Source: Methanobacteriota archaeon (GTDB lineage: Archaea > Thermoplasmatota > Poseidoniia > Poseidoniales > Thalassarchaeaceae). Taken from it: 64,000 nt of DNA. Each line of letters starts with the position of its first letter. The first letter of the stretch is position 1. Under the pieces are notes generated by a model. The model was not told the DNA's origin, did not search any database, and was given only the letters and a program-made list of their open reading frames with translations. This document shows, in pieces, positions 1 to 64,000 of the stretch. Made by a program: the position numbers and the translations under genes. The stretch spans positions 1,476-65,475 of the forward strand of contig JAAZXI010000004.1 in NCBI GenBank assembly GCA_014240285.1, given 5' to 3'.

Positions 1-275
1 ACGCTCAGTACCTCGACACCCTCGATTCTCGGCGCTGTACCGCCTCCCGACCGGGTGATGACGGTGATTCGGTGACCCCTAGCGGCCAGAGCTGCAGACA
101 GGTGGTACACCGTCGAGCCCATTCCACCCCATCGGGGAGGATATTCGGCGGAAAGCATCGCTATGTGCATGGTTTCACCGTATTCGCGGCTCAGCGCCCG
201 CATTTCAAGAGCACGACCTCTGGGCAGCGCTTCGCATTGTTCAAAACGAAGCCTTTGGTCGCCGCCTTCGATAGC

Positions 276-1007
276 ATGGCCGACTCCCTACCAGTTCACG
301 TCACCGTCGTCATACCAACACGTAACGAGGAAGCGGCTATTGTGGACACTATTCGCTCCATCCCGAATGACGGCTGGTGCGACAAACTGGACTTCCTAAT
401 TATCGACGGTAATTCTACCGACCGAACTCGAGAGCTCGCTGAGGCTGAGGGTGCTACTGTGTATCTCGAACCTCGCAAAGGATACGGTAGGGCGTACAAG
501 ACAGGCTTCGCAACGGCACCCGGCGAGGTCATCGTGACCATGGACGCAGACTGCACCTATCCCGGCGAGGAGGTTCCAGGATTGGTGCGTAAACTGCTCG
601 ATGAGAATCTGCAGTGGATTACCTGCGACCGTCTGCGACGCGCAGAGGAGGGTGCAATGCCCGGAGTACACGGCTTCGGCAACTGGGTCCTTTCGACCAC
701 CGCCAAGGTACTCTACTGGTACGGCATCCATGATTCCCAGAGCGGTATGTGGGTATTCCGCAAGTCGATATTTGAGGACGAGCGGGTGCGCCCCAAGCAC
801 GACGGTATGCCTCTCTCGCAGGAGTTCAAGATTAGGGCACGTCGATATCTGGGCAAGAAGAAGACTACAGAGGTAAGTGTGCCCTACCGCCCAAGAGTTG
901 GCGAGGCTGAGATTAACACATGGGGCGACGGTTTGCTCAACCTACGATTCCTCTTCACCCACAGGCTAGGACTAACTCGCCAAGTCACTCCCTGGGGCCC
1001 AGAGTAA
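276..1007 (+). CDS. Family-2 glycosyltransferase (dolichyl-phosphate hexose synthase-like)
   Basis: The ORF runs 72..1007. An internal ATG at 276 gives MADSLPVHVTVVIPTRNEE, a classic GT2 N-terminus. It is followed by IIDGNSTD and TMDADCTYP (DxD-type) motifs. The 68 upstream codons are Arg/His-rich and look non-coding. Confidence 0.8.
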   Translation: MADSLPVHVTVVIPTRNEEAAIVDTIRSIPNDGWCDKLDFLIIDGNSTDRTRELAEAEGATVYLEPRKGYGRAYKTGFATAPGEVIVTMDADCTYPGEEVPGLVRKLLDENLQWITCDRLRRAEEGAMPGVHGFGNWVLSTTAKVLYWYGIHDSQSGMWVFRKSIFEDERVRPKHDGMPLSQEFKIRARRYLGKKKTTEVSVPYRPRVGEAEINTWGDGLLNLRFLFTHRLGLTRQVTPWGPE

Positions 1008-1031
1008 CGAATCATAGGGCACCTAGTGACA

Positions 1032-1799
1032 TCAGGGAATCAAACGCCCTTCCATTCCGCCCGCGACCTCGATGACCTGGCCCGTTATGTGTCCTGATAT
1101 CTCATCTGAAGCTAGCATGACCACCGCGCTAGCCACATCCTCAGAGGTTGCGAGTTTCTTGAGTGCCATTGTCGCAGTTGCGCGTTCTATTAGCTCCTCG
1201 TCAACCCCCTGTTCGACCTTCTTCGGTGTGACAGTCCACCCCGGGGCGACCGCATTAACACGTACACCGCCAATATGCGAAACATCGTTCTTCAGTGATA
1301 TCAGCAGACCAGATGTAATGGCTCCCTTCGCCGCAGCGTAGTCAGCATGTCCTGATTCACCATAGATACCTGCAGTCGAGCCAATCAGAACGATTGATCC
1401 TCGTCCTGCCTCTGCGGCATGGCCAAGGAAAGCGCGAGCAGTGTTCACTGTCACCCCTAGATTGGAGTCCATGGTAGAGGTCCAACGCTCACCGTCAATC
1501 TCCCAAAGAGGCTTGGACGGCGTGGGATAGTGGCCGGCGTTGGCGATGCAAATATCGAGTCCTCCAAAGTCAGAGACGATGCTTTGAACCATCAACAATG
1601 CTTCCTTGTCATCGCGCAGATCCGCACGAATGGCTATCCCATCGATTTCTTCGGCTAGCGATGCGGCCGCAGCAGCCGAGGAATGGTGATGCACGACTAC
1701 ACGTGCGCCCTCGGCGGCGAACGCCCTACAGATGGCATGACCTATGCCGCCAGCACCGCCGGTGACGAGCACAACCTTGCCATGCAGCCCGGTTTCCAT
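1032..1799 (-). CDS. Short-chain dehydrogenase/reductase (3-oxoacyl-ACP reductase-like)
   Basis: Carries TGGAGGIGHAI (TGxxxGxG), NAG, and YAAAKGA (catalytic YxxxK). ATG start at 1799. Confidence 0.85.
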   Translation of the reverse strand: METGLHGKVVLVTGGAGGIGHAICRAFAAEGARVVVHHHSSAAAAASLAEEIDGIAIRADLRDDKEALLMVQSIVSDFGGLDICIANAGHYPTPSKPLWEIDGERWTSTMDSNLGVTVNTARAFLGHAAEAGRGSIVLIGSTAGIYGESGHADYAAAKGAITSGLLISLKNDVSHIGGVRVNAVAPGWTVTPKKVEQGVDEELIERATATMALKKLATSEDVASAVVMLASDEISGHITGQVIEVAGGMEGRLIP

Positions 1800-1878
1800 G
1801 CATGACGGGAGATGTTCCGATACTTATGTCCTCAGACTACCCAGTGACTCTACAGTATCCTGCATTCTGCCTAATGTG

Positions 1879-2238
1879 TCAAATCCAGACATCATTGGAG
1901 GCTGTTAAATCGCCTTCTGTGTTGCCGGTATTGACGACGTCACGAGGCTCAACGAGCAAGACCTTGCACTCTCTCTCAGCGCTGGGTTTGTGCTCGACCC
2001 CTTTCGGGACCACATACATGTCACCCTCGCCCAACTCTACGGTCTCATTCTCAAATTCTATTTTCATCTCGCCCTCAATCACGATGAAAACCTCGTCGGT
2101 ATCTGTATGATTATGCCAAACAAAATCGCCCTGAATTTTTACTAATTTGAATTGGTAATCGTTCATCTCTGCGATTACCTTTGGCGACCAGTGTTCTGAA
2201 AACATAGAAAGTTTGTCTTTGAGATTTATTTTTCCCAT
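1879..2238 (-). CDS. Cupin-domain protein
   Basis: Contains GDFVWHNHTDTDEVFIVIEGEM...GDMYVVPKGVEHKP, a cupin two-motif pattern. An ATG at 2238 (MGKINL) is preceded by GGAGGAGGGG, which is SD-like. The ORF track extends to 2268. Confidence 0.7.
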   Translation of the reverse strand: MGKINLKDKLSMFSEHWSPKVIAEMNDYQFKLVKIQGDFVWHNHTDTDEVFIVIEGEMKIEFENETVELGEGDMYVVPKGVEHKPSAERECKVLLVEPRDVVNTGNTEGDLTASNDVWI

Positions 2239-2264
2239 TTCCCCTCCTCCTTGTTGTAACCGAC

Positions 2265-5200
2265 TCAATCATCAAACTCTTCATCCAACTCTCGCGGGTC
2301 GAAGCCGGACCACGACTCAATCATCTCGAGGTCCTCCGAGATCTGCCTCCTGCGGGTGCTCGCGTAGGCTATCCCCGCCATTGTTACGAGGGTCAAAGCC
2401 GCTATCAGGAACGGCAGGCCCGTTCCCATCAGCCAGTCGAACATGCCCGTGTCCTCAGGAGCCTCGATGGTAATGACTTCGACAAGACTTGGACTCACCA
2501 TGTCACCGTCGAGAGCCAATACCTCCACTCTCGCACTACTCCCCGTCAGTGTCCAGACCGACATGTAGGTCCAGATGCCGTCGCCGGCAAACTGGTCGCC
2601 CTCTGTGCCATCGTCTCGGAACTCAAGAACTTGCGAAATCCCACCCACATGCAACTCACCGCGTACAGAAGAAGTGGTGCCGTCTGGGTCCACGAGTCGT
2701 ACTGTGATGAAGACCTTTGTCGGCTCCTCTAAGTCAATACTGCTAGGCGAGACCTCAAGTTCGTACAACTGCGGCGAACTCGAGCCAATTGTGAGGTTAA
2801 TCGAGGCCGAGGATGAGTCACCCCTAGAGTCCTTGACCAGCAGGTCAATGCGCACAGATCCGGGGGGGAAGTTCGCAGTGTGGACTATCTTGTCGCTCAG
2901 TAGAGTTCCGTCGCTCAGGACCCATTGGTAGAGCACTATGTCGTCATCGTAGTCGTAGGAGGTTGAAGCATTGAGCACTACTGACTCGCCCGGTGGGATG
3001 TACTGGCCCTCCGAGAGGCCAGAAATCTCCGCCACAGGACCAGTTTCGAGCACCGTGAGTGCCTGCGAGTGGGTGCGTTGCATCCCGTTAGAGTCTATCA
3101 GCTCGAAGCGCAGAGTGTGCTCCCCGGCCGGCAGGTAGTCGTTGTACCAGTAGTCCGTCGTCTTGTCCTCGAGTATCGGTTCGAACATCAGGTCGGAGTA
3201 TACACTGACGGTGAAGTCGTCGCCGTCGGGATCGAACGAGCGTCGGAAGTCGAACAGCACTGGGAGGTTGGAGTGGACCTCGATGTCGGGCATCGGCGAG
3301 TCAAGGACGAGGACCGGAGCTGCCTCGTTGACCCTGACCATGATTTCCGCCACATCCGAGACTCCTGAGCCGTCCTCGACGGTCAGGGTGACCTGATGCA
3401 CTCCCTCGGGTAGTCTGGCCTCGAGAATCCATCCACTCCCCATTGGCTCACTCAGCAAATCGCTCTCCCACAGCACGCTGACCAAATCGGTGCTGAAATC
3501 TGCAAAGGGATTGCAGATCAGTCCACTGCCGTTGTCCGGTAGGTCGGAGCAGGCAGCGTCCCAGTCGCCTGAGCCAGTTGCATCGAAGACCAACAGCTCG
3601 CCAGAGTCGGTCAGTATACCATCGGACGGGCTGGCGATTAGCGCCACGGGCGGAGAATTGGAGACGCTGATTTCGGCGGTAGCTGAATTCCACGTACCGG
3701 CGTGATTAGGACGGTCGTCGCTCGCATACATCGTGAGGAGGTGGTCTCCTTTCGACAGGGTTCCGGCCCACTCAACCGACGACTCGGGCGTCACTCCCGA
3801 GGCGAGAAGGCCGTCGCGGTCACTCCAGAACTCGAACTTGACGCCGTCGCCCTCTGGGTCAAAGGTATTGGTTCCGTCGAGGCGCACGGTTGCTGACGAT
3901 GTCATTCCCGTGCGCGTGACCTCCCACTGTGCCACTGGTATCTCGTTGTAGAGTTCGACGTTGAAGGTCCACGAGACAGGGACGTTGACGCTGTCTGAGG
4001 CATATACGGTCACTGAGAACTGATTGGGTGCGCCAGGAAAGGTGTGGATGATTGAGTCAGGGCACCCGGGAGCTGGGGTCGGTGGTTGACCAGTGCCCTG
4101 CTCGTAGGAGGTTTCCACCCAGCAGTTCAGCTCGTAGCCCTCTGGGTCGTAGGTGCTGCCGAGGTGGATGGTGACATTGGAGGTGATGCCGAGGTATAGC
4201 GTGCCCCATGCAGAGATTTGTGGTGTCGTTCCGACCGAGAGCACAGGGGGCAGGTTGACCAGTTCAATCTCACGGATCTCCTGCACGCAATGGTTCTGGC
4301 TGTCGCAGACCTCGAGGGTAATCTGATGGACTCCGTCAGAGAGGCAGGCGGCGGCGAGATTGGCAGTGAACGACGAGCCGTTGCCACCCGGGGGCGGTCC
4401 GCACGCGCTCAGCAGTTCTCCATCGATGCTGCTGGTCCAGCTGTAACTCAGTTCGTCGAAGTCTAGGTCCCAAGATTGGTTGGCGTCGAAGACCACCTGA
4501 CCACCGCTGGCGTAGACCGCCTCGTCCTCAGGCGAGTTCCAGATGATGAAGGGTGGCTGGTTGGACAACTCAAGGCGGCAGAACACCGAAATGTCTGCGT
4601 CGATATCAGCTGCTGCGGTGTCGTTGTGGACCCCGTTGTAGTCGCAGCCGGTGTGAACCATGTTGACATCTGACCAGCCCTGCATAGGTGTCCAGCGCTC
4701 GCCGATGAAGGGGCCGTACCAGTCTCGGCCAGAGTACGGCAGGATTCCTGTGTGCTCAGACTCGTACAGGTCGAAAGTGAGGTTGAACTCGGCTTGCGGG
4801 ATGTGGAGCAGGTGCTGGTTGACGGCGTGGATCTCGACTAGCCACATCACATCGAGGATGTTGTCCTGTCCAGTGTAGTTAGGTGTGTCAAGGTCGCCTG
4901 AAGATATCCAACGCAGGTGACTGTCCCCGAGCATCTCGAAACTGTCGGCGAATCCGCTGGTGAACCACGAGCCGGTGAAGTTGACGAAACTGGAGGAGAC
5001 GCTCGCGAGAGCGGTGGGGTCGCAGGCCATAGCGACGTTGTGGACGAGCAGCTCGCTGTGGTCGATAATGTCGAAGCAGGAGGCTGTATTGCCGCGAATG
5101 ACGCTATTCTCGAGGTGCGAGGTCTCCTGACCACTGGCGTCCCACAGCAAGCCCCCGTTGTCACCGTTCATGTCGAGGTCCCGGACGAGTCCATCGACCT

Positions 5201-6905
5201 CGTACAGTTCGACTGAGTGACCGGTCGAATTGAGGTTAATCTTGATGTCATCCAAGATGACCGTACCGTCGTGGCCCATCCCGCTGTTGTCGATGTCCAA
5301 TGCTGGGGCATTGACGGAGTCCCTGATGTCAACTGAGAGCAGCTGCAGGTCGATGCTGTCGCGCACCACGAATCCGTGCTGGTCCTCGATCGACGTGCAC
5401 TCGAAACAGGTCGAGTTCTTACCGCCGCTCATGACGTCGTTCGACTCCTCGAAGTAGAAGCCAGCACCGAGTTGCGGTAGTGCCGCACCGAGTCCGTTCT
5501 GATAGGTGGTCACGTATGCTAGCTCGACGTTGCTGGAGTCCTTGACAGAGATCCCGTGTCCGCCGTTGCCAGTGCTGATTACCCCAGATATGTCGGGGTG
5601 GAACTCGCGGATATCCACCCCGGTAGCGCCGTTGTCAGCTACCACCCAATCAGCGCCCTGGGCGCCACCCTTCCACAGCAGCACGCCCGGCCCCGTCGAG
5701 TTGCGAACCACTAGGTCGTTGATGGTAGGAGCCCAGTTGGCGCTGCGCATGAACATACCAGCCCTATCACTGAGAGGAGCAGTGGCACTTGGTCTGCCAT
5801 TTCTCAGCAGGTCGATCTCATTGAGTATGGTCGAGGAACCAATCATGTAGGCCTTGAAACCGACAGCGGCGTTGTCCTCAATCAGCGCGTCGGTGATCTG
5901 CACGCCGCTGGTGTTGACCTCGAACGCGGCGTAGGCGAGTCCGGGCGTCTTGGCTCCTGGTCCTCCGGTTCCCCTCAGTTCGAGGTCGTTGAATACCGCG
6001 TTGTGAGGCACGTTGGAGTACTGGCTGTGGTTGTACTGCTCGACCATGATGCCATAGTACTGGCTATCCTCAACAATCATTCCCACGAAGGTCGGTCGTG
6101 TGGTCCATCCGGAGGTAATGTGGCGCACGAAGATACCATTGTCACAGCGGCTCACACTGGAGTCCGATATCAGCGGTATCGAGTCCTCTACCCATATCCC
6201 AGCGGCGATAGCCAAGGTAGAGCCGCTGACGTTGGTTATCTCTAGGTTCGAAAACAGGCCGCCCGAGCCACCCCAGTGGTTCAACCCGCGGGTGATTAGG
6301 CCGTTGGCGGTCACGCCGTCGACGATGGGGGCGGAGTACGCCCCGATGGAGAGTCCGATACCATAGCGCCATGAGGTGGAGAAGCCGTGGATGTCCTGAC
6401 CGCCGCCGTCTATGACGAGATTGTTGATTCGTGGCGATGCACCGTCGAACAGGTCGATGGCGACCCTGTCGGCGTTGATGACCGTGAGATCATTCAGAGT
6501 CGGGTCGCTATCATAGATGGTGACGCCGTACTCCGCATCGATGATGGTGAGGTTTTCGATCTTGGAGCCCAGCCCGCTGCTACTCAAATTGAACACGATG
6601 CCATCGTGATTGCCCAAAATGGACTCAAGCAGTACCGGCGCTGTGGTCGTGCCCTGCACGGTAATCCTTCCAGCCACGAGTATATTCTCATCGTCGCCGA
6701 GCTGAATGGTGGTTCCAGATTGTACTACGAGTATATCCCCGCTCTCAACTGTGTAGCCGTCCTGCAACACCACAGTTCCCGACCACACGGTGGTCGAGCG
6801 GGGTGCAGCACCAAGCGTAGCCGGAACCAGTGGGGCAGCCGAAAGCAGCAACAGGAGTATCAGTGCAACTGCACGCCTGCGGGCTGCCGAAACAGGTGCT
6901 TGCAT
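2265..6905 (-). CDS. Giant secreted surface protein: parallel beta-helix repeats plus PKD/Ig-like modules, with a C-terminal TM anchor
   Basis: An ATG at 6905 gives the signal peptide MQAPVSAARRRAVALILLLLLSAAP. PbH1-like repeats are present (NLTIIDAEYGVTIYDSDPTLNDLTVINADRVAIDL...). Several PKD-like modules follow (e.g. VVLNASTSYDYDDDIVLYQWVLSDG). The C-terminus is a TM helix, RRRQ and an acidic tail. Confidence 0.8.
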   Translation of the reverse strand: MQAPVSAARRRAVALILLLLLSAAPLVPATLGAAPRSTTVWSGTVVLQDGYTVESGDILVVQSGTTIQLGDDENILVAGRITVQGTTTAPVLLESILGNHDGIVFNLSSSGLGSKIENLTIIDAEYGVTIYDSDPTLNDLTVINADRVAIDLFDGASPRINNLVIDGGGQDIHGFSTSWRYGIGLSIGAYSAPIVDGVTANGLITRGLNHWGGSGGLFSNLEITNVSGSTLAIAAGIWVEDSIPLISDSSVSRCDNGIFVRHITSGWTTRPTFVGMIVEDSQYYGIMVEQYNHSQYSNVPHNAVFNDLELRGTGGPGAKTPGLAYAAFEVNTSGVQITDALIEDNAAVGFKAYMIGSSTILNEIDLLRNGRPSATAPLSDRAGMFMRSANWAPTINDLVVRNSTGPGVLLWKGGAQGADWVVADNGATGVDIREFHPDISGVISTGNGGHGISVKDSSNVELAYVTTYQNGLGAALPQLGAGFYFEESNDVMSGGKNSTCFECTSIEDQHGFVVRDSIDLQLLSVDIRDSVNAPALDIDNSGMGHDGTVILDDIKINLNSTGHSVELYEVDGLVRDLDMNGDNGGLLWDASGQETSHLENSVIRGNTASCFDIIDHSELLVHNVAMACDPTALASVSSSFVNFTGSWFTSGFADSFEMLGDSHLRWISSGDLDTPNYTGQDNILDVMWLVEIHAVNQHLLHIPQAEFNLTFDLYESEHTGILPYSGRDWYGPFIGERWTPMQGWSDVNMVHTGCDYNGVHNDTAAADIDADISVFCRLELSNQPPFIIWNSPEDEAVYASGGQVVFDANQSWDLDFDELSYSWTSSIDGELLSACGPPPGGNGSSFTANLAAACLSDGVHQITLEVCDSQNHCVQEIREIELVNLPPVLSVGTTPQISAWGTLYLGITSNVTIHLGSTYDPEGYELNCWVETSYEQGTGQPPTPAPGCPDSIIHTFPGAPNQFSVTVYASDSVNVPVSWTFNVELYNEIPVAQWEVTRTGMTSSATVRLDGTNTFDPEGDGVKFEFWSDRDGLLASGVTPESSVEWAGTLSKGDHLLTMYASDDRPNHAGTWNSATAEISVSNSPPVALIASPSDGILTDSGELLVFDATGSGDWDAACSDLPDNGSGLICNPFADFSTDLVSVLWESDLLSEPMGSGWILEARLPEGVHQVTLTVEDGSGVSDVAEIMVRVNEAAPVLVLDSPMPDIEVHSNLPVLFDFRRSFDPDGDDFTVSVYSDLMFEPILEDKTTDYWYNDYLPAGEHTLRFELIDSNGMQRTHSQALTVLETGPVAEISGLSEGQYIPPGESVVLNASTSYDYDDDIVLYQWVLSDGTLLSDKIVHTANFPPGSVRIDLLVKDSRGDSSSASINLTIGSSSPQLYELEVSPSSIDLEEPTKVFITVRLVDPDGTTSSVRGELHVGGISQVLEFRDDGTEGDQFAGDGIWTYMSVWTLTGSSARVEVLALDGDMVSPSLVEVITIEAPEDTGMFDWLMGTGLPFLIAALTLVTMAGIAYASTRRRQISEDLEMIESWSGFDPRELDEEFDD

Positions 6906-7021
6906 GGCTAGCCCGCTCGCTGTCCGCCTGTTATCCCTTGCGCACACGTGAGTGATGCTGAATTCACGTATAGCAGAGGTCATAAACAGCAACCGAGCGC
7001 GATGCCCGTCGAGGACTGAGA

Positions 7022-7255
7022 ATGAGTACTGCCTTCGTTCTAATCAAGGTCGAGCCGGGACTCGAGAGAGATGTGTATTTGGCACTTTTAGGAATAGATA
7101 GCGTCACAGAGACACACGTCGCCTATGGGGAGTACGATCTTGTAACTCGCATAGACTTCGCCGACGAGAGTGAGATGGCCAAGACTCTGATTGGCAACAT
7201 GCGCTCTGTACCAGGGATCATCAAGACCGAGACGCTGATTGCGGTGGAGGTGTGA
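7022..7255 (+). CDS. Stand-alone Lrp/AsnC-type RAM (ligand-binding) domain protein
   Basis: 77 aa. The pattern AFVLIKVEPG...YDLVTRIDFAD...VPGIIKTETLIAV matches the C-terminal effector domain of Lrp/AsnC regulators. There is no HTH. Confidence 0.6.
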   Translation: MSTAFVLIKVEPGLERDVYLALLGIDSVTETHVAYGEYDLVTRIDFADESEMAKTLIGNMRSVPGIIKTETLIAVEV

Positions 7256-7491
7256 GTGTGGCTGTCGGATTCGTTCTCATCACTACCGAGGTCGGCTGCG
7301 AGATTGATGTCAGAGAGGCCGTCGGAGCTGTCGAAGGAGTGACTGGGCAGTGGATTGTCTTCGGCCCTCACGACCTTTTCGTCAAGATTGAGGCCGATGA
7401 CGAGGCCGAACTGACTCGCTGTATTGTCCAGGGAGTCAGGTCGATTCCGGGGATCACCGAGACTCGCACCCTCATCGGTGCGGAGATCTAG
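7252..7491 (+). CDS. Stand-alone RAM domain protein (paralogue of the preceding gene)
   Basis: Its GTG start overlaps the stop of 7022..7255 (GTGA). It aligns with its neighbour along the full length (GFVLITTEVG...HDLFVKIEADD...IPGITETRTLIGA). Confidence 0.6.
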   Translation: MSVAVGFVLITTEVGCEIDVREAVGAVEGVTGQWIVFGPHDLFVKIEADDEAELTRCIVQGVRSIPGITETRTLIGAEI

Positions 7492-9656
7492 ATTGCTCTC
7501 GCCATTCTGCCGATGAGTTCTGTTGCTGCTGAACTACACTCAGCCATCCTGAACCTGCTGACAGCCTCGCTCCAGTGCGACAATCTGCGGTCGGGTTCAA
7601 GCACGCCGCGCCAGTACCAGCGCTGAGCACACAGTCGTCGGTGCATTGCGAGATCCTCACGCAACGGCGCGGTGGCAATCGAGGCGTGAGCCTCAACGAG
7701 CCAGTCCGGGTGACTGTCGGTAGCCTCGAGAGTTGCGTGGATGAGACGGATTCTCTCGCCGAGGCCCTCACACGACTCAATCAGCAATCGAGCTGCGCTG
7801 AGTGCATCTGCCGAGGCGCTACCGCCAGTCCGTGATGAGAGGCGCGCCCGCAGGTCAAGGGCTGCCATTTGAGGATGGTCGGGACCCATTGCAGATTCGA
7901 GAGCACTGTGCGCCTTCGCGGCTGCTGGAACATCATCGGTCTCGAGAGCTATGCCATGCCTGATGAGGTCGAGGGCAAGGCTGCCGGCGCTGCGCTCAGA
8001 TTCCGGTAGTGAGGGCACATCAACCGAGCCTAGGTCTCTAGTCAACTCACGCGCCAATCGGCGGTCGATACGACCGGGCAGTCGGTCGTCGTATCGGCGA
8101 ACCAGTGACGCTATGGTCGCCTTGGTACGCTCTGCGGGCGTCATCTCTTCCAACGCACCGGCCTCTATGTCTTCGGCAGACCTCGAGTCACCGCGGAGAC
8201 GAGCCAGCCGAGCGGAGCGGAGTTTTCTGGAGACACCTACTCTCAGGCCTCCGATGTGGGACTCAGCTATCTCAGCCTCACCGCGCTCCAGAGCGAGGTC
8301 GGCGGCTGCTTCCCTGATGGACTCGTCATCACTGAGGCTGACGGCCTGCTCGAGCAGGACGGCGGCCGCAGCGCTGTCCTGCTCGGCTATGGCATGAATG
8401 TGCTCGGAGACCCATTCTGCGTCGGCTCCCCCGGAGTGGACCAAGTGGTGGCCCTCCATCCTGCGTGCCCTGGCTCCCTGCTTGATGGCCCATCTACTAG
8501 CCGCCTGTGTGTGCAGTGCATTGGATTGCTCGTCTGTCCAGGAACCCCTACGAACGTTGCGAATCAGGTGATGAGGCTCGGCCATGATGCCACTCCACCT
8601 CAGTATGGCAGAATCCTCGAGTTCGTCAGAACCCTCTACCTCGAAGAGTTCGCTGATCCGCAGAGCCGAGGGCGAAATGCAGAACTCGTCGAGAGATTTC
8701 GTACCCTCGTCACTGAGTCTGTGCATCACAGTGGACTCGACGTACTCCTGGACCGCCTCACCGCGCTCAGGCACCTCCTCGCCGGGTGACCATAGGCGGA
8801 GAGCGAGGGGGTGGCCGCCAAGGGCCTCTGCGACGCTTCTAGCGGTAGCGCTGTCGGTTTCGCTAGGGAGCAGAGACCTGGCGTGTTCGAGAGCCAGCCC
8901 CTCGACCTTGAACTCGGAGAAACCCTCTGGAAGTCCGAAAGGACTGGGGGACCTAGACACCGCGAGCAACGAAGAGTTTCCCGGAGATGCTTCATCGAGC
9001 AGCTCCGCCACGCCTGCAGCGTGACGCGGATGCAGTTCTTGGGCCTCGTCGAGGACCAACAGAGTCCTCGGACTGTCTGAGGCCCCAATGATGGCTGAGG
9101 GCGAGGAGGGTGCACCCTCACCCAGCCACATCCTGCCTATACCCGCTGCATCGGTGTCGGAGTCGCATGATGCCCAACGCACGGTCCAGCCCATACTCAG
9201 AACCTGTTCTACAACGGCGCGGGCGAGACTGGATTTACCGACGCCCGGCAAGCCGCTCAGGAGTACGTTGGAGCCGGCGAGCAGTGAGTCCGATAGAGTG
9301 GTTGAGTCTTCGTCCCTGCCGTGCAGGGAAATCTGCTCAGGCAGGGGGCCGAAGCTGCGTCCTCTCCGGGCCAGAGAGGGCTCTTCGAGTTCTGAGATGG
9401 CCTCACGACCAGTATCTGTAATGTGAACGACTGTGCGACGACGCGAGCCGCCGCCGGTGACATGAGCTGAGCGAGTTGAGACGTAACCCTCGGCTTCGAG
9501 TGAAGAGAGTGGTGCGTGCAGGGCCGATCTGACTACTCCTAGAGACTCTGCGAGACCTGGCAGAGATAGCGCTCTGGGCACGTCCCATGCGGACTCCAAC
9601 TCACCTCCAAACTGTACGAGTCGAGATAGAATTCGCGACTGCGCCTCGGAGAGCAT
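7488..9656 (-). CDS. STAND-type P-loop NTPase regulator with an N-terminal winged helix (MalT/AfsR-like architecture)
   Basis: N-terminal wHTH (LSEAQSRILSRLVQ...LEAEGYVSTR). Walker A is LSGLPGVGKSS and Walker B is LLVLDEAQE. A GGHPLALRLW motif (GxP of the NB-ARC/STAND type) is present. The C-terminal half is a long helical Ala/Leu/Arg-rich region. Start chosen at ATG 9656; the ORF extends to 9689. Confidence 0.7.
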   Translation of the reverse strand: MLSEAQSRILSRLVQFGGELESAWDVPRALSLPGLAESLGVVRSALHAPLSSLEAEGYVSTRSAHVTGGGSRRRTVVHITDTGREAISELEEPSLARRGRSFGPLPEQISLHGRDEDSTTLSDSLLAGSNVLLSGLPGVGKSSLARAVVEQVLSMGWTVRWASCDSDTDAAGIGRMWLGEGAPSSPSAIIGASDSPRTLLVLDEAQELHPRHAAGVAELLDEASPGNSSLLAVSRSPSPFGLPEGFSEFKVEGLALEHARSLLPSETDSATARSVAEALGGHPLALRLWSPGEEVPERGEAVQEYVESTVMHRLSDEGTKSLDEFCISPSALRISELFEVEGSDELEDSAILRWSGIMAEPHHLIRNVRRGSWTDEQSNALHTQAASRWAIKQGARARRMEGHHLVHSGGADAEWVSEHIHAIAEQDSAAAAVLLEQAVSLSDDESIREAAADLALERGEAEIAESHIGGLRVGVSRKLRSARLARLRGDSRSAEDIEAGALEEMTPAERTKATIASLVRRYDDRLPGRIDRRLARELTRDLGSVDVPSLPESERSAGSLALDLIRHGIALETDDVPAAAKAHSALESAMGPDHPQMAALDLRARLSSRTGGSASADALSAARLLIESCEGLGERIRLIHATLEATDSHPDWLVEAHASIATAPLREDLAMHRRLCAQRWYWRGVLEPDRRLSHWSEAVSRFRMAECSSAATELIGRMARAI

Positions 9657-9712
9657 GGCGCCCGAGTGAAGGCACGGGTTCATGGGCATTCACCTACAGC
9701 GCATCAACCGAC

Positions 9713-11440
9713 ATGGCACTCGACCCCACTGGCCTTGACTTGCCCCGTAAGCCCGGAGTCTACCTTTTTCGGCGGGCTAACAAGAGGGTCACCTACATCG
9801 GTAAGGCCACTGATCTGCGTTCTCGCGTCAAGTCGTACTTCGCGGCCAATCCCGATCGAAAAATGGTTCCCCGGTTGGTCGAGGACTCGGACCAAGTCGA
9901 CTTCATTGTCACCAAGAGTCCGAGCGATGCATTGATTCTTGAGAGGCAGCTGATCAGGGAGCACAAGCCTCGCTACAACTCTATGTTGAAGGACGACAAA
10001 TCGTACCCTTTCATCGCCCTGACAAATCACGAGCACCCCCGAATCATCTACACACGGCACCCCCCTGAGGGCTCGCTCAGATGGGGTCCTTTCGCCGACC
10101 CCGGTGCAGCCAAGCGGGTGATTCAGTTACTGCGCCGCCACTTCGGCATCCGGGATTGCCCTGAACTCCTGCCCCAGGGCTGCCTAGCGATGCATATCGG
10201 ACTGTGCCACGGACCCTGTATCGATGCGACTGGTTACAAAGATCAAATCGCGGCTGCGATTGGCGTCCTAGACGGTGACGCGGGTGTCCTAATCGAGTCG
10301 CTCCAGAAAGATATGGATGCCTCCTCGCTCGCATTTCAATATGAGGCAGCGGCTAGGGCACGCGATCTAATCAGCTCGGTCCAAAGGACCGTTTCGCAGC
10401 GAGTGGTGCACAGTAGATTCTACCAGGACTGCGACGCCATTGGTTTCGCCTCCAGAGGGGACAGTGGAATGGTCGTGGTCCTGAATGCGAAGGACGGTAT
10501 CGTCCAGGGGCAACTCGAGTACCCGCTCATCCACAGGGGCGACATTGCCGATTCGGTTGCCTGTGTTCTCGCTGAACACTACTCGAATACCAAGCCCCCA
10601 CGCACTGTCCTCGTCCCGGCGCCCATCGGTGAATCGATGGAGGCTTGGTTGACTGAACGGCGTGCTGGCGCCATCGAGGTAAGGGTGCCGCAGCGCGGCG
10701 AGTTGGCTCAGTTGCGAGGGATGGCTGACCAAAACGCCGAGGTGCAGGTCGAGCGACACCAGAAGAGGCGTTCAGGCAGCCTCGAGCAGGCTGCCGCCGA
10801 TGATGCGGCGAAGCTGCTCAAATTCGATTCGCTTGGCCATATCGTGTGCTTTGACATGGCTCAGTTGCAGGGTGACGAGCGTGTCGGAGCGTCCGTCGTA
10901 CTGCGCAACGGCAGACCAGCGAAGAAGGAGTACCGAACCTACCGGGTAAAGAGCGACGCGCCCGATGACCTCAGGATGATGTCTGAAGTGGTCGAACGCT
11001 GGCTGAAGCACCAGGACGGTTGGCCCGATTTGTTGCTGCTCGACGGCGGTGAGACCCACCTGTCTAGCATCCTCAGGATGCTGGACGGCCACGGACTAGC
11101 CGGGCGTTTTCCGGTGGCTGCTCTGGCCAAACGCGAGGAGACTCTGCACATGGAGGGTCGCGAGCCGCAGATCCTAAGCAAGCACGGCAGAGTTCTCGTC
11201 CATGCTCGCGATGAGGCTCATCGTTTCGTGAACCGTTACCACAGGAGGCGTCGCGGCAAGGGTGCAATAGGAGATCCCCTAGAGGAAATTGATGGAATGG
11301 GGGCAAAGAAGATTCAGGCCCTGCTCCGTCATTTCGGAGGCAGGCGCGGTATCGAGCATGCCAGTGTCAAGGAACTGCGAGAGGCCCCTGGGATAGGCAA
11401 GGCGATGGCTGAGCGAATCCATGGGCACCTGAACGGCTAG
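9713..11440 (+). CDS. uvrC: Excinuclease ABC subunit C
   Basis: GIY-YIG N-terminus (PGVYLFRR...VTYIGKATDLRSR...YF), a UVR motif region, an Endo V-like domain and a C-terminal HhH (GIGKAMAERI). ATG at 9713; the upstream extension to 9587 is rejected. Confidence 0.9.
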   Translation: MALDPTGLDLPRKPGVYLFRRANKRVTYIGKATDLRSRVKSYFAANPDRKMVPRLVEDSDQVDFIVTKSPSDALILERQLIREHKPRYNSMLKDDKSYPFIALTNHEHPRIIYTRHPPEGSLRWGPFADPGAAKRVIQLLRRHFGIRDCPELLPQGCLAMHIGLCHGPCIDATGYKDQIAAAIGVLDGDAGVLIESLQKDMDASSLAFQYEAAARARDLISSVQRTVSQRVVHSRFYQDCDAIGFASRGDSGMVVVLNAKDGIVQGQLEYPLIHRGDIADSVACVLAEHYSNTKPPRTVLVPAPIGESMEAWLTERRAGAIEVRVPQRGELAQLRGMADQNAEVQVERHQKRRSGSLEQAAADDAAKLLKFDSLGHIVCFDMAQLQGDERVGASVVLRNGRPAKKEYRTYRVKSDAPDDLRMMSEVVERWLKHQDGWPDLLLLDGGETHLSSILRMLDGHGLAGRFPVAALAKREETLHMEGREPQILSKHGRVLVHARDEAHRFVNRYHRRRRGKGAIGDPLEEIDGMGAKKIQALLRHFGGRRGIEHASVKELREAPGIGKAMAERIHGHLNG

Positions 11441-14400
11441 TCCTCCCACCAGCCGTCCTCGCTCTCCTTAGACTTCCCTTCTGCCTCATCCTCCTCGAAG
11501 TAGGCCTCATCGACGACCACAATCTTGTCGTCCAACTTGCCGAACTCCGACTCCATGGCCAGTTCGGCGAGTTTCTGCTCTTCGACCGAGGACTCCTGCT
11601 GCTTCTTCTCTTTACGCTCCATCTTGAGTCTCCTGCGTCTGCTAATCAGAAGTCCTAGACCGATCAGCAGCACGAATAGGTACGGAGCGAGTTCACCTAG
11701 CACAAACATCCAGCTGACTTCGATAGAGTAAGACACAATGTCCGAGTTCATGCTGCACTGCGTCCAAGTCGTCGCTTCAGGGCACACAGGGGTCCTGTAC
11801 ACCACCACCTGTCTGCCGTCAACCTCGGTCAGCTCGCCGAGGCCCATCCGACTCTCAAAACTGAGCAGCCTGACCGAGCTCGGCAGGTGTATCTCCATCC
11901 TCAGCGAGGAGCGGATGGTCCCGAACACGGTGTGCTCCATCAGCGGCGTAACTTCGAGAAAGAACTCCGCCCCCTCCACCTGGATTCCCGAATTGGTCAG
12001 AATCGGCGAGCCGAAGGCCGCGGCCATCTGGTTGGCTATGGCAAAGCCGATGGATGCAGGTTGGACCTTGATGTCTATGTCGTTGCCCCTGAGTGCGGCT
12101 GTGACGACTGTGCGCTCGATTCTGAAGCCGAAGCGGAGTGGGATGCTGTCGCTGACCTCGGAGTTGCTCGGCATCGTAGTTTCACCAAACCCCAGTGAGG
12201 GAGATGTAGACAGGTGTATCAGCGAGGCCGAGATAGAGTACGGGCCCATCCCGAAGTCCTGCACGGTCTCAAACGGACCTTCCGCTTCTATGACCTCGCC
12301 CGATCTCATTTCCAGTTCCTCGCCCAGCATTTCCATCCCGAGATTGGATATCTCGACATCTATCGGTTCTCCCACCCCTAAATCCAACGGGGCTTCAAGA
12401 TCAGAACCGGCGAGCAGTCCGCCGTCTAGGCGGTCTCCCATCACTATGGCACGTCTTAGAAGATCGGCAGGGATTGGGTGTAGGGTGATATCGTCCTCGC
12501 CTAAGTCGATGCCCAGTCGGTAGATCTCCAGCACCACCTCGGCATTGAACTGTACCTCAGCGGTGAACGAGGTTTCTCGAATCGCGAATTTTTCGATGTC
12601 AACCTCGATGTCGAGAGATACGCAGGTCTTCTGGTTCGAGCCGCAAATCAGGTCTGGGCTGTCGTCCCCACAGGGGTCTGATTCCAAGCAAATAGGATGT
12701 CTCCAGTCAAAGATTCTGGTTCCAGCGAAGCCGAAATCCTGCTCCCCTCCCCCTGTTACTGGGGCTGTGATGACGATAGTCGATGGGTCGCCAATAGTCG
12801 ACTCTATCCACTCCGGCAAGTGCAAAGTCAGGGTCAACTCGGTGCTCGGCATGTCGTCGGGGAGCAGGTCCTGCAGCCATCTGGTATCAGTGGAGAGTTC
12901 GAGTTCGGCCACATTCATAATCGAGGCGAGGTCCTCATCGGTGACCTTTGATAGGTCAATGGTGGTGATGTCTCCGCCACTGTTCTCAAGCATCCTCTCG
13001 ACTACAGAAGAGACTCTCATCGGGGTCGACTGCGAGGTTGTCTCGAGGATGACGGGCCAAGTCCCACCCATGGCGTCATCGCCCTCAATGCAGTAACTGA
13101 CTTCGAGCGCCTCATCACAGGTCACTCCCGGAGTGTGACGGAAGTCCAGTCCGCCTTCGGAGTCGGCTTGCGCGAACTGCGGAGCGCCGAACCAAATGTC
13201 GGCACCCAGAGCGTCGGAGAATGTCGAAGACAGTTTCTCCACGGGTATTCCCTGAAGAATCGCGGACAGGGCCTCGTCGATTTCTTGGTCGAGCAGTCTG
13301 ATGCCGTCAGAGGTCACCCAAGGGAACTCGATGGTGCCATCATGCAGATTGGCGTCCCAGTCATCTAGGGTGGTGGAATCTAGGTAGTGAATCGATATCT
13401 CAAGGTCAAATCGCGAGTTTTGTGTGTCGGTGGCATCAACTATTAGGTCGATCTTCAGCGAGGGTTCTCTCGGATTGATGCTCGCGGTCTGGGTAGCAAT
13501 CGACCTGTGAACAAGCTCGGAAACAAGTCTGACCGAGTCGAGGGCTGCCTCGGTCACCGCTTGGGTGTTATCGACAGCAATGATGGAATATGTCTGAGGA
13601 TGGCCGTCGCGGAATGTCGTCTTGGTCAAACCGGGGGCCTCTACACTGCTCACGTCGGCGTAACTGGGCGGTACCACCGAGAGTTCGACCGAATGACCGA
13701 TTGGCGAGGTGGCGTTGAACTCAGAGGTCAATACCGCTCCCATTGTCAACATACCCTGCATCATTCGGTTGATGTCGGAGGTCTCTTGCTTCAGGCCGAA
13801 GGCGCTAGTATCAACCTCCATCTGTAACACGGCCTCGAAACACAGAGGCGGTTGGAACGGATCGTTGTCGAAGCCGCTGACCTCGTCTATCGAGTCATAA
13901 TCGGAGTCATAGACGCAGCTCACGTCCGACTGCAACTTGAAATCGACCTCTGAGACAGTGGTGATGGTTGTGGTGTTGACATTGGGGAAGTTGATGTCGA
14001 TGAACTCCTCCATTATCTCCTCAATCCTTTCCAGCATCAAATCTGACACGGTGTCGCCGCCACCCCTGTAGAGACTCTGGTAGTTGCGAATGTAATCTGC
14101 AGGAATCCCGTCCCATGGAGCGCTATCGCCTTCGAGGTCGAGGTCGCTGAGCTGCAAATCGTCCCTCGACATCTCGTGAACTGCGAGTCCGACCTTCATC
14201 TCGACCATCTCTGCGTCCTCGATTCCTATCTCGACGGAACTCCGCATCCACTCCTGGCCGGGAGTCTGATCCAGTGCCGAATCATAGTCGTCACATACCC
14301 CACTGGCGCTATTCCATGTCGAGCAGATGTCGTTCCCGACATCAGGTTGCCCGGGAGGAGGGTCGGCTGCCGCAATAGGTGTCATCAGGAGCATGACGAG

Positions 14401-14448
14401 GAGTACGGCAGTACGCTGCACAGACGCAGGCATGAACATCAGAGCCAT
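11437..14448 (-). CDS. Large acidic orphan envelope protein (signal peptide, about 930-aa ectodomain, TM anchor, Lys/Glu-rich tail)
   Basis: An ATG at 14448 gives MALMFMPASVQRTAVLLVMLLMTPIAAADPP. I recognise no domain. The C-terminus is YLFVLLIGLGLLISRRRR followed by an EKKQQESSVEEQ...EDGWWED tail. Confidence 0.7.
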   Translation of the reverse strand: MALMFMPASVQRTAVLLVMLLMTPIAAADPPPGQPDVGNDICSTWNSASGVCDDYDSALDQTPGQEWMRSSVEIGIEDAEMVEMKVGLAVHEMSRDDLQLSDLDLEGDSAPWDGIPADYIRNYQSLYRGGGDTVSDLMLERIEEIMEEFIDINFPNVNTTTITTVSEVDFKLQSDVSCVYDSDYDSIDEVSGFDNDPFQPPLCFEAVLQMEVDTSAFGLKQETSDINRMMQGMLTMGAVLTSEFNATSPIGHSVELSVVPPSYADVSSVEAPGLTKTTFRDGHPQTYSIIAVDNTQAVTEAALDSVRLVSELVHRSIATQTASINPREPSLKIDLIVDATDTQNSRFDLEISIHYLDSTTLDDWDANLHDGTIEFPWVTSDGIRLLDQEIDEALSAILQGIPVEKLSSTFSDALGADIWFGAPQFAQADSEGGLDFRHTPGVTCDEALEVSYCIEGDDAMGGTWPVILETTSQSTPMRVSSVVERMLENSGGDITTIDLSKVTDEDLASIMNVAELELSTDTRWLQDLLPDDMPSTELTLTLHLPEWIESTIGDPSTIVITAPVTGGGEQDFGFAGTRIFDWRHPICLESDPCGDDSPDLICGSNQKTCVSLDIEVDIEKFAIRETSFTAEVQFNAEVVLEIYRLGIDLGEDDITLHPIPADLLRRAIVMGDRLDGGLLAGSDLEAPLDLGVGEPIDVEISNLGMEMLGEELEMRSGEVIEAEGPFETVQDFGMGPYSISASLIHLSTSPSLGFGETTMPSNSEVSDSIPLRFGFRIERTVVTAALRGNDIDIKVQPASIGFAIANQMAAAFGSPILTNSGIQVEGAEFFLEVTPLMEHTVFGTIRSSLRMEIHLPSSVRLLSFESRMGLGELTEVDGRQVVVYRTPVCPEATTWTQCSMNSDIVSYSIEVSWMFVLGELAPYLFVLLIGLGLLISRRRRLKMERKEKKQQESSVEEQKLAELAMESEFGKLDDKIVVVDEAYFEEDEAEGKSKESEDGWWED

Positions 14449-14483
14449 AAGTCTGAATCCAAAATGCTTCGACCAGAGGTCAG

Positions 14484-15374
14484 ATGCACAGGGAAGACCC
14501 GCACCGCCGTCTCGCCGAGTCTGTCGGCGAAGTGTTGCGCGGGGCTGGATTGAGAAATGAGGAGTGCATAGCACTCCTGGACCGGTTGCCGAGCAAGTGG
14601 GAGAGGTTTTCCGATGTCGTTCTGCTGCCGGACTCGGCGTTCCGCGGAGAGTGGGGTACATACACCTCAGAGGATCTTTGGAGAGCGGTTGCTGAGGCGT
14701 TGAAGTCCGAAAGGGTGGCAAGGCTCGGCGAGATCTCGGGGGAGATGCGCGCGAGCTCTGTGGAGATGCTGCTCGGTGAGGACGACTGGGTCGTGCGTCG
14801 GGAGAGCGGGGTGGATTATGGCTACAACCTCACCCAGTGCATGTTTTCGGCGGGCAACGTCAACGAGCGACGCAGGATGGGTGAAGTCGTCGACGCCGGA
14901 GAGGTCGTGGTCGACCTGTACGCCGGCATCGGCTACTATTCACTGCCCATGCTCGTCCACTCGCAGGTTGGACACGTCCACTGCTGCGAGTGGAACCCGA
15001 ATGCAGTGCGAGCACTCGAGTCGAACCTTGAGGTCAATGGAGTGGCCGGGAGCTGCACCGTCCACTTTGGTGACAATCAGGTCACTGCGGCCAATCTAGA
15101 AGGAGTTGCTGACCGCGTCGTCCTCGGACTGTTGCCGTCAGCCGAGGACGGTTACGCCCTCGCTATGGCCGCCCTAAGACCCGTCGGCGGAGTGCTACAT
15201 GTGCACGGCGTGGCGGCTGGCAGGAATCACGCCGCCTGGGCTGCTGATGTCACTGGGTCGTTACTTGAGATGGAGGGAAAATTCTCGATAGACGCAGCTG
15301 AGCCGCTGAGAGTGAAGAGTTACGCACCGCACTGGGACCACGTGGTGCTCGACGTCACGGTCTCCGGTGGCTAG
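14484..15374 (+). CDS. Trm5/Taw2 (TYW2, Met-10+) family tRNA methyltransferase / aminocarboxypropyltransferase
   Basis: FSAGNVNERRRM and VVDLYAGIGYYSLP (SAM motif I) are present, along with CEWNPNAVRALESNLEVNGV, typical of the Trm5/TYW2 family. Which member it is cannot be decided from the motifs. Confidence 0.7.
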   Translation: MHREDPHRRLAESVGEVLRGAGLRNEECIALLDRLPSKWERFSDVVLLPDSAFRGEWGTYTSEDLWRAVAEALKSERVARLGEISGEMRASSVEMLLGEDDWVVRRESGVDYGYNLTQCMFSAGNVNERRRMGEVVDAGEVVVDLYAGIGYYSLPMLVHSQVGHVHCCEWNPNAVRALESNLEVNGVAGSCTVHFGDNQVTAANLEGVADRVVLGLLPSAEDGYALAMAALRPVGGVLHVHGVAAGRNHAAWAADVTGSLLEMEGKFSIDAAEPLRVKSYAPHWDHVVLDVTVSGG

Positions 15375-15411
15375 CCGTCGAACTCAAGTCGAGCGGCCCT
15401 AGTCCGCAGGC

Positions 15412-16089
15412 ATGGCCTCTGATTGGCTACTCGAAGCCGCCGCTCAATACAACGAGCAATCGGTGAAGGGCAGGGACGGTTATCCGGCATATATCCTGAT
15501 GCCAGTAGACACGCTGGCGCAGATACTCGACTGGACTTTTCAGTCGCTGCCTGACGAGATACTCGTGGGGATGGATGTGAATCCAGACCTTCCCCACTCA
15601 AAGGAGGTCGAGAAGACCTATTGCGGGGTTGATTTCGAAAGTGGTCTGTTCTCGGGACAAGGTTTCGTCCTAGGTGAGCCGCATTTAGTCAACCGTGGAA
15701 ACTCGTATTCGGTCCACCATGTCCCCGAGGAATGGATAGATGGCCTGTTCGACAAGGAGAGGGGGGTTAGAGGGGGACGTTTCTCGCACTGGTTGCACAC
15801 CCACCCCAACGCCCCAGCGATACCGAGTGGGGCCGACGCCGAATCCGCCCAGTGGACCGAGGGCTGCGACATGATCCTCGGCGTTCGCTACTCGCCCGAA
15901 GGCATGCTGCCGTGGCTCGAGGGCATAGAGGGCGAGCGTCGCGAGCTGACTCCCGACGACGATGGTCGTCCTGTCATCGGCAGGGCTGTGACGGGGCATC
16001 TTATCCACGGATTGGAGCTGATTGCATTCCACAGGAGAGGTTTTGCCGTAAATGTGGTCATAACCGACGCTACAGGTCATCCAATATAG
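15412..16089 (+). CDS. JAB/MPN+ (JAMM) metalloprotease-domain protein
   Basis: Exact JAMM signature HTHPNAPAIPSGAD (HxHx7Sx2D), with an upstream candidate Glu in DEILVGM. Confidence 0.65.
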   Translation: MASDWLLEAAAQYNEQSVKGRDGYPAYILMPVDTLAQILDWTFQSLPDEILVGMDVNPDLPHSKEVEKTYCGVDFESGLFSGQGFVLGEPHLVNRGNSYSVHHVPEEWIDGLFDKERGVRGGRFSHWLHTHPNAPAIPSGADAESAQWTEGCDMILGVRYSPEGMLPWLEGIEGERRELTPDDDGRPVIGRAVTGHLIHGLELIAFHRRGFAVNVVITDATGHPI

Positions 16090-16217
16090 CGGTAATAATC
16101 TAGTATTAATCAATATATATGCACGCAGTACGCTGTTTATATTTTCTTAATAATTATTAAAAAATGATGTTGTAATTATCCTATAACATCAATGAATTGT
16201 CCCTAAAAAGGGTCGTT
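16090..16217. other. Sharply AT-rich spacer between convergent genes (probable bidirectional termination zone)
   Basis: Hand count gives about 34 G+C in 128 nt (about 27 %), against about 58 % in the flanks. There are T-runs on both strands. A weak CCCT-AAAA-AGGG hairpin lies at 16201-16212, just downstream of the orn stop. Confidence 0.5.
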
Positions 16218-16754
16218 TTAGTCACGGAATATGTGCTCACGGTAGTGTTCAAGCTCCGCAATGCTTCCTCGGATGTCGTCAAGCGCCCGGTGCCCTGCAG
16301 GTTTGGTCGCCCTGGGTAGATCCGGGTACCATCTGTCGACGAGTTGCTTGATAGAAGTGACATCGACGCTACGGTAGTGGAAGAAGTCGTGCAGTTCTGG
16401 CATGTAGCGTCGTAGGAAGCGCCTGTCCTGGCCGATGGTATTGCCGCAAAGCGGCGACATGCCCTCGATGCAGTGCTCGCGCAGGAACTCAATCGTCATC
16501 GCCTCAGCCTCGGCCATAGGAATTCCATGATTTCTGACTCTGTCCAAAAGTCCATTCTCGGTATGGTGTGTGAGATTCCAATCGTCCATCTTAGCCAGTT
16601 CCGACTCGGGCTGCGAAATCGCGAAAGCCGGTCCCTCGGCGACCACTGTCAGGTCGCCCTCAGTCACTATGGTGGCAATCTCGATGATGGTGTTCTCTTC
16701 CGGTTCGAGACCAGTCATCTCGAGGTCCATCCAGACTAGTCTCTCCTCGACCAT
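16218..16754 (-). CDS. orn: Oligoribonuclease (DEDDh 3'-5' exonuclease)
   Basis: Full-length collinear similarity to E. coli Orn: LVWMDLEMTGL, IIEIATIVT, MDDWN, PLCGNTIGQDRRFL, YMPEL..FFHYR, HRALDDIRGSIAEL.YYREH. Confidence 0.9.
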   Translation of the reverse strand: MVEERLVWMDLEMTGLEPEENTIIEIATIVTEGDLTVVAEGPAFAISQPESELAKMDDWNLTHHTENGLLDRVRNHGIPMAEAEAMTIEFLREHCIEGMSPLCGNTIGQDRRFLRRYMPELHDFFHYRSVDVTSIKQLVDRWYPDLPRATKPAGHRALDDIRGSIAELEHYREHIFRD

Positions 16755-16827
16755 GAGACTGGCGTTGGCGGGACGGACTTAGGGCTTCTCCTGCAAGGGC
16801 GAGTATCATAGTGTCCAGACCACGCGC

Positions 16828-18096
16828 ATGGACATGGGTAGCATAGGTTACATCGAGTTGCTGAGAAGGAACTCTCCGTTCCGCCGCCTGTTCGTTGCAA
16901 ACGAAATCTCGTTCATTGGCGACTGGTTCACCGTAATTGCCCTCTTCATTCTAGCCGGGGAAGCCACCGACAACTCCCCCCTAGCTATTGCCGGTGTGAT
17001 GGCCTCGAGGAGTTTTGCGCTGGCCCTGGCAACTCCATTCGCAGGGATGCTGGCGGATCGGTATTCACGCAAGGGGCTCATGCTAGGTGCTAACATCGCT
17101 TCTCTGATTATTCTCGTTTTCGTACTTGCTTTAGATTTGCTTGGGAGTCTGACATCGGTGTATGTACTGGCGGTGGTGATGGTGGCTGCTAGAGCGGTTT
17201 TTGACCCTGCTGAGTACGCCTATCTTCCCAACATCTGTGACGATCAAGAACTGTTGACTGCCAATGCCTTGGCCTCTGGAGGATGGTCGGTGGCACTGGG
17301 GCTGGGTTCTGCGATAGGTGGGCTGACCATCTCCATCTACGGCATCCAGACGGCGCTATGGATAGACACCGTGACCTTCGTTGCGGCGGCTCTGGTAATC
17401 ATGACACTGCCACCCGGTGGCCCAGATACCACAGATAGGAAGAGTGTCACCCCTCGAGTAGTCGTCGAAGAGATCGCTGCTGGATGGAGGTATATCCTAT
17501 CCAGCCCACCGCTGCGCCGAGTGGTGTTCGCCAAGGGCCTGTGGGCCTCTGGAGGTGGGGCTCAGGTATTCCTGTTGATTTTGATAGGGATGGAAGCTGG
17601 TTTCGGCGAGGTCGCGGCGGGCATCGGCATCCTGTTCATGGCTAGAGGATTCGGTAGCGGCTTCGGCCCCATCGCAGGAAGGCCATTGATGGAGAACCCA
17701 CGTCTGAGGCCGTATCTTCTGGGACTCGCTGTGGGGGTCTGCGGGCTATTCTACATCGCCGTCTCGGCCATCGAGTGGACTGAGATGGTTCTGATACTGG
17801 TGTTCTTCTCGCATGCTGCGAGCGGCCTTAACTGGGTACTTTCGACCACTTTCTTACAGGAGAGGTCTGCCGACGAATGGCGCGGTAGGGTGGCTGGAAC
17901 CGACCACTTTGGAATCACCTTGATGATGGGAATTTCGGCAGTAGTCGGGGGACTCATAATGGAGAATGGACTTCTTGAGCTCAGGGAGTTGATTGCCCTG
18001 ACTGGGATGGTTCAGATTGTCCTCGGACTGGCCTGGATAGTGCTAGCCTCGCCGCAAGAAAAGACTCTGCTAGACCAGTCTCTGAAGTCCGACTAG
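16828..18096 (+). CDS. MFS transporter
   Basis: About 12 predicted hydrophobic helices. The GMLADRYSRKG loop matches the MFS motif A position between TM2 and TM3. Confidence 0.8.
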   Translation: MDMGSIGYIELLRRNSPFRRLFVANEISFIGDWFTVIALFILAGEATDNSPLAIAGVMASRSFALALATPFAGMLADRYSRKGLMLGANIASLIILVFVLALDLLGSLTSVYVLAVVMVAARAVFDPAEYAYLPNICDDQELLTANALASGGWSVALGLGSAIGGLTISIYGIQTALWIDTVTFVAAALVIMTLPPGGPDTTDRKSVTPRVVVEEIAAGWRYILSSPPLRRVVFAKGLWASGGGAQVFLLILIGMEAGFGEVAAGIGILFMARGFGSGFGPIAGRPLMENPRLRPYLLGLAVGVCGLFYIAVSAIEWTEMVLILVFFSHAASGLNWVLSTTFLQERSADEWRGRVAGTDHFGITLMMGISAVVGGLIMENGLLELRELIALTGMVQIVLGLAWIVLASPQEKTLLDQSLKSD

Positions 18097-18906
18097 AACG
18101 GCAAGCGGAGCTATTGAGAAGAGTGTGTCTCTGATCAACGAGCGGGTCGAAGCCCTAGCACGTGCGGTGATTCTCGACTGGATGTCCTCGTCCAGTTTTC
18201 CCATCATGTTTCCAGCGGGGCCCCTGACTTGTTCCAACGCACTCTCAACTGCATCAGCTCCCCTGTCCAACAGTCTCAAAACGAGATTTTCGATTGGCCC
18301 TTGTTTAGGCGCCGGGACATGTTCGCCATCTACAGTGTGCTCAACGTCAATCACCGTCTTCCAAGGCCGCGGTATCTCGATCTCGCCGACTCCCTTGAGA
18401 ATCTCTCGGCCCACCACGGCGGCCTGCACTGCCATCTTGGCTGTGGTGAGGTTGTACTTGGCGAGCATCTGGATGTCACGGCGCGAGCGGGTGACCTTGC
18501 CGAAGTCAGTAATCAACCAAGCCGCGCCGGCTATCAGGAGCAGGGCTACGCCGATTTGAGGAGTCTGCTCCCAACTAGGCCAGCCGATGGGGCCGAACCA
18601 GATGCGGGCGGTGATAGCGATTATCGCGGGGAGCAGGAATGCCAAGGCCTCGTTGGCGACTATCAACCAGAAGCCCTCAATCGGGAGCTTCTTCAGTCTC
18701 ACTGAGAACCACCTGAGGTGCTTCGTCCTCTCGCCGGGCGGTGCGTACGTGTTCACCAGATCTATCAGAGGTGGCATCACGAAAACCATCCTCAAAATGA
18801 AGGGGATTGCCAACATCAGTAGGTAAGCGTCCCATGGAGATGCGGGAGGCAGACTGGGGAAGGCGATGGCCTCTGACATTGGTGCTGAGTGGAGTCTGAC
18901 CCCCAT
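18070..18906 (-). CDS. Hypothetical membrane protein
   Basis: Several hydrophobic segments plus a soluble central part; no motif recognised. Start could be ATG 18906 or GTG 18915. The 3' end overlaps the MFS 3' end by 27 nt. Confidence 0.4.
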   Translation of the reverse strand: MGVRLHSAPMSEAIAFPSLPPASPWDAYLLMLAIPFILRMVFVMPPLIDLVNTYAPPGERTKHLRWFSVRLKKLPIEGFWLIVANEALAFLLPAIIAITARIWFGPIGWPSWEQTPQIGVALLLIAGAAWLITDFGKVTRSRRDIQMLAKYNLTTAKMAVQAAVVGREILKGVGEIEIPRPWKTVIDVEHTVDGEHVPAPKQGPIENLVLRLLDRGADAVESALEQVRGPAGNMMGKLDEDIQSRITARARASTRSLIRDTLFSIAPLAVLVGLQRLV

Positions 18907-18922
18907 CAACCTCACTACGGCC

Positions 18923-19357
18923 TCACATTGCGGACTCGCGCAGGGTGACAGCCTGATTCGTCGCTGATCTGACTAGAACAATGGCGATTACTGCCCCTGT
19001 TGCGAAGGCGGTGCCGATGTACTGGTGCGTATTGAAGAACAGCCACGCTAATCCCAGTAGGGACAGATAGGACACCACCTGGCAGATGATAGACAGTTTT
19101 AGCAGTATGACGAACTCTACGTCATCGGCGTTCTCGAACTCCTGGATGTAGGAGTTGATGAGGAAGAAGACAGCTTGGAAGGGGAGTGCGGCAGCCAGTA
19201 TGGCGAGACCGATTACGGTTCCCATGTCAGGATCCGCCGGATCCAGCTCCAGACCTCGGAACAGCATGTTACCCATATTGACACCGATGATTGCAGCGTG
19301 GATTGTCCACGCCTTGTCCGAAGGAGCGTTGTCCGCTTGGACATTCTTAGCAACCAT
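18923..19357 (-). CDS. Hypothetical small membrane protein (4 TM)
   Basis: Long non-overlapping ORF with an ATG start and four hydrophobic stretches. No motif recognised. Confidence 0.4.
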   Translation of the reverse strand: MVAKNVQADNAPSDKAWTIHAAIIGVNMGNMLFRGLELDPADPDMGTVIGLAILAAALPFQAVFFLINSYIQEFENADDVEFVILLKLSIICQVVSYLSLLGLAWLFFNTHQYIGTAFATGAVIAIVLVRSATNQAVTLRESAM

Positions 19358-19468
19358 GCCCGCGCTCGGTCTCGTAGCACTGTTGAATATTACTCTCGCA
19401 GAGCAATGCTCAGATGGTGTTCCGGGGTATGCGCTTACTTACCCAGCGCTTCCAGTAGATGGAATCAT

Positions 19469-20908
19469 TCAGGGGAGATCCTCTGTAGGGCCATTCACTT
19501 CCAGCAGTGCCGCCGTCCAGTCATTCTGAAAGACGCCTTGCGGATCAAACGTATTACAGACGGAGCGGAAAGTATCGAACTGCGGATAGAGGGATGTTAT
19601 CTCGTCGGCCTCAAGTGGGCACACCTTCCCCCAGTGCGGGCGCGCAAGGAACAGTTTTGACATGCTTCGGGCCATGAAGCTCGCGAACAGGAGGAAACTA
19701 GCATACCGAGCCGGCTTCGCGTAGCTGATGAAACTCAGCGCGTACCAGTCCTCACCCGCGCCGCTGGCCATCGAGATCAAGGTGTCATCTGGAAGCACCC
19801 GCCTCACGCAGATGGGAAAGTGGTGGCAATACTGGTCGTGAAGTCCGGCCAGTTCCTCCTGCATACCGAGCCCCTCAATCTGTCTCTGGTTGTCTGCAGA
19901 CAACACTGACTTCCTCCCGCCAGCGACCTCGATGGTTTCTTTGGCGAACCCAAGCGCATCCGCCAACTGATCTCGGCGCACGAACAATTCGATCTCGATG
20001 TGGCGGAAGGCATCGTGCTTCATCACCAGCATGGACGAGGAGCGGTCTGTGACCTTCCAGTTGCGAATCAAGAAGGTCGGGATGATACGTCGAAAGGCGA
20101 GCCTGATCAAGCGCCGGCTGCGCATGACGCGTTCCATGAAAAGAATCTGCAGGATCAAGCCGTAATCCATTGCTCCCATCCAATAGAGACGGTACAACCT
20201 AGCGAGACAGGAACGCGGTCGGTCATCCTCTCTCCGGTGCTGGATGAAGTAAGACCAACGCCAGGGCAAGAGGTAGAACTGCTGGAGCGGGAATGACGCT
20301 TCAGCGTCCAGAACGTCCGACAGCTGACGGGACTCGGTGAAATGCTCCTGAACATTGTACTGTTCGCGGCAGCGAATCTTCACAGCTAGGATGATTCCGA
20401 GCGATCCCAATGAGCAGCGGGCTGCCTGCAAAGATTCTCCGGCGTTCAGCTCCTCGATGGTCGCCTGACCACTGGAATCGTCATAGCGCGCCAGTCGCAC
20501 TCCCACTACATAGTGCGACATACTGTTGCGTCCCGAACCGTGAGTGCCGGTGGAAATCGCTCCGGCGATTGTCTGGGCCGTAATCAGCCCTAGCGAATGC
20601 AGGGTTGCTCCTTCGCGATTAAGCTCTTTGAGGAGGCGTTTAATCTGGCATCCGGCACCAACTGTTGCGACCAACTGGTCTCCATCGGACTGGAGCTGGA
20701 CATCGTTCAACCGACGCAGGTCCAGCAGCACGTCGTCACTGAGGACCGCTTCGCTCCAGCTATGTAATCTGCCGACGGCGCGAATGCGCTGGCCGTTGTG
20801 TCTGTCGAGAATCTGAAGGACTTCCTGCTCATCAGATGGAGTGTAGGCTGCCGACGGCCGAAGCACTTGGTTGCGGCCGAAATTCTTGCGTTGGACGCTC
20901 TGAACCAC
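19469..20908 (-). CDS. FAD-linked oxidase, D-arabinono-1,4-lactone / L-gulonolactone oxidase-like
   Basis: PCMH-type FAD-binding region (VGAGCQ...ITAQTIAGAISTGTHGSG) and an ALO-type C-terminus (ARPHWGKV). GTG start. Confidence 0.8.
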   Translation of the reverse strand: MVQSVQRKNFGRNQVLRPSAAYTPSDEQEVLQILDRHNGQRIRAVGRLHSWSEAVLSDDVLLDLRRLNDVQLQSDGDQLVATVGAGCQIKRLLKELNREGATLHSLGLITAQTIAGAISTGTHGSGRNSMSHYVVGVRLARYDDSSGQATIEELNAGESLQAARCSLGSLGIILAVKIRCREQYNVQEHFTESRQLSDVLDAEASFPLQQFYLLPWRWSYFIQHRREDDRPRSCLARLYRLYWMGAMDYGLILQILFMERVMRSRRLIRLAFRRIIPTFLIRNWKVTDRSSSMLVMKHDAFRHIEIELFVRRDQLADALGFAKETIEVAGGRKSVLSADNQRQIEGLGMQEELAGLHDQYCHHFPICVRRVLPDDTLISMASGAGEDWYALSFISYAKPARYASFLLFASFMARSMSKLFLARPHWGKVCPLEADEITSLYPQFDTFRSVCNTFDPQGVFQNDWTAALLEVNGPTEDLP

Positions 20909-20946
20909 GCGTCTGCGAAAGATGGTCTGGTATAGAAATCCCCGAC

Positions 20947-21468
20947 TTACCCATAAAGGTGCGAGAATCTGGCACGTACCTTCGCCAACTTAGGAGACAC
21001 CACTATCTGACAGTACGGATTATTGGGATTGTTAGAATAATAGTTGACGTGATAGTTCTCAGCCAACCAGAACCTCTCCAGCGGCACCACCTCGGTCACG
21101 ATGGGATCGGCGTAGTCGTCCGATATCTCCTCGATAACTGCTAATGCCTCCTCGCGTTGTTCTTGATTGGAGTGGAGTATGATGCTCCTGTATTGGGGGC
21201 CCACATCATTGCCCTGCCTGTTGAGTTGAGTGCTATCATGGATGCAGAAGAACACATCGAATAATTGCCTGCGGGAGATTACCTCGGGGTCGAATGAGAC
21301 CTGGACGACCTCGGCATGGCCGGTGCGCTTACCACAGACCTGTTCATAGGTCGGATTGTCGATGTGCCCTCCTGAATATCCCGGGATCACCTCGCTCACG
21401 CCACGTAGCCCCTTCAGCGCTCCTTCGACACACCAGAAGCAACCGCCGCCGAGGACTATGCTCTCCAT
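20947..21468 (-). CDS. msrA: Peptide-methionine (S)-S-oxide reductase
   Basis: GGGCFWCVEG active-site motif and GHAEVVQVSFDP. An ATG at 21468 (MESIVLGGGCFWC) lies 4 nt after the guaB stop. Confidence 0.9.
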   Translation of the reverse strand: MESIVLGGGCFWCVEGALKGLRGVSEVIPGYSGGHIDNPTYEQVCGKRTGHAEVVQVSFDPEVISRRQLFDVFFCIHDSTQLNRQGNDVGPQYRSIILHSNQEQREEALAVIEEISDDYADPIVTEVVPLERFWLAENYHVNYYSNNPNNPYCQIVVSPKLAKVRARFSHLYG

Positions 21469-21472
21469 CGCA

Positions 21473-22936
21473 TCACCTGCGGTAGTTGGGCGCCTCGCGG
21501 GTAATCTCGACATCGTGGACGTGGCTCTCAGAGAGTCCTGCGTTGGTGATACGTACGAAGTTGCAGTTGGTCTTCATCTCGGCTATGCTACCATTGCCAG
21601 TGTAACCCATCGAGGAGCGCAGGCCGCCTATCATCTGGTAGAGCACATTGTCCACAGGACCTCTTGCGGGCACTCGACCCTCGATTCCCTCTGGAACGTA
21701 CTTCTGAGTATCACCTTGCTCTGACTGAAAGTATCTCTCGTGAGCTCCCTGACTCATCGCCGAGACAGAGCCCATGCCACGGTACACCTTGTATGACCTG
21801 CCTTGGTACAAAATGGTCTCACCTGGAGACTCATCAGTCCCTGCTAGCATTGAACCAGCCATCACCGAATCGGCTCCTGCAGCTATCGCCTTGGCGATGT
21901 CTCCACTATACTTGATGCCACCATCAGCGACCACTGGGATATCGTTACCGATGCATGTCTCGACCACTCCCAGTACAGCAGTGAGCTGTGGAACCCCTAC
22001 TCCGGAGACTATCCTAGTAGTGCAGATGGATCCCGGACCGATTCCGACCTTCACTGCGTCCGCTCCGGCATCGATCAGCATCTCTGCTGCTGCCCCAGTG
22101 GCGATGTTTCCGGCGATGATTTGTGCGCTGTCTGCAGCTTGACTGCGAATCTCCCTGACAGTGTCGATGACTCCATGAGAGTGGCCGTGAGCGGTATCCA
22201 CCACCACGGCGTCAGCCCCCGCCTCGTACAGTGCTAGAGCGCGCTCGATCCCTTTGTCTCCAGTTCCAGTAGCTGCTGCTACCCTCAGACGACCCTGCGA
22301 GTCCTTGCACGATTTTGGATTGTCCCGGCTTTGCTGGATGTCGCGCACCGTCATCATGCCAGCACAGCCGCCGTCGTCATCGACCACAATGAGCTTCTCG
22401 ATGCGGTGCTGATGGAGGAGCTTCTTAGCGACCTCCGGGTCGACATGCTCGGGCACTGTGACGACATCGGTGGTCATCATGGTCGAGACCTTTACCGAGT
22501 CGTCGGAGACGAACCTGATGTCGCGGTTTGTGATGATGCCAACCAGCGACCCTGAGTCGTCTACGACAGGGAACCCAGAGAAACCGTGCTGCGACTTAAT
22601 CGCCCTCAGTTCCCCGATGGTGTTGTTGGGTGAAATGGTCACGGGGTCGAGGACTAATCCAGACTCGAAGCGCTTGACCCGATAGACCTCCGCGGCCTGA
22701 GACTCCACGCTCATGTTGCGGTGGATAACACCGATTCCGCCAGCTTGAGCCATGGCGATGGCCATGTTGTTCTCGGTCACGGTGTCCATCGCCGCTGAGA
22801 TGAGCGGGATGTTCAGGGGAATTGAATTTGTCAGACGGGTAGTGGTGTCTACCTCGGCCGGGAGGACCGCCGATTCAGCGGGCATCAGAAGGACGTCATC
22901 GAAGGTCAGAGCCTCGGGCATACCGTCTTGTGCCAT
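21473..22936 (-). CDS. guaB: IMP dehydrogenase
   Basis: [10 protein letters not shown], a CBS pair, [11 protein letters not shown] (catalytic Cys loop) and [11 protein letters not shown]. Confidence 0.95.
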
Positions 22937-23129
22937 TAGGTACGGCCTAAGGAGGCGATACTTGAACGATTCTATCCTAGCGGTAGAATGTGGTCTCCAA
23001 GACGCTAAAAGAGTTCGAAATGTTGTGGAATATTGGCTCGACTTTGGTGACCTCGTATGAGTTAAATTCCACAGTTAAACAACGGCTTCAAATATCATTG
23101 TTGGCCGGCCGCGGCACGAGGAGAGAGTA

Positions 23130-23573
23130 ATGTACGAGCTTGCTATGATTGGCTGGCGCGAGTGGGTTGGGATACCCGAACTCGAAGACGGGGCTTTACT
23201 GGCCAAGATGGACACTGGAGCGTGGTCGAATACGCTACATGCCAGCGACATTGAGATCATAGAGTCAGACATCGAGAGTCGCGTCCGATTCCGCCTTGAA
23301 GAGTACGGCGAGTGGATTGAGAGGCCAGTCCACGACTGGAGGCGCGTTCGCGACACCGGAGGTCACGAGACCATGCGTCCCGTGATTCGGACATCGCTGC
23401 AGATAGCCGGAATAGACTTCGACATCGAAGTCTGCCTGAAGGACCGTTCACTGATGCGGCACAGGTTCATCCTCGGACGTCGCTTCCTGCGCCAGCACTT
23501 CTGCGTCCACCCTGGTAGGCAGTGCATCCATCCAAACGAGCGTACGCTACCTAGGATTGTACTGGAATATTGA
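23130..23573 (+). CDS. Retropepsin-like protease of the RimB / 'ATP-dependent zinc protease' (PF05618-like) family
   Basis: IGWREWVGIPEL...LLAKMDTGAWSNTLHA (D-T-G), ...VRF..., MRPVIRT, FILGRRFL. These are collinear with the family as I remember it. An SD-like AGGAGAGAG sits upstream. Confidence 0.7.
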   Translation: MYELAMIGWREWVGIPELEDGALLAKMDTGAWSNTLHASDIEIIESDIESRVRFRLEEYGEWIERPVHDWRRVRDTGGHETMRPVIRTSLQIAGIDFDIEVCLKDRSLMRHRFILGRRFLRQHFCVHPGRQCIHPNERTLPRIVLEY

Positions 23574-23589
23574 TTTCACCAGTCCTCAA

Positions 23590-24273
23590 ATGCTCCCTCT
23601 TCCACGGCCCCCCATGGCCATGGCAGGAGCAGAAGCACCCTATGACTCCGGCGAGCCGTCGCCGTGGTGGCTGAAAGGACTGGCCATCTTCATGGCACTG
23701 GTGGTGGTGTTCATGCTATTCAATACCGCAATGGGCATTCTTTCTCCAATGCTGGTCGATAGTTTCATGCCTGAGGATTTCGAGGATATCGAACCCTATC
23801 CGGAGGATGGTACGGAGGAGGAGAAGGCGGAATGGGACAGGTCGAATGCGGAATGGGATGCGATGGTGGAATACATGGACGACATGATGGGGGTGTTGGA
23901 GTTCTCAGCCGTACACAGCGGCTTGCTTGCCCTCATAGGACTGTTCTGCATTCCAGTGCTGTGGAGGGGTGACCGAGATCTTGGAGTCAAACTGGTAGGG
24001 GCGTGGATAGGGGTCAACTTCCTAGGGGGCATGGGCATGATGTGGATGATGTCGAGGGTTGGTTTCATGCCCGACTTTGATTATGGTCCTGAGACGGAGG
24101 CGGTGGATTTTGAGTTCATAGAAACGCTCAGCGTGGTTAGTGGATATGCTCAGATAATTCTCTGCAACGTTTGTTTCCTAGGAATCCTAGCTCTGGCGGC
24201 GAGTAAGTCAAAGCCTGCGACCTCCTTTGACATACCCTCTGGATTCCGTCCTGATGAGCCGCCCCAATATTGA
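23590..24273 (+). CDS. Hypothetical 4-TM membrane protein with an acidic loop
   Basis: ATG at 23590; the ORF track starts at TTG 23557. It has hydrophobic helices and an EDFEDIEPYPEDGTEEEKAEWD loop. Confidence 0.45.
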   Translation: MLPLPRPPMAMAGAEAPYDSGEPSPWWLKGLAIFMALVVVFMLFNTAMGILSPMLVDSFMPEDFEDIEPYPEDGTEEEKAEWDRSNAEWDAMVEYMDDMMGVLEFSAVHSGLLALIGLFCIPVLWRGDRDLGVKLVGAWIGVNFLGGMGMMWMMSRVGFMPDFDYGPETEAVDFEFIETLSVVSGYAQIILCNVCFLGILALAASKSKPATSFDIPSGFRPDEPPQY

Positions 24274-24298
24274 ATATCTTCCACTTTGCGGTAGGAAC

Positions 24299-24634
24299 AT
24301 GGAACAGATGGTCCAAGGCATACTAGTGGTGAACACGGAAACAATACCGGGCATGATGATTACCGAAACTCTCGGGGTTGTCAGCGGCTCGACAGTGAGG
24401 GCCAAGCATCTAGGAAAGGATATTTTTGCAGGCCTCAAGAACATAGTTGGAGGGGAACTGTCACAGTATACGGAGCTTCTTCAGGAGTCCCGTGAGGAAG
24501 CTGTCGGAAGAATGGTCGCAGATGCGATGTCGCGAGGAGCCAATGCGGTTGTGAATGTCAGATTCGCTACTTCGGCAATCACTGCAGGTGCTGCAGAACT
24601 GTTTGCCTACGGTACAGCGGTTAAGGCCGAGTAA
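24299..24634 (+). CDS. YbjQ/UPF0145 family protein
   Basis: LGVVSGSTVRAKHLGKDIFAGLKNIVGGEL...EAVGRMVADAMSRGANAVVNVRF...FAYGTAVK is collinear with E. coli YbjQ. ATG at 24299. Confidence 0.8.
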   Translation: MEQMVQGILVVNTETIPGMMITETLGVVSGSTVRAKHLGKDIFAGLKNIVGGELSQYTELLQESREEAVGRMVADAMSRGANAVVNVRFATSAITAGAAELFAYGTAVKAE

Positions 24635-24648
24635 TCGGGGGTTTTTCG

Positions 24649-25188
24649 ATGGTAGATGTAGGTGGCTTGCTGGTACTAGGAATAATCTTAGTAATACTCC
24701 TTCCCTTCTTACTTCTTGCTTTAATCGGAATGTTGTGGACGGTAGCCTATCCACTGATGCTCTGTTGGGCTGTCCTCTTCAGCGGCAAGAAACTGGATCA
24801 GCAGATTGCCAGCACAGCGTCGAGAGAAGCCTCGCTAAGAGAGTCACTCGGTCGCGACCCCCTCACGACCATTGACGGCGGATACCGCACCGACATCACC
24901 TCTTGCGGTGTGGTTTGGTCCGGAGTAGTCTTCGGACCCAGTCACTGGCACCTCCTAATAGGCTGGATTAACAATCTGACAGGGGGTTCGGTTGACATAT
25001 TCCAGAAGGTAGTGTCTGCAGGAAGGGCTGAGGCTATGCAGCGGTTGCGAGAGAAGGCTCTTGCTGAGGGATATGAAGATGTGATAAATGTCCGAATAGA
25101 TACCTCTGATATGACTCCTCAAGGAGCGCGGAAGAGCATCAAGGCAGTAGAGATCTTCGCTTACGGAACTGGTGTGAAGTACACCTAG
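24649..25188 (+). CDS. Membrane-anchored divergent YbjQ-like protein
   Basis: Two N-terminal TM helices, then ...NNLTGGSVDIF...AEAMQRLREKALAEGYEDVINVRID...EIFAYGTGVKY. Confidence 0.6.
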   Translation: MVDVGGLLVLGIILVILLPFLLLALIGMLWTVAYPLMLCWAVLFSGKKLDQQIASTASREASLRESLGRDPLTTIDGGYRTDITSCGVVWSGVVFGPSHWHLLIGWINNLTGGSVDIFQKVVSAGRAEAMQRLREKALAEGYEDVINVRIDTSDMTPQGARKSIKAVEIFAYGTGVKYT

Positions 25189-26669
25189 GACTCGTTGTAG
25201 ATTGGTGTCTCGTCTAGATGCATGGCGAGATTGAACAGCCACCACGATATCAGGTCGAATGATTCCACGAGATTCTGGACACCGGTTCCGTTGTCAGTCA
25301 CCATCATGTCGACCATTGTATCGAGAGTGTCGCACGGTCCGTGGTAGCAATCCGAGCCGCCAGTGAGCGAGCCGAAATCCATCGAGACCACCCCGAGCTG
25401 GTCTGCTATCCTCTCGTAGTCGCTCCTCCCTCTCTGCGACTCGTGCACCGATATCGAGAGTCTCTTCTGGTCGCTGGAGTCAACGTCCTTCATCGAGGCG
25501 TAACCCTCGGTGTTGTAGATCTCCCTTCCTAGGCGCAGCGCCTCAGTGATGTCGTTGTTGTTCGAACCAACCCACTCAGCGAGTCTAACCATAGGCCACT
25601 GCTCGTTGATCTGATTGTCCGTCTCGGGAATGATGTCGACTACTAGGGTGTAATAACCCGGCCAGTTAGTCCCGACTGCATCCGCATTGAGGTAGTTTGA
25701 CAGGGTGACTCCTGACGGGATGTTCTCTATCCATCTGTCAACTCCATCGTAGCCGTTCTCCTCGTTAGACCAGAAGCAGACGGCGATGGTTCTGCGGTGA
25801 TCGAACTGCGCGAGACCCCGGGCTGCCTCTAGCACCAGAGCCACACCAGCGCCGTTGTCGTGCGCTCCGATGTGGGTTCCTCCTCCGGGTGGGCTTCCCG
25901 CCTCGGCGATGTCGAGATGGGCTCCCAGAACCAGCCATTCGTCGGGGAATGTTGTCCCCTCCTTGTAGCCGCAGACATTGACCGCGTAGGAAAAATCAGA
26001 AATCCAGTAACGGTGAATCTGCGTGTCGTAGCCCATCACCTGCAGTTCGCTCTGCATGAAATTGGCAGCCCTCATGTACACCGGATCGTGCAGGGTGAAA
26101 GGTCCCCATCGATCGTTGTAGCCAGAATCAGGATCAGCGAACAACTCTAACCACTCGAAGACGTTGAGGCCGTCGATTATACCGGTGCTGTGCAGTGCTC
26201 CGTCTTCCACTGTATACGCTGAGTCGTTCTCCCTTGCTACAGGGTGCTCGATGTAGGCGTATGGTGACTGCTCGAACTCGCTCGAGGAGAACCATTCCGT
26301 CCAACTCTGGTTGGTCGCTCGCAGCGACCAGGTGTCCCTACCCAATTCTCCCAGTAGGAAGTGAGTTGAATTGAGATTTGATGGCGCCAGCAGCTCTACG
26401 CTTGTCGAGCCGGCACCTTTGAAGTCCAGCGTGGTCCCATTGACGACATATCCAGACTCCTCATCCATGACGAGGTATGGGACATATACGCTCATCGGGC
26501 TTGATGCAGTGACCTCTACAGTCTGGAACTGCGCACCTATGAGCACCTCAGGAGAAATTGTCAGGTCGTCGGTCGAAATCAACTCGGCATCCCTTCCTGG
26601 GGAGAAGCATCCAGTTAGGCTGGTAGCAATAATGACGAGCGCGAGGCATGCGGCACGGGCCCGGGTCAT
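25185..26669 (-). CDS. M28-family aminopeptidase, lipoprotein-type signal
   Basis: An ATG at 26669 gives MTRARAACLALVIIATSLTGC. M28 metal-ligand region: LVLGAHLDIA...GAHDNGAGVALVLEAARGL...FWSNEENG. Confidence 0.8.
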   Translation of the reverse strand: MTRARAACLALVIIATSLTGCFSPGRDAELISTDDLTISPEVLIGAQFQTVEVTASSPMSVYVPYLVMDEESGYVVNGTTLDFKGAGSTSVELLAPSNLNSTHFLLGELGRDTWSLRATNQSWTEWFSSSEFEQSPYAYIEHPVARENDSAYTVEDGALHSTGIIDGLNVFEWLELFADPDSGYNDRWGPFTLHDPVYMRAANFMQSELQVMGYDTQIHRYWISDFSYAVNVCGYKEGTTFPDEWLVLGAHLDIAEAGSPPGGGTHIGAHDNGAGVALVLEAARGLAQFDHRRTIAVCFWSNEENGYDGVDRWIENIPSGVTLSNYLNADAVGTNWPGYYTLVVDIIPETDNQINEQWPMVRLAEWVGSNNNDITEALRLGREIYNTEGYASMKDVDSSDQKRLSISVHESQRGRSDYERIADQLGVVSMDFGSLTGGSDCYHGPCDTLDTMVDMMVTDNGTGVQNLVESFDLISWWLFNLAMHLDETPIYNES

Positions 26670-26767
26670 CGATGTGGATTGGTGCTGGATGTATATCAGT
26701 TCAGCCGAACAAGGCAGTTTCAAGACTGAGTGGCCCCACGCATGTTCCCTGACTCGGAGGTAAGTGT

Positions 26768-27784
26768 ATGCAGAATCCGATTACGCGCATTGAGCCAAAG
26801 ATAGCTGCGCGTCTTTCGAAGCAGAAGTACCAACTCGTCGGCGAGCACGGTGGCGTCAAGGTCTGCCACTGGACCAAGCAGAGCCTGATCAACGACCGTT
26901 CGTGCTACAAGGGCACCTTCTACGGCATCGAGAGCCATGGCTGCATGCAGATGGCCCCCAATGTGGACACTTGCAACCTCGCCTGCACATACTGCTGGAG
27001 AGAGCCGCATTCAGACACATTGCACAAGATTGACGACGACCCGTACGAGTTGTTCCTAGAATCGGTCCGTGGCCACCGTCGTCTCATCACTGGATACGGA
27101 GGCAACCCGAAGGCTGATCCGGAGAAGTTTCGCGAGGCGCAGAACCCGAAGCACGTTGCCATCTCACTCAACGGCGAGCCCACGCTATACTCTCGCCTAG
27201 GTGAGTTCCTCGACATCTGTCACCAGCACGGAGTCTCCACCTTCCTCGTGACCAACGGCAGTCTGCCCAAGGTCATCGAGAAGCTCGACCCGTTACCCAC
27301 ACAGCTCTACGTCAGTGTGGATGCTCCCAACAAGGAAATCTTCGACAGGCTTTGCAAGCCCAAGTTCGACCAAGCAGCATTTCACAAACTCGAGCAGACC
27401 CTCGAACTGCTGCCCAGTCTCGACACCCGAACAGTGTGCCGTCATACGCTCATCAAGGGCGAATCGCTAGGTCACCACGAGGACTATGCGCGCCTTGACA
27501 ACATCGCCGATCCGGATTTCATCGAGGCAAAGGGATACGTGTATGTCGGCAACAGCCGCAACAACCTAGCCATCGAGAATATGCCCAGTCACGACGATGT
27601 GATGGGTTTCTCCCACCGCCTAGCGCCGCTTGTCGGGCGCGAGGTTCTCTCTGACCGCAGTGAGAGTCGTGTTGCTCTGATTGGCAGGGAGATGGTTCCA
27701 ATTACCCTACCAGAGAAGGTGCGCGAGCTACCCAAAGATCTCGGAATCGCCAAGCCACAGCGGTATATGTTGCCTCAAGCCTGA
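26768..27784 (+). CDS. taw1: tRNA 4-demethylwyosine synthase (radical SAM, Taw1/TYW1)
   Basis: YKGTFYGIESHGCMQMAP and CNLACTYCWR (CxxxCxxC), plus an N-terminal Cys (VKVCHW). Size is about that of archaeal Taw1. Confidence 0.85.
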   Translation: MQNPITRIEPKIAARLSKQKYQLVGEHGGVKVCHWTKQSLINDRSCYKGTFYGIESHGCMQMAPNVDTCNLACTYCWREPHSDTLHKIDDDPYELFLESVRGHRRLITGYGGNPKADPEKFREAQNPKHVAISLNGEPTLYSRLGEFLDICHQHGVSTFLVTNGSLPKVIEKLDPLPTQLYVSVDAPNKEIFDRLCKPKFDQAAFHKLEQTLELLPSLDTRTVCRHTLIKGESLGHHEDYARLDNIADPDFIEAKGYVYVGNSRNNLAIENMPSHDDVMGFSHRLAPLVGREVLSDRSESRVALIGREMVPITLPEKVRELPKDLGIAKPQRYMLPQA

Positions 27785-28773
27785 ACCATCGGCCTGCTTG
27801 AGCCGCAATCTGGGCAGCGTTGCTCCTCACTGTCGCCATAAACGTGGAAGCATGCCGGACAATTTTCTGCCAGAGTTAATTTTGCCTTTCCTTCTACATC
27901 TAAGCGCTCTGAGTCAACACGCTCCAGATTCAGAGAGTCGCGCTCGATGTCCGGAAGTTCGAATCGTCCGGGTCCGCCGATCTTCACCAGCACGTCCGGG
28001 GGTAGTGTGACCGTACCGGTATCGTCAATGATGAGTTCGCGGCTACCCGAGAGGTCAGCGATGTTCACATCAGTCCCATGTTGAGCGACGAAGCGTCCGT
28101 CCCTGAGTTCGAGTGAGCGCTCACAGAAGGCGGCGACCTCCCTGTTGTGAGTAACTAGGAAGAAGGCGACATCTTCCTCCTTGTGCAGGGTTTCGAACAA
28201 CTCCAAAACCTCCCTGCTGGTTATTGGGTCGAGTGCGCCGGTGGGCTCGTCAGCTAGAATCAGTTTGGGATTAGTAATCAGAGCACGGGCGATGGCCACT
28301 CGCTGCTGCTCACCGCCGGATAGTTCCTCGGGCATCCCCCGAGAACGCTCACCCATGCCCAAGCGATCCAGCAGTTGTTGCGCTTTGGCCCTAGCAGGGC
28401 CCGGTGGAATACCTTGGTGACGGAGGGGCTGGGCGACATTGTCAATGGCATTCAAGTGAGGTAGCAAGTTGGAGTCCTGGAAGATGAAAGAAACGGTCTT
28501 CTGGCGAAGTTCCACGAGTTGAGTCCCGGTCAGTCTAGTCATCCTACTTCCTGCCAACTCCACTCCTCCAGCTGAGGGTTTCATCAGGCCGCCGAGGCAC
28601 TTCAGCAAGGTCGACTTGCCTGATCCTGAAGGACCTATTACTGCTACTGCTTCGCCCTCATACAAAGTAACGTGCAGGCCGCGTAGTGCGACGACATTTC
28701 CATCCTCGGCCTTCGATTCGTAGACGTGATAGAGTCCATCGGCCTTGAGTATCTGCTTGCGTCCGTTCTGCAT
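27775..28773 (-). CDS. ABC transporter ATPase (MacB/LolD-like) with a C-terminal extension of about 105 aa
   Basis: Walker [11 protein letters not shown]-loop, signature LSGGEQQR, Walker [13 protein letters not shown]. The tail contains [20 protein letters not shown]. The ATG lies 1 nt after the permease stop. Confidence 0.85.
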
Positions 28774-28774
28774 T

Positions 28775-31700
28775 TTACTCCCCCTTCAATACTACTGCCA
28801 GATCCGCCTGTAGTGCCCTTCGCGTGGTGTAGAGCAGTGCCACCATCACCGCAATCAACACGGACGCGTTGACCAATGCGAGGTCTAACCAAGGCCAGAC
28901 TAGTTCCCTACTTATCGGTGCACTCTGACCTAGGAACAACTGGAATATGAAGCCGAAAATTCCGAAGAAGCCATTGAAAGACTCAGCGATGGCTAGACCG
29001 AGTATGACCCCTAGACCCATGCTCACAAGCAGTATGGAGAGAATCTCGAAGAGGACCAGTCGTATGACCTGGTTGGGACTCGCCCCTATTGCCTGAAGTA
29101 TGGCCAGTTCGCGCTTTCGCTGAGTCAGGACCAGGGACAGGAACACGAACGCGGAGGCCACCGAAGCCAGTGATGCCACGACGAACTGCAGGCTGAGCAG
29201 CCCGGGGGTGCCGAAGATTAGCCCCCCGTTTCGCTCGTTGTCCCTGTGGGCGGACGACCAGTCCGAGGCCGCGGTTACCCCGTTCCCGTTGGCTATCTCG
29301 ATGCTGATGGTCCTGAGTGCGTCTGCGCAGTCCTCGTCGCTCTGGTCGCACACCTCGAAGAACCAGCGAGTGGAGGTGTAGGCATCCGCAGTCGCGTTGC
29401 CAACCAGCTCCCTGTAGGCGGACTCGCCGATGACTATGGCCTGCTCCGCCTCGGACGAGGACAGGCCGGGGACCCAACTGTGCCTTCCCTGGTAGGTCAC
29501 CGTCGATTCGGTCACCGTAGTCGTCACGACCAGTTCGAAGTCCGCGCCGATCTGAAAGTCGTAATCCGTGTACTGAATGGTCTGGGACGATTCGGATTCA
29601 ATGTCATCGAGAACGTCTCTGGCTGCCTCTCCTGCAGTGAATCCACCGCCCGACCAACCGGACACTATCGCGTCGATTTCGTCTCCTGGAATCGCCTGCG
29701 AGTCCCATATCAGCGTGTCTTCGTGGCCGTCGAACAGCACCCAGGTTCGAATCAACGCGGACTTGCCCTCAGGGTTCGTAAATAGGTCCGCCACCGAAGT
29801 CATCGAATCGATGTCGGTGACGTCAGCATCGCCAGCGCGCTGGATGGCGAGCATCACCTCGTCTCTAGCCTGTTGCTCGGTGACAGGGGAGTCGAACTGT
29901 ACCTGTAAGTCTGCACCGATTTGAGCTGAGGTCGTTCGTTCGTCTACGATCGTACCGGTGTACCCCTGGACGGCGGCTAGAGTGACGATTGACAGAGTGA
30001 GCAGCATGATGACTGCGAGGCGGTTCACCGACTCGCTGGAGCCGGAACCCCGGAGTCCGCGCCGGATGTCCGAGATTGCCGGTGACCAGGAAAGCAGCCC
30101 GGTCAGTATGTTCGGTCCAGCAGCACCTATCCTACCGAGTACCAGAGCCCCTCCGACCCAGAGGCAGAACGGTCCCAGAAGCAGCAGAATCGCGTTCAGG
30201 ATGAAATTACCGATGATGCCGCTGCTCCCCCAGATCCAGAACCCCCCCTGAGACTGAATCCAGCTCTCTAGGTACGAGAGCAGCCCGACTGCGAAGGCGA
30301 TGACGTGGAGCCATGTCCTGGGCTCTCGCTTCTCGGCGACCCTCCTGACGCCCTCGTCAATCTCTATCCTCAGGAACTCCCTGGTGCGTGAGCTGCCAAA
30401 CAACAGGGCTACGCCCACGGTCAGGGCGACGATGAACAGGGTGGAACCGAAACTCAACGTCGGGTTGATTTCGATCCCACCGGATCTGAAGGACATGAAC
30501 CCGACAGCATCGAGCACCATTGGGACTGAGAGCAGCGCCAGCGTGTAGCCCACGAACCACGCGAACAGGCTGATTACCGCGAGTTCGAGCAGGATCATGC
30601 CCGACAGGGTGCTCTCCGTGCCACCTATGACACGGTGGATCGAAATCTCTCTCTTACGCTGCTCCAAAGACAGGACCAGTCCATAAATCAGCACCGAGAA
30701 GGAAAGCACCACGATGGGGATCATCAGGATGTAGTCGAAGACCTGTATGATTCCGAGGAATATGTTGAGGAAGATGATGGTACCTGAAATGAGGTCGTTG
30801 TACTCTACTATGATGCCTGCGCTGGTGTAGTTCCCGGATTCTACGTCTCCCTTCAGGGCGTCTAGCCACTTCGTCGCGTCTGCTGTGGATGTGGTGGGTA
30901 GCTGGTTCCTGTCCACCGACAGGCCGAGGTATCCGTGGTCATTGTCCATTAGGATGAGTTTCTGCTCGTCGCTGAGAACCGCGTCGGAAACCATGACCGG
31001 GTTAAACAACAGGGTTGGGTTTCCCGCCCCCCCCTCCTGGTACACGGCTGCCACTGTCAGGTTGTGGACGGTCATGTTCACCCTGCAGTACATGTATCCG
31101 GACTGGGCGTTGAAGTCCTCCTCGCCTTCGCAGTCCTCGAACCCGTCGGCGATGTTCTGGTAGCCGAGGTAGCCAGTCACGTAGGTGAAAGTGAGGGATG
31201 AGATTGTGTCGTTTACCGCAACTCCGGCGCTGCTCGCCACCTCTGAGGGCAGCACAATCGAACGGTTTGCAGCCGCATCATCAGCGCTGGCGGGCCAACT
31301 GCCGTAGATGATGCGTGAGTCCTGGCCTCGTGTCGAGTGTCGCTCGCCGAGCTCGCCATCCCATATGCCTTCACTGTAGAACCGGATCGTCCTGTCGCCA
31401 TTGATTGGTGGTCCCGATTCCAGTGCCTCAGGATAATCCCAACTGATATTGGACCAGTCGCCCGTGGGGCTCTCGGCGGCGACGACGTTGAGGGGTTGGG
31501 GGATGATGAAGTCCTCATCGAAGAAGCCGTCGACCCTGACGCCTTGGCGACCGAAGACCAGACCGCAGTCCGAGAACTCCTCCCTGGCGACGAACTCATC
31601 GCACATCGATTCCCACAACAAAGAGTCGTTGGTGCGACCCTCGGCGTCCTCTCCGGGGTCCTCCGCGAAGTCGACCTTCGCATCGAATATTTCCTCCTGG

Positions 31701-32287
31701 AGCGAGTACTGTAGGAAGGCCTGAGACAGCCCGACTCCGTATGCCAGCACCGTCGTGATAACTAGAGATGCGAGGAAGACGCCAGCGAACACAGCGAGAA
31801 CTCTCTCACGGCCCCTCCAGGAGCTCTTCGCCGCCATCAGTAGATTATCGGGCATCGCGGAGAGAATGTCCCGAATACTGGCTTCCCGAGCGGTGTTGGT
31901 CGGGGGATCGCCATACCTATTCACCCCAGAATTGCCACGTATGAATAGTGGGATACCTAGGCTAATTGGGAAGACTAGGGCCCAGAACCAAGAGAAGCCT
32001 GAGTCCTGGTACCTCCTGACTGTGACACTCAACCCCGGTAGGGTTAGGAAGAGAACGGCCAGTGCGGTGAGTAGGAGATTGAAACCTACGAGCATCGTCA
32101 TCACGGAATCGATAATCAGCGTGGTGACAAGTACGATCCAGTAGAATAGTAAGAACCACCAATATTCGGACCGTGAGGCTCTGCCACTCCAGTTCAGGTA
32201 GTTGCTCAAGCAAGACTTTACCGACTCGATGAAGGTCATCATCCTCACTGGTCTTCCATGGCCAGTTTGAGAGTGGTGTTCAGTCAT
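28775..32287 (-). CDS. Fusion permease: DUF805 domain plus two FtsX-type permease modules with two large extracytoplasmic domains
   Basis: The N-terminus FIESVKSCLSNYLNWSGRASRSEYWWFLLF...GVNRYGDPP is the DUF805 signature. Two FtsX-like regions are present (LEQRKREISIHRVIGGTESTL... and LTQRKRELAILQAIGASPNQVIRL...). The start could also be M16/M17 (32242/32239). Confidence 0.75.
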   Translation of the reverse strand: MTEHHSQTGHGRPVRMMTFIESVKSCLSNYLNWSGRASRSEYWWFLLFYWIVLVTTLIIDSVMTMLVGFNLLLTALAVLFLTLPGLSVTVRRYQDSGFSWFWALVFPISLGIPLFIRGNSGVNRYGDPPTNTAREASIRDILSAMPDNLLMAAKSSWRGRERVLAVFAGVFLASLVITTVLAYGVGLSQAFLQYSLQEEIFDAKVDFAEDPGEDAEGRTNDSLLWESMCDEFVAREEFSDCGLVFGRQGVRVDGFFDEDFIIPQPLNVVAAESPTGDWSNISWDYPEALESGPPINGDRTIRFYSEGIWDGELGERHSTRGQDSRIIYGSWPASADDAAANRSIVLPSEVASSAGVAVNDTISSLTFTYVTGYLGYQNIADGFEDCEGEEDFNAQSGYMYCRVNMTVHNLTVAAVYQEGGAGNPTLLFNPVMVSDAVLSDEQKLILMDNDHGYLGLSVDRNQLPTTSTADATKWLDALKGDVESGNYTSAGIIVEYNDLISGTIIFLNIFLGIIQVFDYILMIPIVVLSFSVLIYGLVLSLEQRKREISIHRVIGGTESTLSGMILLELAVISLFAWFVGYTLALLSVPMVLDAVGFMSFRSGGIEINPTLSFGSTLFIVALTVGVALLFGSSRTREFLRIEIDEGVRRVAEKREPRTWLHVIAFAVGLLSYLESWIQSQGGFWIWGSSGIIGNFILNAILLLLGPFCLWVGGALVLGRIGAAGPNILTGLLSWSPAISDIRRGLRGSGSSESVNRLAVIMLLTLSIVTLAAVQGYTGTIVDERTTSAQIGADLQVQFDSPVTEQQARDEVMLAIQRAGDADVTDIDSMTSVADLFTNPEGKSALIRTWVLFDGHEDTLIWDSQAIPGDEIDAIVSGWSGGGFTAGEAARDVLDDIESESSQTIQYTDYDFQIGADFELVVTTTVTESTVTYQGRHSWVPGLSSSEAEQAIVIGESAYRELVGNATADAYTSTRWFFEVCDQSDEDCADALRTISIEIANGNGVTAASDWSSAHRDNERNGGLIFGTPGLLSLQFVVASLASVASAFVFLSLVLTQRKRELAILQAIGASPNQVIRLVLFEILSILLVSMGLGVILGLAIAESFNGFFGIFGFIFQLFLGQSAPISRELVWPWLDLALVNASVLIAVMVALLYTTRRALQADLAVVLKGE

Positions 32288-32313
32288 CTCAGTCCTCCTT
32301 TAATTCCCCTGAT

Positions 32314-33048
32314 TCATGTTGCGGATTGTGAGTCCATACCCCATGCTGAACGTATGTCAGAAGCAGCCGTAACACCGTCCTTGAGTAGCAGCATCCGGTC
32401 AGCCATCGAGGCTAGCGTGGGGTCGTGGGTGACCATCAGGACTGACATACCGTCCTCCTCGCACAGTTGCTTGAACAGGTCGATTATTTCCTGTCCACTC
32501 TTCACATCGAGGTTTCCCGTTGGCTCGTCGGCCAGAAGAAGGGGGCGTGAACCTGCGATTGCCCTAGCTATAGCGACCCTCTGCCTCTGGCCGCCAGAGA
32601 GCTGGTCGGGGATGAATTCCATGCGATCCGACAGACCGACCTTGTCCAGTGCATCCCTAGCCTGCTCCTCTGCTTGCGCAGTGGGGACTCCTGAGAGCTC
32701 TAACGCGAAAATGACGTTGTCCAATGCGTTCAGCCTGTCAATCAAGTGGAAGTCCTGAAAGATCCAGCCAATGCCTCGCCTGCGAACATTAACTACGCGG
32801 CTCGGCGACTTCGTACCGTAATTGAACTCACCGAGTGAGATTAAGCCTGAATCTGCCTCAAGCAAGCCTCCAATTATGTTGAGCAAGGTCGACTTGCCGC
32901 AACCCGAAGGCCCCATCATAGCTACGAGTTCGCCAGGCTGGATTTCGAGATCTATTCCCTTGAGGACCTCTAGTCTGCGTCTTCCAGAACCGAAGCCTTT
33001 GTGCAAGTCTGTGACACGTAGCACAGCCCTACGGGCTGAAGTTGACAT
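32314..33048 (-). CDS. ABC transporter ATPase (MacB/LolD-like)
   Basis: GPSGCGKST, LSGGQRQR, LLLADEPTGNLD. ATG at 33048; the ORF track start at 33066 is TTG. Confidence 0.85.
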   Translation of the reverse strand: MSTSARRAVLRVTDLHKGFGSGRRRLEVLKGIDLEIQPGELVAMMGPSGCGKSTLLNIIGGLLEADSGLISLGEFNYGTKSPSRVVNVRRRGIGWIFQDFHLIDRLNALDNVIFALELSGVPTAQAEEQARDALDKVGLSDRMEFIPDQLSGGQRQRVAIARAIAGSRPLLLADEPTGNLDVKSGQEIIDLFKQLCEEDGMSVLMVTHDPTLASMADRMLLLKDGVTAASDIRSAWGMDSQSAT

Positions 33049-33062
33049 ATAAGCAGTTGTTG

Positions 33063-34013
33063 TCAACCACCTTGGGTTGCATCATGGTAAGCTTCAGCCA
33101 TGGCTTGTCCTTGTGCATCGGCACTCAGAGTATTCTTTACATGGTCAATTATGGAATCATCTGGATTCCTAGGGACTCCACCTGCTCGCATCCAAGCAGC
33201 ATGGACTTTTACTATCTCGTCCACCCATGCCACTACATCGGTCGCTGGCAGAAGGCACCGCTCCGGTATCACCTCGTTGTGGGTGGGAAGATTGGCTGCG
33301 ATGACAGGGCATCCGGCGGCCATCGCTATTGCTGGTGGGTAGCCGAAGCCCTCTGAGATGCTAGGGAACAGGAGGGCCTCAGCATGCTGGAAGGCCGCCA
33401 CAAGTTGTTCGTCGTCCAACTCAACCTCGCTTCCGATGTGGAGCATGTGGATGTCATCGGCTACCTCTTCGGGAAGACTGGTGATGACTTCGCGCACGAA
33501 ATTAAGTCGGTTACGCGGCTCGTCGGTGCCGACGGTAATTAGCAGGCACTTCGAGTCGTCGTCGTGCTCGGCGATGAGTTCGCGGGAGCGCGGATTACCT
33601 TCCGGGTCCCAGTAGTCGAGGTCTATCTGGTGTCGGACGAGCGCGGTTGGCTTACCCGGGAACATCCGCTCGACGTCCCTCCTCGTCATCTCCGAAGCGC
33701 AGATTAGCAAATCTGCCCTCGCCAGTCCCTCCTTCAGTCGCTTGAGGTCGCGACGGCGGAACAGACCTGGTCTCTGATCACCCACAGGAACTCTGATGTC
33801 GCCGGCCTTGATCTGGCGCGGCTCAAGGTGGAACATGTCGTGGACGGTCACCACCACGGGTATGGTGCAGGTCTCGGGGACGAGGTGAGCCTGTTCCTGG
33901 TCGGTTATGTGCAGGAGGTCGGGTTGCGAACTCTGAATTTCTTCCAATATTAGCTGTTTGTGCGAACTATTATTGGAACCTAGGTGCGGAATTTTAGTAA
34001 TACGGATTTCCAT
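33063..34013 (-). CDS. GT4-like (GT-B fold) glycosyltransferase
   Basis: PDLLHITD...VVTVHDM and the C-terminal EGFGYPPAIAMAAGCPVIA (E-x7-E region). Start uncertain: ATG 34013 is preferred, and the ORF is open to 34142. Confidence 0.6.
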   Translation of the reverse strand: MEIRITKIPHLGSNNSSHKQLILEEIQSSQPDLLHITDQEQAHLVPETCTIPVVVTVHDMFHLEPRQIKAGDIRVPVGDQRPGLFRRRDLKRLKEGLARADLLICASEMTRRDVERMFPGKPTALVRHQIDLDYWDPEGNPRSRELIAEHDDDSKCLLITVGTDEPRNRLNFVREVITSLPEEVADDIHMLHIGSEVELDDEQLVAAFQHAEALLFPSISEGFGYPPAIAMAAGCPVIAANLPTHNEVIPERCLLPATDVVAWVDEIVKVHAAWMRAGGVPRNPDDSIIDHVKNTLSADAQGQAMAEAYHDATQGG

Positions 34014-34258
34014 TGTAATTGCCTTCGTCCATCCAGGGACTTTGGCGCGATCAAGCATCACCTCGCTCGTCATATCCTGAGAATACAGTGAACTGCTCCT
34101 AGAGTGGACATCGCCGCGTACTAGTAATACCCGCTTTATCACAATCTGAGCAAGGACCTCGAGTCTTTAACTCAGGTGACTTGAGTAGGTCTTTGGATGA
34201 TATTGCTCAATGAAACGAGGCCCGTGAGTATTCAAATGTGAGGCGTGGTCGGTTAACT

Positions 34259-35413
34259 ATGGAGTCGGAGATGCAGGAACGTCCCCTTCATGTTCTGCTG
34301 GTTCACGTTTGGTACTGGCCCCATGTTGGAGGGGGTGACCAGCATGTGGAGCAGATCGGCATGGAGTTGGTACGTAGAGGCCACCGGGTCACAGTGTGGT
34401 GCGCGGACGTCCCTGCGAACGATGAGAAGAGGTTTAATCGGGGTGGTGTGGATGTTATTCGCATAGAGCCGAGTACTGTACTTGGGGGCGTCGATCCTCT
34501 GGTTTCTGTCAAAGATCTAGACATGAGCGATGTCGATGTAGTTCACCTGCACGATACGTTGCCTGTACTGATACGCAGGACTCTAGCAAAAGCCCGTGCC
34601 TCAGGCAAGCCGATTGTGACTACATATCACAATGACTACGTCAAGCATACGACTGCTGGGAGGTTGCTGAAGAGGCTTAGATGGCGTTTACAGGGCCTTA
34701 GGACGCTGAACTCATCGGATGCTCGAATAGTGCTGACTCCATATTTCGAGCAACTACTGAGGAGCAAGGGCGTGAATGGAGAACTCGAAATCATACCCAA
34801 TGGATTCTCTCCAATTGAAGAATCTCCCCAAGCTCCCCCGATTCTAGCGGGCAGGGATTCAAGCAGGCCACTTCTGGTATTTGTCGGCAGACTCAGCGAG
34901 CAGAAGGGGATTGATGTGATGATGGATGCTTGGGACATCGTTGCCTCAGAAGGAGACCCTGGTTATGATTTGGCAATCGCGGGAGATGGCGAGTTGAGAA
35001 CATGGTTGACCAAGAGGTGCAGTGAGGCAAACTGTGCATCGAATATCTCGTTGCTGGGGTTGGTGACTGAGTCGGAGAAGCGGTGGCTGTTTGAGAGTGG
35101 TACGGCTGTTGTTATTCCCTCCAGATTTGAAGGACTCCCTACAGTGTTGCTCGAGTCAATGTATGCCGGAACACCAGCGATTATGACTGATGTGAGTGGC
35201 CTTGGGAGTCTACTGATTGAGGCTGGAGCGGGGATAACAATCCCTCCGGAGGACCCTACATCGCTAGCTTCGGCTATGGACGAGGCAGCCTTGGCAAATA
35301 GAGAGAAATTGGATGATTGGGGGGCCAAAGGGACGATTGCTTCTCAGGAATATCTGTGGTCATCGGTGGTAGACCGGGTTCTGGAAGTCTATCGCAAGGT
35401 ATCTAGTGATTAG
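34259..35413 (+). CDS. GT4 glycosyltransferase
   Basis: HVLLVHVWYWPHVGGGDQHV, VVHLHD, FVGRLSEQKGID, PSRFEGLPTVLLESMYAGTPAI. ATG at 34259 (GTG at 34238 is possible). Confidence 0.8.
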   Translation: MESEMQERPLHVLLVHVWYWPHVGGGDQHVEQIGMELVRRGHRVTVWCADVPANDEKRFNRGGVDVIRIEPSTVLGGVDPLVSVKDLDMSDVDVVHLHDTLPVLIRRTLAKARASGKPIVTTYHNDYVKHTTAGRLLKRLRWRLQGLRTLNSSDARIVLTPYFEQLLRSKGVNGELEIIPNGFSPIEESPQAPPILAGRDSSRPLLVFVGRLSEQKGIDVMMDAWDIVASEGDPGYDLAIAGDGELRTWLTKRCSEANCASNISLLGLVTESEKRWLFESGTAVVIPSRFEGLPTVLLESMYAGTPAIMTDVSGLGSLLIEAGAGITIPPEDPTSLASAMDEAALANREKLDDWGAKGTIASQEYLWSSVVDRVLEVYRKVSSD

Positions 35414-35414
35414 A

Positions 35415-36635
35415 ATGTCAACCGAATCAGCAGAAATGCCTCCGCTCCTAGTAGCAAAGGGATCTTTCCAAGTCATGGGAGGCGCTGAGAGAGACCTGAT
35501 GCGCGTCCTTCCATCATTGAACCGAATATTCTCAGTGCAAATGGCAACAATCCATCCGTCTCAGGAACTCAGGAGCCTTTGCAAACGTGAGAATATTCCA
35601 CTAATTTGTCCGACTCTGTCGTGGGAGAATCCTACGGGAGCTATTTCGATTATTCTGGACACCGGTCGGGACACCTCCTCAAAGGCTTGGGGTGAATGTG
35701 AAGGCCTTGATGAAGCCATATCCAGGACCGATGTCGTACACATTGTCAGTGGAGATGGTAGCCTAACTCTGCTTGATCACATCCCTCAAACTGCAAAGGT
35801 CCACCTCCATCTGTTGGAGCCGCACAGGGGCCTTTACGAGGACACCCTCCACAGAAAGGTCGACGGGTCCCCTAAGAGGAGCCTGATGCTCACTCGACTT
35901 CTTCTATCTCGGGCTAGGCGGCGGGACAAGGCATTGATTGATACTAACTTGAAAAGAGGGAGATTTGGAGTCAGTGGAAATTCTGCCTTCTCCGCTAAGC
36001 GCACTTCCGAAGTCTACGGAATCGATGCGGGAGTATTGTGGCCTTGTGTTGATGCCTCGGAGTATCCGTCCGACTCGTCACAGGACCCTGAAAATCCATT
36101 CTCTGGATCTAACGGAGATTACGTAGTCAGTGTAGGAAGGGCATCTTGGGCCAAGGGGACTTGGGAGACGATTTCGATGCTGCAGGGTACCGGACTAGAT
36201 CTAGTCCATGTTGGCGGAGGTGATGATGCTTCACTTGCTATGATTAGAGCGCATGCTGATTCTTGTGATGTCGGACTTTGGATAGCACCAAGGCTGCCTT
36301 CTCCAGAACTTGTCAAACTAATGCGTGATTCGAGAGCGGTTGTGAGCATGGCCCATGCAGAGTCATTCGGACTCACACCAATAGAAGCCTTTGCGGTTGG
36401 AATTCCGGCCCTTTTTGTCGATGAGGGGGGCTTCCGGGAGACTCTAATCGACGGTGTGAATGGACGACTCCTGCCCCGTGGCGATTACGGCGTCTGGCAC
36501 TCCGCTCTCGAGCAAGCGGCTGATGGCGAAACCCGTATAGAATGGGCTGAGGCAGGACGGGCTCGAATCGCGAAGTTGGATCTCAGCCCGGATGCACACT
36601 GCCATCGTCTGGAGTCGATATTGGACCGTCTTTGA
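35415..36635 (+). CDS. GT4-like glycosyltransferase
   Basis: Its C-terminal half, MAHAESFGLTPIEAFAVGIPALFVDEGGFRETLIDGVNG, is typical of GT-B family 4. An ATG at 35415 follows the stop of the previous gene. Confidence 0.7.
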   Translation: MSTESAEMPPLLVAKGSFQVMGGAERDLMRVLPSLNRIFSVQMATIHPSQELRSLCKRENIPLICPTLSWENPTGAISIILDTGRDTSSKAWGECEGLDEAISRTDVVHIVSGDGSLTLLDHIPQTAKVHLHLLEPHRGLYEDTLHRKVDGSPKRSLMLTRLLLSRARRRDKALIDTNLKRGRFGVSGNSAFSAKRTSEVYGIDAGVLWPCVDASEYPSDSSQDPENPFSGSNGDYVVSVGRASWAKGTWETISMLQGTGLDLVHVGGGDDASLAMIRAHADSCDVGLWIAPRLPSPELVKLMRDSRAVVSMAHAESFGLTPIEAFAVGIPALFVDEGGFRETLIDGVNGRLLPRGDYGVWHSALEQAADGETRIEWAEAGRARIAKLDLSPDAHCHRLESILDRL

Positions 36636-36672
36636 TTCATGATTCTCTGAATCATGTCGTCAAATCATTAAA

Positions 36673-37452
36673 ATGGAGTATGATGAACGAAATTTCATGG
36701 ACGAAAGTCGCAAAGAAACAACCGGAGATCGCTCAGCCCAGATTGCCCTGACCATGGGGCTACTACTTTTTGCGTCGGTCATTCTTGGCTCGGGAGCCCT
36801 CGGAGACGACCGTAACTCTAACGCCGCTGATGATGACAATCGTGACGAAGCGGGCGATCGTTTTGGAGACGATAGGGTCGAGATGGATTTGGACGAAGAC
36901 ATGGTGAGGCTCGAGATAGCCTGCGATGACGGTGATGTCGAGGCCTGCGAAGAGCTGAGAGACATGTTCGAGAACAGGATGATGGAAGGTCGCACAGACA
37001 TGCGAGAGATGGATGAGCGCCGTGGGAACGACGATCGCGACATGCGGGGGGAGAATCAGATGCGAGTGCCACCCGAGGTGCTCCGTGAGATGGCTCAAAT
37101 GTGGTGCCATAATCATGTCTTCAACACCTTCTGGGATAACACCAACGCCGTCGAGTTGGATGACGGTTCAGGCTTCGAGATGATTACTTACGACGATGAT
37201 GACAATGAGGAAAGCACGGTAATTAGCCACGATGCAATGTGGCAAATCACATCCGGACTCGAACCACTCGTAGGATCTTGTGCTGGCATGATGATGGAGC
37301 TAATGGGAGTAGGAATGCATCCCCATGACACTGTCCACGAAGATGACTGGGGCGAGGAAGAATGGTGTGAGGAACACCCGGATGTCGCGGATTGCCAGTG
37401 GATGGACGAAGACGATTCGGATGAGTCTTATGAAAACGAGCCTCGCGACTAA
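36673..37452 (+). CDS. Hyper-acidic, Met/His/Cys-containing membrane-anchored protein (unknown)
   Basis: N-terminal anchor IALTMGLLLFASVILGSGALG, then a D/E/R/M-rich low-complexity region. Contains CDDGDVEAC, WCHNH, GMMMELMGVGMHPHD and WCEEHPDVADC. Confidence 0.5.
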   Translation: MEYDERNFMDESRKETTGDRSAQIALTMGLLLFASVILGSGALGDDRNSNAADDDNRDEAGDRFGDDRVEMDLDEDMVRLEIACDDGDVEACEELRDMFENRMMEGRTDMREMDERRGNDDRDMRGENQMRVPPEVLREMAQMWCHNHVFNTFWDNTNAVELDDGSGFEMITYDDDDNEESTVISHDAMWQITSGLEPLVGSCAGMMMELMGVGMHPHDTVHEDDWGEEEWCEEHPDVADCQWMDEDDSDESYENEPRD

Positions 37453-38054
37453 TCGAGCGGGATACGTTCGGCCCTAGGGCCGAGCCTGAACACCACTACC
37501 AGGGCTGCTATGCCCACGAGCAGTAGTACCGCTGAAAAGATTGGATTGAGAACCGTGGCCGAGTCGGAGGGCAGCCAAATCGGCATGATGTCGAACAGCG
37601 ATTCACCGCGGACCAACTTCCCACCAATCGACGAAGCCATAGTGGTCATCAACATCGCCATGGCCGCTGTGGCTCCTTGAAGCGCGCTAAGCGAGCGGTG
37701 CTGCCAAACTCCCGGTCCAAGGCGCACCCTGCCTATTACAAACGAGGCCCAGAACCCAAAGGCTAGACCGGTGTACACGAACTTGTTGTAGAGCAAGGCG
37801 TTGTTGACCACGTTGTCGGCTGCGAAGGAACCGCTCAGTGCCGCGATGGGCATGAACATCAGACCCAGCAAGGCCCCCGCAATCGAAGCCTTATCCATCG
37901 TAACCATAACTCGATCAGATGACAATCTTCCGCCGGCAATATTCGGGAAGATTGTGGCTATTGCGCATCCCATCGCGCAAAGTGTGGCCAGCATCATCGA
38001 TCCCACGACCACCTCAGCCATCGCGGCGTGGAACGTCGCTGCTCCGAACATCAC
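37449..38054 (-). CDS. Polytopic membrane protein (about 5 TM), third gene of the envelope operon
   Basis: Hydrophobic throughout. The start GTGATG overlaps the stop of 38051..39172. No motif recognised. Confidence 0.5.
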   Translation of the reverse strand: MMFGAATFHAAMAEVVVGSMMLATLCAMGCAIATIFPNIAGGRLSSDRVMVTMDKASIAGALLGLMFMPIAALSGSFAADNVVNNALLYNKFVYTGLAFGFWASFVIGRVRLGPGVWQHRSLSALQGATAAMAMLMTTMASSIGGKLVRGESLFDIMPIWLPSDSATVLNPIFSAVLLLVGIAALVVVFRLGPRAERIPLD

Positions 38055-39172
38055 TCACCACCTTCCGGCGGATTGTTCGGATCTGCCACCCACTCTTCTT
38101 CAACCGGGTCCCACAGCCATCCGGGATTCTCCTCAGACGGGACCATTCTCGACCAGTAGTCGTCCGCGGGCTCTAGACCTGGGGGCTCTTCTGGAGGCGA
38201 CTCGGTCGCCTCGACCTCCTCGGTGTGATCGGGGTCTTGGCGACCCTCCCAAGGAGAGAGCCTAGCTTGCAGCGAGAGCAGGAACGCAATGATGAGTAGT
38301 CCGAAAGCGAGGGCTTGTATCCTCGCACCCCATATCTCACCGTCGAAAGCGGCCGGCTCAGTAGCCACAGTCAACCACGGCTGTACTATCGAGAAGTCTC
38401 CATTGGACGTAGTGACCTGATACTGGATCCGGATGTCACCAATGGTAGCTGGTAGCATGGCGTGCCACTCGTCGTCCTCTCCTGTGACTTCGGCATTGTG
38501 CGGCACCCACTCGTCCTCCAACATCCACTGAACCGAGACAGAAGTGGTGTTCCGCGTCCTAATCACAGTTGGAGAGTCGTCGCCTGTAACTCTGGTCTCG
38601 GGTGACCAGTCGAAAGCGAAGCCGGGTAGGTTCTCTGGCACGGGCTGGACATCGACTACATAGCCGCGGGTAAGTGCCGAGTAGGCCCAGTTGTTGCTAT
38701 TAGGACTGGAGCCGTGATGAATCTCCGTCAAGAGAGTCTGAATTCCGGGCTGCACAGGAGCCAGCATCACCCAGGTAAGCGTTACCGAGCCGCTGGGCGG
38801 GACGACGACTTCGACATAATTGCGCGTGCCGCCGTTAGGGTCCTGAAGGATGTTCCAACCGTGGTCCTCTGGATGGTCGTCGTTACCGTTAGCCGATCCT
38901 AACAGGAACACTCCTAGCAGTCGGTTGCCCGACAGACTCATCCCGCTTGCTGTGACATGTACCGCGGTTGCGGTACCCGAAAATGCGAGGGGATTGACTG
39001 ACACCGTCACGGTGCCGTCCGATGGACTGCTGAGCGCCGGGTCGCCGTGGCACGAGCCTCCGCAGGTGTAGTCTCGGTCTGCATCGCCCTCGCCACCGGG
39101 ATTGGCCATGCTAGCGCCGGTGGCGAGCAGTAGCGCGATGATGGTTAACACGGCGACTCGGGGGCGCATCAC
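38051..39172 (-). CDS. Anchored exoprotein with an N-terminal CGGSCH module
   Basis: Signal peptide MMRPRVAVLTIIALLLATGASMA. CGGSCH at residues 37-42. Two beta-rich domains, then the TM helix IQALAFGLLIIAFLLSL and an acidic Pro/Glu tail. Confidence 0.6.
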   Translation of the reverse strand: MMRPRVAVLTIIALLLATGASMANPGGEGDADRDYTCGGSCHGDPALSSPSDGTVTVSVNPLAFSGTATAVHVTASGMSLSGNRLLGVFLLGSANGNDDHPEDHGWNILQDPNGGTRNYVEVVVPPSGSVTLTWVMLAPVQPGIQTLLTEIHHGSSPNSNNWAYSALTRGYVVDVQPVPENLPGFAFDWSPETRVTGDDSPTVIRTRNTTSVSVQWMLEDEWVPHNAEVTGEDDEWHAMLPATIGDIRIQYQVTTSNGDFSIVQPWLTVATEPAAFDGEIWGARIQALAFGLLIIAFLLSLQARLSPWEGRQDPDHTEEVEATESPPEEPPGLEPADDYWSRMVPSEENPGWLWDPVEEEWVADPNNPPEGGE

Positions 39173-41811
39173 ACAGACCTCCTGCGGCTCTCGGTCAGTG
39201 TGATTCCGATGGCCGCTGCACCGAGGATTAGCAGCAACGCGGCTATCGGCAGTGTGAGAAGTTTGGGCGAGCCGGTAGGATCAGTGTCGACTGATTCTGC
39301 GGCGGCCGTGGCATCGACGCTAACCATGTTCGCGCCGGCAACTATCCAAACCACCTCGTGGCCGTCGACCACCGTCGTCACAGCATAGTAGAGTACTGTG
39401 GCAACAGGGGCTGTCTCACTCCACGAAGTATCGCTGGTATCCCCTACGGGCTCCATGTCGAGCGGCACCGGATCACCCCAAGCGGGAATAGAGTCGAGTG
39501 CTGTCAGCCCGACCACAGTTGAAATCGGGCTGGTGGAACGGTAGATCTGATACTCAGATGATGCTCCGTTCCACGAGAGTCTCACGGTCGAGCCGTCGAG
39601 CGAAGCAGAGAGATCCGAGACCGAGGCGACCGAGCCCAGAATAATTTCGTTCTCCAGTGTATCCGAATCACCCATGTCATCTATCACCGTCAGTGCGACC
39701 GTATGCACTCCTCCAGGAAGCAGCACGTCGATTACCGGTCCAGACAAACTGACACCGTTGACAGTCCAGAACCAAGTCACCACCTCTCCGTCCGAATCGG
39801 TGGACGTGGTTCCGTCTAAGCTCATCATCGCACCCGGTACAAGCAACTCAGGCGATGTAGTCCACCAGGCCATAGGAGGGAGGTTGGCGATTGTTATCTC
39901 CTTGGAGGTGGATGTGGTGAGGCCCCACGGATCACTTGCGATGACGGTGACACTCCAAATCTGATTGGGCTCAAGCCTCGACGAAGGCACCACCGATTGG
40001 CCATCTAGGTCAGGCACGTGGAAGCCGTTTCTCGACCACTGGTAGTTGAACAGCACAATCTCCTCGTCGGGGTCCTCGGAGATGGCCTGCACCACAAGGT
40101 CGTGAACAGAGTCGGGCACACCGAGCTCGGACGAACCGAAGTCCCCTCCCAGTGTTATCTCGGGCACGCCTGGAGGGGCGTTCTGTATGGCGCGCGCGTT
40201 GGTCTTCATCGATGATCCTAGACCGTCGCCGTCGCCGGGGATGACCTGCACGGACCAATGCTGGTCCCTGATAGTCTCGGACGCGGGGACCGTTGTCATG
40301 TCATCGTAGTCGCGAATCCATTCACCGTCGACCCACCAGCGGATCTCACTGTTCGACTCGGAATCGCCGTCGATATCGCTCTGTTCCCAGATGACTGTCA
40401 GGTTCATCGTGGTGATTAAATCGTCCTCGGGCAGCATTGATATCGAGGTCACGATTGGAGGCGAGTTCTGTATCAATACCTCGTTCGTAGTCACCATTTC
40501 AGACCATACCAGTCCGTCGGAGACTCTGACCTCGGCTACCCATAACTCACCTTTTGAAGTGGCTTCGGGCGGGACCCAATTCAGGTCGTTGTAAGCAGAT
40601 ACCTGAGTCCCGTCTCTTAGCCATCTAATCTCGGTCGCATCCTTGGGGTCACCATCTGGATCATTGTATCCTATGATGACCTGTAGGGCATCGGTTGTGA
40701 TTGCATCGCCAGAGGGTGAGATGTAAGCGGTTGCCGATGGTTGCAGGTTAGATGAGCCGATGACGATGATTCCTGTCCACACAGTGTCGCCGTAGTCGTT
40801 CCCATCGTGTGGTCTCACCAAGGCCTGCCATTCGTCACCAGTCCTAGTCCATAGACTGGAAACGGTATTCGAGTCATCCAGCTCGACTATCCTCGCCCCG
40901 TCAAGATACCATTGAATGGCCGTGTTCTGCTGGGGGTTCCCATCGAGGTCGAAGTATTCGTAATCAAGAGAAAGGTCGTCGGAGTCCAGAGGTTCCGCCG
41001 GGTAGACATCTAGATTCCTAGCTACTGGCAGGGTGTTGCCGATAGTAACCGGGTCGAGCATGACGGGTTCACCATCCTCGTTGACATCAGAAGGTATCAC
41101 CTCGACCTGCCACTCCTGTCCCCTTGCAATCCAACTGTTTGGCACATCAGTCTGGTCGTCTATCTGTGAGACTCTGAGTCCGTTTCGAAACCACTTAATC
41201 TGCGTGCCCTGCTCAGAGTCGCCGTCGGCGTCGTGGTAGTCGTAAGAGACACCCAGCCCGGTGCTCTTGGTCGGACTGGTCGGGACGTAGGTGACGTTGG
41301 AGGCCACCGGAGGCGTATTGCTTGACCCGCTGTCCTCAGAAGATTGCCAAGATGTAGTTGCCCAGCCATCACCAGTATTCTGTCCATTTCCATTAGCTGC
41401 AAGAACTGCAAGAGAGAATGCAACTGCACCTGAACCAGAGGAAGGGGCATCCCAATCCAAGGACCAGGAACGGTAGTCAGGGAATTGGTGGGTTGCCTCA
41501 TTACCTCCTGAGTTAATCTGAGTATTCATTATTCCAAGACCGGATGATAGGGTACCATCAGACACATGCAGATTGAAACCTCCTTTTGAGCCAGAAACGC
41601 CACCTGACATCCCTATTGATAGTGAATAGGTTTGACCAGGAATGTAGTTTGCTGGGAAGTTATGAGTTGGAGTGGGTTGGATTACGTCGTTGTGACACGT
41701 ACATCCTGTGGTGTGTTTTCCATAGATTCCATCTTCCTCTGCAAAGGCAACTTGCGATGAAGAAAGAATAAACATTAGCAAGATTGCGACGGCGATGCGA
41801 CGGCGAACCAC
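39169..41811 (-). CDS. Anchored exoprotein: GCTCH N-module, five tandem ~95-aa repeats, PKD-like and Fn3-like domains, TM anchor
   Basis: A GTG start gives the signal peptide VRRRIAVAILLMFILSSSQVAFA. CTCH at residues 37-40. A PKD-like segment is present (MMSLDGTTSTDSDGEVVTWFWTVNG...). C-terminus is LPIAALLLILGAAAIGITLTESRRRSV. Confidence 0.7.
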   Translation of the reverse strand: MVRRRIAVAILLMFILSSSQVAFAEEDGIYGKHTTGCTCHNDVIQPTPTHNFPANYIPGQTYSLSIGMSGGVSGSKGGFNLHVSDGTLSSGLGIMNTQINSGGNEATHQFPDYRSWSLDWDAPSSGSGAVAFSLAVLAANGNGQNTGDGWATTSWQSSEDSGSSNTPPVASNVTYVPTSPTKSTGLGVSYDYHDADGDSEQGTQIKWFRNGLRVSQIDDQTDVPNSWIARGQEWQVEVIPSDVNEDGEPVMLDPVTIGNTLPVARNLDVYPAEPLDSDDLSLDYEYFDLDGNPQQNTAIQWYLDGARIVELDDSNTVSSLWTRTGDEWQALVRPHDGNDYGDTVWTGIIVIGSSNLQPSATAYISPSGDAITTDALQVIIGYNDPDGDPKDATEIRWLRDGTQVSAYNDLNWVPPEATSKGELWVAEVRVSDGLVWSEMVTTNEVLIQNSPPIVTSISMLPEDDLITTMNLTVIWEQSDIDGDSESNSEIRWWVDGEWIRDYDDMTTVPASETIRDQHWSVQVIPGDGDGLGSSMKTNARAIQNAPPGVPEITLGGDFGSSELGVPDSVHDLVVQAISEDPDEEIVLFNYQWSRNGFHVPDLDGQSVVPSSRLEPNQIWSVTVIASDPWGLTTSTSKEITIANLPPMAWWTTSPELLVPGAMMSLDGTTSTDSDGEVVTWFWTVNGVSLSGPVIDVLLPGGVHTVALTVIDDMGDSDTLENEIILGSVASVSDLSASLDGSTVRLSWNGASSEYQIYRSTSPISTVVGLTALDSIPAWGDPVPLDMEPVGDTSDTSWSETAPVATVLYYAVTTVVDGHEVVWIVAGANMVSVDATAAAESVDTDPTGSPKLLTLPIAALLLILGAAAIGITLTESRRRSV
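39880..41310 (-). repeat. Five tandem protein-level repeats of about 95 aa inside 39169..41811
   Basis: The recurring pattern is D.DGD(4-6)(I/Y)(K/Q/R)W(4)G(10-14)VP(7-9)W.V.V.P.DG, at about residues 168-260, 261-355, 356-450, 451-545 and 546-644. The DNA copies have diverged; there are no long exact repeats. Confidence 0.7.
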
Positions 41812-41905
41812 AGAACTGGACGTAGCATTAAGACTGAATAACTTGCTGTGAAGTTGAGATTATCTCATCCGCTGCATTGATGGATGAAAGACAGGTGGCC
41901 CGAGC

Positions 41906-43966
41906 ATGCGCACCGTAGAGAGTATAGCGATAATCGGTGCGGGAAACATGGGCTCCGGAATCGCCCAGAAGAGCGCTCAGGAGCACTTCGAGGTCCAGAT
42001 GGTCGACCGCGAGAAACAGTGGGTCGACAGAGGTCAGCAAGTCATCTCAGACTTCCTCGACGAGGCAGTGGAGAGAAGGATCTTCTCACCTGCCCAGATC
42101 GAGGGCATCAAGAGTCGTATCACAGGTGTGGTCGGGACCGAGAACGTCGCAGTTGACACCGACCTAGTCATCGAAGCGGTGTTCGAGGACTTCGGCATCA
42201 AGACCGAGGTGTTCGGCATCCTAGACGAAGTCTGCGACGAGCACACCATCCTAGCCAGCAACACCTCGTCACTCTCCGTCAACGACTTGGCCGGAGCCGT
42301 AGGCAGACCGGATCGCTTTGTCGGACTGCACTTCTTCTACCACCCGGCCAAGAACAGACTGATTGAGGTCATCCCCGCCAAGACCACTTCTCCAGAGGCT
42401 CTGGCAGCAGTGGAGCAATACTGCAAGACCATGGGCAAGGTCGTCATCATATGCAAGGACAGGCCTGGCTTCGTCGTCAACCGCTTCTTCGTACCCTGGC
42501 TGAACGAGGCCTGCAGACTGCTCGAGGAGGGCGTTGGCTCGACCGCCCAGATTGATGCAGTAGCTCGTGATGCATTTCGAATTGGCCTCGGGCCATTCGC
42601 ACTAATGAACCTGACAGGATCTCCGATTGCACTGCACTCTACCGACTACCTAGCTGCGCAACTAGACACGCCGCGCTTCTTGGCTACTCAGACCCTGCGC
42701 GACCTCGTCGCAGAAGGCAGAACATGGGAGATTGGAGAGGACGGAGGGTGCAGCGAAGAGGCTGCTACGATCATCCGCGAGCGTCTACTCGGACAGGTCT
42801 TCGCCGTCTCATCTCAGATTGTGGCCGAAGGCATCTGTTCGATGGAGGATGTTGACCGAGGCGCCAAGGTCGGTCTGCGCTGGGCGCGAGGGCCGTTCGA
42901 GCTAGCCAACCGCATAGGTATAGGCGAGGCTGTGCGTATGGCATCTGCCTACGCCGAAGAGGCGGAGTTGGAACTGCCAGGCTGGTTTGCTAGCAGGAAG
43001 AAGTCGTTCGTGTTCTCGTACATCGATGTAGTAGTCGACGACGGTATCGCCACGGTGCGCATCAACAGACCCGAGGCGATGAATGCGCTGAACGTCACCG
43101 TGGTGTCGCAGCTTGGGGAAGCGTTGGATGAGCTGAACGGCCGCGACGATGTCACCACAATCGCATTGGAAGGGGCGGGCAAGGCCTTCGTCGCCGGCGC
43201 GGACGTGAAATTCTTCGTCGACAAGATTCGTGCCGACGCGATTCAGGACATCTACGACTTCACCGCACACGGGCACGCGGTTCTGGACAAGTTGGAGAGC
43301 AGCTCGAAAACTACGATCGCCTTGACCACCGGGCTGGCGCTCGGCGGCGGGCTCGAACTGGCTCTGGCATGCGACTACAGGGTAGGCACCCGCCGCACGC
43401 AGTTCAGGTTCCCCGAGACCGGTATCGGAATCTACCCCGGGCTCGGGGGCACTCAACGAACCCCGCGTATCTGCGGTCTCGAGTGCGCTCGCTACGCAGT
43501 GCTCACGGGTAACTTCCTCGATGCGTCGTCTGCCGAGGCACTCGGCCTGCTGACTCATCTGGTGGAGCCCTCGCAGGTCGAAGCCACCGTAGCTTCGATA
43601 GCATCTGCAGGCAAGCCCGAGGACAAGTACCCCGGACGCCCGGCTGATTTGGAGAACACTACGGTCGCCTTCGCGACCTCGTTCTACTCGGACGGCAACA
43701 TGTCCTCGCTGATGTCCGGGGATATCCCGGATGGTTTCGACATCTCGGACAAGGTGGCCTCTAGGCAGCTCAAGTTGCTATCCCGGGTCGCGCCAATCGC
43801 ACTCTCGATGACTAACGATTTGCTCAACGCTGCTGCCGACTCAGATCTCAAAACTGGCCTAGAGGGCGAGCTCGGGGGGCTGGAGGAGATTTTCACGACT
43901 GCGGACGCGTTCGAGGGCCTGAGCGCCTTAATCGAGGGGCGTAGACCCTCATATACCAATGCGTGA
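41906..43966 (+). CDS. Fused 3-hydroxyacyl-CoA dehydrogenase (N-terminal) / enoyl-CoA hydratase (C-terminal)
   Basis: IAIIGAGNMGSGIAQ Rossmann motif and NTSSLS. The C-terminal crotonase part has NRPEAMNAL and FVAGADVKFF...GGGLELALACD. Confidence 0.9.
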   Translation: MRTVESIAIIGAGNMGSGIAQKSAQEHFEVQMVDREKQWVDRGQQVISDFLDEAVERRIFSPAQIEGIKSRITGVVGTENVAVDTDLVIEAVFEDFGIKTEVFGILDEVCDEHTILASNTSSLSVNDLAGAVGRPDRFVGLHFFYHPAKNRLIEVIPAKTTSPEALAAVEQYCKTMGKVVIICKDRPGFVVNRFFVPWLNEACRLLEEGVGSTAQIDAVARDAFRIGLGPFALMNLTGSPIALHSTDYLAAQLDTPRFLATQTLRDLVAEGRTWEIGEDGGCSEEAATIIRERLLGQVFAVSSQIVAEGICSMEDVDRGAKVGLRWARGPFELANRIGIGEAVRMASAYAEEAELELPGWFASRKKSFVFSYIDVVVDDGIATVRINRPEAMNALNVTVVSQLGEALDELNGRDDVTTIALEGAGKAFVAGADVKFFVDKIRADAIQDIYDFTAHGHAVLDKLESSSKTTIALTTGLALGGGLELALACDYRVGTRRTQFRFPETGIGIYPGLGGTQRTPRICGLECARYAVLTGNFLDASSAEALGLLTHLVEPSQVEATVASIASAGKPEDKYPGRPADLENTTVAFATSFYSDGNMSSLMSGDIPDGFDISDKVASRQLKLLSRVAPIALSMTNDLLNAAADSDLKTGLEGELGGLEEIFTTADAFEGLSALIEGRRPSYTNA

Positions 43967-44262
43967 GAAATCTGACTACAGCTGGTTCTTCGGTGACTGG
44001 TTCCAAGCAGGTGCCCGGTAGTTCGCAATCTGAGCGTAAAGCATTGCCCTCAGACTGAATCTCGGCACCTCAACCATTGCATTGCCATCGCCTATCGTCT
44101 CATCCAACCAATTCTCCAATAATCTATCCATGTGGTTTCCTCCTGCTACTTAGTGCAGTTTACGCACTAGTCATCCAATTCCCGTATATCAACCGAGAAG
44201 TATTCACGATTACACCGAGGTGCATTTTATACACTAGATGGTTTCTGCACAACCTGTTACCA

Positions 44263-44718
44263 ATGTCACGTGGTCCCTTGCGAATCTCCTCCTCAGACTT
44301 CAAGAAGATTCGCGAGGCGATCTCCGAAGTGGAGGATAGCGGCGCGATGATTCGCAGGACGTTCGGGAAATACAACGACGATGACTTCAATGTTGGATGG
44401 GAGGTCGATGCAGCCGTAGACGCGTTCTCGATCTTCAGTTCGAAGTGGACCATCGAAATCCTAGCGACTCTGTACATCGCCGGCGACCGTCGCTTCAACG
44501 AGATGAGGAAACTTCTACACGGCATCAGCAGCAGGACCCTTTCGGACAAGTTGACCACCTGTGTTCAGAACGGACTTGTTGACAGAGTAGTCAAGGACGG
44601 ACCGCCAATCCGAGTCATCTACCGCCTCACCGAGCATGGTCGAGAGGCTGGTAGGCAGCTAAGTCCTCTGGTGGCTTACATGAAGCTGCATAATGGCTGG
44701 GTCGTCGGACCCAAGTGA
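44263..44718 (+). CDS. HxlR-family winged-helix regulator with an N-terminal extension of about 55 aa
   Basis: FSSKWTIEILATLYIAGDRRFNEMRKLLHGISSRTLSDKLTTCVQNGLVDR...YRLTEHG. ATG at 44263; the upstream part of the ORF track (from 44077) is rejected. Confidence 0.8.
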   Translation: MSRGPLRISSSDFKKIREAISEVEDSGAMIRRTFGKYNDDDFNVGWEVDAAVDAFSIFSSKWTIEILATLYIAGDRRFNEMRKLLHGISSRTLSDKLTTCVQNGLVDRVVKDGPPIRVIYRLTEHGREAGRQLSPLVAYMKLHNGWVVGPK

Positions 44719-44770
44719 GTGTGCATATCGAGCATGCCCTACACAACCAACCGTATGCTTCAAAGGTCGT

Positions 44771-45442
44771 ATGTCAACGAAAGGTGTCATGGCACTGATT
44801 GAACAGTGGCGCAGTACGCGCCCTTGGTTCGTTGACGGGCTTGCTGCCATAGCCGGAGGGACACTGGGCCTCGCCGGCCTTCTACCGTTAATCGCCCCTG
44901 CTGCTCAGGGCACTCTAGCAGCACCCAAAGACCACTCTTGGGAGCATCCACTGAGGAAGCGCATTCTCAACACTCTCGAGCGCTCTCCTGGAATTCACTT
45001 CCGCGAGTTGCAGCGTCAACTGGACGCTGCCAACGGCACCCTTCGTCACCACCTCAGCGTGCTGGAAAACGAGCGTTCGGTGACCACGATGCCGGTCAAT
45101 GGGCGCACCTGCTACTACGCAGGAGCCCCCTCACATGTCGAGATCCTCGCCGGCACCGGAGTGACTGATCAGAGTCGCGCGGCGGAGATGCTTCCAGTCG
45201 GGCTGTCTATCGTGCAGCGCAAGGTAGTCGCTAGGCTGTCAAAGACTCCTGAGCCAGTCTCGCAAGCTCAGTTGGCACGCGACCTCGGTCGCTCTCGAGC
45301 CTCGGTTCACTCAGCGATAGGGGTACTGCGGCAGCGAGGCATACTGTGCCCAGCCAGACTGGCTCTGGCTCCACATATGTCAGGGTTGCAGACCTCCGAT
45401 GTCGACTACCCGTGGTTGGACGTTCGTGTCGAATTCGCCTGA
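44771..45442 (+). CDS. Membrane-anchored double winged-helix protein
   Basis: TM segment FVDGLAAIAGGTLGLAGLLPLIAPA, then an ArsR-like wHTH (RKRILNTLERSPGIHFRELQRQLDAANGTLRHHLSVLE) and a second HTH (VSQAQLARDLGRSRASVHSAIGVLRQRGIL). Confidence 0.6.
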   Translation: MSTKGVMALIEQWRSTRPWFVDGLAAIAGGTLGLAGLLPLIAPAAQGTLAAPKDHSWEHPLRKRILNTLERSPGIHFRELQRQLDAANGTLRHHLSVLENERSVTTMPVNGRTCYYAGAPSHVEILAGTGVTDQSRAAEMLPVGLSIVQRKVVARLSKTPEPVSQAQLARDLGRSRASVHSAIGVLRQRGILCPARLALAPHMSGLQTSDVDYPWLDVRVEFA

Positions 45443-45498
45443 GTTTGTACTGTAGACTGGCCAAGCCTCTTGAGCCTCGGAATGCGCGCGGAGCGCGC

Positions 45499-46581
45499 AT
45501 GTTTAGAGTCAGGCTGTCCGAATCGCCGATGCCGACGGGCAGCAAGGACCCTGATGTCCTACTGGCCTGGCTGCTCGATTCGATGGGATTGGTCAGACGC
45601 AAGACGGAGGGAGGGAGTGTCGAGGACGAGCAGGGTGCATTGCACAGGCTGTTGCGCGAGACGGTGCTGGTCGATCCCCTTGGAGGCTGGAACGCCAAGG
45701 CGCTGGGAGACTCCAGCGGCCTGTCTCAAACCGGCGTCCACCACCAGCTCGTCAAACTGAGGGAGTCCGGACTGCTGGCCGCCGACACCGAGGGACGCTG
45801 GCACATCCACGTTCTCAGGGGAGGTTCAGTCAGCGCGGCTATCGAATTGGTTTCGGTGCAGGCCCGAGCGATTCTGGACCTGCGTCTGTCCGAGCTCGCC
45901 GAAATCATCTCCGAGTCGGATGACAGGATGGCTGCCTCGAGCGAGGACGATGAGATGGTCTTTCGAATCGAAGTTGCAGAGCCGGGGGTCGTTGCGGAAG
46001 GCGACGATTGGGTCGATGCGCTGGTACGTGACCTCGGACTGAGCGGCGAGCGAGCCAAGCCGGGTGACAGGCTGTCGCGCAACCTACTCGAAGAGCTGTC
46101 ATCAAGCGGCAGAGCGGTCACGCTGCTCGCTCTGGCTGAAAAATGCGGGGACTCCCGCGCCCGCGTCCAGAGATCGATTGAACGCATGCGGGTCGCGGGG
46201 ATTGTCGAGCGTGTGCCGATGCTGGACCGTATAGCCCAGGACGTGTACGGCGGCCTGATGCGACAGCACGACGCGCGAGGCGAAGAGTGGTTGATGACGA
46301 GAGGAGGAGTGGGCAGACTGGATGATTCCGTCTCAAAGGCCCTAATCTCGGGTGTCAGGAAGAAGTCGTTGAACATCGAGAAGGTGCAGAAGATACTGGG
46401 TCCGGTCTCACTGGACTCCCAGAAAGTCCTGCTCAACACCCTCGGAGGCAGGATGCCCTACGGAGTCAGAATCGCGGGCAGAGACGGGGCTGCAGTGAAG
46501 GAGAGGGTGATGCGCCGGACTGACAGGGCGCTGCGTCGGATGAAGACGGTGGCCCAACGACTCGACGATGCCTTAGCGTAG
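45499..46581 (+). CDS. Multi-winged-helix putative regulator
   Basis: At least two wHTH-like units (LSQTGVHHQLVKLRESGLL; VTLLALAEKCGDSRARVQRSIERMRVAGIV). No enzymatic motif. ATG at 45499. Confidence 0.55.
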   Translation: MFRVRLSESPMPTGSKDPDVLLAWLLDSMGLVRRKTEGGSVEDEQGALHRLLRETVLVDPLGGWNAKALGDSSGLSQTGVHHQLVKLRESGLLAADTEGRWHIHVLRGGSVSAAIELVSVQARAILDLRLSELAEIISESDDRMAASSEDDEMVFRIEVAEPGVVAEGDDWVDALVRDLGLSGERAKPGDRLSRNLLEELSSSGRAVTLLALAEKCGDSRARVQRSIERMRVAGIVERVPMLDRIAQDVYGGLMRQHDARGEEWLMTRGGVGRLDDSVSKALISGVRKKSLNIEKVQKILGPVSLDSQKVLLNTLGGRMPYGVRIAGRDGAAVKERVMRRTDRALRRMKTVAQRLDDALA

Positions 46582-46944
46582 TCAGACTGCGTGCTGTTCC
46601 AAGGTCTCTAGAGAGACTATCTGAAGCGTCTCCTCGTGTGTCGCCTCCACCACGATGGGGCATGCTACCCCTGCTTCGGTTGCATCCTGCCACGTCTGGG
46701 CGCATACGCACCACCTGTCTCCAGCCTTCAGTCCGGGAAAATTGAATTCTGGCGCGGGAGTGATGAGATCGTTTCCCTGTTGCCGAGCGAACTCGAGAAA
46801 TTCATCTGTGACCAAGCAACATACTGTGTGCAATCCCCTGTCACTGCGATCGGTGTTGCAGCAGCCGTCCCTGAACCAACCAGTGGGGGGTTCGGTTGAG
46901 CAGGGTTGGAGTTTCTCTCCAAGCACATTGAATGAGGGAAACAC
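46582..46944 (-). CDS. DUF2237 family protein
   Basis: NVLGEKLQPCS...GWFRDGCC...DRGLHTVCCLVTDEFLEF...GNDL...FPGLKAGDRWCVC matches the conserved Cys pattern of DUF2237. GTG start. Confidence 0.75.
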   Translation of the reverse strand: MFPSFNVLGEKLQPCSTEPPTGWFRDGCCNTDRSDRGLHTVCCLVTDEFLEFARQQGNDLITPAPEFNFPGLKAGDRWCVCAQTWQDATEAGVACPIVVEATHEETLQIVSLETLEQHAV

Positions 46945-46981
46945 GATTTCCGCATCGGGCAGGTTCTGATTAACTCGCCTA

Positions 46982-48022
46982 TCAGGCAGTCACTGTATGG
47001 GGCTCGGCTAGAGCCTCCAGATATTCAGTAACCCTGCTTCCGAGTTTGGTCTGGTCTTGTATGGAATGGAGATCCACCCTCATGGCTGAGGCGCCGGGCA
47101 GCCCCTTGGTGAAAGATACCGCATGTCGCTTGAGGTTCTTGTTCATCTGGACAGGATACAGCTCTTCACTCAGTTCAAGATACCGTTCCCAGCACCACAG
47201 TCGGGCGACTGCGGGGTCGTTGGAGTCCCAGGGAGGTTCCTGATTGTGCCAACCCATATCGCGCTTGATCTCATGGAACGCTGTTGGCCTTCCAATGGCT
47301 CCACGTCCAATCATTAGGCCAGCTGCGCCGGTGGCCTCGAGGCATGCTGCAGCGGTGGCCGCGTCAACCACGTCGCCGTTGGCGATGACTGGTATGTCGA
47401 CAGCCTCTACGATATTGCGAATCTGCTGCCAGTCGGCCTCGCCGGAGTACCTTTGGCGCAGCGTGCGGCCATGTACGCAGATTCGCTCGATGCCCTCAGC
47501 CTCGAGCCTCTGCGCGACCTCGAGCGCCGTGTTGGGCCCGCCGCCAGTACCGAGCCTCACCTTGACAGTGATCGGCACCTCGGCGACATCGAGGCAGGCT
47601 CGTACCATTTCGACGACCCTATCGGGGTCCCTGAGTAGCGCTGCTCCGGCGTCATTGCGGCAGACCTTGGGGGCCGGGCAGCCGAAGTTGATGTCGATGA
47701 TGTCGGCCCTATCCTGCAGCAGTTCGACGGTCTCAACCATCTCTGAAGTAATTCCTCCAAAGATTTGCGGGATGAACGGCTTCTCGCGAGGATCGCTCTC
47801 AACCTTGAGCCACGAGTGCGTGTTGTGTCTAGTCAGACCTGAAGCTGCGGTGAACTCGGTGACGGTAACATCTGCGCCGCACTCGCGCGCGAGGAGCCTG
47901 TAGGCGACATCCGTGACGCCTGCCATAGGGGCGAGGAATAGCGGCACGGACTCATTAGGCACGAACGGCGGTTCGGTAGCCCCTCTATGAGGCCGTCGAG
48001 GTCTCAGAAGGTGGATTCCCAA
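46982..48022 (-). CDS. dus: tRNA-dihydrouridine synthase
   Basis: [26 protein letters not shown] (catalytic Cys), VHGRT and an FMN-binding TIM pattern. There is no in-frame ATG upstream of the conserved N-terminus, so the start is TTG or GTG (TTG at 48022). Confidence 0.85.
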
Positions 48023-48618
48023 TCATCGACGCTCTGGGAGCGTTCCCAGTCGGCGTCAGATATGGAACTCCTAATCTTGAGAATCTCTCGGGCCAGCAAC
48101 CAGTAGACGAGAGCGAGCGAGCGACGTCCCTTGTTGTTGGCTGGAAGAACCAGATCGACGTTGCGCAGCATGTTGTTGGCATCACAAATGCCAACCACCG
48201 GTAGGCCCGAGTTCACTGCCTCCGACAAGGCCTGGGAGTCTGCAGCCGGATCGGTGACTAGAATCACCTCGGGCTCTATGTAGGTCCGTAGACGTGAATT
48301 GGTCAGTGTACCTGGGATGAAGCGCCCGACGATGCGCTTCGCGCCGATGTTGTCGGCGAATTTGCGAGCTGGGCGCTGGCCATACTGCCGGGCGCTCACA
48401 ACAAGGATTCTCTCAGGGTCGTAGCGAGACAGGAACTTAGCCGCTACGCGTATGCGCGAATCGGTCTCGTGGACGTCTATCAGATGCAGCCCAGCAGAGT
48501 CCTGACGCATGGTGTCGAGGAACTTCTTCATGTCCGCAGATTTCTGGTTGGTTCCAATGTGCACTGCGTGCTGCTCGTACACATCATGCGGCACGAGAAG
48601 GGCTAGACTCTCATCCAA
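48004..48618 (-). CDS. rps2: 30S ribosomal protein uS2 (archaeal type)
   Basis: [58 protein letters not shown]. The only in-frame start at the N-terminus is TTG 48618. Confidence 0.9.
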
Positions 48619-48690
48619 GTTGAATCCTCAGCGTCGCGGCGACCTGCCCTCGACTCATAAGCGCTACGCAACACCCCATATGGGCAGGAG

Positions 48691-49311
48691 CTAGTCCAGT
48701 TCGGTCAAATAGGTGCATTCGCCGCTCTCGTGCACCTCGTGGAAGCGCACGCACGGGCGGGTGATGGTCAGATAGACGTCAAAGTGGTCATGGAACGAGA
48801 GTTGCTCGATACCGGGATCAACTCCGTAGCCACGGGCCTCGACCTCAAAGGTCCATTTACCCACTTCGAAGGTGCCATTGCCGAGGGTGAATCTGGTCTG
48901 TGGGTAGTCACTGCTAGTCTCAATCTCCCAAAATGGATCGCCGCCGGCCTCCTTCACACCAGGCTGCCACAGACGCACCTCAACGTAACGCAACTCGTTC
49001 GTCTGGTTGTCAAGAATCTCCTCAAGTTGGGAGGACCAAGGAAACTGCGCACGGAAGTTGATGACAAGCATACTGACGCTCTCGTCGAACTGAATCAATT
49101 CCTCTCTCTCAAACGGCTCAGCGGCCTCCAACCCAACGGTAGATTCGAAGGTGTGTTCCCAACCGAAGGTCTCCTCCTTATCGATCACCAGCGGCGGCTC
49201 CCTCCATTTCTCCATGACCTCCCTCTGGGCGGCTAGACCGAGGCATCCACTGGTCAGCATCGATGCGAGCAGGATGGCGAGGATAGAAACCGCTGTGCTG
49301 CTGCTCTTCAT
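48691..49311 (-). CDS. Hypothetical lipoprotein
   Basis: An ATG at 49311 gives MKSSSTAVSILAILLASMLTSGC (lipobox-like). The mature part is acidic and beta-rich, with no recognised motif. Confidence 0.5.
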   Translation of the reverse strand: MKSSSTAVSILAILLASMLTSGCLGLAAQREVMEKWREPPLVIDKEETFGWEHTFESTVGLEAAEPFEREELIQFDESVSMLVINFRAQFPWSSQLEEILDNQTNELRYVEVRLWQPGVKEAGGDPFWEIETSSDYPQTRFTLGNGTFEVGKWTFEVEARGYGVDPGIEQLSFHDHFDVYLTITRPCVRFHEVHESGECTYLTELD

Positions 49312-49399
49312 CGTCAGTCGGAAACAACAGCCTATCTTCAATCCGCGTGTCGTTTGTCGGCCCTAACAGTCCCATATTGGACTCATGGCCATCTGTCGG

Positions 49400-50095
49400 T
49401 CACTCTTCCTCGGTGACCGCGCGGGGCTCATGGACTTCCCTGAACACCACTACGCCTACTCCGAGGTGGTCCCTCAAGGTGCGGACGAGGTTGAACTTGG
49501 CGAAGGCCCAATTCTGGTCGTAGGCGATGGCCTCGGGGGTGGTGATAGTCAGGTCGTCGCCCTCGAAGTCGACCTCGAAGTCGTCACGGCCGGTGTTCAT
49601 GCTGAGCAGTGTTGTGACCTTCTCGGTGCGGTCCTCGACTACCTTCGTAATTCGGTAGTCGTAACGCAGGGTGACGCCGGCTAGTGGATGGTTGTAGTCT
49701 ATCCTCGCGCGTCCTGCGCTGAGAAACTGAAGGATACCTGTGCGACCGCCAATCTCGACCTGTGCACCGATGCCGAGCATCTCAGGATTTTTCACGCTAC
49801 GCAACAGGACGTTTTGGCCGATGGTCTCCACGAGGCTCGCATCGCGCTCGCCGTAGGCGTCAGCTGCCTCGATGTCGAAGCTGTAGTCGGTCTCCGTTTC
49901 GGCCTCGGCCAGATGGGCCTCAAATCCGGGAATCAGTTGACCATCGCCGACCACGGTCACCATAGGCGAGTAAGTTCGTGTCTCGTCGTGGACGTCGTGC
50001 TCCTTGGCGGCCTCTTCTCTGGTTGTCTCAATGAGCTTCTCAGTCTCTACATTGAAGAGATCGTAATCGATGTGAACTATCGTTCCGTCGTCCAT
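49400..50095 (-). CDS. Long-type FKBP peptidyl-prolyl isomerase (SlyD-like IF insert plus C-terminal domain)
   Basis: VHIDYDLF, VVGDGQLIPGFEAHL, AYGERD, IDYNHPLAGVTLRYDYRITKV. Confidence 0.8.
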   Translation of the reverse strand: MDDGTIVHIDYDLFNVETEKLIETTREEAAKEHDVHDETRTYSPMVTVVGDGQLIPGFEAHLAEAETETDYSFDIEAADAYGERDASLVETIGQNVLLRSVKNPEMLGIGAQVEIGGRTGILQFLSAGRARIDYNHPLAGVTLRYDYRITKVVEDRTEKVTTLLSMNTGRDDFEVDFEGDDLTITTPEAIAYDQNWAFAKFNLVRTLRDHLGVGVVVFREVHEPRAVTEEE

Positions 50096-50184
50096 TGATA
50101 GGCCTCCTAGGCGACCCGCCGACCGGCTCCCCCTTTTTCATACAAACGGTATCACCGAAGGTGATATTTCGCTCGCTGTTAGGG

Positions 50185-52572
50185 CTATGCAGAGCGGTCA
50201 CTGGATGCAAGGGCCAGAGCACCTCCAAGCATCACTAGAACCCACCCGGCCCAGACTAGGTGGCTTCCCCTCAGGCTGTGCACGGTGACCCTGACGGTCT
50301 CAACTTCTTCGGTCCCACCGAGAATCATGGAGCTCAACAGGTCGTTGGACTGGAAAATGTCCAGAATAACGATGGTGTCGCCTGTCAGGCTGGTCATCCT
50401 GTCGACCTCCGAACGCGAGTTGACTGCTCCGCTTGGGGAGTCGAACCTCAGCATCCCCGGCCTAAGGGTGTCAATGAGTTCCCCGTCCTGTCTCACTTCG
50501 ATTATTACCCCAACAAAGCCGTCGCCAACGCCGAAGTCGTAGGTCTCGTCGTCGGCGGTAATCATTTCAGTGCCGACGAATACCAACTCGTAGCCGTCGT
50601 GCTCGGCTGGCTGATCTCGCTCCAAGGTGACTAGGTGAGAAGGGTCCGAGCGGTCGACGAGAGTGGTGGTCAGGACATGGCCGACCAGCAGCAGGAGGAT
50701 ACCGAGGTGTGCGAGGTGAGAGGCCAGCAGCCTAGTGCGGGAGGCATTACTGTTGCCGAGGCCGCCACTTCTGAGTTTAGGTAGAACGGTATTCGCAGTG
50801 CGCCATGCCTGCTGCGCGGTAGATGGTAGGGCGAAGATCAGCCAAGTCAACAGAAACAGAGCGACTGCCCCTCTAGTTATGCCGTTTGTGAAAATCAAAT
50901 CGGGGTCTCCAGGGAGGGAGAACTGATCGGCGGCGCTCGCGAGAGCAATAGAGGCCAGGAGCACTGCTCCGACCATTTTGTTGCCCACCTCAGGTGTGAT
51001 TGAGCGTCCCCAGGCGTACAGGGTCAGGCCGACGGCAAGCAGTCCGATGAGGGGGGCTCCGTAGAACTCATGGGCTTGGAGACTGGAACCGTCAATCTCT
51101 ATGGTCAGCAGCAGCCATGTCATGAGAAGGAATGCTGCGCCGCCATACCACGGCACCATCCTAGCGGCGCGGGTCCGCGCCGAGGAGTCGGAAAGAGGGA
51201 GTAGAAAATCCTCGAACTCACTCTCGTCCTCAGGAGATAGCAGCCAGGGAGCAAGGAACGGGACCAGTCCAGCGACCGCCTGCTGGATCTCGGAAATCCA
51301 GAGCCAGCTGGAGAAGAGCATCAGCAGGACGCCCATCGCGACCCAGTGCATCGGAGGATGCACGGAATCGCCGTGCACGATTAGTAACAGCAGTGCGAGG
51401 CCGACTGCGAAGACCGCGGTTGAACCGATCCAGAATGCAGCGGCGCAGAAGAACAGTAGCAAGGCTGCGGCCAGTTGTGGCCTAGCCGCCAGCATCGTAG
51501 TGCCATTGGAAGCAGCCACTGTGAGGCTCTGCTGCTGTCGCAGGTGAGCGTAGGAGTAGTAGCCGAGAATCAGAATCACGACGAGATACGAGGTGACCTC
51601 AATTCCCACCGGACTGAACTCAGCGATGTCTATGACGCGCAGGTAGGGATCATCGGCCAGCGTCCCCTCGCCGTCCGCCACGAAGGCGTGGACCGAGGCC
51701 CAGACTCCGTTCGCTCGGGTAACTAAGGTGGCATGGAAGGCGAGCGCTCCGGCAATTAGGCCGATGGCAGGAGCGACCGAGACAGCGCTGGAGCCGGGCT
51801 TGGCCCGTACGTGGACGATAAGCAGCAGTGCGAGCCACGGCAGTATAGAGCCGGTCTCGACAGGGTCCCAAGCCCAGTATCCTCCCCAGTCGAGCACCGT
51901 GTATGCCCACAAGCCACCCAATCCTATGCCGATGGTCCCGAGCACAAAGCCGGCGCGGGCCCAGTGTAGTTGGGCTGCGTGAACCGATTCGGCCGTATCG
52001 CGCCTAATCACTCCAGCTAGGGCTACGCTGGCAGTGGCCAGACACAGGGCGTAGTACGAGAACACGATTGGTGGGTGTATCACCATCAGATCGGTCTGGA
52101 GGAGTGGGTGTAGTTCGCCCTGGCTTCCAATAGCCGCAGCGAACGGGTCGAGCAACCATGAAATGACCACTAGCGCGGCTACCCAGCCGTGCATTATTCT
52201 TACTTCAAGCGGTGCTGGCTCGTCATCTCTGGCCATGAACCAAGTCACTACAGCCAGTATGGCAGCCCATAGGAGAAGAGGTCCCGCCCTACCTCCCCAA
52301 ACGGCTGAGATTCGATACAGTAGAGGTAGTTCGTCACCGCCATAGCGAGCGACTAGGTCGAGAGAGGAGGCATCGAGTACGAAAGCTCCGACCAACAGTG
52401 CGAACGGGGAAATTTGCGCGGCCATCGTGACATTGCGGACAACCGGGTCGCCTGCCTTCTCGGGTCGCGTAATCTGATGCAGGCTGGTCAGTAGCGCGAG
52501 CGCGAGTAGCGCCAACCCGAATCCAGGGAGTACGGAATCACCACCCGTAGTACCTAGCTCTGCTATAGCCAA
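50185..52572 (-). CDS. ccmF: Cytochrome c-type biogenesis protein CcmF-like (haem lyase / haem handling)
   Basis: WWD motif WGGYWAWDPVETGS, many TM helices, and a CcmF_C-like soluble segment near the C-terminus. The start is uncertain: TTG at 52572 overlaps the upstream gene by 35 nt, and the first ATG is at codon 50. Confidence 0.75.
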   Translation of the reverse strand: MAIAELGTTGGDSVLPGFGLALLALALLTSLHQITRPEKAGDPVVRNVTMAAQISPFALLVGAFVLDASSLDLVARYGGDELPLLYRISAVWGGRAGPLLLWAAILAVVTWFMARDDEPAPLEVRIMHGWVAALVVISWLLDPFAAAIGSQGELHPLLQTDLMVIHPPIVFSYYALCLATASVALAGVIRRDTAESVHAAQLHWARAGFVLGTIGIGLGGLWAYTVLDWGGYWAWDPVETGSILPWLALLLIVHVRAKPGSSAVSVAPAIGLIAGALAFHATLVTRANGVWASVHAFVADGEGTLADDPYLRVIDIAEFSPVGIEVTSYLVVILILGYYSYAHLRQQQSLTVAASNGTTMLAARPQLAAALLLFFCAAAFWIGSTAVFAVGLALLLLIVHGDSVHPPMHWVAMGVLLMLFSSWLWISEIQQAVAGLVPFLAPWLLSPEDESEFEDFLLPLSDSSARTRAARMVPWYGGAAFLLMTWLLLTIEIDGSSLQAHEFYGAPLIGLLAVGLTLYAWGRSITPEVGNKMVGAVLLASIALASAADQFSLPGDPDLIFTNGITRGAVALFLLTWLIFALPSTAQQAWRTANTVLPKLRSGGLGNSNASRTRLLASHLAHLGILLLLVGHVLTTTLVDRSDPSHLVTLERDQPAEHDGYELVFVGTEMITADDETYDFGVGDGFVGVIIEVRQDGELIDTLRPGMLRFDSPSGAVNSRSEVDRMTSLTGDTIVILDIFQSNDLLSSMILGGTEEVETVRVTVHSLRGSHLVWAGWVLVMLGGALALASSDRSA

Positions 52573-53785
52573 AGGCCAGCATTGCAGGTACGATTTTCTT
52601 GAAGTACAACCCAGGGCGGCGAACCAGCAGCCTCAGTCCTACCATCGCCTTCCCGCTGACCCCCATGTCCCCCATCTCGTCAGGGAAGCATCGAGCCATT
52701 ACCGACATTTCGTCGTCCGTCAGATCGAATAACGCGTTCTTGCCGCGCAGAATCTTGTCGTATGGCGGGAACTCGTCCTTCCACAGTCTCGAGTACACGG
52801 ATAGTCGCTGGGCGCTGAGGTCACCCTCGGCGATAGCCGCAGCGGCTGTGTCAGCGGCATAGACCGCTGACTTCAGTGCGAGGTGCGAGCCGCCTTCGAA
52901 GAGAGGGGAAGTGAAGCCGGCGGCGTCGCCGATCAACATCAGCCCGTCGTAGTGCGTATTATCGAAAGGACCGGAGATTGGAATGGTCCCTCCAAAGGCA
53001 GGATTGCCCTTCTCCTTCCAGGGCGGAGGAACCTGCTTGAGTTCCTTGAAGTGAGTGATGTCGATGAACTCGTCAAGCGCCTTCTTGGCCCGGGGTCTGT
53101 CCTCGGTGACCAGCCCTACGTTGGCGCGGCCTTCGCATTTGGGAATCATCCACAGGTAGCCCTTCTCGGCGTACTTCGGCCAGATGTAGAAGTCGAGATA
53201 GCCGTCTGTCGGAACTTCAAGCATCTCGTACTGCATGCCGGCCACGACCTCGCCCATCTTGTTCAACGGATTCTCGTCGACTAGTTTGACAATCTTCGAG
53301 CAAACTGCGGCAACGCCAGATGCATCGATGACGACCTTGGCCCGAATTGGGAATTCGTCTCCCTTGCCGTCGCATATCCAACCTGCGAATTGACCGTCCT
53401 CCTCCACCCTCTCCATCGAGGTGAGTTTGTGGTTGAGGTGCAAGTTGGCGCCAGCCTCGACAGCCTCGTCTGCAATCCACCTCTCAAACAGGTGCTTCTC
53501 GAGGACGTAGCCCTCCTCTGTCAGACACTTCTCGGTGCCGTCCGGGAAGATTACCCTGATTCCATGCACTCTGAGGCTGATGACGTCCTCCGGTAGATCC
53601 AGATTGAGGTTCTCACAGGCAATCTCGGAGATGCACTCTCCGCAGTGAACCGGGGTTCCTATTGCGGGGTGGTCCTCGATTATCATCGTCGAGAGTCCCT
53701 TGCGAGCGCACTGCAGAGCGGCGTTTCCGCCACCAGGGCCGGCTCCGACAATTAGGGCATCGCAGGTCCTCATCGCATCTCCCAT
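52538..53785 (-). CDS. Geranylgeranyl reductase family flavoprotein
   Basis: DALIVGAGPGGGNAAL (FAD GxGxxG), VHCGECIS, LIGDAAGFTSP. Confidence 0.85.
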   Translation of the reverse strand: MGDAMRTCDALIVGAGPGGGNAALQCARKGLSTMIIEDHPAIGTPVHCGECISEIACENLNLDLPEDVISLRVHGIRVIFPDGTEKCLTEEGYVLEKHLFERWIADEAVEAGANLHLNHKLTSMERVEEDGQFAGWICDGKGDEFPIRAKVVIDASGVAAVCSKIVKLVDENPLNKMGEVVAGMQYEMLEVPTDGYLDFYIWPKYAEKGYLWMIPKCEGRANVGLVTEDRPRAKKALDEFIDITHFKELKQVPPPWKEKGNPAFGGTIPISGPFDNTHYDGLMLIGDAAGFTSPLFEGGSHLALKSAVYAADTAAAAIAEGDLSAQRLSVYSRLWKDEFPPYDKILRGKNALFDLTDDEMSVMARCFPDEMGDMGVSGKAMVGLRLLVRRPGLYFKKIVPAMLAFGYSRARYYGW

Positions 53786-53880
53786 GGTACCATCGGAAGG
53801 TCGGATAACAAAGAAACCCTCGGTCCCGCCATCTATGATGGCGAGCGAACCTTCTCATCCTGTGGGTGCTCCGCCGTCTC

Positions 53881-55752
53881 ATGGTCTGGAGGAAACTCTC
53901 CCGATATGTCAGGTCCCTAGAGGAGTCTGGCGATATGCTGCGGATCCCTGATTCGGTCGATGTCGAACTGGAGGCGGGCTGCTTTGCCGACCGACTCGTG
54001 AAGCGAGGAGGTCCTGCAATAAAATTCGAGCAGCCCCGCTTACCAGACGGCAGTATCAGCGAGTTTCCTCTGCTGATGAACCTGTACGGGACGAGGGAGC
54101 GGACCTGTAGGGCGCTCGGAGTTGAGGAGCCGAAGCAGGTCGGCGAGGGTATGGTCGCCCTGATGAAGCCCGACATCGGAGGCATACTCAAGGCGCCATG
54201 GACAGGGATAGGTCTTGCGAGGCAGGGCATCGCGATGGCGCCGCGCAAAGTCTCGAGAGGGGCCTGTCAGCAGGTCGTCATGGAGAATCCGGACGTCACT
54301 AGGCTGCCGATACCAAGGACCTGGCCTGAGGATGCCGGGGCGTTCATGACACTCCCGCTGGTCGTCACCGCAGATCCAGATACCGGCGTGCACAATATGG
54401 GAATGTACCGAAGCCAGGTGTTCGGCCCGACAGAGGTGGGTCTACACTGGCAGGCCCACAAGCACGGTGCCGACCACGCTGACGCAGCCAGCGGCAGGAT
54501 GCCGGTAGCGATTTGCCTAGGCGGTCCGCCCGAGCTGACCTTTAGCGCCATCTCTCCATTGCCGGACAACCTAACCGAGTATGAATTCGCAGGACTGCTC
54601 GCCAGAAAGAGGCTTTCGATAGTCAAGTGCGAGACCAGCGACCTCTGGGTACCGGCTGAGTGCGATGTGGTCATCGAGGGTTACACTGTACCCGGCGAGA
54701 CCAGGCTCGAAGGGCCTTTTGGTGACCACTTCGGCTACTACTCTCTAGCCGAGCCGTACCCAGTAATGCACATTACGCGAATCACCCATCGCAGGGATGC
54801 AATGATTCCCATGACCATCGTGGGGCTTCCTCCGATGGAGGATGGTTACCTTGGCGAAGCTGTTGGCGATGCTTTCCTACCCGTGCTGAGGTTCCAGCAT
54901 CGAGACCTCGTCGATCTCTTCCTGCCGCTCGAGACCGGTTTCCATAACCTAGCCATCGTCGCCTCAAAGCAGCGCTACCCGAGGCAGGCACGCAAGACCG
55001 CACTGGGCCTTCTGGGCGCTGGGCAGTTGATGTTCCAGAAGGTGGTGGTGGTGGTGGACAAGGACCATCCGGTCAAGGACCTCGATGCGCTTCTCGACGC
55101 CATCGACTACCGCGTCCACATCCCCGAAGACCTAGTCTTCCTGAGGGGGATGGTCGCTGACACGTTGGCACATGCCGCGCCGTGGGATAACATCCACGAC
55201 AAGTTGGTTATCGATGCCACTACGACTCCGGAGGGAGATCCACACTCCGAGCTGCTTGAGCAACCGGGCTGTCCTGACTCACTGGAGATTTCTGCCTCAG
55301 CGGTGAAGGGAGTCGTCCAAGCTAGGATGCTGCGCTCGTCGATGCTTGTGGTTACTACGAACATCGAAGGGAACCCGAAGCCCGAGAGCAGCATGGAGGA
55401 GCCTAGTGAGGAAGGCGCTGCTAGGCAGCGTGAGGTCATCCGTAGCATCAGCGAAGCGATTTGGTCGCTTGAGGCCGCACAGAATCTGCGCTGGCTGTTC
55501 ATCACCGACGACGACGCATATCTAGCCAGTGATGACTGGCGACGGCGTCTGCTGTGGCAACTGTTCTGCCGTTTCGACGTAGGACGCGACCTGCACTTCG
55601 ACGAGTCCGGTGGCCGGCTCGCATGGGACGCCACCGCACCGATTCCCTCGAGCAAGGGTCCGCTGCCGGTGCGGCGCTGGCCGGGCGTGACCCTGCACGA
55701 CCCCGAGGTCGCGGAGAGGGTGGATGCGTGGCTGGCCGAGGGAGGTTACTGA
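53881..55752 (+). CDS. UbiD-family (prenylated-FMN dependent) decarboxylase with a long C-terminal extension
   Basis: LRSLEESGDMLRI..VDVELE, the PLLMNLYGT-type region, MGMYRSQV, and the GGPPEL...EYEFAG pattern. ATG at 53881 (GTG at 53866 is possible). Confidence 0.85.
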   Translation: MVWRKLSRYVRSLEESGDMLRIPDSVDVELEAGCFADRLVKRGGPAIKFEQPRLPDGSISEFPLLMNLYGTRERTCRALGVEEPKQVGEGMVALMKPDIGGILKAPWTGIGLARQGIAMAPRKVSRGACQQVVMENPDVTRLPIPRTWPEDAGAFMTLPLVVTADPDTGVHNMGMYRSQVFGPTEVGLHWQAHKHGADHADAASGRMPVAICLGGPPELTFSAISPLPDNLTEYEFAGLLARKRLSIVKCETSDLWVPAECDVVIEGYTVPGETRLEGPFGDHFGYYSLAEPYPVMHITRITHRRDAMIPMTIVGLPPMEDGYLGEAVGDAFLPVLRFQHRDLVDLFLPLETGFHNLAIVASKQRYPRQARKTALGLLGAGQLMFQKVVVVVDKDHPVKDLDALLDAIDYRVHIPEDLVFLRGMVADTLAHAAPWDNIHDKLVIDATTTPEGDPHSELLEQPGCPDSLEISASAVKGVVQARMLRSSMLVVTTNIEGNPKPESSMEEPSEEGAARQREVIRSISEAIWSLEAAQNLRWLFITDDDAYLASDDWRRRLLWQLFCRFDVGRDLHFDESGGRLAWDATAPIPSSKGPLPVRRWPGVTLHDPEVAERVDAWLAEGGY

Positions 55753-56708
55753 TGGGAATCAAGGAGATTCTAGACTTCGTCAAGATAGAACATATGTTGT
55801 TCTCCCTTCCGTTTGTCCTGATTGGCTTCGTTCTCGCTGACAAGGAGTTCGGCTCCGAGCAGATGGACATAGTGTGGATACTGGTAGCCGCGGTTGGGGC
55901 TAGAGGACTGGCCTTGACACTCAACCGAATAATCGATCGAGACATCGATGCAGAAAATCCGCGTACCGCTACAAGACACCTTCCTTCAGGCACAATGTCC
56001 GTTCAAACTGCCTGGATTCTTTCAGGGGGCTTCCTCTTGATGCTGCTTCTCGCTGCATGGATGTTGAACGTGGTTGCGCTGCAGATGGCATGGCTACCGG
56101 TGCTCGTGTTCGTAATCTATCCTTACACAAAGCGCATCTCATGGATATGCCACTTCTGGGTGGGGCTGTGCCTAGCACTCGCTCCAGCCGGCGCATGGGT
56201 CGCCATCACAGCGGATACCCACGGCTGGGCGGCTATCACCGGAATGCTGGATGGGCAGACCGAGTTCCTGTGGTTTCCAGAGGTGTTCTTCATCTCGTTT
56301 GGAGTGGCGCTTTGGATAGCAGCATTCGACATCAACTACGCTTTGATGGACCAAGATGAGGATCGCAAGCAGGGAATTCGCTCATTCCCCGCAAGTTACG
56401 GCCAAGAGGCAACTAGGAAACTGAGTGTGGCTCTGACTATCGGCTGGCTAGCGTGCTTTCTGCTAACAGGCATGCACGACTTCACCGACCGGCGGTTATT
56501 CCGTTACACGCTTTGGGTTCCTGCTGTGGTGCTGATGGCGCTGATCAACATCTTCGTGATGACAAAAGGGGCGCAGGCTGCAACTGAGTCTGACGAGGCC
56601 ATGGGGGGGTTCCAGAAGACTCTGTTCCGTGCCTCGATGTTCACAGGATGGGCATTGCTGGCTAGTCTCATGTTCGTAGAGTATTACACTGATGGACTGG
56701 AAGATTGA
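55752..56708 (+). CDS. UbiA-family aromatic prenyltransferase
   Basis: FVKIEHMLFSLPF, NRIIDRDIDAENPRT (first Asp-rich motif), DINYALMDQDEDRKQG (second). The ATG overlaps the UbiD stop by 1 nt (TGATG). Confidence 0.85.
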   Translation: MGIKEILDFVKIEHMLFSLPFVLIGFVLADKEFGSEQMDIVWILVAAVGARGLALTLNRIIDRDIDAENPRTATRHLPSGTMSVQTAWILSGGFLLMLLLAAWMLNVVALQMAWLPVLVFVIYPYTKRISWICHFWVGLCLALAPAGAWVAITADTHGWAAITGMLDGQTEFLWFPEVFFISFGVALWIAAFDINYALMDQDEDRKQGIRSFPASYGQEATRKLSVALTIGWLACFLLTGMHDFTDRRLFRYTLWVPAVVLMALINIFVMTKGAQAATESDEAMGGFQKTLFRASMFTGWALLASLMFVEYYTDGLED

Positions 56709-56717
56709 GGTCATACG

Positions 56718-58994
56718 ATGTTCCGACTGCACGCAGAGTATGACACCGCTGGTGACCAGCAGCAGGCCATCGACCAGTTGGTAGAGCAGTTGGAAGCAGG
56801 TCAGGAGCGTTGCGTGCTGCTAGGTGTGACTGGTTCGGGCAAGACCTTTGCCATGGCCAAGGTCATCGAGAAGTTACAACTCCCGACGCTGATTCTGTCA
56901 CACAACAAGACGCTAGCTCGACAGTTATGGCAGGAGATGAGTGAACTGTTTCCCGAGAACGCGGTGGAGTACTTCGTCAGCTACTATGACTACTACCAGC
57001 CTGAGGCTTACATTCCCGGGCGCGATCTATATATCGACAAGGAACTGCAGATGAACGAGCGAATCGAGCAGGAGCGTTTCTCCACTGTGGCCTCTCTCGT
57101 CTCACGCCCCGATGTCATCACCGTGGGAACGGTCTCTATCATTTACGGGCTGAACCCTCCTGAGGTGTTCGAGCAGAATCACCTGAGGCTGGCTGTGGGC
57201 GACCAGGCTGACCCGCAAGACGTGGTCCGGCAGCTGGTCGGCCTGCAGTACCGCCGCACCACCGGCGAGATTGCGCGCGGTGACATCCGCCTGCGCGGCG
57301 AGGTGCTCGATGTCTGGATGCCAAGCCGTGACGATCCTTTGCGCATCCGCTTCGGCTGGGATGGTATCGAGCGCATCCAGGTCTGCGAGGCGGTCTCGTG
57401 GGAGCCACTCGACGACTTCGAAGAAGCCTGGATTCACCCACGCGAGTTCTATATGACTAGCGAGGAGCGTTTCAATCAGGCCCTCGAGGATATCGAGGCC
57501 GAGCTCAATGACAGACTGGAGTGGTTCAACTCCAATGATATGGAACTAGAGGCACACAGACAGGAGAAGCGCACTAAGTTCGACCTAGAGATGCTTAACG
57601 AGGTAGGCTCGTGCAAGGGCGTCGAGAATTACTCGATGCACTTCGACGGCAGGCAGCGCGGCGAGCGCTCGTACTGCCTGCTTGACTTCTTCTCTATGTG
57701 TGCCGAGAAATACCACGGAGGCCCGGAGAGGTACCTCGTCGTCATGGACGAGTCACACGTCACACTTCCACAGGTGACAGGGATGCACGGTGGCGACTTC
57801 TCACGCAAGAAGAATCTCATCGATCACGGCTTCCGTCTGCCCTCAGCCTACGACAACCGTCCACTGCGCATCGACGAATTCCAGAAACTGGTGCCGCAGA
57901 TGATGTACGTCAGTGCGACCCCGGGTGAGCGCGAACTGCGTCATTTGGCAGAAATCACCGGACAGGGAGTCCCAGAGGGCCTGCTGCACGTCCAGGGTGG
58001 TGGCGGCGCTAGGGCAGCTGAGCGGGACAAGCCGCGTGAGAGGGTGATGATGGAAGGGATGCTGGGCCAGATAGAAGGCATTGCTAGGATGGAAATCCGA
58101 CCCACTGGGCTGCTCGACCCGGGCATCGAGGTCAGAGCTACGGCCGGGCAAGTGCAGGATCTCGAGGATGAAATCCGCAAGCGCATAGAGGTCAACGAGC
58201 GAGTCCTTGTGACAGTGATGACCATCAAATTCGCAGAGGAGGTGGCCGAGTACCTCAATCGCCAAGGCTTCAAGGCGCATCACCTGCACAGTGAGATTGA
58301 CACACTGGAGCGTACTGAGATCATCAAAGCGCTGCGTATCGGTCACATCGACATCATAGTCGGAATCAACCTGCTGAGGGAAGGGCTGGACATACCCGAG
58401 GTCTCACTGGTCGCCATCTTCGACGCCGACAAAGAGGGATTCCTGCGCAACGAACGCTCACTGCTGCAGACTATTGGCAGAGCGAGTCGCAATGAGCACG
58501 GCTCGGTCATCCTGTACGCCGACTCGGTCTCGCTGGCGATGGAGGCCGCAATCAGCCAAACGTTGTCGAGGCGTAGCATGCAGAGTGCGCACAACGAGGA
58601 GTACGGCATCGTGCCGCAGACCATCCGCAAGGCGCTGCCTGTGATGGGAGAGGAGGTCGAAGACCTGTTGTCCGGAGTGGCGGGCAAGGGCAAGCGAGGT
58701 GGGCGGCGAATGGTCGGCAAAGCGCCCGGGAAGCGCGGGCTTGAGGGGTTGGCGCAGAAGTTCGGCCTCGGAGCGGGAGTATGGAACTCCTCGGACTCTG
58801 TGCTCGAGAATGTCAGTCAGCCCGACTGGGTGGCTGCGGCTTACGAGGCGGTCGCAAACGAGGAGGGGGGCGATACAGCGAAGCTGATTATTCGTTTGGA
58901 GAAGGAGATGAGGCAGGCCGCGGCTAGGTTAGATTTCGAACGTGCAGCACAGTTGCGCGACCGTATATTCCAGCTTGAGAGTGCGTCGAATTGA
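56718..58994 (+). CDS. uvrB: Excinuclease ABC subunit B
   Basis: GDQQQAI, LLGVTGSGKTF, NAVEYFVSYYDYYQPEAYIP, VMDESH, RPTGLLDP, IVGINLLREGLDIPEVSLVAIFDADKEGFLR, and a C-terminal UVR motif DFERAAQLRDRI. Confidence 0.95.
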   Translation: MFRLHAEYDTAGDQQQAIDQLVEQLEAGQERCVLLGVTGSGKTFAMAKVIEKLQLPTLILSHNKTLARQLWQEMSELFPENAVEYFVSYYDYYQPEAYIPGRDLYIDKELQMNERIEQERFSTVASLVSRPDVITVGTVSIIYGLNPPEVFEQNHLRLAVGDQADPQDVVRQLVGLQYRRTTGEIARGDIRLRGEVLDVWMPSRDDPLRIRFGWDGIERIQVCEAVSWEPLDDFEEAWIHPREFYMTSEERFNQALEDIEAELNDRLEWFNSNDMELEAHRQEKRTKFDLEMLNEVGSCKGVENYSMHFDGRQRGERSYCLLDFFSMCAEKYHGGPERYLVVMDESHVTLPQVTGMHGGDFSRKKNLIDHGFRLPSAYDNRPLRIDEFQKLVPQMMYVSATPGERELRHLAEITGQGVPEGLLHVQGGGGARAAERDKPRERVMMEGMLGQIEGIARMEIRPTGLLDPGIEVRATAGQVQDLEDEIRKRIEVNERVLVTVMTIKFAEEVAEYLNRQGFKAHHLHSEIDTLERTEIIKALRIGHIDIIVGINLLREGLDIPEVSLVAIFDADKEGFLRNERSLLQTIGRASRNEHGSVILYADSVSLAMEAAISQTLSRRSMQSAHNEEYGIVPQTIRKALPVMGEEVEDLLSGVAGKGKRGGRRMVGKAPGKRGLEGLAQKFGLGAGVWNSSDSVLENVSQPDWVAAAYEAVANEEGGDTAKLIIRLEKEMRQAAARLDFERAAQLRDRIFQLESASN

Positions 58995-60003
58995 AGGCTC
59001 GGAAGCACTGCGAAGGGGCGTGCCGGAGTACAACAAGGACGACTTCACCGCACCGGTGGAGGACTACGACTTCTCTACTACAGACAACGTTCGTTCACTC
59101 ATCGATCAGATGGGGCACGCTGGTGGTTTCACCGCTACCAAGCTCGCGCACGCGCGCGATGTGCTTAGCGATGCGATGGTCAAGAGCGGTCAGGAAGGAG
59201 TTCTCAACTGGCTCTCGTTCCCGGCTTGCTTGTGTGCTACAGGGACTCGGGGATTCTTCCTCGAGGCGCTCAAGCGCAAGGCGTTCAACGTGGTCATCAC
59301 CACTTGTGGCACCCTAGACCACGACATTGCTCGCACCTACCAGGATTACTTCCACGGCGACTTTAACCTCGATGACGTCGCACTCGGAGAGCAAGGACTC
59401 AATCGGCTCGGCAACGTCATCGTGCCAAATGAGTGCTACGGCGAGATAATCGAGACAGTCGTGCTGCCATGGCTGGAGGATATCGAAGCAGAACGTACAG
59501 CAGAGAAGTCTGGCAACCCGTGGCTTGGCTTCGGCTCTGTCGAACTATGCTGGGCGATGGGCGACCGCATAGAAGACGAAGGGTCACTTCTTCACTGGGC
59601 GGCCAAGCACCGCATCCCCATCGTCATTCCCGGACTCTCCGATGGATCAATCGGTTCTCAGTTATTCATGCATCGGCAGAAGAGTCCGAATTTCATGGTT
59701 GATTTCCTCGCCGACGAGCAGATCCTCTCAGACCTCACCTGGACCGCCGAGGAGAGTCATGCGCTGATGATCGGAGGAGGCATTTCCAAACACCATGTAA
59801 TCTGGTGGAACCAGTATCGCGGTGGTCTCGACTCTGCGGTTGGTATCACCACCGCCCCTGAGCATGATGGCTCACTCTCAGGCGCGCGCCTGCGCGAGGC
59901 AGTCTCCTGGGGCAAGATTCGTCCCGACGCCCAACACGTGACAGTAGAGGGTGATGCCTCGGTGCTATTGCCCCTGCTTGGCGCCGACCTGTTTCGCGAT
60001 TAG
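58942..60003 (+). CDS. dhs: Deoxyhypusine synthase
   Basis: GGFTATKL, VITTCGTLDHD, NRLGNVIVPNE and GGGISKHH are typical DHS motifs. There is no in-frame ATG near the N-terminus. GTG 58942, TTG 58975 and GTG 58981 are candidates, and all overlap the uvrB 3' end. Confidence 0.85.
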   Translation: MQHSCATVYSSLRVRRIEGSEALRRGVPEYNKDDFTAPVEDYDFSTTDNVRSLIDQMGHAGGFTATKLAHARDVLSDAMVKSGQEGVLNWLSFPACLCATGTRGFFLEALKRKAFNVVITTCGTLDHDIARTYQDYFHGDFNLDDVALGEQGLNRLGNVIVPNECYGEIIETVVLPWLEDIEAERTAEKSGNPWLGFGSVELCWAMGDRIEDEGSLLHWAAKHRIPIVIPGLSDGSIGSQLFMHRQKSPNFMVDFLADEQILSDLTWTAEESHALMIGGGISKHHVIWWNQYRGGLDSAVGITTAPEHDGSLSGARLREAVSWGKIRPDAQHVTVEGDASVLLPLLGADLFRD

Positions 60004-60066
60004 TGGATGAATAGTCGACTAAAGCCGTGCAAATGCATAAAGGCGGTCAGCAGAGCGGCCGCCTCT

Positions 60067-60249
60067 ATGTCCGTTGAAACGATGGTACAGGGAATGATTG
60101 ATGCACTAAACGATGCGCTTGGCGACGCTGCCAAGCACGACCGCGGTAACAGCGCCGCTGGGACCCGCGTAAGGAAGGCAATGCAGGGCTGCAAGAACGT
60201 CGCTCAAGACGTCAGAAAGCAGGTCCAGTCCGACAAGAACTCACGTTGA
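60067..60249 (+). CDS. Small Hc1-like (bacterial histone H1-like) basic protein
   Basis: MSVETMVQGMIDALNDALGDAAKHDRGNSAAGTRVRKAMQGCKNVAQDVRKQV parallels the chlamydial Hc1 N-domain (...LLKAEKGNKAAAQRVRTESIKLEK.AK.YRKE), from memory. ATG at 60067 inside ORF 60007..60249. Confidence 0.5.
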   Translation: MSVETMVQGMIDALNDALGDAAKHDRGNSAAGTRVRKAMQGCKNVAQDVRKQVQSDKNSR

Positions 60250-60250
60250 A

Positions 60251-60931
60251 TCAGTCGTTCCTGTGAGCGAATACCTCCATCAGTGCTACTCTCATGGAGA
60301 CTAGTGGGCGCCAGCCTTCTCCCCCGGCTTTCAGTAAGGAGTCATGCAAGGGCCCCAAATCTGGACGGAGGTCCTTGGGCCTGTAGCTAGAGGCTGCGGG
60401 GCTGGTGTCCTCAGTCAGAGAGTGAATCGTGTGACTGTGGTGCAGCGCGTTGGTGAAACGCGACCACATCAGTGTCATCTCGGCTAGCACTGACTTTGGC
60501 GTCCATGCCCTTCGTCCGCTCATGTCAATGACTCCTTGAATTGCGGCATCGGTGTCGGCCAGTATCAGCAGAGAGAGGGCATCAGTGGCGTCTCTGACGT
60601 GGACCCAGTGCCGTGCCTCGATGTCAGGAGGGTGAATGCCCTCCGCTCCATCCTTAACCCAGTCGGCCCAGTCATGGATGACCTCACTGCCCCAATCGAT
60701 GGCGCCTTCGGGAATCAGCAGATCGTGTATCCTGATTACCAGATCAGCCTCTCCGTGCTCGATGTGAGCGGGCACTATAGCGACGTCACCACTGGCGCCC
60801 TCGCCAATACCAACCGTGACCTCGGCCTCGCTGGGGTCATCAGTCAGCGTCGCCCCGGCACGGTGCAGTCTATCGGCCAGTGCATGGTAGAAGGCGTCTA
60901 CTGCGCCACTGATGTGGACTGTCTTCGGCAT
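60251..60931 (-). CDS. Hypothetical protein, possibly a degenerate NAD-epimerase-like fold
   Basis: RHWVHVRDATDAL recalls the extended-SDR R.f.hV.D motif. However, no GxxGxxG or YxxxK was seen. It lies 7 nt downstream of the aminotransferase gene. Confidence 0.4.
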   Translation of the reverse strand: MPKTVHISGAVDAFYHALADRLHRAGATLTDDPSEAEVTVGIGEGASGDVAIVPAHIEHGEADLVIRIHDLLIPEGAIDWGSEVIHDWADWVKDGAEGIHPPDIEARHWVHVRDATDALSLLILADTDAAIQGVIDMSGRRAWTPKSVLAEMTLMWSRFTNALHHSHTIHSLTEDTSPAASSYRPKDLRPDLGPLHDSLLKAGGEGWRPLVSMRVALMEVFAHRND

Positions 60932-60938
60932 TCTACCA

Positions 60939-62486
60939 CTATGCTACAGACTCTGCTTCGACACTCTCTGCCGCTGTGAACCGGCGAAGTCCATCGCGCA
61001 GGACGTCGATAATCAGGTCAATCTCGGCTGAGGTGATGGCGAAGTGAGGAGTGAACCTGAGGGCGTTCTGTCCGCCGTGTATTACACCCAACCCATTGAG
61101 TCTGCACCACTCCTCGACATATCCGAAGCCAACTACGGGCAGAGTCTCGGGGTCGAGTTCGGCGCACAGCAGCAGACCAGTCCCTCTGACCTTTGTTATG
61201 GCCCCAGGAATCTCCTCAGACAGCGCCTCGAGCTTTTGGACGAACTCGGCTCCGCGATTCCTGATATTCTGCCTCAATTCAGGAGTAACCCGGTCGAGCA
61301 CCGAGATTGCTGTCTCAAGCGCCCTAGGATTGGTAGTCATCGTGTTGCCATAGATGCCGACTACATACAGGCCAGCGGCCCTATCGGACAACCCAACGAC
61401 GGAAAGCGGGTACTGCCCTGCGTTGAGTGCCTTGGACCAAGTCTCCATATCCGGCACCTCACAGTCCTCGAAGCCATCATAGTCGACGATGCTAAGGCAG
61501 CCCTGCCCGCGCAGTCCAGCCTGTATGGAGTCGATGATCAGCATACTGCCGTGTGCCGTGCACAATGAGCGCGCAGCGTCGTAGAACTCCCTAGTGACGC
61601 ACTGGCCAGGATTGCCCTCACCCATCACCGGTTCCATCGCCATCAGCTCGATGTAGAATCCCTCGTCATCGGCGCGGGAAAATGCATCTCGCAGCGCCTC
61701 GACGTCATTGGGATCAACAAACATCACGTTGTCGCGGTCTCGGAAGGTCGCGAGGTTCTCCTCGTAGCCTTCACTGCACGAGTCGGAGATCATAGCTGGC
61801 CTCTGCGTTCTTCCATGGAATGCGTTGGTAAGAGCCAGTAGCTTGGTCGGTTTGCCCTCATGGCGTCCCCCCTCTTCGGTCATGGACTTCGTGTTGGCGT
61901 CTGCAATCCTCATCGAAATGGTGACTGACTCCGAACCGCTGTTGAGGCAGACGAATCGCGAGAACGGACAGCTGCCTCTACTATGGCCGACCTCTCTTCG
62001 CAGTCTGTCAGCAAGCCGCTTTTGACTGAAAGACGGGGTCATCACGTTGGCCATCACCCAGTTTTGCTGCATGGAGTGGATGATGTCATCAGGCCCATGC
62101 CCCATTCCCATCATGCCGTAGCCGCCGTTGTCATGCAGCACGGCCCCGTGTGAAGTAACGATCCACGGACCACGAGCTGCTATCGCGACGTAGGGGTTGA
62201 CAGTCGGGGCCGAGTAGAAATTCACGTAGTCTGATTGGAGCTCAGACACGAGATCAGATTCCTCCATTTTGAACAGCCTGTCTCCAAGGTCGCTCCTGAG
62301 GCTCTGGAAATTGTCCGAAGCCTCGTCAATCGCCCTATTCAGAGAGGGGTCCGACTCAAGGAAGTCACGAATCACCTCGTCCCTCAGGCCGACGGTCCTA
62401 GGCTCACCGGTACTGTGACGAATCTGTAACAGGGCTTCCATACCGTCTCCCATCGCTTTCGGGAAGGCCAATGCCCACATCAACAT
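60939..62486 (-). CDS. Class-III (PLP-dependent) aminotransferase with an N-terminal extension
   Basis: GSESV, MLIIDSIQAGLRGQG (DxxQxG), TWSKALNAG (Schiff-base Lys region). Substrate unknown. Alternative starts at M12 or M16. Confidence 0.8.
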   Translation of the reverse strand: MLMWALAFPKAMGDGMEALLQIRHSTGEPRTVGLRDEVIRDFLESDPSLNRAIDEASDNFQSLRSDLGDRLFKMEESDLVSELQSDYVNFYSAPTVNPYVAIAARGPWIVTSHGAVLHDNGGYGMMGMGHGPDDIIHSMQQNWVMANVMTPSFSQKRLADRLRREVGHSRGSCPFSRFVCLNSGSESVTISMRIADANTKSMTEEGGRHEGKPTKLLALTNAFHGRTQRPAMISDSCSEGYEENLATFRDRDNVMFVDPNDVEALRDAFSRADDEGFYIELMAMEPVMGEGNPGQCVTREFYDAARSLCTAHGSMLIIDSIQAGLRGQGCLSIVDYDGFEDCEVPDMETWSKALNAGQYPLSVVGLSDRAAGLYVVGIYGNTMTTNPRALETAISVLDRVTPELRQNIRNRGAEFVQKLEALSEEIPGAITKVRGTGLLLCAELDPETLPVVGFGYVEEWCRLNGLGVIHGGQNALRFTPHFAITSAEIDLIIDVLRDGLRRFTAAESVEAESVA

Positions 62487-62732
62487 TCTCCGAAATCGGA
62501 TTCATAGAATCCGTACGGAACACCTCCGAAAATGGGAGAAACATGATTTCCGATAATCATACAAATAATCAAACTGACTTTAGTTTTCCAATTGAAAAAT
62601 TAGAGATAGGATGAATATTTCAATTGTATTATCAGTCTTAGATAACGGATAGTATAAGTGCCAAGGAGCCTGTTGGAAGAGCAGGAGAAATGCCCCGGGG
62701 ATGCACTTCTCCTCCCGCCAGGGAGGAATTTA
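62487..62732. promoter_or_regulatory. AT-rich divergent control region with clustered TCCG...CGGA palindromes
   Basis: The core 62531-62660 is about 28 % G+C by hand count. TCCGAAATCGGA lies at 62489-62500 and the perfect palindrome TCCGTACGGA at 62510-62519. Further TCCGA half-sites occur at 62525 and 62549. GGGAGG lies 6 nt before ATG 62733. Confidence 0.5.
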
Positions 62733-63320
62733 ATGAGCGATGAATACAGAATACAGGAGTTAATGGAGAGGGACGTCTACGTAGGCGAGACCAGAGTCGG
62801 TGTGATTACCGGTGAGCGATTCCATCCACGCGACGAACTCGTACGGTCTATGCGAATCAAGGTCGAGGGCGACGTAGCTGAGGAATACATGAGAAAGCCG
62901 GCGGAGTTCGCCCCGCTTTCAAAGGAGCTGGTGCACAGCATAAGGACAGATGGTGGTGTGAAGCTATCAAAGTCAATGCGTGAGTTACAACGTAGGTGGA
63001 GGAACACAGTCAGAATCGACGAGAAACTGTACGCGCCCGATGAACTGCTCGACAGAGCCGTTCTCGACAACGACGGAATGGATCTGGGAAATGTGATAAA
63101 TCTGGTGAAGATCAAGCGGACCTACAAGGGACTAGTCATCCAGCCGCACTATATCGTGCGTGCCAGGCACGGTCTGCCCGAAACCATCGTGGTGCCGGTC
63201 GGTCAACTGGCGCGGACCACAGCGAGACTGGATGAGATCATACTGCGATGCACGATGAAGAGGCTGGTCACACTGCCCAGCTACCTCAAACTGAACGGCG
63301 AGGATTTAGAAGAGGAATGA
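62733..63320 (+). CDS. PRC-barrel domain protein
   Basis: LLDRAVLDNDGMDLGNVINLVKIKRTYKGLVIQ fits the PRC-barrel pattern, with a second weaker copy at the N-terminus (LMERDVYVGETRVGVITGERF). ATG at 62733. Confidence 0.6.
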   Translation: MSDEYRIQELMERDVYVGETRVGVITGERFHPRDELVRSMRIKVEGDVAEEYMRKPAEFAPLSKELVHSIRTDGGVKLSKSMRELQRRWRNTVRIDEKLYAPDELLDRAVLDNDGMDLGNVINLVKIKRTYKGLVIQPHYIVRARHGLPETIVVPVGQLARTTARLDEIILRCTMKRLVTLPSYLKLNGEDLEEE

Positions 63321-63373
63321 ATTCGTCTCAGGAACATCTTGAAATCGGATTCGGTACTCGCACACCTGCTCAA

Positions 63374-63448
63374 GGGCGTGTAGCTTAGTTTGGCTGGAGC
63401 ACCCGGCTGATAACCGGGAGGTCGCAGGTTCAAATCCTGTCATGCCCA
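63374..63448 (+). tRNA. tRNA-Ile (anticodon GAU)
   Basis: A 75-nt cloverleaf folded by hand. Acceptor stem is GGGCGTG/CATGCCC. The anticodon stem CCCGG/CCGGG carries the loop CTGATAA. The T-arm is GCAGG-TTCAAAT-CCTGT. The discriminator is A, and a genomically encoded CCA follows (63449-63451). Confidence 0.9.
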
Positions 63449-63507
63449 CCAATGAATCGAATCGGTCGGCAGAGTCATGAAGGGTCGTCAGACCGGCTTC
63501 TTGTCAC

Positions 63508-64000
63508 ATGCCGGTAGTGAGTGGCTCATCCGGCCGCGATGTGGCAATCTCTCTAGCCCCCCTGATGGGGATGCAGTACATCGAACTTGAGAGCCGCAGG
63601 TTCCCCGATGGCGAGGGCTATGTGCGGGTTCCCTCCGATGCTATCGATGCTGTACGCTCCGAACCTGTAGTACTGGTGTCAAACACCTACCCTGACTCAG
63701 GGATAGTGAATACCGTCCTGCTGTTGGAGGCGATAGCCGAGGTTCGCAGAGGTAATCTATCCAATCTCAAGGGCGAAGAGCCGCAGAACATGGAGGATGT
63801 CGGCAGCGGGGTCTACCTAGCTATCCCCTACTATGGATACTCCCGGCAGGATAAGCGCTTCTCGAAGGGCGAGGCCGTCTCCGCGCGCGTCATCGCCGAT
63901 ATTCTCGCACGTGGCTGCGACGGTATTGCCATCCTCGATCTGCATGAGCCCGCCGTGCTCAAGGACATGGAAGTTCCAATCGAATTCGTCAGCTCGATGC
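63508..64000 (+). CDS. prs: Ribose-phosphate pyrophosphokinase (5' part, runs off the window)
   Basis: Translated by hand: MPVVSGSSGRDVAISLA...ESRRFPDGEGYVRV...YLAIPYYGYSRQDKRFSKGEAVSARV...ILDLHEP. This is collinear with archaeal Prs. It is absent from the ORF track because it is open-ended. Confidence 0.85.
   Translation, partial: MPVVSGSSGRDVAISLAPLMGMQYIELESRRFPDGEGYVRVPSDAIDAVRSEPVVLVSNTYPDSGIVNTVLLLEAIAEVRRGNLSNLKGEEPQNMEDVGSGVYLAIPYYGYSRQDKRFSKGEAVSARVIADILARGCDGIAILDLHEPAVLKDMEVPIEFVSSM

Follow-up and report, generated by a model that had tools for sequence, protein, structure and literature searches.

A conserved three-gene envelope operon of Marine Group II archaea encodes two anchored surface proteins with Reeler-like heads and a Cys-His motif, candidates for haem binding

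Gene order and domain layout of the operon

The window examined here, a stretch of 64,000 nt from an archaeon of the Thalassarchaeaceae, contains three consecutive minus-strand genes, A, B and C, which a sequence-only reading had described as a translationally coupled operon joined by GTGATG sequences. The open reading frames and both junctions were re-read as described (Table 1); because the annotated homologues of C are 200 aa long, its start codon is likelier to be the ATG, giving a 1-nt overlap with B, than the GTG. The A-B-C trio is syntenic at about 65 genome loci of Poseidoniales (Marine Group II), with an A orthologue preceding B, and in most of these neighbouring genes overlap by 1 or 4 nt. 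The trio is thus a conserved, translationally coupled unit, as had been proposed, and the recurrence of its motifs, gene order and overlaps at about 65 independent genome loci is far beyond chance. Homologues of B (n = 125) were all of Poseidoniales type, relatives of B were present in 130 species genomes and homologues of C numbered 310. Glycosyltransferase genes adjoin the operon.

Table 1. Positions in the window of the operon, its features and the CcmF-like gene
Feature	Position	Strand	Basis or remark
Gene A, long membrane-anchored surface protein	39169..41811	minus	ORF, 880 aa
A signal peptide, residues 1-24, MVRRRIAVAILLMFILSSSQVAFA	41740..41811	minus	translation, by inspection
A head, residues 25-160, Reeler-fold / choice-of-anchor V	41332..41739	minus	NF041895, AF2, Foldseek
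A head cassette, recombination tract	41351..41811	minus	DNA identity, cluster incongruence
CTCH: Cys37, Cys39, His40	41692..41703	minus	only cysteines of A
His108 (ATH)	41488..41490	minus	candidate second ligand; at least 90% conserved in family
Five Ig-like repeats of ~95 aa (stalk), residues 166-643	39883..41316	minus	periodic anchors
PKD domain, residues 645-722	39646..39879	minus	Pfam PKD_4, PDB 4l9d_A
A C-terminal TM anchor, residues 850-874, then RRRSV	39190..39264	minus	by inspection
A/B junction GTGATG	39167..39172	minus	stop TGA of A overlaps B start
Gene B, short membrane-anchored surface protein	38051..39172	minus	ORF, 373 aa
B head, residues 24-178, remote choice-of-anchor V relative	38639..39103	minus	hhalign, family profile
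CGGSCHGD: Cys37, Cys41, His42	39041..39064	minus	only cysteines of B
B second beta-sandwich, about residues 196-268	38369..38587	minus	AF2 strands 202-263, pLDDT >90
B TM helix, residues 280-305	38258..38335	minus	AF2 helix
B/C junction GTGATG	38049..38054	minus	upstream TGA embedded
Gene C, five-helix membrane protein	37449..38054	minus	ORF, 200/201 aa
CcmF/NrfE-like, 795 aa, WWD motif WGGYWAWD	50185..52572	minus	Pfam PF01578 (Cytochrom_C_asm), 1e-22

The N-termini of A and B appear Sec-like by inspection, with a basic n-region, a hydrophobic core and an AxA-type site. In A, the signal peptide is followed by a Reeler-like head, five Ig-like repeats, a PKD domain, a beta-rich region and the C-terminal TM segment. 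The repeats weakly match ZirU and BiPBP_C and share an I.W..(D/N)G anchor that recurs periodically (residues 205, 299, 395 and 490); the PKD domain scored 24.3 bits with Pfam PKD_4, below the cutoff of 27, and matched PDB 4l9d_A (E 7e-6). B consists of a signal peptide, a divergent Reeler-like head, the second beta-sandwich, the TM helix and an acidic Trp-rich tail, and its AF2 model had a pLDDT of 81.5 overall and <50 in the motif segment. Each protein has just two cysteines (among 880 residues in A and 373 in B), all of them within CTCH or CGGSCHGD. The family of C shows five family-averaged hydrophobic segments, from which, together with the K+R bias of the loops, we infer the topology. It matches DUF2231 below threshold (best score 18.5 bits over nearly the full profile, for the orthologue of locus L005), and a single His is invariant. 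The polar residues conserved in C, namely His8, Tyr88-Asn89-Lys90, Glu150 and Asp154, are predicted to face outward.

The head family and its Reeler fold

Judged by its sequence, the head of A is not family-less but a full-score member of NCBIfam NF041895, 'choice-of-anchor V' (91.7 bits, cutoff 42, E 4e-26), a catalogued domain of unknown function. When the model of the A head (AF2 pLDDT 90.7) was submitted to Foldseek, F-spondin Reeler domains came out on top: it best matched 3coo and 2zou, with TM values of 0.53-0.57 over the whole domain, and the family profile matched the same PDB chains. Pfam Reeler (PF02014) was matched by 27 of 72 family members; A from the window did not reach PF02014 in the Pfam search. 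By sequence and fold, choice-of-anchor V is the prokaryotic branch of the Reeler domain, so that of the reeler/DOMON-type fold suspected earlier the Reeler part is borne out by Foldseek, Pfam and the family profile, whereas DOMON found no support. The family related to the A head comprises 729 clusters, whose members bear varied surface anchors (PGF-CTERM, T9SS or TM).

The N-terminal module that A and B had been proposed to share is recognizable at the profile level only. Pairwise BLASTP between the two heads was weak, but hhalign aligned them over 84 columns with 95.5% probability (E 1.5e-8), the family-wide profile was collinear with the whole B head of P0052, and the B orthologue of L005 matched NF041895 below threshold (E 4.8e-5, 23 bits). 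By these comparisons, the B head is a divergent relative of the choice-of-anchor V head. Among the three landmarks taken as common to both, GGFNL/GVFLL and W..AP are homologous, whereas ANGNG..GDGW and ANGND..HGW are not collinear.

The head of A is a recombining cassette. Within the tract, DNA identity to the closest relatives (L006 and L008) fell to 45-57%, although the upstream gene reaches 85-90% and the other parts of the operon 72-94%, while the distant L037 showed the reverse, with 71-73% in the tract and about 45-62% in the rest of the operon. The Cys-His site of the A head was kept through every cassette type, and orthologues of A always carried C-x-C-H, or CSACH in one distant lineage.

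The Cys-His motif and its gene neighbourhoods

Residue 37 is the first Cys of A and of B alike, and both motifs were found at the coordinates claimed for them (for B, CGGSCH at nt 39047-39064). Conservation in orthologues, which had been named as a check, was seen in both proteins. The exact CGGSCHGD string was present in 82 of the 82 genome loci where B was located; in 37 diverse homologues of B, Cys37, Gly39, Cys41, His42, Gly43 and Asp44 were invariant and Gly38 and Ser40 at least 90% conserved. For the A head, 72 diverse family members showed invariant Cys39 and His40, and Cys37 at least 90% conserved. Bacterial and archaeal members share an invariant Cys-His, the remaining head diverging to 30-40% identity, and across the family clusters Cys-His alone is constant, the first Cys lying 1-6 residues upstream or missing. 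Its spacing among 147 diverse relatives was 1 residue in 112, 2 in 12, 3 in 2, 4 in 6 and 5-6 in 2, and in several full-length relatives it was replaced (GATCH, GADCH, GGCH). Sites of c-type haem likewise vary, as CX2-4CH, CX15CH and AXXCH, and a variable first Cys beside a constant Cys-His matches the pattern of c-type haem attachment. To our knowledge, biochemistry has established no haem attachment at C-X1-C-H, the variant carried by A and by most family members; one pipeline alone lists it, as a regular expression. His108 of A may provide a second, distal ligand of the Cys-His site, and its equivalents in B are Tyr119 and His153.

Relatives of the heads occur next to genes for haem and copper proteins. 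The archaeal chromosome CP070767.1 has two choice_anch_V genes, which score 99 and 81 bits, encode CGGCH and CGNGGCH, and begin 13 nt beyond ccmE, at the end of the order ccmA-ccmB-ccmC-(50 aa)-ccmE, with a seven-haem cytochrome and a CcmF-like gene alongside; this one locus constitutes the ccm association of the family. In L168/L169 and L172, a family member lies between a multicopper oxidase and cupredoxins, and in L171 it follows a multicopper oxidase, after which the contig ends. The window itself contains, 8.4 kb from the start of A, the CcmF-like gene with a WWD motif that had been pointed out before; it scored 127 bits with TIGR00353, far under the cutoff, and has relatives in at least 308 species genomes. 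In about 19 genomes it shares a contig with B at a distance of 11-16 kb, which is regional synteny but not an operon link, and its product is a candidate maturation factor outside the operon that may be functionally connected to the trio. The Marine Group II DNA searched, a small part of each genome, yielded no CcmA, CcmB, CcmC or CcmE, and there was no match to a Pfam or NCBIfam cytochrome model.

A possible haem-bearing module, its alternatives and known systems

We tentatively propose, at somewhat less than an even chance, that A and B are mono-haem Reeler-fold cytochromes that constitute, with C, an outward-facing redox module. A covalent c-type haem at C-Xn-C-H is the most likely chemistry, because only Cys-His is constant in relatives whose first Cys varies or is replaced, because A and B have no other cysteines and carry the motif after the signal peptide, and because operon and motifs are kept in about 65 loci. 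The haem reading further draws on the two genes that directly follow ccmE, on the multicopper oxidase and cupredoxin neighbours, on the widespread CcmF-like WWD protein, on the reported absence of canonical cytochrome bc1 (complex III) genes from Marine Group II, where cytochrome b and a Rieske protein are present (PMC6336850), and on the finding that an archaeon can manage with a streamlined CcmABCEF system (PMC9084895). As type-I membrane-anchored proteins with N-terminal Reeler-fold heads, A and B carry C-Xn-C-H on a coil ahead of the first strand of each head and, after Sec export, would receive haem from a divergent CcmF-type lyase of the organism. The B head would be kept close to the membrane and the exchangeable head of A at the far end of a stalk built from some seven Ig-like domains, with C as the membrane partner, either a dock or an entry point for electrons or cofactor. 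If haem-bearing, the operon may supply the c-type cytochromes of Marine Group II, which is very abundant in the ocean.

Several observations speak against the haem reading: the status of C-X1-C-H, the solved eukaryotic Reeler domains, which have neither cofactor nor Cys-His, the lack of a cytochrome model match, the single ccm locus with CcmA/B/C/E not found, the one invariant His and sub-threshold DUF2231 match of C, and the low pLDDT of the B motif segment. Also, one haem on a long non-redox stalk cannot alone wire electrons to the membrane. The haem or metal ligand set suggested by the sequence-only reading thus gains circumstantial support from the ccm and multicopper-oxidase/cupredoxin neighbourhoods of relatives, and of the cell-surface redox, metal-acquisition or adhesion complex it envisaged the conserved envelope operon stands; the cofactor, the maturation route and any electron flow are what we infer.

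The same neighbourhoods could indicate capture of a metal, most plausibly copper, and its hand-off from the distal A to the proximal B and on to C as permease or insertase, as in CopC/CopD, YcnI/YcnJ or chaperones that load cupredoxins and oxidases. A family member directly follows a multicopper oxidase in three independent loci, with cupredoxins next in two; a beta-sandwich with a C-terminal anchor adjoins a polytopic membrane protein; the conserved residues are Cys, His and a second His; and the three components would stand at decreasing distance from the membrane. We nevertheless consider metal hand-off unlikely: an adjacent Cys-His with a first Cys spaced 1 to 6 or absent is atypical of a defined metal site, the ccm-operon context points to haem, profile searches revealed no CopC, CopD or DUF1775 similarity, C has few conserved potential metal ligands, and the multicopper-oxidase/cupredoxin clusters also fit a cytochrome as redox partner. 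The ccm and copper-protein contexts also count against a cofactor-free adhesion or recognition system, in which the Cys pair would be a structural or strained disulfide, A an adhesin or receptor with a tip diversified by recombination, and B and C would anchor or assemble it. Such a role would suit the Ig-like/PKD stalk and TM anchor of A, a head cassette exchange typical of exposed, selected surface tips, the many alternative surface anchors of the family and the adjoining glycosyltransferase genes, and matrix or microbial glycans are ligands of Reeler domains in eukaryotes. However, a disulfide does not explain why single-Cys members retain the Cys beside His. The invariance of Cys-His in Bacteria and Archaea while the head diverges and the retention of the A site through every cassette type also speak against this explanation, to which we, too, give a low probability. 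That the only cysteines of A and of B sit in the motif would also be expected of a thiol-based redox or catalytic Cys-His module, an extracellular thiol-disulfide exchanger or hydrolase-like site; CxC and CxxxC pairs can be redox-active and an adjacent His could tune the Cys pKa. But variable spacing and single-Cys forms speak against a dithiol mechanism, structure searches gave no similarity to thioredoxin-like or hydrolase folds, and the models place the motif on an N-terminal coil, outside any pocket-forming region, making this module very improbable.

The pairing of a choice-of-anchor V head with a DUF2231-like membrane protein was found in the Poseidoniales trio only, and its parts resemble several known systems. 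Like proteins of NF041895, of which its head is a full-length member above the cutoff, and of NF041894 (the MXAN_6652 family), A has an N-terminal domain with G-C-x-C-H after the signal peptide, variable surface modules and a C-terminal anchor, whereas B diverges too far to score as one; for NF041895, a sequence catalogue entry, we found no described function or cofactor. With Reeler domains (PF02014; 3coo, 2zou) the A head shares the beta-sandwich fold, and the family the landmarks Y.PG..Y.(L/V), GF.L and W.AP..G.G.V, but F-spondin Reeler lacks Cys-His and a known cofactor and has TE where A has TH (His108). CopC/CopD and YcnI/YcnJ also comprise an extracytoplasmic metal-binding beta-sandwich, membrane-anchored in YcnI, encoded beside a polytopic membrane protein, and the multicopper oxidase found beside CopC has its counterpart next to the family members of L168, L171 and L172; they differ in their N-terminal His or Met-rich sites and show no sequence similarity to the trio, whose C is much smaller than CopD. 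Cytochrome f is a beta-sandwich c-type cytochrome with haem near the mature N-terminus and a single C-terminal TM anchor, and its large and small beta domains give the overall layout seen in B; it differs in having a canonical CxxCH and sitting in the b6f complex, whereas no Rieske or cytochrome b genes are linked to the trio in the window, and no sequence or fold match to it was returned. Finally, FRRS1/SDR2-type ferric reductases combine Reeler, DOMON and cytochrome b561. The trio has neither DOMON nor cytochrome b561, its components are separate genes and its C, with one invariant His, is unrelated in sequence, but both systems join a Reeler-type extracellular domain to a polytopic membrane component, a redox one in FRRS1/SDR2, which makes FRRS1/SDR2 an earlier example of Reeler domains taking part in electron transfer across the membrane to extracellular metal.

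The coupled trio in Poseidoniales

The three minus-strand genes of the operon are called A, B and C, as are their products; their coordinates and those of the other features considered here are collected in the table below. The organisation proposed in the sequence-only reading was borne out by the open reading frames, the junction sequences and the family hydropathy: three coupled genes, Cys37 as first cysteine of both A and B, the motifs GCTCH and CGGSCH, and a C protein of about five helices. Both the A/B and the B/C junctions read GTGATG, with the TGA of the upstream gene lying inside. Because C homologues are annotated at 200 aa, the true start of C is probably the ATG, which would make its overlap with B 1 nt and not 4. 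A and B carry Sec-type signal sequences, as judged by inspection, and contain only two cysteines each (2 of 880 residues in A and 2 of 373 in B), all of them in the motif.

Coordinates of the features discussed, in the window and in fetched loci
Feature	Location	Strand	Description
Gene A	window 39169-41811	minus	ORF, 880 aa
Gene B	window 38051-39172	minus	ORF, 373 aa
Gene C	window 37449-38054	minus	ORF, 201 aa if the start is GTG
A motif (GCTCH)	window 41692-41703	minus	coordinates of CTCH
B motif (CGGSCH)	window 39047-39064	minus	
Trp-rich motif in the tail of B	window 38078-38134	minus	B residues 347-365
Acidic ORF	window 36673-37452	plus	259 aa
Glycosyltransferase genes	window 33063-36635		three genes, GT4/GT1-type
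ABC ATPase gene, then permease fusion	window 27775-32287	minus	fusion of DUF805 and FtsX-type permease, 1170 aa
CcmF-like gene	window 50185-52572	minus	ORF, 795 aa
ORF with lipoprotein-like N-terminus	window 48691-49341	minus	216 aa
ORF with beta-helix and PKD domains	window 2265-6992	minus	1575 aa
ORF without Pfam match	window 11437-14721	minus	1094 aa
Shadow ORF	window 57843-58346		
ccm genes with two choice-of-anchor V genes	L173/L175 4095-10477		ccmA-B-C-(50 aa)-E, then the pair
Recurrent copper cluster	L168 5128-11210; L169; L171 5275-7983; L172 5194-11176		
Tandem choice-of-anchor V genes	L170 7001-8368		two short genes, archaeal contig

Homologues of B and C were found in Candidatus Poseidoniales (Marine Group II), mainly in Thalassarchaeaceae/Thalassarchaeum, and a scan of one genome per species recovered relatives of B in 130 genomes. 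Synteny was checked in 80 fetched loci and five metagenome loci. In nearly all of those with enough flanking sequence, an A-type gene of roughly 880-900 aa (C-x-C-H, where x is T, S, N or G) is followed by B, which carries CGGSCHGD, and by a C-type gene of 175-203 aa, with overlaps of 1 or 4 nt. In L003, a locus of a more distant lineage whose A motif is the canonical CSACH, the genes on either side show no relation to those in the window, and the flanks of a further locus, L005, differ as well; therefore, the trio moves as a unit. Among 37 diverse homologues of B, the most distant at 31% identity, Cys37, Gly39, Cys41, His42, Gly43 and Asp44 were invariant, as were Asp99, Pro101, Trp106, Asn118, Tyr119, Trp134, Pro139 and His153, and also Pro25 and Gly27 just past the signal peptide. 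C is the more similar protein among close relatives (94% identity versus 90% for B) and diverges faster at long range (median 44% versus 51%). Neither loss of the Cys/His residues, nor loss of synteny, nor assignment to a known cofactor-free family was found outright. Overall, this is a Poseidoniales-wide, translationally coupled trio of two anchored proteins and a five-helix partner; it has no description in the literature searched, and B and C formally belong to no family.

Several genes around the trio are also of note. The extremely acidic ORF, which has one N-terminal hydrophobic segment and no Pfam or NCBIfam match, converges on C, their 3′ ends overlapping by 4 nt; L001, another locus with the trio, lacks it at that position and carries a glycosyltransferase directly after C instead. 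Surface proteins, A and B among them, may be substrates of the glycosyltransferases encoded beside the operon, two of which have the same adjacent position in L001. L001 and L002 have a pair similar to the ABC ATPase and permease fusion genes close to the trio. Farther away, the 1575-aa product, with a right-handed beta-helix, is probably another surface protein.

Family, fold and recombination of the head domains

We compared the heads, that is, the N-terminal domains after the signal peptide, with known families and structures. Residues 15-154 of A matched NF041895, the NCBIfam ‘choice-of-anchor V’ model (choice_anch_V), at 91.7 bits (cutoff 42) over profile positions 2-148 of 150, and the A orthologues of L001, L003 and L005 scored 76-82 bits. 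An exhaustive phmmer search with A residues 25-160 gave 729 representative clusters at E<=0.001, many of them short proteins made of the head domain and a PGF-CTERM, T9SS or TM anchor. The AlphaFold model of A residues 22-165, built with 72 diverse sequences, reached a pLDDT of 90.7. Its two top PDB matches in Foldseek were the F-spondin Reeler structures 3coo_B (E 5e-6) and 2zou_B (E 4e-5), with TM 0.53-0.57 over the full length, and the remaining matches were generic Ig folds at E>=4e-4. The Pfam Reeler model (PF02014) matched 27 of the 72 relatives (best E 3.1e-7) and gave no match to A of the window at E<=1. When the family profile was searched against the PDB, the same three Spondin-1 chains came out on top (E 0.0014), with Y.PG..Y, GF.L and W.AP..G.G.V aligned. 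We conclude that A is a choice-of-anchor V member and, at the fold level, belongs to the Reeler superfamily. Thus, of the reeler/DOMON likeness suggested in the sequence-only reading, the reeler part stands on the A model, the Pfam matches of relatives and the family profile, whereas for DOMON there was neither a Pfam match nor a structure among the top Foldseek matches.

The head of B is less easily placed. B of the window gave no match to NF041895 at E<=1, and its L005 orthologue a weak one (23.4 bits, E 4.8e-5, cutoff 42). Profile methods were needed to relate the two heads because pairwise BLASTP found only the signal-plus-CH segment (E 0.002): hhalign matched the A-head and B-head families from the signal through the motif to the first strands (probability 95.5%, E 1.5e-8), and in one B homologue the entire head could be aligned collinearly to the broad family profile. 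A phmmer search of B against PDB sequences returned nothing meaningful, and Foldseek on the full two-domain B model only generic tandem-Ig/antibody matches, the informative model being that of the A domain alone. On the profile alignments, the B head is a divergent, remote relative of the choice-of-anchor V heads. Three pairs of landmarks had been proposed as common to both; GGFNL/GVFLL and W..AP are equivalent in the collinear alignment, but ANGNG..GDGW and ANGND..HGW are not, as this element stands before W..AP in B and after it in A.

Beyond the head, A residues 645-722 resemble PKD domains (Pfam PKD_4 at 24.3 bits, below the 27-bit cutoff; PDB 4l9d_A and other PKD domains by phmmer, E 7e-6). 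In its cytoplasmic tail, B carries a conserved motif rich in Trp, PGWLWDPVEEEWV.DP, for which AF2 predicts a beta-hairpin with confidence. In more distant lineages, too, some anchored proteins have W-rich tails of this kind (GW..EQW.HYG; W.D..G.TWR...W..G..W) at their C-termini, among them A of L003 and several choice-of-anchor V representatives. No functional study of choice-of-anchor V or of bacterial Reeler domains emerged from the literature searches.

The head of A has a history different from that of the rest of the operon. Between the window and its closest relatives (L006-L008), identity was 90% for B, 94% for C and 84% for the rest of A, and only 42-48% for the A head. Against about a dozen distant genomes, in turn, B was about 50%, C 39-60% and the rest of A 52-54% identical, versus 71-78% for the A head. 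In DNA comparisons with L006 and L008, identity was 45-57% over nt 41800-41351, compared with 85-90% in the upstream gene and 72-94% in the rest of the operon; the profile against the distant L037 was inverted, with the head high and the rest low. Over 72 loci, five head types were distributed incongruently over 13 B clades, and the head type of the window was shared by no other of the 13 members of its clade. Identity of B correlated at 0.62 with that of the head and at 0.89 with that of the rest of A. The A head is therefore a recombining cassette. Every type of head retains Cys-x-Cys-His, the mark of an exposed structure under selection that nevertheless cannot do without its conserved site. 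Viral carriage of the cassette found no evidence, as Foldseek against viral structures and an IMG/VR scan with the A-head alignment gave nothing specific. Whatever the cofactor, A is a candidate virus receptor, adhesin or antigenic determinant.

The Cys-His site and its candidate cofactors

In a set of 72 diverse members of the family, invariance was limited to Cys39, His40, Gly78 and Phe79 (A numbering); Cys37 and His108, along with several residues of Trp, Tyr, Pro and Gly, were at least 90% conserved. Motif spacing was tallied over the 147 best representatives of the family: CxCH accounted for 112, CxxCH for 12, Cx4CH for six, Cx3CH for two and Cx5-6CH for another two. The remaining 13 had no two-Cys motif; several of these are full-length and keep only the Cys beside the His (GATCH, GADCH, GGCH), and others are N-terminally truncated. 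Canonical forms among relatives include the CSACH of L003 and the CGGCH found in the loci L173, L176 and L177. The family pattern is thus an invariant Cys-His with a first Cys that varies in spacing and can be lost.

The gene contexts of relatives elsewhere provide the strongest functional clues. On CP070767.1, a 1.99-Mb archaeal chromosome (L173/L175), ccmA, ccmB, ccmC (TIGR01191, 113 bits), a 50-aa ORF and ccmE, whose C-terminal GCPSKY is the archaeal variant, are followed after 13 nt by the gene for P0323, a 291-aa family protein (choice_anch_V 99 bits, CGGCH, PKD, TM). This gene is overlapped by that for an 870-aa protein with an N-terminal choice_anch_V head (81 bits, CGNGGCH), and divergently upstream lie the gene of a seven-haem cytochrome, with seven CxxCH motifs, and a CcmF-like gene (WGGYWGWD). 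The short-plus-long pair seems to be transcribed together with the genes of haem c maturation, the association with ccm being that of one locus. In addition, L170 carries two tandem genes, the second with a PGF-CTERM anchor; therefore, paired family genes recur, in L170, in L173 and as A and B in Poseidoniales. Five further contexts were uninformative, P0323 as query gave only two bacterial single-gene contexts, and no C-like gene was found beside family members outside Poseidoniales.

A different context involves copper proteins. In L168/L169 and in L172, a CTCH family member is flanked immediately by a multicopper oxidase gene upstream and cupredoxin genes downstream; L172 is archaeal, lies next to ribosomal S17e and encodes a 498-aa protein with NCQRCH further along. 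In L171, labelled Rokubacteria, a CNCH member follows the multicopper oxidase. The cluster order is multicopper oxidase, choice-of-anchor V protein, cupredoxin-repeat protein, small cupredoxin and a protein of roughly 500 aa, in which NCQRCH is N-terminal in L172, with a PhoU/MazE-domain gene upstream of the cluster; L171 shows only the first two genes before its contig ends. This cluster may represent an uncharacterised copper/haem respiratory or oxidase module.

Weighing these data, we regard covalent haem at the site as a nearly evenly balanced prospect. Attachment sites of c-type haem vary in the same manner as the family motif (CX2-4CH, CX15CH, AXXCH), and the CGGSCH of B is a CX3CH, a documented haem-attachment variant of CXXCH alongside CX4CH, CX15CH, CXXCK and A/FXXCH. 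On the other side, we know of no biochemical precedent for haem attachment to CX1CH, the form of A (CTCH) and of the family majority; the literature offered no functional study of CXCH as a haem motif, its one appearance being a regular expression of the FEET pipeline, and no cytochrome model in Pfam matched. The structural models place the motif of A on a coil before the first strand (pLDDT about 84) and give the segment in B a pLDDT <50. That the site binds a metal such as copper, as the neighbouring oxidase and cupredoxin genes would allow, seems unlikely; to our knowledge, defined metal sites do not vary as this motif does. The same holds for structural disulfides, and a site without cofactor, in which the exposed and exchangeable A head would serve as an adhesin around an invariant Cys-His, is likewise improbable.

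If the site carries haem, the window also encodes a candidate for its maturation. The CcmF-like gene noted near the operon proved to match Pfam Cytochrom_C_asm (1e-22) and to carry a WWD motif, WGGYWAWD; its first 300 residues scored 127 bits against CcmF/NrfE models, well short of the family cutoffs. At least 308 species genomes contain relatives, and among the loci L088-L167 about 19 Thalassarchaeaceae genomes have the gene and B on one contig at a spacing of 11-16 kb, including cases in which B identity is only 44-50%. Because the genes in between are housekeeping ones (Dus, ribosomal protein S2, FKBP), we read this proximity as regional synteny and not as a functional cluster. Between the S2 and FKBP genes, close to the CcmF-like gene, the 216-aa ORF (..LTSGCLGL..) has no family match and is not CcmE-like. 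No canonical CxxCH was present in window ORFs of >=80 aa in any frame, and among ORFs of >=150 aa C-x(0-6)-C-H occurred only in A, B and the shadow ORF. When CcmA, B, C and E of L173 were searched by tblastn against the fetched loci, which cover limited Poseidoniales DNA, only generic ABC ATPases were recovered. Marine Group II has been described as having cytochrome b and a Rieske protein without a canonical cytochrome bc1 complex (Tully, PMC6336850). We infer that the CcmF-like protein takes part in maturation. As a tentative proposal, possible rather than probable, the Reeler-fold heads would be unrecognised mono-haem c-type cytochromes in which CX1CH, and even a single Cys, is tolerated; A and B would be the principal substrates of a divergent CcmF-type lyase in Marine Group II and would form, with C, an outward-facing surface redox complex whose distal haem head, in A, is swapped by recombination. 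Electrons could not travel along the long non-redox stalk of A, so that the A head, were it a cytochrome, would need to operate remotely or swing back towards B.

Protein C and comparison with known systems

Hydropathy averaged over 73 orthologues resolved five hydrophobic segments in C. Invariant or nearly invariant residues are His8, Gly17, Cys25, Asp53, Pro68, Gly74, Asn89 and Lys90 in the first half and Arg108, Gly112, Trp116, Gln125, Glu150, Ser151, Asp154 and Pro157 in the second. C of the window did not match DUF2231 (PF09990), and three of ten orthologues did so weakly (best 18.5 bits, E 0.0022, cutoff 26.4), the best match spanning nearly the whole profile (residues 7-129 against 3-130 of 139). 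No functional study of DUF2231 was found in the literature, and the C profile gave nothing meaningful against PDB sequences. The loops of C show a K+R bias that points to an N-out, C-in topology; His8, Tyr88-Asn89-Lys90 and Glu150-Asp154 would then lie on the outer face. At the surface of the membrane, C would dock the heads or feed them.

Few archaea of the surface ocean are as abundant as the Poseidoniales, which are still uncultured. The operon offers concrete, expressible candidates for their missing c-type cytochromes. If haem binding is true, cytochrome c biology would gain a new fold as well as a new spacing for attachment, the widespread, function-less choice-of-anchor V family a biochemical handle, and the conserved N-terminal segment of Reeler domains a hint at its role.

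For copper systems of the CopC/CopD or YcnI type, sequence support was absent: CopC, CopD and DUF1775 had no match to A, B or C (E<=1 to 10). The trio resembles known systems in arrangement, although its sequences fall into none of them: it is reminiscent of the Reeler-plus-membrane-redox architecture of FRRS1-type proteins, of cytochrome f in the layout of B, or of CopC/CopD in gene logic. Any likeness in function would go no further than that to a tethered extracellular cytochrome or a metallochaperone set.
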